Source of the DNA: an uncultured Actinomycetes bacterium
GTDB taxonomy: Bacteria > Actinomycetota > Actinomycetes > Nanopelagicales > Nanopelagicaceae
DNA length: 24,000 nucleotides
Direction of reading: 5' to 3'
NCBI GenBank assembly: GCA_903834145.1
Contig: CAILHY010000028.1
Coordinates: 6,325-30,324 of the forward strand
The position numbers were made by a program, and so were the translations under genes. This document shows positions 1-24,000 of the stretch, piece by piece; the stretch's first letter is position 1, and every line of letters begins with the position of its first letter. The notes below the pieces were generated by a model. The model saw only the letters and a program-made list of their open reading frames with translations, searched no databases and was not told the DNA's origin.

Positions 1-421
1 AAGATTTTGCAAAACTTGGATGTAGTGACATTGAATCAATATCCTCCCATGCCACCCAACGAAGTTCTTGGGATTCATGATTCATTTCGTGGGGGATGAG
101 CTGATCGCTCACGCGGGCGATGATGGTGTCATAGCGCCAATCGGTGTGATCATCGGTATGTGTGGTCACGATTGTTACGTGCTCGGCTTCGATTCCAGTT
201 TCTTCAATGGCTTCTCGGATTGCAGCCTCTGGCGGTGATTCGTGTGAGTCCCGTGCGCCACCTGGAATTCCCCAGGTATCTCCGTTGTGAACCCACTCTG
301 CGCGATGTTGGAGCATTAAGGTTTTTCCGCGAACCATGAGTAATCCTGCTGCCCCATGAAGTCCCCAATGTTTATTTCCGCAGCGACATTGCACCCATCC
401 ATCACCGTCGCGTGCGCTCAT
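1..421 (-). CDS. NUDIX hydrolase (N-terminal ~140 aa; C-terminus runs off the left edge)
   Basis: My own translation of the minus strand from the ATG at 421 gives MSARDGDGWVQCRCGNKHWGLHGAAGLLMV...WGIPGGARDSHESPPEAAIREAIEETGIEAEHV. This contains a complete Nudix box (GX5EX7REUXEEXGU). The frame stays open to position 1. It is absent from the ORF track because there is no stop codon inside the window. Confidence 0.85.
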   Translation of the reverse strand, partial: MSARDGDGWVQCRCGNKHWGLHGAAGLLMVRGKTLMLQHRAEWVHNGDTWGIPGGARDSHESPPEAAIREAIEETGIEAEHVTIVTTHTDDHTDWRYDTIIARVSDQLIPHEMNHESQELRWVAWEDIDSMSLHPSFAKS

Positions 422-511
422 GACTCCACTTTAGGGCTATCGGAGCTGCCTTTCCACAGGTAAGCCTGGAGATAGGTGAGTGATTTATGACAAAGTTTTA
501 TTCTCGCAAGC

Positions 512-1270
512 ATGCAAACAATCACTGCTCGCCGAATCATCGTCTTCTCACTCATTTGCCCTGTACTTCTACTCACGAGCCTGAATTCACCTGCGAAGGT
601 TTTCGCTGCTGATTGCGCGGACAGTGCATGCATCGATGTGTACACCCTTAATGGCCGGCTCGTGATCGAAGCCCACAAAGGCGCAAAACCTACGATCACC
701 GTGAAGGCAACACCAAGGCCGACACTTTCGGTTTCAAGAAAACCCACAGTTAAACCCACTCCAAAAATCACAGTACGGGTTACACCACTTTTGCCAAGAA
801 AAGTGGTGGTTCGCAAGCAAGTTGTTCGCGCGGTAATTCCTACTCTTGCCCCCGGTGTTTCGCTCAATGACAAACTGACAAAGCTTTTGCCTACTGGATC
901 GATTTCCAAACAACCTTCCTCAGATGTTTTGGCAAATGTTGCCGTCATTTATTGGTGCAACCTGCCCAGCGTTTTTAACACGAAGGTCGCAATTATTGGA
1001 GAAGTCATCGATGTAACGATGCGCGCATCCTTTCTTTGGAGTTTCGGTGACGGTGGTTTTTATGCAACTACGTCACCTGGAGGCTCGTACCCCAGTCAAG
1101 AAATCATGCATACCTACACCAAACCGGGGACATATTTGGTGACCATGCTTGCCACATGGGGAGGCACATGGACACACAACGGAGTGGCTCGGGCGATTAC
1201 TGGGCAAGTTCGTAAGCTCTCAGTCAAAACAATTCATGTGGTCAGCGCGCCGACAGTTGTGGGGAACTAA
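512..1270 (+). CDS. Secreted hypothetical protein with a C-terminal PKD-like domain
   Basis: The N-terminus has a signal-like hydrophobic segment (RRIIVFSLICPVLLLTSLNSPAKVFA). A Pro/Lys/Thr/Val-rich linker follows (KPTITVKATPRPTLSVSRKPTVKPTPKITVRVTP). The C-terminal block FLWSFGDGG...HTYTKPGTYLVTMLATW matches the PKD-domain pattern WxFGDG...HxYxxxGxYxVxL. Confidence 0.7.
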   Translation: MQTITARRIIVFSLICPVLLLTSLNSPAKVFAADCADSACIDVYTLNGRLVIEAHKGAKPTITVKATPRPTLSVSRKPTVKPTPKITVRVTPLLPRKVVVRKQVVRAVIPTLAPGVSLNDKLTKLLPTGSISKQPSSDVLANVAVIYWCNLPSVFNTKVAIIGEVIDVTMRASFLWSFGDGGFYATTSPGGSYPSQEIMHTYTKPGTYLVTMLATWGGTWTHNGVARAITGQVRKLSVKTIHVVSAPTVVGN

Positions 1271-1351
1271 AGTGGAATCACTTCTGCGTTCTCCACAGTC
1301 CCTTCGAAATGCGAATGTAAACGTCAGTATGACACTGCACTCTCTGCACTT

Positions 1352-2371
1352 ATGACAACACTTACATCTCCTCATGATTTATTGACCGCTATCCCATTTC
1401 TTATTGGCTATCACCCAACTGATTCACTTGTATTGGTTTCCCTCTCCGATGAATCAGTCGGCATGGCAATGAGAGTTGATTACCCAAAAGATATTCACTC
1501 GACCTCTGCCCATGACCTTATTGATTCACTTGTGATGCATCTGGTGCGCGAAGGAGGTGATGGTGCACTCGTTATTGCATATAGTCCAATGGATCACCAT
1601 GACGGAGAACTTTTTCTTTCGTTCGTGAGTTCTGCACTCAACGATGCAAATATTCAGCTTCGCGAGGCCCTCTTGGTACAAGGCGGCCGTTGGCGCTCAA
1701 CGTTATGTCATGACATCGAATGCTGTCCGCCTCTGGGCCGTGAACTTCCCGAAATTTCAGCGTCGCGTATTGCTGCCGAACAAGTCAGGGCCGGCCGCCC
1801 CATGCCCTACTTAGATTCGAAGGCACTCGTGGATTCGATTTCCTGTCTCGAACTCAGCGTGGATCCAAAATTCCTAGAGCTAGTTTCCGTGCCAGTGACA
1901 TCGCAGAAAGAGGGGGCCATCTGCGTCATTGATCTGGCTTCACGTTTTATTTCTGGGGCAATCGGTTCCGATATTGCAAGTGATCAAGAGTTATCAGCGA
2001 AGGTAATCTCTGCATTACGAGATATCCAAGTGCGAGATTTCGCTTTGGGCTCGCATTCGGAATCCACTTTGCAGATCTACTCGATGATGTGGCGCTATTT
2101 GATGCGTATCGCCCCGCTCGGGTATGTCGCACCGATTGCTTGCCTTATGGCAGCTCTCTCCTACGAGAACGGCGACGGCGCTCTGGCCAATCGATGCCTT
2201 GATCGCGCCTTTACCGATGAACCGTCGTACTCCTTGGCTGGCCTGCTCCGTCGGGTATTTAGCGCAGGGTGGCCACCAGAATCATTTTCCAGCATGCGCC
2301 TTGATCTACACCCCAAGGTTTGCGCATCGATTTTTGACAGCGCTCACCCGAAGACCGTTTCGCCGAACTAG
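1352..2371 (+). CDS. DUF4192-family protein (conserved actinobacterial, function unknown)
   Basis: The N-terminus SPHDLLTAIPFLIGYHPTDSLVLVSL is the hallmark opening of DUF4192 proteins as I recall them. The 339-aa size fits, and so does the location next to the principal sigma factor gene, as in other actinobacteria. Confidence 0.65.
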   Translation: MTTLTSPHDLLTAIPFLIGYHPTDSLVLVSLSDESVGMAMRVDYPKDIHSTSAHDLIDSLVMHLVREGGDGALVIAYSPMDHHDGELFLSFVSSALNDANIQLREALLVQGGRWRSTLCHDIECCPPLGRELPEISASRIAAEQVRAGRPMPYLDSKALVDSISCLELSVDPKFLELVSVPVTSQKEGAICVIDLASRFISGAIGSDIASDQELSAKVISALRDIQVRDFALGSHSESTLQIYSMMWRYLMRIAPLGYVAPIACLMAALSYENGDGALANRCLDRAFTDEPSYSLAGLLRRVFSAGWPPESFSSMRLDLHPKVCASIFDSAHPKTVSPN

Positions 2372-2395
2372 TTTCATCGCGTAGAATTGCCACCA

Positions 2396-2508
2396 GGTCA
2401 CGAGTTCCAGGTACCAGCCCCGGCTTACTGGACGGCAACCCTCCATCGCGGCGGGGTGCTCTGGGTGAAGACCAGGTTGGCAGTTCTACTGCTAGCAAGC
2501 GCGAAAGG
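2396..2508 (+). promoter_or_regulatory. SAM-IV riboswitch in the metX leader
   Basis: The sequence is GGUCACGAGUUCCAGGUACCAGCCCCGGCUUACUGGACGGCAACCCUCCAUCGCGGCGGGGUGCUCUGGGUGAAGACCAGGUUGGCAG...GCAAGCGCG. It aligns almost block for block with the remembered mycobacterial SAM-IV reference (GGUCAUGAGUGCCAGCGUCAAGCCCCGGCUUGCUGGCCGGCAACCCUCCAACCGCGGUGGGGUGCCCCGGGUGAUGACCAGGUUG...GCAAGCGCGGG). It ends at the AAAGG Shine-Dalgarno sequence, 6 nt before the metX ATG at 2515. Confidence 0.85.
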
Positions 2509-2514
2509 CTTTCT

Positions 2515-3612
2515 ATGACGTCACCTCTATCGGGAGTATCACCAGGTGTCACTGGTGCATGGCTAGAAAGTTACGACCCAGGGGAGAGACTCTTCGTAAA
2601 GATCGGTTCGCTCTCACTAGAGAGTGGTCAGGTTCTTGAAGATGTCACGATCGCATATCAAACGTGGGGAACACTCAACCAGGCTCAGGACAATGCCGTA
2701 TTAATTAATCACGCGATGACTGGTTGGTCGGATGTTCCAGGTTGGTGGCCCTCCATGGTCGGACCGGGACTACCTTTTGATACAGACAAATTTTTTATTC
2801 TTTGCCCCAATGTGATTGGCGGCTGTCAAGGAAGTACGGGTCCATCTAGCATCGCTCCCGATGGAAAACGTTATGGTTCAAGATTTCCCGCACTCACTAT
2901 CAGGGACATGGTCGCGGGCGAAGTTGCCTTTAGCGATGCGCTAGGAATTGCGAAATACCGTCTATCAGTAGGACCCTCATTAGGAGGAATGCGCGCATTG
3001 GAGTGGGCGATCATGTGGCCCGAGCGCATTGGAGCAATTTGCACTATTGGTTCCTCAGCAGTGGCCACCGGGGATCAAATTGGAACTGCCTCCATCCAAA
3101 TTCGCGCGATCAAGAGTGACCCACACTTTCTGGGTGGGGATTATTATGAAAGCGATCAGGGGCCATTGGATGGCCTGGGAATTGCTCGCCGGATCGCACA
3201 TCTGACGTATCGAACCGAGGCAGAGATGGATGTGCGCTTTGGACGCGAACTTCAAGGAGATGACACGGGGCGCTACGCGGTGGAGTCCTACCTGGATCAT
3301 CAAGCGTCCAAATTAGCCCTTCGATTTGATGCCAACACCTATATTTCTTTGACCGAGGCGATGAATTCGCACGATGTAGGACGCGATCGCGGAGGAGTTG
3401 CTGCTGCCTTATCGGCAATCACTGTTCCCGTTGTCGTTGTCTCCATCGACACAGATCGCCTCTTTCCGCCTCGATTGCAGGCTGAAATCGCTGATTTGGT
3501 TCCTTTAGCAAGTGAATTGACCACGATTTCCTCGCCCTTTGGACATGATGGATTTCTTGTAGAGGTAGAGGCTGTGGGAGAGGTTATTCGTCACGCTCTC
3601 ACGCTTGGGTAG
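2515..3612 (+). CDS. metX: Homoserine O-acetyltransferase
   Basis: The 365-aa alpha/beta-hydrolase shows MetX-type blocks: NAVLINHAMTG, FFILCPNVIGGCQGSTGPSS, the nucleophile elbow VGPSLGGMRALEWA, and SIDTDRLFPP...GHDGFL. A SAM riboswitch lies immediately upstream. Confidence 0.9.
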   Translation: MTSPLSGVSPGVTGAWLESYDPGERLFVKIGSLSLESGQVLEDVTIAYQTWGTLNQAQDNAVLINHAMTGWSDVPGWWPSMVGPGLPFDTDKFFILCPNVIGGCQGSTGPSSIAPDGKRYGSRFPALTIRDMVAGEVAFSDALGIAKYRLSVGPSLGGMRALEWAIMWPERIGAICTIGSSAVATGDQIGTASIQIRAIKSDPHFLGGDYYESDQGPLDGLGIARRIAHLTYRTEAEMDVRFGRELQGDDTGRYAVESYLDHQASKLALRFDANTYISLTEAMNSHDVGRDRGGVAAALSAITVPVVVVSIDTDRLFPPRLQAEIADLVPLASELTTISSPFGHDGFLVEVEAVGEVIRHALTLG

Positions 3613-3739
3613 AGAGTTTCCTGGTCAAAACGGGCTTTTCGATGTGCATTTACCCCTGTGGATAATTTATAATATAGCCATCGCTTCTTCGCGATTAGTC
3701 GCTCAAGATTAATCGGGGAAGCCAAAACAAAGGACTGCT

Positions 3740-5362
3740 GTGGCTGCAACGAGTGCGCTCAAAAACAAGGCAACTGCTAAGAAAGCAGCCCCAGCAAAGA
3801 AGGTAGCAGCAAAAAAAGCAGCACCAGCAAAGCCAGTAAAAAAAGCGCCCGTGAAAGCGGTAGCAAAGAAAGCCGCAGTTAAAAAGATTGCCAAACCTGT
3901 AAAGGTTGCGCTCAAGAAAGATCTCACTGCTGCAGATGTTCGACTCATTATTAGTGCCAAAGAAGCAGTACTACGTCAGAAAGAATTATCAGAAGAACTC
4001 GCATCGCGTGGAGTAACAACTCTTAATCGCATCCCTAAGAAAATTGATAAGCCCTTAGTTGATGAAGCGCGCGAACTTGTTACTTCAGTTCCTGCACTTT
4101 TGGAAAAACTGAACAAGATGGGTCTTGGAACTCCTAGCCGAATTTTAAAGAAGTCAGAGTATGCACTGGTCGCACCGGTTGTTGAAGCTCCTGTTGTTGC
4201 ACCGAAAGTTACTGCCGTTGAAACTGCCATCGCAAAAATTGATGGCGAAGATGTTGAACTTGAAGAAGTAGAACTTGAAGATCTAGAAGCACTTGTAGCT
4301 GAAGTTTCATCAGATGAACCCGCAGAAGAAAAGGGTACTGCTCCACGAGTTGTGAACCTGGCAGAGGAAAGTAACGGCAACGAAGCCGATGCGTTTACTC
4401 TGAAGGCATCAGAAGAAGATGATGCACCGGCTCAAACCGTTATGACTGCTGGTGCAACTGCTGACCCTGTTAAGGATTACCTTAAGCAGATCGGTCGCGT
4501 TGCGCTCTTGAATGCGGAACTTGAAGTGGAACTTGCAACTCGCATCGAAGCGGGCCTCTTTGCCGAAGAGAAATTAGCAACAGAGAAGAAGTTAGAGAAG
4601 AAACTCAAGCGCGAACTTGAGTGGATTGTTGAAGATGGAAAGCGCGCGAAAAACCACCTTTTAGAGGCTAACTTGCGCCTTGTCGTCTCCCTTGCAAAGC
4701 GCTACACCGGACGTGGCATGTTGTTCTTGGATCTTATTCAAGAGGGAAACCTCGGTTTGATTCGCGCCGTTGAAAAGTTTGACTACACAAAGGGCTACAA
4801 GTTTTCGACCTATGCTACATGGTGGATTCGCCAAGCAATTACACGTGCGATGGCAGATCAGGCCCGCACGATTCGTATTCCTGTTCACATGGTTGAAGTC
4901 ATCAATAAGTTGGCACGCGTTCAGCGCCAAATGTTGCAAGATTTGGGACGCGAGCCGACTCCGGAGGAACTTGCCAAAGAACTTGATATGACTCCTGAAA
5001 AAGTTGTCGAAGTTCAAAAATATGGCCGCGAACCGATCTCACTTCATACCCCATTGGGCGAAGAAGGCGATTCTGAATTCGGAGACCTCATCGAAGACTC
5101 TGAAGCAGTGGTTCCAGCGGACGCTGTTTCCTTCACGCTGCTGCAAGAACAATTGCACTCCGTACTAGATACCCTTTCTGAGCGCGAAGCAGGCGTAGTA
5201 GCGATGCGCTTTGGTCTCACCGATGGCCAGCCAAAGACTCTTGATGAAATTGGCAAGGTTTACGGCGTTACCCGTGAGCGCATTCGTCAGATCGAATCAA
5301 AGACGATGTCAAAACTTCGCCACCCATCACGTTCACAAGTTCTGCGCGATTACCTGGATTAA
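3740..5362 (+). CDS. sigA: Principal RNA polymerase sigma-70 factor (SigA/HrdB type) with a long Lys/Ala-rich N-terminal extension
   Basis: Canonical sigma-70 regions are present. Region 1.2 is [25 protein letters not shown]. Regions 2.1-2.4 are [78 protein letters not shown]. Region 4.2 is [30 protein letters not shown]. The start is GTG at 3740, preceded by AAGGA. Confidence 0.95.
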
Positions 5363-5364
5363 GA

Positions 5365-5568
5365 GTGGCTAATCCAACTATTTTCATCAACCCCATCAGC
5401 GGATCTATCAAGATCTTGGGCGCAGTGGATTTTGTCGATGCAGATGGCAACGTTCTAGAAACTAAAGAGAACGTGAAGTTTTGCGGCTGCAGTTTAAGTA
5501 AAGATAAGCCGTGGTGTGATGGTAGCCATAAGGCAATTACTCAGAAAAACAGTGCTCCAAGTGTTTAA
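5365..5568 (+). CDS. CDGSH iron-sulfur domain miniprotein
   Basis: The 67-aa ORF contains FCGCSLSKDKPWCDGSH, an exact match to the CDGSH [2Fe-2S] signature C-X-C-X2-(S/T)-X3-P-X-C-D-G-(S/A/T)-H. The GTG start lies 2 nt after the sigA stop. The start codon is uncertain because no in-frame ATG exists. Confidence 0.65.
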   Translation: MANPTIFINPISGSIKILGAVDFVDADGNVLETKENVKFCGCSLSKDKPWCDGSHKAITQKNSAPSV

Positions 5569-5575
5569 CGAAGAG

Positions 5576-5794
5576 TTAAATAACTGAAGGTGTTTCTACA
5601 AGCTTCTCGGTCTCATCTTGAATGTGGGACACAACAGGCTTGAGTTTTTCAGCATATTCCTTGGCGTGATGGCCACAGAAAAGTAACTCTCCACCCGAAA
5701 GCATTACTGCACGTACGTATGCTTGGGCTCCGCAACGATCACAACGATCGACGGCATTGAGGGGAGTGGTCTCAAGGATCATTTGTTCAGTCAT
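5576..5794 (-). CDS. Small conserved actinobacterial Cys/His protein (DUF7455-like, putative zinc ribbon)
   Basis: The 72-aa sequence ...LNAVDRCDRCGAQAYVRAVMLSGGELLFCGHHAKEY... carries the CxxC...CxHH arrangement. It closely resembles the small proteins I recall annotated as DUF7455 next to hrdB/sigA in actinomycetes. Confidence 0.6.
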   Translation of the reverse strand: MTEQMILETTPLNAVDRCDRCGAQAYVRAVMLSGGELLFCGHHAKEYAEKLKPVVSHIQDETEKLVETPSVI

Positions 5795-6021
5795 TGCGCT
5801 CTCCTCACGGTGTGACCCTTATTGGGTCTCTGTAGTAGGGAACATCAAACCATGTATTACTTATTCCCCGCTCGTTAAAGAATATTTATTTTTCGCGGTG
5901 GGATATATCACGCATGAATTCCACGCTTCACAGGCGATATTCACAGCAATTATTCAATATATGAGACACCTTCGGCGCGCTTAACGTCGCATATGCCAAT
6001 GCCTGGCTAATCTTTGCGCCC

Positions 6022-8097
6022 GTGGCCAGTAAACAGAGTGAGACGATTGACGCAAGCTATACCGCCAAAGATTTAGCGGTGCTTGAGGGCCTTGATGCCG
6101 TACGCAAACGCCCAGGAATGTATATCGGCTCCACCGACTCTCGTGGATTGATGCACTGCCTTTGGGAAATCATCGATAACTCTGTAGATGAAGCACTCGC
6201 CGGACATTGCAAGAAGATTGAAATTAATCTCGAATCCGATGGCTCTGTTGAAGTCCATGATGATGGTCGCGGAATTCCCGTCGATAAAGAACCGAAGACG
6301 GGACTGACTGGCGTTGAAGTTGTACTCACAAAACTTCACGCAGGTGGAAAATTTGGTGGCGGCTCCTACGCCGCATCTGGTGGATTGCACGGTGTGGGTG
6401 CCTCGGTCGTTAACGCCTTAGCATCGCGCTTGGACGCTGAAGTAGATCGCGATGGGAAGATTTACTGGATGTCCTTCCAAAGAGGCACTGCGGGCATATT
6501 TGATGGAGAGGGCCCTAAGGCGCCCTTCACTCCAGCCTCAGGACTGCGCATTGTTGGCAAGGTGGCTCACAAAGTCACAGGTACTCGCATTAAGTGGTGG
6601 AGCGACAAGCAAATCTTCCTTAAAGAGGCAGAACTTGAACTTGATGAAATCTATGCACGCGCTCGCCAGACTTCTTATTTAGTGCCGGGGCTAACCCTGA
6701 TTGTTAATGACAATCGCACAAAATCAAAGACAACGGAGACTTTTTTTCATAAAGGCGGGATTGCTGAATACTGCGCATTCCTGCAACCAGATGAAGCCGT
6801 CGGAGATGTTATACGTTTAACGGGCAGTGGGCATTATGCCGAGACTGTTCCGGTATTGGATGAGCAAGGACACATGGTCTCTACCGAAGTCGAGCGCGAC
6901 ATGGGCGTCGATATCGCGATGAAGTGGGGCAATGGCTTTGATACAACGATGCGCTCGTTCGTCAACATCATTGCAACCCCTAAGGGCGGAACACATATTC
7001 AAGGTTTCGAACGAGCTATCACTAAAGCATTTAATGAAGCGCTACGTTCGACCAAGACGCTAAAGAATTCCGAAATCGATGTCATAAAAGACGACATCAT
7101 GGAAGGTCTGACTGCTGTAGTCACTGTTCGAATGTCAGAGCCACAATTTGAAGGTCAAACCAAGGAAGTTCTAGGAACCGCTGCCGCAACACGTATTGTG
7201 GCTGCTGTCGTTGCGGAGGAAATGAAAGCCTTCTTTGCAACGACAAAGCGCATTGATAAAGCAAATGGCCGATTGATTTTGGAGAAAGTTGCGGCAGCAT
7301 CTCGCACTCGAATTTCTGCTAGAGCCCATAAGGATTTGCAACGTCGAAAGAATGCGCTGGAAAATTCTTCACTTCCAACAAAGCTCTCTGATTGCCGAAG
7401 CGAGGATGTTTCTCGCACTGAGCTCTTCATCGTTGAAGGTGAATCTGCTTTGGGGACAACTAAAGCAGCGCGAAACTCTGAATTCCAGGCAATTTTGCCT
7501 ATTCGAGGAAAGATCTTGAATGTTCAAAAAGCCTCGCTTTCTCAGATGCTCGATAACACCGAGTGCGCATCCATCATTCAGGTAATCGGCGCAGGATCTG
7601 GGCGCTCCTTCGAACTCGATGATGCTCGCTATGGTCGCATTATTTTGATGTCCGATGCTGACGTGGACGGCGCACATATCCGCTGTCTTCTTTTGACTCT
7701 GCTCTATCGATATATGCGCCCACTCATTGATGCCGGTCGCGTATTTGCAGCTATCCCGCCACTGCACCGCATTGAAGTTATGGGATCAGGTGGTAAGAAA
7801 GGCGATTTCCACTACACGTATTCTGATGATGAAATGAAGAAGGTCTTGGGCGATTTAACGAAAGCCGGCAAGAAGTGGAAAGAACCGCTACAGCGCTATA
7901 AAGGTCTGGGAGAGATGGACGCGCATCAATTGCGCGATACAACAATGGATCCTGACCACCGTACTTTGCGTCGCGTTACTGTGTCAGATGCAGCTGCCGC
8001 TGATGCGATGTTCGAACTTCTCATGGGCAATGATGTTGCACCTCGTAAGGAATTTATTTCTTCAGCAGAAATTGATCGTGATCGGATCGACGCGTAA
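6022..8097 (+). CDS. parE: Type IIA DNA topoisomerase B subunit, topoisomerase IV ParE-like
   Basis: GHKL ATPase motifs are present (LWEIIDNSVDEA, GGLHGVGASVVNALS), as is the transducer motif (QFEGQTKEVLG). TOPRIM motifs are ELFIVEGESALG and IILMSDADVDGAHI, and the C-terminal motif is YKGLGEMD. The ParE rather than GyrB assignment rests on context only: the gene is not adjacent to its A subunit and lies next to sigA, as parE does in Streptomyces. Confidence 0.85.
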   Translation: MASKQSETIDASYTAKDLAVLEGLDAVRKRPGMYIGSTDSRGLMHCLWEIIDNSVDEALAGHCKKIEINLESDGSVEVHDDGRGIPVDKEPKTGLTGVEVVLTKLHAGGKFGGGSYAASGGLHGVGASVVNALASRLDAEVDRDGKIYWMSFQRGTAGIFDGEGPKAPFTPASGLRIVGKVAHKVTGTRIKWWSDKQIFLKEAELELDEIYARARQTSYLVPGLTLIVNDNRTKSKTTETFFHKGGIAEYCAFLQPDEAVGDVIRLTGSGHYAETVPVLDEQGHMVSTEVERDMGVDIAMKWGNGFDTTMRSFVNIIATPKGGTHIQGFERAITKAFNEALRSTKTLKNSEIDVIKDDIMEGLTAVVTVRMSEPQFEGQTKEVLGTAAATRIVAAVVAEEMKAFFATTKRIDKANGRLILEKVAAASRTRISARAHKDLQRRKNALENSSLPTKLSDCRSEDVSRTELFIVEGESALGTTKAARNSEFQAILPIRGKILNVQKASLSQMLDNTECASIIQVIGAGSGRSFELDDARYGRIILMSDADVDGAHIRCLLLTLLYRYMRPLIDAGRVFAAIPPLHRIEVMGSGGKKGDFHYTYSDDEMKKVLGDLTKAGKKWKEPLQRYKGLGEMDAHQLRDTTMDPDHRTLRRVTVSDAAAADAMFELLMGNDVAPRKEFISSAEIDRDRIDA

Positions 8098-8101
8098 CTT
8101 T

Positions 8102-9658
8102 CTACCGTGCTGGTAGCCGAAGAACGATATTTCTATCCTCTGGCCTTCCTTGCGCCCACGCATCAACATCTTCCATTCCCGCAGCAGGCCGTTTCTGCCA
8201 GGCATTAGCACTGAGCACTCGTGACAAAGAGGCGATCTCTAAGGGTGTCTTCGCTTGCGCGTACTCTGCCTCTCCCGCATGATCAACCACTGTGAGTCCA
8301 ATGTAAATATCTCCAGCGTCATCGCGAACAACTTCAACCGTGCGACTTTGCTGTGGCCAGTCCACATGGGAAGCGGTCTCTACTTGCCACAGACCGATAT
8401 TTCTTTCTTGGTCGCCTATCCATTCAATGTGGTGTCGATGTTCGTGGCCAGCAAGCCACAAGATCACCTTGGGATATTTGATCAACATCGCTTCAATTTC
8501 TTCCCGGCATACACGTCGTCCGCTTGGTGCGTAGTCGTTAAACATTTTGGTCAGTGGATGATGGGAGGCAAGTACAACAGTGTTTGTTGATGATGCAATC
8601 TGGTCTTCTAGCCACTCAAACTGTTCTTCATCAAGGGATCCTTGCCATCCACCAAAATGATTCACGCTATCAATGACGATGAGTTTTACCGATCCAACAT
8701 TAGTTGCGTAGTACATCTTCTTATCGAGCGCGTTTTCTTGCGTGAATCCGTGACCTTTCGGCAACCCAGGAGATTTCAGATGCAACGCAGCAAATTCACC
8801 GCGCTCTACTGCGCGGCGTTGCAGGTCAGGAGTGACGAGAACGTAGGCAGCATCGCTAGAAGGGGGATAGTCGGCAGGGCCAATTTCGTTAAAAGCGCTA
8901 AGAGTTTGTTCAAGGGTCATCGTTGAAGGAAGTGATTCGTAACGCTTATCGGCAACCATGGCCTCTGAAATTCCACTGCTGGGAGTCACCGTTCCTTGCA
9001 AAAGTGCGTCATGATTTCCGTGAACGGCATACCAAGGAACGTTTAAACCCGTGGCAGTAAATGGCGCGCGGCACGAATCCAGCAATCCGGGAACTACCGG
9101 ATAGCCGTAACGAGCACGAGCTTGGTCATCTTCTTTTCCTGCCGGAGTTCCGTGCGGATGCCAATACTTTGCGTCATAGTGATCGGCGCCGTCATCGATG
9201 ACGCCTTCATATCGATCCAATGCGCCAGAGTCTGGGCGAATATCTTGACCGTCTAAAAGCGCCAAGTACCAATTGACTTCATTGACTTGTGCGTTATCTG
9301 TTGTGTCTCCTGTGATGATTGCAGCATCTACGTCATGTCCAGAAAGAGGTCCCTGTGCAAGTGCATTGAGTGATTGCACCATCGCTTCGACAACGTGCAC
9401 CGATAACATCGAATGGGCGCGATATGTGCCAATCGTTCCCACCTGATCGCGAATGGGGCTATCAGGATCTGCCCACCGATCCAGGAACTCTGGGCGCACG
9501 GGAGATTGAGTATCACATACATGAAGATCGGAGAGATGATGCATGATTAACAGGGGAGTGCTCTCGGTTGGAAAGGCTACTCCACTATGTTTTTCATCGG
9601 AAGTTTTGAAAAGATTGCGCCAGCCTTTTTCATTCGGAGTACCACGGGTGAAAGCCAT
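8102..9658 (-). CDS. Calcineurin-like metallophosphoesterase (large actinobacterial TIGR03767-like type)
   Basis: Metallophosphoesterase motifs appear in order: LSDLHVCD, ITGDTTDN, VHGNHD, ASHHPL and GHEHRH. I place the start at the ATG at 9658 (MAFTRG...), 5 nt after the upstream gene's stop. The ORF-track start at 9712 would overlap that gene by 50 nt. Confidence 0.75.
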   Translation of the reverse strand: MAFTRGTPNEKGWRNLFKTSDEKHSGVAFPTESTPLLIMHHLSDLHVCDTQSPVRPEFLDRWADPDSPIRDQVGTIGTYRAHSMLSVHVVEAMVQSLNALAQGPLSGHDVDAAIITGDTTDNAQVNEVNWYLALLDGQDIRPDSGALDRYEGVIDDGADHYDAKYWHPHGTPAGKEDDQARARYGYPVVPGLLDSCRAPFTATGLNVPWYAVHGNHDALLQGTVTPSSGISEAMVADKRYESLPSTMTLEQTLSAFNEIGPADYPPSSDAAYVLVTPDLQRRAVERGEFAALHLKSPGLPKGHGFTQENALDKKMYYATNVGSVKLIVIDSVNHFGGWQGSLDEEQFEWLEDQIASSTNTVVLASHHPLTKMFNDYAPSGRRVCREEIEAMLIKYPKVILWLAGHEHRHHIEWIGDQERNIGLWQVETASHVDWPQQSRTVEVVRDDAGDIYIGLTVVDHAGEAEYAQAKTPLEIASLSRVLSANAWQKRPAAGMEDVDAWAQGRPEDRNIVLRLPAR

Positions 9659-9662
9659 CGAA

Positions 9663-10556
9663 CTATGCCAGAGCGTGTGCGATCGCAGAAGTATGCGCGG
9701 GAGAGGAACCACAACAGGAGCCCACGATATTCACTCCCATTTCTTTCATTTCGACCGCGTACTTTGCCATTTCTTCTGGAGTGCCTTCATAAACAAATGT
9801 GTCGCCCACCAGTTTTGGTAAACCAGAATTAGATTGCGTGATGATGTACACGCCCTCTGGCCGCGCATCGACAAGTTCGCGGGCAATTTGGCGCATCTCA
9901 TCCACGCCGCGTCCACAGTTGGCACCGATAATTCGGACTCCGAGAGCGCTGAGGTGCGCAACGGCTTGAGCTGGCTTCACACCCATCATGGTGCGAAGGT
10001 TGGTATCAAAACTCATGGTGGCAATGATCGGTAAATGAGGAGCAACTGCGTGAGAGGCGTTGACCGCGGCCTCAACTTCAGAAAGGTCGCTCATCGTTTC
10101 AATCAAGATTGCGTCAACTCCACCGGCCACTAGCCCTCGAATTTGTTCTGCGAATATTTCCTGGGCGCTCTCCATGGTGAGTGTTCCCATGGGTTCCATG
10201 AGATCACCAGATGGACCAATATCTCCCATCACAAAGGTACCTGGATGGCGATTAGCAACTGTGCGAGCAATACGGGCACCAGCTTCATTGAGCTCCCCAA
10301 CGCGAGATTCGAGCCCGTGAAGTTCTAGGCGCCCGCGCGTGCCGCCAAAAGTATTTGTCGTAATAAATTTTGCACCAGCTGCTGCATATTCTTCGAGAAC
10401 TGCTTCAATGTCCGCTGGCCGATCAACGTTCCACAATTCTGGTGCTCCGCCATCATCAAGGCCACGGCCTTGCAACATGGTGCCCATTCCGCCGTCGGCG
10501 GCCAAAGTGGCGTGGGCTAGGGCTGCATAAATTGCGTTATCGTCTTTCGTGGGCAC
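9663..10556 (-). CDS. Homocysteine S-methyltransferase family protein (MmuM/Hcy-binding-domain type)
   Basis: The N-terminal block DGGMGTMLQ, the ITTNTFGG block and the C-terminal Zn-ligand block IVGSCCGSSPAHTSAI are typical of Pfam S-methyl_trans. The protein is 297 aa with a GTG start at 10556. Confidence 0.8.
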   Translation of the reverse strand: MPTKDDNAIYAALAHATLAADGGMGTMLQGRGLDDGGAPELWNVDRPADIEAVLEEYAAAGAKFITTNTFGGTRGRLELHGLESRVGELNEAGARIARTVANRHPGTFVMGDIGPSGDLMEPMGTLTMESAQEIFAEQIRGLVAGGVDAILIETMSDLSEVEAAVNASHAVAPHLPIIATMSFDTNLRTMMGVKPAQAVAHLSALGVRIIGANCGRGVDEMRQIARELVDARPEGVYIITQSNSGLPKLVGDTFVYEGTPEEMAKYAVEMKEMGVNIVGSCCGSSPAHTSAIAHALA

Positions 10557-10576
10557 TGGGGAAGTGTACCCTCGCT

Positions 10577-11320
10577 TTGTTGCGGAGGTGGGAATTGCTG
10601 TCGTTTATTCTTCTTGTCATCACGGGATTTGTTGTTGGGACAATTAATGGAATGGCAGGTGGAGCTTCCCTGATTTCATTTCCCATCTTGTTGGCACTAG
10701 GTCTCAATCCAGTGACTGCCACCGTGACAAATGCTGTTGGGATAACGAGCGCAAATCTCTTTGCGGTGCGCGCAAGTGATCAAAGTGCAAAAAAACTAAT
10801 CCGTGCATTCAAATATCATATAATTTTGGCATCAATATTTGCCTGCATAGGTGCGATGCTATTGCTGGCTCTTCCTTCACGTGTATTCGAAGGTGTGGTT
10901 CCATACTTGCTTTTGGGAGCAACGCTTTCAATTCTCATTCCAGCAAAAGCCCGAGAAGGCATGAGAAACACTGTTGCCGAATTCATGGCCACAGCAGCAA
11001 GTGGTTTTTACTGTGGCTATTTCGGACCAGGGCAAGGAGTGATGGTTATTGCACTCCTGTCCCGAGACAAAAATCGGGACCCCAAGACCATCAATGCCGT
11101 GAAAAATGTAATTACAGGCATTACAAGTGTGATTTCCAATATTATTTATATCTTCAGTGGCAGGGTGCACTGGCTATTTGCTGCAGGATTATTTATCGGA
11201 TCAAGTTTTGGCGGAACTTTAGGCGGCAAATGGGCGAATAAAATGCCACCGATCTTTTACAAGTCCTTGGTCTTTGCCGTAGGAATCATTGCCTCGGTTT
11301 GGCTCTTTGTTCGCAATTAA
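10577..11320 (+). CDS. TauE/SafE-family anion (sulfite/organosulfonate) exporter-like membrane protein
   Basis: The protein is polytopic and hydrophobic. It has the family-typical motif GTINGMAGGASLISFPILLALGL and a second half with GYFGPGQGVMVIALL. I trimmed the start to the TTG at 10577 (or 10580). The ORF-track extension from 10370 is non-hydrophobic and lies antisense inside the neighbouring gene. Confidence 0.7.
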   Translation: MLRRWELLSFILLVITGFVVGTINGMAGGASLISFPILLALGLNPVTATVTNAVGITSANLFAVRASDQSAKKLIRAFKYHIILASIFACIGAMLLLALPSRVFEGVVPYLLLGATLSILIPAKAREGMRNTVAEFMATAASGFYCGYFGPGQGVMVIALLSRDKNRDPKTINAVKNVITGITSVISNIIYIFSGRVHWLFAAGLFIGSSFGGTLGGKWANKMPPIFYKSLVFAVGIIASVWLFVRN

Positions 11321-12036
11321 ACCAGATCAAGTATTCCCTCTTCGGTCATAATCTGGCTGTACCGCAGCCGATCTTCGTCGCTGACCTCTGCCCACGTCCT
11401 GGCTGATGCCCTGACTCCATGACTCATGAATGCATTAATTTTTACTCGTACCGATGGATCGGCGCGAAGCAACCACTGAGCGGTCTTGCGCAATTCCTCA
11501 TCGGAATCATTCTGACCGGGAATGAGTAAGAGCCTGACTTCGTATAACTTTCCACGTGAGGCCAAATATTTTATTGTCTCAAGTACTGCCGTATTGGATT
11601 GCGTAGTCAGGGCGATGTGGCGTTCGTTATCGAGCACTTTAAGGTCCAGCATCACTCCATCGGTGACAGGCAGAAGCACTTCCCAAATATGTTTTTCCGC
11701 ATTTCCGTTGCTGTCGATAAATGTTGTGAGTTGTTTAAGATCTGGCGCGGCTTTTATCGCAGCAAAGAGATCAAAGAGAAATTCATGTTGAACTGTTGCT
11801 TCCCCACCTGAAACCGTTACGCCGGTTATGTAGGGGAGTGACTCTCGGATCTTGGTGAGCACCTCCTCGACGGAGTAATCCTTGGCGCGAGGGGTTTGCA
11901 AAGGAATAGTTTGAGGATTGTGGCAGGCAAGGCAATTGAAGTTGCATCCTTGCAGAAAGAGAACGAACCTATTTCCTGGGCCATCAACCCAGGAAAACTG
12001 AATGACGTCAGCTACTTGCGCGTGGTGAGCTCTCAT
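11317..12036 (-). CDS. Glycyl-radical enzyme activating protein (radical SAM, PflA/YjjW-like)
   Basis: The sequence SWVDGPGNRFVLFLQGCNFNCLACHNP combines the activase N-terminal motif with the CX3CX2C radical-SAM cluster. VSGGEATV is the SAM-binding GGE motif. The protein is 239 aa, and its start overlaps the end of the upstream putative glycyl-radical enzyme by 29 nt. Confidence 0.8.
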   Translation of the reverse strand: MRAHHAQVADVIQFSWVDGPGNRFVLFLQGCNFNCLACHNPQTIPLQTPRAKDYSVEEVLTKIRESLPYITGVTVSGGEATVQHEFLFDLFAAIKAAPDLKQLTTFIDSNGNAEKHIWEVLLPVTDGVMLDLKVLDNERHIALTTQSNTAVLETIKYLASRGKLYEVRLLLIPGQNDSDEELRKTAQWLLRADPSVRVKINAFMSHGVRASARTWAEVSDEDRLRYSQIMTEEGILDLV

Positions 12037-13555
12037 GGCTCATGACCCGCTTCACTATTCGTTGATCCACATGAGAATCAGCGACAGATCCCGCGCCGAG
12101 GTATGTGCTTGCATGTCGGGCGCTGGGCATTTTCGCGAGGTCTGATTTTCGCACCAGATAACCTGTGATGCGTATGAAGTCATTGCTATCAAGGTTGAAT
12201 GTGAAATCGCGCATCCCGTCCTTGAAAGCACCTCGGATAACATCCACGACGGCTTGTGGATTTTTAACGGCGGTGTCATCAAAGGAAAGCACGTCACTGA
12301 TGCCGGATGCAAAGAGGTGATGATGGCGGCTCACTGTTTTAAGGTGCTCGAACAAAGGCGGCTCACTTCCGATGGGAATGCGAGTACCTGCAGTTACTCC
12401 AAGATCCAAGTCGATACCTGATTGCGAATGAAGCATGGCTCGCCCATCGTTGCCTTCGCAATAGGGCATTGGGCGATTAGCCACCCATGCTGCGATGGTG
12501 GATGTGATTCGGTAGGAAAGGTCATCTGCCTTTGCTGAATGACCATAAGTGTCACTGGAGCCCTCGCGCTCCATCAAAATGTTTACCGCTTCGGCAAGGC
12601 CAAAGATTCCAAACATTGCAGAGAATCTATCCAGTGACAGGAGACCCTCTTGCGCGAGCCAGTGCGAGGTGTAGAAGTGTGATTCTTCCACGAGGAATTT
12701 AATACGAGATTCCATGAGTTCGGCAGTGAGTTCCAAATAATGGGGCAAGGTAGTTGCGAAGAATTCATCTACTCCGCCGCCACCAGCGAGGACCGTTTCT
12801 TTGAGATTGATTCGTACGAGGGTATGTGAACCACCACCAATTTTAAGAGAGTTGTAGCAGCTCACTGCTGCGTAATCATGGCCCAAGTCCGCTTGCATCA
12901 TTTCATCATTAATAAAGTGTGGCTTTCCGCAGGCAAAGACTGTTGAGACTGCATCAAGAAGATACTCATTGCTTGTAAGAATTGGTTCGACTTTCAGTGA
13001 AATATTTGGAACCACTTGTAGCAGTTCTCGCTCGAGGGCCAGGATCGTTCTCGCAACACGGTTATATACGGGACTCAGATTTGTGTGCGCGAAAGCATCA
13101 GGGAACATTCGATCGAGAGAAATCCAGAATCGTTTGAGTTTTGCGTATAGATCTTCATCGCTGACATGGTCAACGTAAGGAAGAAGTAAAGTGTCAAGAT
13201 CTCCAAAATAGACTGGGTAGCCTGTGATGGATGGCGTTTGTGAATACATGATCAACAAAAATGCGAGAGCGTCATCAAGATTTTGTGCAGGAGGTAACTC
13301 TAAAAAAGCAGAGCCTTGGGTGAGAACGCGATCGTAATCAGGTAATAAATAGCGTGGACGATAGGGTGCGTTTCCTTCGTACATGTCGCAGATGATGCGT
13401 TTTTCCAGCGCGCTCGTGCATTCATCGCTGACAGTAGGTGGATCTAAGAGGTTCTCCGCCAAGTTGGCTAACCCCGCCACTCTTTGGCGATAGGTGTATT
13501 TAGGATTGGTAACCATGGCGCGGATGTCATCAAGTGGAGTGAACATGTACGCCAT
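12008..13555 (-). CDS. Putative short glycyl-radical enzyme, YjjI/HI0521 (DUF3029) type
   Basis: The ~515-aa protein (557 aa if the TTG at 13681 is used) has FIRITGYLV about 50 aa from its C-terminus, resembling the glycyl-radical fingerprint R-[IV]-x-G-[YF]. It is translationally coupled to an activase. It is too short for PFL-class enzymes. It lacks the Cys4 site and WNxGK tail of NrdD. The start is uncertain: ATG at 13555 or 13546, or TTG at 13681. Confidence 0.55.
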   Translation of the reverse strand: MAYMFTPLDDIRAMVTNPKYTYRQRVAGLANLAENLLDPPTVSDECTSALEKRIICDMYEGNAPYRPRYLLPDYDRVLTQGSAFLELPPAQNLDDALAFLLIMYSQTPSITGYPVYFGDLDTLLLPYVDHVSDEDLYAKLKRFWISLDRMFPDAFAHTNLSPVYNRVARTILALERELLQVVPNISLKVEPILTSNEYLLDAVSTVFACGKPHFINDEMMQADLGHDYAAVSCYNSLKIGGGSHTLVRINLKETVLAGGGGVDEFFATTLPHYLELTAELMESRIKFLVEESHFYTSHWLAQEGLLSLDRFSAMFGIFGLAEAVNILMEREGSSDTYGHSAKADDLSYRITSTIAAWVANRPMPYCEGNDGRAMLHSQSGIDLDLGVTAGTRIPIGSEPPLFEHLKTVSRHHHLFASGISDVLSFDDTAVKNPQAVVDVIRGAFKDGMRDFTFNLDSNDFIRITGYLVRKSDLAKMPSARHASTYLGAGSVADSHVDQRIVKRVMSHESSPRASS

Positions 13556-13674
13556 CCTAAGTCGCACTATGGGTGGGAAATAGGAAAGAGGGCTGCTCGG
13601 CCACCCCTTCGACACTCTTTGAGGGCTAGCACTTGATGGGAGCAGTTCTGTGCTCGAGGTATTAGCCTCTGGGG

Positions 13675-14703
13675 ATGTCAATCACCTCAGGTAACCCGGC
13701 TTTTGAGATTTATGCAGCAATTGGCGATGACCAACTCGAGTCACTGGCTCCGCTTCCCGCTGGTGGCTTCACGCGAGAAACTTTGAGGGTCGCACTTGTC
13801 CAAGATTTGTGGCACGGATCTATGGACGCGCAAATGGAATCGCTTGAAGGCGCCATCGATCTCTGTGCGGAATATCAACCAGATCTCATCGTCTTGCCCG
13901 AGCTCACTCTCTATCCCTATGCGTGTTGGCAACCCAATTCACAAGAATCTGATTTTCATCCCGAGGATCTCATGGAAGGCCCCTCGTACGTGTTTGCTCG
14001 GAAGATGGCACGGCGCGTAAAAGCGACAGTGGTTATTTCTCTCTATGAAAATCCGGATGATGAAAGCGAACTGGGTTACAACACTGCGATAACTCTTTCA
14101 CCAGCGGGTGAACTCGTCATGCGCACTCGCAAAACACATTTGCCACAAACAGCAGGATATTTTGAAAATACATATTTCAGTTGTGGCAATGATGGAACCC
14201 CTGGTGCGATCGTTGGCGAAGCAATCGTGGGAACGCCAACGTGCTGGGATCAATGGTTTCCTGAATTGGCTAGGGCATATGCACTCGAAAGCGCCGATGT
14301 TGTGATCTATCCGACGGCAATCGGCTCTGAACCAAATTTTCCACACTTTGATACCGCGCCATTGTGGAAGACAACAATGGTTGCCCATGCGATCGCTAAC
14401 GGACTCTTTGTTGGTGCCGTCAATCGCGTTGGCACTGAAGGGCCTAATACTTTTTATGGCTCCTCCTTTATTGCCGACCCATTTGGTCGCACATTGGTAG
14501 AGGCGGGAAGGGATGAGCAGGCAATTCTGATCGCCGATTGCGAGCTTGATCAACGAAGAGATTGGTTGACCCTCTTCCCATTCTTTAAGACCCGGCGCCC
14601 TGAGATGTACACATCCCTTGTTGCCGAGGAAGATGAAGCCCTTCAGCAAGTGGAGCAAGTGGAGCAAGTGGAGCAAGTGGAAGAAAAGGGAGATAGTCAA
14701 TGA
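13675..14703 (+). CDS. Carbon-nitrogen hydrolase, N-carbamoylputrescine amidase (AguB)-like
   Basis: The nitrilase-superfamily catalytic triad context is present: Glu in VLPELTLYPY, Lys in RKTHLPQ, and Cys in GTPTCWDQWFPELAR. CWDQWFPE is the block I associate with AguB. An alternative start is the TTG at 13783, just before LRVALVQ. The C-terminal tail carries a QVE repeat. Confidence 0.8.
   Translation: MSITSGNPAFEIYAAIGDDQLESLAPLPAGGFTRETLRVALVQDLWHGSMDAQMESLEGAIDLCAEYQPDLIVLPELTLYPYACWQPNSQESDFHPEDLMEGPSYVFARKMARRVKATVVISLYENPDDESELGYNTAITLSPAGELVMRTRKTHLPQTAGYFENTYFSCGNDGTPGAIVGEAIVGTPTCWDQWFPELARAYALESADVVIYPTAIGSEPNFPHFDTAPLWKTTMVAHAIANGLFVGAVNRVGTEGPNTFYGSSFIADPFGRTLVEAGRDEQAILIADCELDQRRDWLTLFPFFKTRRPEMYTSLVAEEDEALQQVEQVEQVEQVEEKGDSQ
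14646..14681 (+). repeat. Perfect 9-bp tandem repeat (GCAAGTGGA x4), in frame in the tail of the C-N hydrolase
   Basis: Read directly from the sequence: gcaagtgga occurs at 14646-14654, 14655-14663, 14664-14672 and 14673-14681. It encodes QQVEQVEQVEQVEE. Confidence 0.95.
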
Positions 14704-16325
14704 GTGCCACGGTATTTACCAATGGAACAATCTGGACGGGCGTTGAGTCCAATCTCATTGTTGGGGCGCTGGCCATTGAAGGCGAATCCATAGTCGCACT
14801 GGGCGCGCAAGCCACCGAATTGATTTCATCCGGTGGGGATGTGATAGATCTTCAAGGCGGGATGTTGCTACCGGCATTTGGCGATGGACATGCGCACCCA
14901 CTCTTTGGCGGTCTGGAATCCATTGGGCCACAAATTAAGGGTGCTCCCTCCATGGACGTTCTCTTGGAAACGGTGAAGGCCTTTGCGTTGGCGAATCCTG
15001 ACAAAGAATGGATCGTGGGCGCCTCCTATGAATCCTGGCATGCACCTAATGGTGAATTTGATGCAACGTGGCTAGATGCCGCTGTTTCAGATCGCCCCGT
15101 CGTACTGCGCGCAAATGATTACCACACGATTTGGTGCAACTCCAAGGCCCTTGAAATTGCAGGAGTCACGAAAGAAACCCCGCAACCGCCACTAGGAATG
15201 ATTGTTCACCGCCCAGATGGAACGCCGATGGGCACCATGCGCGAATGGGGCGCAGTGAATTTGATTATGGATCACCTGCCAGAAAATTCTCGCACGGAAT
15301 TTCGTGAAGGTTTTCGTGTATCTACTCAAACACTTGCTGCCTCAGGAATTACGTGGGTGCAGGATGCATGGATTGATCCAGGAATGCCCGAGTCTTATTT
15401 GGATGCACTTGCCAATGGTTTACTGGGAGTGCGCTACAACCTGGCACTTCGAGCCGATCCATTTAACTGGCGAAATCAGATGGAGTGGTTTTCATCAGCT
15501 CGCGAAAAAGTAGGCGTTCATAGCCACCTCACCTGTAAGACTATTAAATTCTTTGCAGATGGTGTCATCGAAGGTGGAACAGCAGCGCTCAAAGATCCAT
15601 ACTTTGATGCTCCAGAATCCAAGGGGATGCCGTGTTGGGATTGGCAAGAACTCACAGAGGCCGTTACTGCCATCGATGCATTGGGGTTTCAACCTCATAT
15701 TCACGCCATCGGCGATGACGGTATTCATGCAGCGTTGAATGCTATTGAGTATGCACAATCCATCAATAAAGAACGTTCGCATCCGCGACCAGTGATTACT
15801 CATGTGCAACTTCTTGATCCAGTGGACCTGCCACGTTTTGCGAAGCTCGGTGTTGTTGCAAATTTCGAACCTCTGTGGGCATGTAATGATCCATTACAGA
15901 GTGAGCTCACAACGCCACGACTCGGTGTGGACCGTGCCGCCTGGCAGTATCCGATCAAGTCACTTCTGGCCGATGGCGCAGCCGTCTCCTTTGGTTCGGA
16001 TTGGCCCGTGACAACACAGCGCCCCCTTGATTGCTTAACAATTGCCGTGACACGTGAGCATGCACTTGCCGAACATCCCACCCCATGGCTTCCGGATGAG
16101 CGAATCACCATTGACCAAGCGCTTACTGCTTACACCGCGGGTCCTGCTTATCAAGCCGGGGATGAAGGCATTCGCGGGACTTTGCAAGTGGGCTACCAAG
16201 CCGACTTGGTCTGGTTGGATCGAAACATTCGAAGTATTGATCCCACACAAATTCCTTCGGCGCGTGTACTTGGCACCTGGTGCCTTGGCACGAGAGTATT
16301 CACGCACACCGATGAAGCGAATTAG
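14700..16325 (+). CDS. Metal-dependent amidohydrolase (Amidohydro_3 / YtcJ-like)
   Basis: The N-terminus has TNGTIWTG...LLPAFGDGHAHPLFGG, the HxH metal site. Later blocks are HIHAIGD, ITHVQLL and FGSDWPV. The protein is 541 aa, and its ATG overlaps the upstream stop (ATGA). Confidence 0.75.
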   Translation: MSATVFTNGTIWTGVESNLIVGALAIEGESIVALGAQATELISSGGDVIDLQGGMLLPAFGDGHAHPLFGGLESIGPQIKGAPSMDVLLETVKAFALANPDKEWIVGASYESWHAPNGEFDATWLDAAVSDRPVVLRANDYHTIWCNSKALEIAGVTKETPQPPLGMIVHRPDGTPMGTMREWGAVNLIMDHLPENSRTEFREGFRVSTQTLAASGITWVQDAWIDPGMPESYLDALANGLLGVRYNLALRADPFNWRNQMEWFSSAREKVGVHSHLTCKTIKFFADGVIEGGTAALKDPYFDAPESKGMPCWDWQELTEAVTAIDALGFQPHIHAIGDDGIHAALNAIEYAQSINKERSHPRPVITHVQLLDPVDLPRFAKLGVVANFEPLWACNDPLQSELTTPRLGVDRAAWQYPIKSLLADGAAVSFGSDWPVTTQRPLDCLTIAVTREHALAEHPTPWLPDERITIDQALTAYTAGPAYQAGDEGIRGTLQVGYQADLVWLDRNIRSIDPTQIPSARVLGTWCLGTRVFTHTDEAN

Positions 16326-16340
16326 GGACGGTATTTAGAG

Positions 16341-17264
16341 ATGACTTTGGATTTATCGCTGCCAACTGCGCACGATGATTCGGAGGCACCCGGTAAAACA
16401 AGTAAATGGTTAGCCGTTGCGCCCATGGCATTTCTTTCGATGACCGTGGCGATTCCGCTGATCATCATCTTCGTGTATTCCTTTCTCGCCCGTCCGGAAC
16501 TCGGCGCAGGTGTTGTCTGGAAGTTTGATCCCACACACTATGTGAAGATTTTTATCCAGGACCGTTTGGATGGAACCCGCAGTTTTGATACTCGGTATTT
16601 AAAAGTTATTTGGAACTCTTTCTATTATTCGGGTATCACCACAGTTGCAACCCTCGTGCTTGCGATACCGATTGCAATGTGGATCGCGACTCGTGATCCG
16701 CGACGAAGAGTGTTGTTGGTTTTTCTCGTAACGCTTCCATTTTGGACAAGTATTCTCATTCGCACCTATGCAATTACGCAATTGTTGGATGAGAAAGGAG
16801 TCCTGGGCAAGATCGTCTCCTTTCTTGGATATAAAGGTCACTTCCAGATTTTGTACACGCCGACAGCCACAGTTCTTGGATTGATCTACACATTCTTGCC
16901 TTTCATGATTTTGCCTATTTACGCATCGGCCGAGCGTTTTGATTTCAGGTATGCAGAGGCGGGATACGACCTAGGGGCGCGGAAGATGACGGTTCTCTTT
17001 CGTATTGTTTTGCCTCAAATTTCCCCCGGGATCATGGCAGGCGTTGCGCTGGTCTTCATTCCCGGACTCGGTTCCTTCCTCCAACCAGACATGCTCGGTG
17101 GCGGTAAGACAAACATGATTGCAAATGTGGTGGCAAACAATTATGGACAGGCGCGTAACTGGCCCTTTGGTTCAGCCCTCTCGGTACTTTTATGTGTGAT
17201 CACTTTGGTCGCTACTTTGTTGCTCTCAGTTGCGGCCCGCAAGCGAAAGGCGAAACGAGTATGA
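16341..17264 (+). CDS. potB: ABC transporter permease, spermidine/putrescine PotB-like
   Basis: The 307-aa polytopic protein has a binding-protein-dependent transport EAA-type loop (ERFDFRYAEAGYDLGARKMTVLFRIVLPQISPGI). It sits in an operon with a second permease and a PotD-like binding protein. Confidence 0.8.
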   Translation: MTLDLSLPTAHDDSEAPGKTSKWLAVAPMAFLSMTVAIPLIIIFVYSFLARPELGAGVVWKFDPTHYVKIFIQDRLDGTRSFDTRYLKVIWNSFYYSGITTVATLVLAIPIAMWIATRDPRRRVLLVFLVTLPFWTSILIRTYAITQLLDEKGVLGKIVSFLGYKGHFQILYTPTATVLGLIYTFLPFMILPIYASAERFDFRYAEAGYDLGARKMTVLFRIVLPQISPGIMAGVALVFIPGLGSFLQPDMLGGGKTNMIANVVANNYGQARNWPFGSALSVLLCVITLVATLLLSVAARKRKAKRV

Positions 17265-18076
17265 GGACTCTATTTTCGCGCAATCGTTTAGTTAACTTAC
17301 GTAACTTCCCATTTTTCACAGCGATCTCCTACTTGGTGTACTTCATTCTCTACGTGCCATTAGTGCTGGTGATTATTTATTCCTTCAATCAAAATCGCAC
17401 CGCGCAAATTTGGACACGCTTTTCTACTCGTTGGTATACCGATGTATTTACCAATACTGATGTTGTTCGCTCATTGAAAAATTCATTGATTGTTGGCTCG
17501 GCAGCAACGGTCCTATCTACTCTGCTCGCTATTGCTGGCGCCCTCGGGCTCTTGCGTATGGGGCGAAAGGGGAGCACCTTTGCACTTGGTCTTTTAGGTG
17601 CGCCACTGATCATTCCTGAAATCGTTTCCGCAGTCGGAACACTTGGGTTTTTCTTATTTGTAGGGATACCACTCGGGCACTTTGGCCTTATTTTGGCCCA
17701 CACAGCGTTCTGCGTTCCCTTTGCCATGTTGCCGATTCGCGCCAGACTCGTTGCGCTAGATCGCAGCTCCTTTGAAGCCGCTGCAGATTTAGGTGCAAAT
17801 GAATGGAAGATTTTTACCTGGATCACCCTGCCCTTGCTTGCTCCAGGCATTATGGCTGGTGCCCTATTGGCTTTTGCTATCTCTTTGGATGACTTCATTA
17901 CATCGTTCTTCATTGCTGGTCCTGGTTCAACAACCTTGCCGGTCTACATCTTCGGCATGATTCGATCCAATGTGACACCAGCAATCAATGCTCTTTCAAC
18001 CTTGTTGTTACTCGTCTCAGGTCTTACCCTAATCCTGTCATACGCCCTTTCGACCCGAACTCAAGATAGGAAGTAG
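17261..18076 (+). CDS. potC: ABC transporter permease, spermidine/putrescine PotC-like
   Basis: The polytopic protein has the EAA loop SSFEAAADLGANEWKIFTWITLPLLAPGI. I set the start at the ATG at 17261, which overlaps the potB stop (ATGA). The ORF-track start at 17192 lies inside potB. Confidence 0.8.
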   Translation: MRTLFSRNRLVNLRNFPFFTAISYLVYFILYVPLVLVIIYSFNQNRTAQIWTRFSTRWYTDVFTNTDVVRSLKNSLIVGSAATVLSTLLAIAGALGLLRMGRKGSTFALGLLGAPLIIPEIVSAVGTLGFFLFVGIPLGHFGLILAHTAFCVPFAMLPIRARLVALDRSSFEAAADLGANEWKIFTWITLPLLAPGIMAGALLAFAISLDDFITSFFIAGPGSTTLPVYIFGMIRSNVTPAINALSTLLLLVSGLTLILSYALSTRTQDRK

Positions 18077-18079
18077 TAC

Positions 18080-19186
18080 ATGAAATTCTTTACCCGCAAG
18101 GTTGGCGTTGCGATCGCGCTCGCTGCTGTAGCAAGTCTTGGACTTGTCGCTTGCAGCAGTAGTTCATCCACAACGACAGCTTCATCGAGCACTGCTTTTC
18201 CTACCCCTAAAGGCGGAGAGCTAAACCTTTACAACTGGACTAACTACATCGATCCAGCTCAATTGAAAGCATTCACCGCCGAAACTGGCATCAAAGTGAA
18301 TCTCGATACATTCGATTCAAACGAGACACTCCTTGCAAAGTTGCAAGCAGGCGCTACGGGTTATGACGTCATTGTTCCAAGTGATTACATGGTTGCACAG
18401 ATGGTGACGCTTGGATTACTTGAAAAGGTTGATGTTGCAGGATTCCCTAATGGGAAAAACATTGATCCAAACTTCTTGAATGTTTACTGGGATAAGGGCC
18501 GCCAATACACGGCTCCTTATATGTACGGGACCACTGGTATCGCCGTCAATATGAAAGATCCAGTCGCCTCCAAGATCACTTCATGGAAAGATTTCTTTGC
18601 AGCCGCAAAGGGAACTTCCGTAGATGTGCTTAAAGATCAGACTGAAGTTGTTTCCGCTGCCCTTCGTGCAACGGGCGTAGCCGCTGCCGACCTTTGCACC
18701 ATTGATAAGACCAAGTACGCAGCAGCACAGAAACTACTCGATACATTCAAGCCAAAGGTTATTAACTCTGATGGCGGAATCGAACGTATGGTTAAAGAAT
18801 CGAGCATGGTTCGCATGGCCTGGAACGGTTCGGTTCACCGCATGACCGTTGATAACAAGAACATCAAGTATGTCTTCCCGACAGAAGGTTTGAACTTCTG
18901 GGCAGATAACTTGGCAATCGCTAAGGGTGCCAAGAATCTTGATAATGCAAAGATCTTTATCAACTGGATGCTCAACCCTAAGCAGGGGGCGGTTGCCACG
19001 AACTTCACAGGTTATGCCAATGCGGTTCTTGGTTCAGGCCCATTCATGGATCCAGCCATCAAAGCAGATCCTGCAATTAACACCACACCTGAGAACGCAA
19101 AGTTGGCAACACCAACTCCTAACTGCCCAACAGCAGCTCGCGATCTCTACACCGAAGTCTTTACGAGTTGGACTTCATCTCAATAA
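18080..19186 (+). CDS. potD: Polyamine-type ABC substrate-binding lipoprotein (PotD/PotF-like)
   Basis: A lipoprotein signal with lipobox is present (ALAAVASLGLVAC followed by a Ser/Thr-rich linker). The blocks LNLYNWTNYIDP and YDVIVPSDYMV are typical of PotD/PotF family binding proteins. AGGAAG lies upstream of the ATG. Confidence 0.8.
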   Translation: MKFFTRKVGVAIALAAVASLGLVACSSSSSTTTASSSTAFPTPKGGELNLYNWTNYIDPAQLKAFTAETGIKVNLDTFDSNETLLAKLQAGATGYDVIVPSDYMVAQMVTLGLLEKVDVAGFPNGKNIDPNFLNVYWDKGRQYTAPYMYGTTGIAVNMKDPVASKITSWKDFFAAAKGTSVDVLKDQTEVVSAALRATGVAAADLCTIDKTKYAAAQKLLDTFKPKVINSDGGIERMVKESSMVRMAWNGSVHRMTVDNKNIKYVFPTEGLNFWADNLAIAKGAKNLDNAKIFINWMLNPKQGAVATNFTGYANAVLGSGPFMDPAIKADPAINTTPENAKLATPTPNCPTAARDLYTEVFTSWTSSQ

Positions 19187-19202
19187 GTGCAAACTTCATA
19201 AG

Positions 19203-19243
19203 AAAAGGGCGGCCACTATATTGCAGTGGTCGCCCTTTTCTTA
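19203..19243. terminator. Bidirectional rho-independent terminator between convergent potD and potA
   Basis: The left arm AAAAGGGCGGCCACT (19203-19217), loop ATATTGC and right arm AGTGGTCGCCCTTTT (19225-19239) form a 15-bp stem with one G-U pair. The stem is flanked by A-runs and T-runs on both sides, so it can terminate transcription from either direction. Confidence 0.8.
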
Positions 19244-19260
19244 TGAAGAAATATTTAGTT

Positions 19261-20340
19261 TTATGAAGCAAGAACGCGAATAGTTCCTTCGATTGCGCCG
19301 AGTTGTACCTCGATACCTCGCTCTGGAACTGAAACTCCGTGAGAAGGTAAGACAGCAACAACTTCTTCGGATCCGATAGTGACATGTACGCGAACAGCGC
19401 TTCCCGTGAAGATCACATCGCGAACAACTCCGGCAAGGATTCCTTGGTTTTGCGTGATGATGAGATCCTCGGGACGGATAGCGACAACGGAGGATCCATT
19501 TTCTCCGATGATGGCGTTTTCAGCCAGAGATTGCACAGGTACGACCTGGCCATTGATGGACACAACTCCAGCATGGATTTCGCAGGGGAATAGATTAGTT
19601 TCGCCAATGAAATCAGCAACAAATCGATTTGCAGGATTGCGGTACATCTCGCGAGGTGTATCTAGTTGAACGACTTCCCCTTCGGAAAATACTGCGATGC
19701 GATCGCCCATGGACATCGCTTCTTCTTGATCGTGCGTGACGAATACAAAAGTGATACCCGTGTCTTGTTGCAATCTTTTGAGTTCCACTTGCATGCCGCG
19801 TCGTAGCTTGAGATCAAGTGCCGACAGTGGCTCATCAAGGAGAAGCACTCGAGGCCCTTTAATAAGGGCGCGACCAAGGGCAACACGTTGTTGTTGGCCA
19901 CCGGAGAGCTGTGAAGGTTTGCGTCGACCGTAACCCGTGAGCTTTATTTGAATGAGAGTGGTTTCAACTCGTTGGGCTATTTCTTCTTTACTTAATTTTT
20001 CCATCTCTAAACCGAAGGCAATATTTTCAGCAACACTCATATGGGGAAAGAGTGCATAGGACTGGAAAACTGTATTAACCGGACGGGCATAGGCAGGTTT
20101 GTCATCGATGCGGGCTCCATCGAGCAGGATCTCCCCGCTATCGGGATATTCAAGTCCGGCAATGGTGCGAAGGAGCGTTGTCTTACCGCATCCCGATGGA
20201 CCCAGCAGGACGATAAATTCACCTTGCGTAATATCTAGCGAGACGCCTTTGAGAGCTTGGACAGATCCGCCCTCTGGTGTTGCGTAGGTCTTGCTTACAT
20301 TTCGAATCTCAAGAAGCGGTTGGGTCATGGGAGAGTTCAC
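19261..20340 (-). CDS. potA: ABC transporter ATP-binding protein, spermidine/putrescine PotA-like
   Basis: Walker A is GPSGCGKTT, the signature is [15 protein letters not shown], Walker B is [12 protein letters not shown] and the H-loop is VTHDQ. A C-terminal TOBE-like domain is present. The start is GTG at 20340 or ATG at 20328. Confidence 0.85.
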
Positions 20341-20371
20341 TTACCTATTATTGACAAGGCGCGCGCCATGG

Positions 20372-21913
20372 TCAAGATTGTGAAATCTTCGTTTTGCGGG
20401 GAGTCGCGAAGGATTTGCCAACGGCCGTAAGTTCTTCGCTGACCTGCTTTTTGATGTTCTCTTCACTTTTGAGCAAGGTTACCAGCGCTGAAATCGTAGA
20501 TTTGAGATCCTTTTGCTCAGATTCCAATTCCAACTTGGACATCTTGGTCAATCTTCGAAGTGGCATATCTAAAATGTACGTGGCTTGTTCGTCGTTGAGT
20601 TTGAATCCTTTGATTAAAGCTTCTTTTGCTTGAGCAGCATCATCGCTTCCACGAATAATCTTGATGACCTTATCGATATCAATGATCGCTTTAAGGAGTC
20701 CATCGACCAAGGTAAGACGGGAAGTTGCTTTTGCTTTACGGAATTCTGACCTGCGACGAACAACCTCAATGCGGTGGGCGATAAAGACCTGAAGCAATTC
20801 TTTGAGCCCGAGTGTTTGTGGTTTACCTTTCACTAGCGCCACTGCATTGATAGCAAAGGCATCTTCCATGGGAGTGAGTTTGTAGAGTTGTTCCAGAACC
20901 GCTTCGGGTTCAAATCCATTCTTTAATTCAATGACAACATTGGTACCTGTTTTGCCATCGGTGAGGTCGATGATGTCAGAGATACCCTGAATCTTCTTCG
21001 CCTTTGCTAGATCGGCGATACGTTCGACAACTTTTTCTGGTCCGATCGTAAATGGAAGTTCCTTGATGGTGATACCCATTTTGCGCGAGGTAACTTTGCT
21101 GATTTCAACAGTTGCACGGACTTTGAAGCTACCTTTGCCTGTTGCGTAGGCTTCTCTAACGCCTTCGACTCCGACGAGTTCGCCACCTGTTGGAAAATCC
21201 GGTCCAGGAATGAATTTCATGAGTTGTTTGAGTGTTGCTGTTGGGTTTTCGATTAAGAACTTTGTAGCAGCGATCACTTCGCCCAGGTTATGTGGCGCCA
21301 TGTTGGTTGCCATACCCACTGCGATTCCCGAACCGCCGTTGACAAGCAAGTTGGGGTAAGCCGCAGGCAGAACCAGGGGCTCCATAATTTGTCCGTCGTA
21401 GTTGGATCCAAAATCGACAGTGTCTTCATCTGCTTCGGCAACCATTGCCATTGCAGGTAGCGCCAGGCGAGCTTCGGTGTAGCGCATTGCGGCAGGGCCG
21501 GCATCGAGTGAACCGAAGTTTCCATGCCCATCAATAAGGGGCAGCCGCATGGAAAACGACTGGGCCATCCGAACGAGGGCGTCGTAGATCGCGCCATCAC
21601 CGTGAGGGTGCAACTTTCCCATAACTTCACCAACCACACGAGCGCTCTTTACGTGGCCACGTTCTGGTCTAAGGCCCATGTCGGCCATCTGATGAAGAAT
21701 TCTGCGGTGAACTGGTTTCAATCCATCACGTGCATCAGGAAGCGCACGTGAGTAGATGACTGAATACGCATACTCAAGAAATGATTCCGACATTTCCGAG
21801 GAGACATCGATATCTACGATCTTGCCGGGGAATTCTCCTGGCTTGGGACCAACAGGTTTCTTGCCTTTGGTCGCGCTTTTCTTTACAGGAGATGAACTTT
21901 TCGCATTAGCCAT
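20372..21913 (-). CDS. parC: Type IIA DNA topoisomerase A subunit (ParC/GyrA-like), N-terminal breakage-reunion domain only
   Basis: Conserved blocks are YSVIYSRALPDARDGLKPVHRRIL and HPHGDGAIYDALVRMAQ. The catalytic Tyr lies in GPAAMRYTEARL, followed by LLVNGGSGIAVGMATNMAPHNL and the coiled-coil region. The ORF ends at ...FATPRKTKISQS, the position where the C-terminal beta-pinwheel domain normally begins. It is 513 aa, against roughly 750-850 aa for canonical ParC/GyrA. Confidence 0.85.
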   Translation of the reverse strand: MANAKSSSPVKKSATKGKKPVGPKPGEFPGKIVDIDVSSEMSESFLEYAYSVIYSRALPDARDGLKPVHRRILHQMADMGLRPERGHVKSARVVGEVMGKLHPHGDGAIYDALVRMAQSFSMRLPLIDGHGNFGSLDAGPAAMRYTEARLALPAMAMVAEADEDTVDFGSNYDGQIMEPLVLPAAYPNLLVNGGSGIAVGMATNMAPHNLGEVIAATKFLIENPTATLKQLMKFIPGPDFPTGGELVGVEGVREAYATGKGSFKVRATVEISKVTSRKMGITIKELPFTIGPEKVVERIADLAKAKKIQGISDIIDLTDGKTGTNVVIELKNGFEPEAVLEQLYKLTPMEDAFAINAVALVKGKPQTLGLKELLQVFIAHRIEVVRRRSEFRKAKATSRLTLVDGLLKAIIDIDKVIKIIRGSDDAAQAKEALIKGFKLNDEQATYILDMPLRRLTKMSKLELESEQKDLKSTISALVTLLKSEENIKKQVSEELTAVGKSFATPRKTKISQS

Positions 21914-21939
21914 GGCGGTGATTATGCCAAGGCATGAGG

Positions 21940-22833
21940 TTAAATCGCGGTAGTGACCTGCGGTCTGGCCCCAACGATTGCAACACAGCGCCCCGCCACT
22001 TCGATAGCGGCCTTCATAGCGCTCTCAACTTCGTGATTTCCCAGCCATGATGCTATGTACCCACCAGCAAATGAGTCTCCGGCTCCCGTGGAATCAACAA
22101 GAATCGCATGTGCTGCGGGAAATGAATGTGCACAACCATGTCGATCTTTGCCAATGGCACCCTCGCCTCCACGTTTGATAATCACAGTCGGCGTCATGGT
22201 AAGAAGTTCTTCAAGGGCTTGGATTAATTCACTCTTATTGGAAAGATATTTTGCTTCTTCCTCATTCATGATGAGGGTGGACATCAAGGGAAGCCAACTG
22301 CGCACTTCTTCAAAAGGTGCTTGGTTCATTCCACCAATAGTCGTGGGGTCAAAAAATATCGGCAACCCTTTATTGTTAATCGCCTCCACCATGCTTAATA
22401 CCCCGGGCCGAGATTGTGAATTCAAGAGTGCATAACCAGAGAGATAGACGGCATCAAAGTTCGAAAGATCGGGTAGGTCTGCCAAGGTAAGACCAGCATT
22501 TGCCGCAGTTTCAGGGAACATGGTGCGCTCTCCTGTGGGATCTACCAAGATGACAACTACCCCTGTACGAACTCCCTCGATAACCGCATCACCATGTTCG
22601 ACACCCAGGCGATCGAGGTCACTAAGAACAGCCACCCCTGCAGGGTCATTTCCCACTCGTGCAAGAACGTAAGAATCGACCCCACAGGCTTTAATCCAGG
22701 AGGCGACATTTCCACCGGCGCCACCACTGTGAGTGGATACTTGGGAAGGTGTGTCACTTCCGTAATTGATAGCGGCAGGAACAAGTGCAATGACATCGAG
22801 CATGACATCCCCGATGCAGAGCACTTTTGGCAT
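21940..22833 (-). CDS. PfkB-family carbohydrate/nucleoside kinase, probable pseudouridine kinase
   Basis: Ribokinase-like motifs are present: GGAGGNVA near the N-terminus and the PfkB signature DSTGAGDSFAGGYI near the C-terminus. The gene starts 5 nt downstream of psuG, matching the known psuG-psuK pairing. Confidence 0.75.
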   Translation of the reverse strand: MPKVLCIGDVMLDVIALVPAAINYGSDTPSQVSTHSGGAGGNVASWIKACGVDSYVLARVGNDPAGVAVLSDLDRLGVEHGDAVIEGVRTGVVVILVDPTGERTMFPETAANAGLTLADLPDLSNFDAVYLSGYALLNSQSRPGVLSMVEAINNKGLPIFFDPTTIGGMNQAPFEEVRSWLPLMSTLIMNEEEAKYLSNKSELIQALEELLTMTPTVIIKRGGEGAIGKDRHGCAHSFPAAHAILVDSTGAGDSFAGGYIASWLGNHEVESAMKAAIEVAGRCVAIVGARPQVTTAI

Positions 22834-22838
22834 GGAAG

Positions 22839-23753
22839 TTATTCTGCGCTAGCTACTGCTATGTCAGCAGCAAGTGCCGAATTTGATTTAATAATTTCAA
22901 TATTTACCGCAAGGGATTCACCCTCACTGGCGGTATGAAAATGCTCAAGTAAGAATGGTGTGACTGCTTTACCAGTGACATTTTCCGCTTTCGCTTTCGC
23001 TAATCCGCTAGCGAGAATTGCATCATGACGAGCATGATCCATTTCTTTCACCACGGGGTTAGCAACAATTAGCGCAGAATTATTGGTGCCAATCAGGGCG
23101 CGCGATTTCACGATATCTGCAATCTCTCGTGCACTCTCTACCCGATGCTCCAGAGTGAAACCTGAATCGGTGAAGTAGAAGCCCGGGAAGTGGGTGGTTT
23201 TGAAACCAACGACAGCGATAGCAAGTGACTCCAGGCGCTCCAACGTGGCGCCGATATCGAGAATCGATTTCACCCCCGCACAGATCACTGTGACGTCCAA
23301 GTGAGAAAGGGCGGTCAGATCTGCAGACTCATCAAATGACTCATTTGCTCCTTGATGGACACCACCTAAACCGCCTGTCGCAAATACATTGATTCCAGCC
23401 TGTACAGCAAGGTGAGCAGTGGCGGCAACGGTGGTCGCTGCGCTTTTGCCTTGTGCCACAACAACTGCAAGGTCGCGACTGGATGCCTTGACGATGTCAT
23501 CCCTAGTGGCAATTGCAATAAGTTCTGAATCAGAGAGTCCGATATGAATCACTCCGTCGATGACGGCAATGGTTGCTGGTGTTGCTCGGCGAGCTCGGAT
23601 GATTTCTTCAACTTCACGGGCAACTTCAAGATTTTGTGGACGCGGAAGCCCGTGGCTGATAATCGTTGACTCGAGGGCGACGATCGGAGTGCCGTTTTCG
23701 CGTGCCAGGCGAACTTCTTCGGAATACTTTATTGGAGAAATACTTTTGCTCAT
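22839..23753 (-). CDS. psuG: Pseudouridine-5'-phosphate glycosidase
   Basis: The match to remembered E. coli YeiN/PsuG blocks is strong: PIVALESTIISHGLP, PATIAVIDG, VFATGGLGGVH, FDESADLTAL and VTVICAGVKSILD. I set the start at the ATG at 23753 (MSKSISPIKYSEEV). The ORF-track extension to 23933 adds 60 non-conserved residues. Confidence 0.9.
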   Translation of the reverse strand: MSKSISPIKYSEEVRLARENGTPIVALESTIISHGLPRPQNLEVAREVEEIIRARRATPATIAVIDGVIHIGLSDSELIAIATRDDIVKASSRDLAVVVAQGKSAATTVAATAHLAVQAGINVFATGGLGGVHQGANESFDESADLTALSHLDVTVICAGVKSILDIGATLERLESLAIAVVGFKTTHFPGFYFTDSGFTLEHRVESAREIADIVKSRALIGTNNSALIVANPVVKEMDHARHDAILASGLAKAKAENVTGKAVTPFLLEHFHTASEGESLAVNIEIIKSNSALAADIAVASAE

Positions 23754-23790
23754 GGCTCCACGATAGTGGATTTGATGGGATGATTGCACG

Positions 23791-24000
23791 GTGCATTTAG
23801 CAGATATCGGCTCATCCATTTTTTCTAGTTTAGGACTAGTCGACACACAAGATCTTCTCGATTGCGGAACAAGTCCAGCAGGCCGCGAATGTTTGTTTCT
23901 CGTAGATGGTTTAGGTGCCGAAGTAATTTCCACTTACGCAGATCTTCTTCCAACCTTGTCCAATTTCAAGTATTTTTCCCCTGTTGAAACCTCATTTCCA
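23791..24000 (+). CDS. Nucleotide pyrophosphatase/phosphodiesterase (alkaline-phosphatase superfamily) protein, N-terminal 70 aa; continues beyond the right edge
   Basis: My own translation from the GTG at 23791 gives VHLADIGSSIFSSLGLVDTQDLLDCGTSPAGRECLFLVDGLGAEVISTYADLLPTLSNFKYFSPVETSFP. The pattern L.D..PS...LG, then LVDGLG, then SFP(STT) is typical of actinobacterial PF01663-type proteins. The frame is open to the window end, and an in-frame stop lies at 23773. Confidence 0.5.
   Translation, partial: MHLADIGSSIFSSLGLVDTQDLLDCGTSPAGRECLFLVDGLGAEVISTYADLLPTLSNFKYFSPVETSFP

Follow-up and report, generated by a model that had tools for sequence, protein, structure and literature searches.

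Does a topoisomerase IV A subunit that stops where its breakage-reunion domain stops come from a whole gene or from a damaged one? The question is raised by a locus in an uncultured Actinomycetes bacterium of the family Nanopelagicaceae, represented by a draft genome of 1.75 Mb in 33 contigs (98.6% complete). The window analysed here is a 24,000-nucleotide stretch of one of these contigs. The C-terminal domain (CTD) of ParC is regarded as the source of the preference of topoisomerase IV for positive supercoils and catenanes, and the parC gene of this locus, here termed parC-short, ends without one. The initial annotation, made from the letters of the window, had favoured evolved domain loss over decay and had raised a split gene, an assembly join or a frameshift as alternatives.

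The gene lies on the minus strand of the window at positions 20372–21913, and appears in the list of open reading frames as a 513-residue frame with an ATG start codon and a TGA stop codon at 20372–20374. The span first given for it, 20341–21913, was right as to the 513-residue frame and wrong at its left end, as position 20341 takes in the 31-nt spacer that follows the gene. The encoded protein, ParC-short, carries the HPHGD helix of the quinolone-resistance region (HPHGDGAIYD, residues 102–111) and the catalytic Arg-Tyr dyad of the winged-helix domain within AMRYTEARL (residues 142–150). The codon for the catalytic Tyr145, which is preceded by Arg144 and is kept in all aligned orthologs, is at 21479–21481 (minus strand). 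The motif that closes the N-terminal domain, FATPRKT (residues 502–508; 20390–20410, minus strand), is followed by ISQS and then the stop, such that the protein ends about five residues past the motif with the terminus ...SFATPRKTKISQS. All of the N-terminal-domain landmarks that had been picked out initially, Tyr145 in AMRYTEARL included, were found in ParC-short.

The domain content was defined by profile searches and by comparison with known structures. The Pfam profile PF00521 matches residues 56–495 of ParC-short over profile positions 1–431 of 432 (E = 9.8e-149), while no match to the beta-pinwheel profile PF03989 was obtained in the protein with Pfam. NF004044, the NCBIfam model for the topoisomerase IV-type subfamily, reaches 713.9 bits, above its cut-off of 654, with only positions 2–478 of its 738 matched. 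Residues 27–511 form a single continuous alignment to engineered N-terminal fragments in the PDB and reach the last residues of these fragments, as exemplified by Staphylococcus aureus GyrA (6fqm_A, residues 7–488 of 490), Streptococcus pneumoniae ParC55 (2nov_A, residues 7–482 of 496) and Mycobacterium tuberculosis GyrA (3ifz_A, residues 10–498 of 508); the aligned N-terminal-domain structures also include Bacillus subtilis GyrA (4ddq_A). As judged from these alignments, the tower, the coiled coil and the C-gate are all present through to the domain end. Based on the profile matches and the fragment alignments, ParC-short therefore comprises the whole breakage-reunion domain and nothing more. 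The proposal that the protein terminates at the N-terminal-domain boundary is thus borne out both by profile coverage and by the end-to-end match to N-terminal fragments.

ParC-short shares 61–65% identity across the N-terminal domain with full-length ParC from class-level relatives (811–843 residues from the chosen start codon) and 69–70% with the full-length forms of three genera of its own family (g22, g30 and g31), compared with 46% for the GyrA of its own genome, and it scores below the cut-offs of the NCBIfam gyrA equivalog models. Judged by identity and profile scores, parC-short is an ortholog of the full-length actinobacterial parC and not of gyrA, an assignment with which the tree described below concurs. 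The full-length orthologs, which we take to be ParC/ParE of Streptomyces-type topoisomerase IV, show the pfkB-parC neighbourhood seen here, with a ParE partner of the same type; they differ in continuing for about 320 residues past F-x-T-P-R-R-T, with a PF03989 beta-pinwheel above the Pfam cut-off, where ParC-short stops.

The short form is not confined to this genome. The other 24 genomes of the genus all carry it (one of the copies being cut off where its contig ends), with open frames of 516–576 residues and 88–97% identity. In a family sample of 121 genomes it is present in all matched genomes of 15 of the 18 genera. Two of the remaining Nanopelagicaceae genera have full-length open frames (819 residues in g22 and 823 in g30), and the copy in g31, cut by a contig end, spans at least 679 residues and includes the start of the CTD. 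The order-level sample consists of Nanopelagicaceae genomes only, and class-level genomes served as outgroups; these relatives, from 14 other families, have orthologs with open frames of 820–1193 residues and 61–65% identity, apart from a single copy that is truncated at the start of its contig. The comparison of ortholog lengths that had been suggested as a check thus gave the short form in 15 of 18 family genera, and about 800–850 residues in the other three genera and in the sampled class-level relatives. The related loci include sequences deposited as Candidatus Planktophila sp., Candidatus Nanopelagicaceae bacterium, acI-Phila, actinobacterium SCGC AAA044-N04, IMCC19121 and IMCC26103.

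When 1.8 billion proteins clustered at 50% identity were searched, the short Nanopelagicaceae form made up one cluster among the best 150 representatives. Most of the other matches among these 150 are at least 750 residues long and the shorter ones resemble fragments or other short forms; an unrelated form of 499 residues among them (P0130) also ends after ...TPRKT. No paper joining Nanopelagic* or Planktophila with topoisomerase was found in the literature searched.

One explanation of the short frame is a pseudogene, in which a normal parC of about 820 residues has been cut by a frameshift, by a recent nonsense mutation or through an assembly join. The feature that could be read in this way is a GC palindrome, GGCGCGCGCC, at 20358–20367, inside the spacer and just past the stop codon of parC-short. 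The palindrome is missing at all 80 related loci, including one where the ParC protein is 98% identical, and has no bearing on the truncation; GGCGCGCGCC was accordingly ruled out both as a conserved signal and as an assembly joint. The stop position, by contrast, is common to more than 100 genomes, among them about 50 closed single-contig genomes and cultured isolates (IMCC19121 and IMCC26103, for example). The stop falls 3–14 residues past F-x-T-P-R-(R/K)-T in every short ortholog examined; the stop codon itself varies by lineage (TGA, TAG or TAA), so that the position alone is what these genes have in common. Also against an artefact or decay, the genes downstream differ across lineages, the catalytic motifs are all intact, and the spacer (20341–20371, minus strand), at 31 nt, has no room for a remnant of the CTD and contains none. 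The assembly join or frameshift suspected initially is excluded by the dozens of closed genomes and isolates with the short form, and a damaged gene in any of these senses is vanishingly improbable.

The gene directly downstream, 31 nt past parC-short on the same strand, encodes a PotA-like ABC transporter ATPase (19261–20340, minus strand) with ABC_tran and TOBE_2 matches, in agreement with the potA reading first given to it; it is context only and not part of the enzyme, and the gene in this position differs between genera. Upstream, Pfam identifies a pfkB-family kinase gene (21940–22833, minus strand) and a pseudouridine-5'-phosphate glycosidase-like gene (22839–23933, minus strand). Kinase and glycosidase-like genes also precede parC at five family loci (L021, L022, L023, L026 and L027), and the upstream neighbourhood is kept with full-length parC in relatives too. 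In one class-level relative (L030) an ORF of about 300 residues, seen as an open frame only, occupies the kinase position.

The history of the short form was traced in a maximum-likelihood tree of N-terminal domains, rooted on the class-level sequences, with the contig-end copy of g30 (g30_G069) left out. The 16 short forms all group together as a single clade (support 100/99), which is nested among full-length actinobacterial ParC, and the full-length genera of the family lie outside it. A single change suffices on this tree. As the short forms make up one clade, the tree therefore points to one loss, inside the Nanopelagicaceae. A comparison of short and full-length sequences for diagnostic substitutions, defined as those with no more than one exception within each group, yielded none.

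parC-short is under strong purifying selection. The median dN/dS (pairwise Nei-Gojobori) is 0.04, with a range of 0.008–0.08, for the 124 pairs whose dS is 0.05–1.5 among 81 genus-level genes; a ratio of about 0.04 also argues against decay. The preference for evolved domain loss in the initial annotation is upheld by the shared stop position, the single nested clade and the purifying selection. The ParC of the acI Nanopelagicaceae very probably lost its pinwheel of about 320 residues by one deletion in the ancestor of most of the family's genera, and has kept its N-terminal domain under strong purifying selection since.

A domain missing from ParC-short could still be encoded elsewhere in the genome and join the enzyme as a third subunit. 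The clean domain boundary is what such a split gene would leave, though it offers nothing more in favour, and a draft of 33 contigs at 98.6% completeness may hide a small gap in this one genome. Searches for a separate CTD found none. PF03989 repeats occur nowhere in the genome outside the 835-residue GyrA, which extends to the whole genome the earlier statement that no pinwheel ORF was present. A tblastn search of this genome with the CTDs of three full-length relatives returned only the GyrA CTD, all other hits having E values of 0.067 or worse, and with the g22 CTD as query GyrA was again the sole hit in five closed genomes, each from a different short-form genus. The stand-alone CTD of the split-gene alternative is absent here and in these five closed relatives, which leaves a third subunit a very slim prospect and loss of the domain from the enzyme the preferred reading.

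The genome retains a full-length ParE and a separate, complete gyrase. Exactly two A-type genes are present, parC-short and, on another contig, the gene for the 835-residue GyrA, which has six PF03989 blades. The B-type genes (PF00204) are also two, parE and gyrB, with gyrB adjoining gyrA on contig 13. parE lies in the window at 6022–8097 (plus strand) and was identified with Pfam and NCBIfam as encoding a full-length B subunit of 691 residues, the presumed partner of ParC-short. The four expected domains (HATPase_c, DNA_gyraseB, Toprim and GyrB_C) were all found by Pfam, in line with the length of 691 residues first reported. Alignment shows ParE to be of like architecture whether the genus has the short or the full-length ParC, and parE is near parC at the family loci examined. 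Loss of SMC alongside the truncation of ParC was considered and rejected, as SMC was found in short-form and full-length genera alike.

A subunit reduced in this way might have been repurposed: ParC-short would no longer belong to a topoisomerase IV and would pair with GyrB as a second, non-supercoiling gyrase, or have a role other than that of a topoisomerase. There is a laboratory counterpart, as engineered GyrA without its CTD forms with GyrB an ATP-dependent relaxase (PMC8216471). A dedicated full-length ParE nevertheless persists, its domain layout does not differ between short-form and full-length genera, and it is encoded near parC at the family loci examined; ParC-short itself keeps every active-site and gate element. 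Because the dedicated ParE is retained with its architecture unchanged, repurposing is highly unlikely.

The most likely product of the locus, by analogy with related enzymes, would be a minimal topoisomerase IV. ParC-short and ParE would assemble into a ParC2ParE2 heterotetramer, which would transport one duplex through a second by ordinary two-gate strand passage and act as an ATP-dependent decatenase and relaxase. In both gyrase and topoisomerase IV, deletion of the CTD lowers the affinity for DNA (PMC8216471). From the behaviour of such CTD-deleted enzymes, no CTD-based sensing of supercoil handedness is therefore expected for the short form (PMC8216471), and its binding to DNA would, by the same analogy, be weaker. 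The absence of a CTD and GyrA box, together with what CTD-deleted enzymes do, suggests that decatenation and relaxation would proceed without negative supercoiling. The positive supercoils ahead of replication forks would be left to gyrase.

The substrate discrimination of the E. coli-type topoisomerase IV depends on the CTD, and an enzyme without this domain might therefore decatenate poorly unless the loss was compensated. ParC-short has a Lys-rich N-terminal tail (residues 1–31; 21821–21913, minus strand) ending in GPKPGEFPGK, in which there are 8 Lys, no Arg and one acidic residue. It may, speculatively, restore some unspecific affinity for DNA. In an extended form of this idea, which adds to domain loss and is not exclusive of it, the DNA-binding or guiding role of the CTD would have passed to the tail with its GPKPGE-x-(P/A)-G-(K/R) motif, to a less acidic surface of the N-terminal domain or to an unrelated accessory protein, and the substrate preference would have been kept. 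The net charges run in this direction: tails of short-form genera carry +2 to +10 and N-terminal-domain cores −5 to +2, against 0 to +3, with hardly any Lys, and −1 to −14, respectively, in the full-length forms. No such shift is seen in the ParE cores, which range from −6 to −1 in short-form genera, compared with −3 and +4 in two genera whose ParC is full length. Compensation within ParE itself was rejected, as the alignment shows the same architecture, with no domain gained and the core charge not shifted.

Several observations weigh against compensation. The tail is variable in length and is short, with a charge of only +2, in the earliest-branching short-form genus (g25), and the CTD-less P0130 has no Lys-rich tail. 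Enrichment in Lys may simply reflect that these genomes are lower in G+C, and the CTDs of full-length actinobacterial ParC are themselves net negative (−3 to −8). With a single evolutionary event, moreover, no statistical test is possible. Given the one event and the variable tail, compensation by the tail is graded as speculative, and compensated loss in general is unlikely, although it deserves more weight than the other alternatives to simple loss. The stronger version is slightly more doubtful again: that a replacement DNA-handling element, consisting of the tail with GPKPGE-x-(P/A)-G-(K/R) and the less acidic surface, evolved after the loss and gives efficient decatenation, perhaps with substrate preference, by a mechanism undescribed for type IIA topoisomerases.

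As a loss of the pinwheel, the short ParC has natural and engineered counterparts. Phage T4 gp52-type enzymes are natural CTD-less type IIA A subunits and form a separate, deeply diverged lineage, whereas in the Nanopelagicaceae it is the canonical topoisomerase IV ortholog itself that has lost the pinwheel. The limits of E. coli GyrA59 and GyrA64, S. pneumoniae ParC55, S. aureus GyrA 2-491 and the M. tuberculosis GyrA N-terminal domain equal those of ParC-short within a few residues. These are laboratory constructs; ParC-short, by contrast, is natural, is maintained by selection across the family and has in addition the Lys-rich N-terminal tail. With B subunits, the engineered CTD-less fragments are ATP-dependent relaxases or decatenases with no handedness preference and lower affinity for DNA (PMC8216471).

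A ParC without a CTD has already been reported from Chlamydia (PMC8216471), and CTD-less ParC is therefore a known kind of protein, which lowers the novelty of the present one. Like ParC-short, the chlamydial protein is natural and made up solely of the N-terminal breakage-reunion domain, and is encoded in a small genome alongside a normal gyrase; it belongs to a different phylum (the chlamydial side of this comparison being taken from PMC8216471). The two are of independent origin, because the Nanopelagicaceae form branches from within the full-length ParC of actinobacteria. With the NCBIfam model NF007208 ('topo IV subunit A', 479 positions), ParC-short reaches 148 bits, far short of the cut-off of 598. 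This model presumably represents the chlamydial family. The short ParC of the Nanopelagicaceae is a second, independent natural example beside that of Chlamydia and not a new kind of enzyme.

For annotation, the finding means that the acI genes of about 500 codons labelled 'DNA topoisomerase IV subunit A' are whole genes and neither fragments nor pseudogenes. The acI/Nanopelagicaceae are among the most abundant freshwater bacterial groups, and most of their genera have long been without a ParC CTD while close relatives in the family still have one. Since CTD-less and CTD-bearing genera occur in one family, they form a natural matched pair for the role of the CTD in vivo, a pair that also bears on the capabilities of a minimal bacterial type IIA decatenase.

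The window gene for the 513-residue ParC, which lacks the C-terminal beta-pinwheel domain (CTD), lies on the minus strand and is separated by approximately 10.6 kb (window 9713-20340) from a gene for a 536-residue metallophosphoesterase-like protein (window 8102-9712). The intervening region encodes a CN-hydrolase, an amidohydrolase, two ABC permeases, a solute-binding protein and a PotA-like ATPase. In closed genomes of two other sampled Nanopelagicaceae genera, g33 and g18, an open reading frame of 534-535 residues, a putative counterpart of the 536-residue gene, directly follows parC. If it is the counterpart, there would therefore have been an insertion or rearrangement between the 536-residue gene and parC in the window's genus. 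The spacer between parC and potA contains the perfect 10-nucleotide palindrome GGCGCGCGCC at window 20358-20367, where the initial annotation had placed it. Among the 81 genomes compared the palindrome is present only in that of the window, and it is not followed by a run of T residues.

Genus g18 is the most streamlined genus. In its closed 1.2-Mb genome, G041, the SMC open reading frame (G041:C1:760656-763733) encodes 1036 residues, compared with 1182-1220 residues in the genomes G000, G045, G048 and G053. Positions ~500-682 of the TIGR02168 profile have no match in the G041 protein, and the shortening may represent a reduced coiled coil or hinge region.

The HPHGD helix of the window ParC comprises residues 102-111 (window 21583-21612, minus strand). 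Gly107 occupies the place of the Ser in the HPHGDS motif, the classic quinolone-resistance position of GyrA/ParC. In the alignment, genus g33 and one class-level relative have Ser at this position and genome G014 has Val; these differences at a drug-contact position are natural variation.

P0130, a protein-cluster representative, is a GyrA/ParC-like protein of 499 residues with 45% identity to the window ParC. Its C-terminus falls immediately after WGTPRKT and it does not have the Lys-rich N-terminal tail of the Nanopelagicaceae short-form ParC. P0130 probably represents a further independent CTD-less lineage.

The CTDs of the full-length actinobacterial ParC orthologues, at two family loci (L021:4634-5590 and L022:4055-5020) and one class-level relative locus (L030:4611-5570), carry a net charge of -3 to -8, and Pfam recognises just one or two blades in each. 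The ancestral ParC CTD may have bound DNA weakly even before it was lost.
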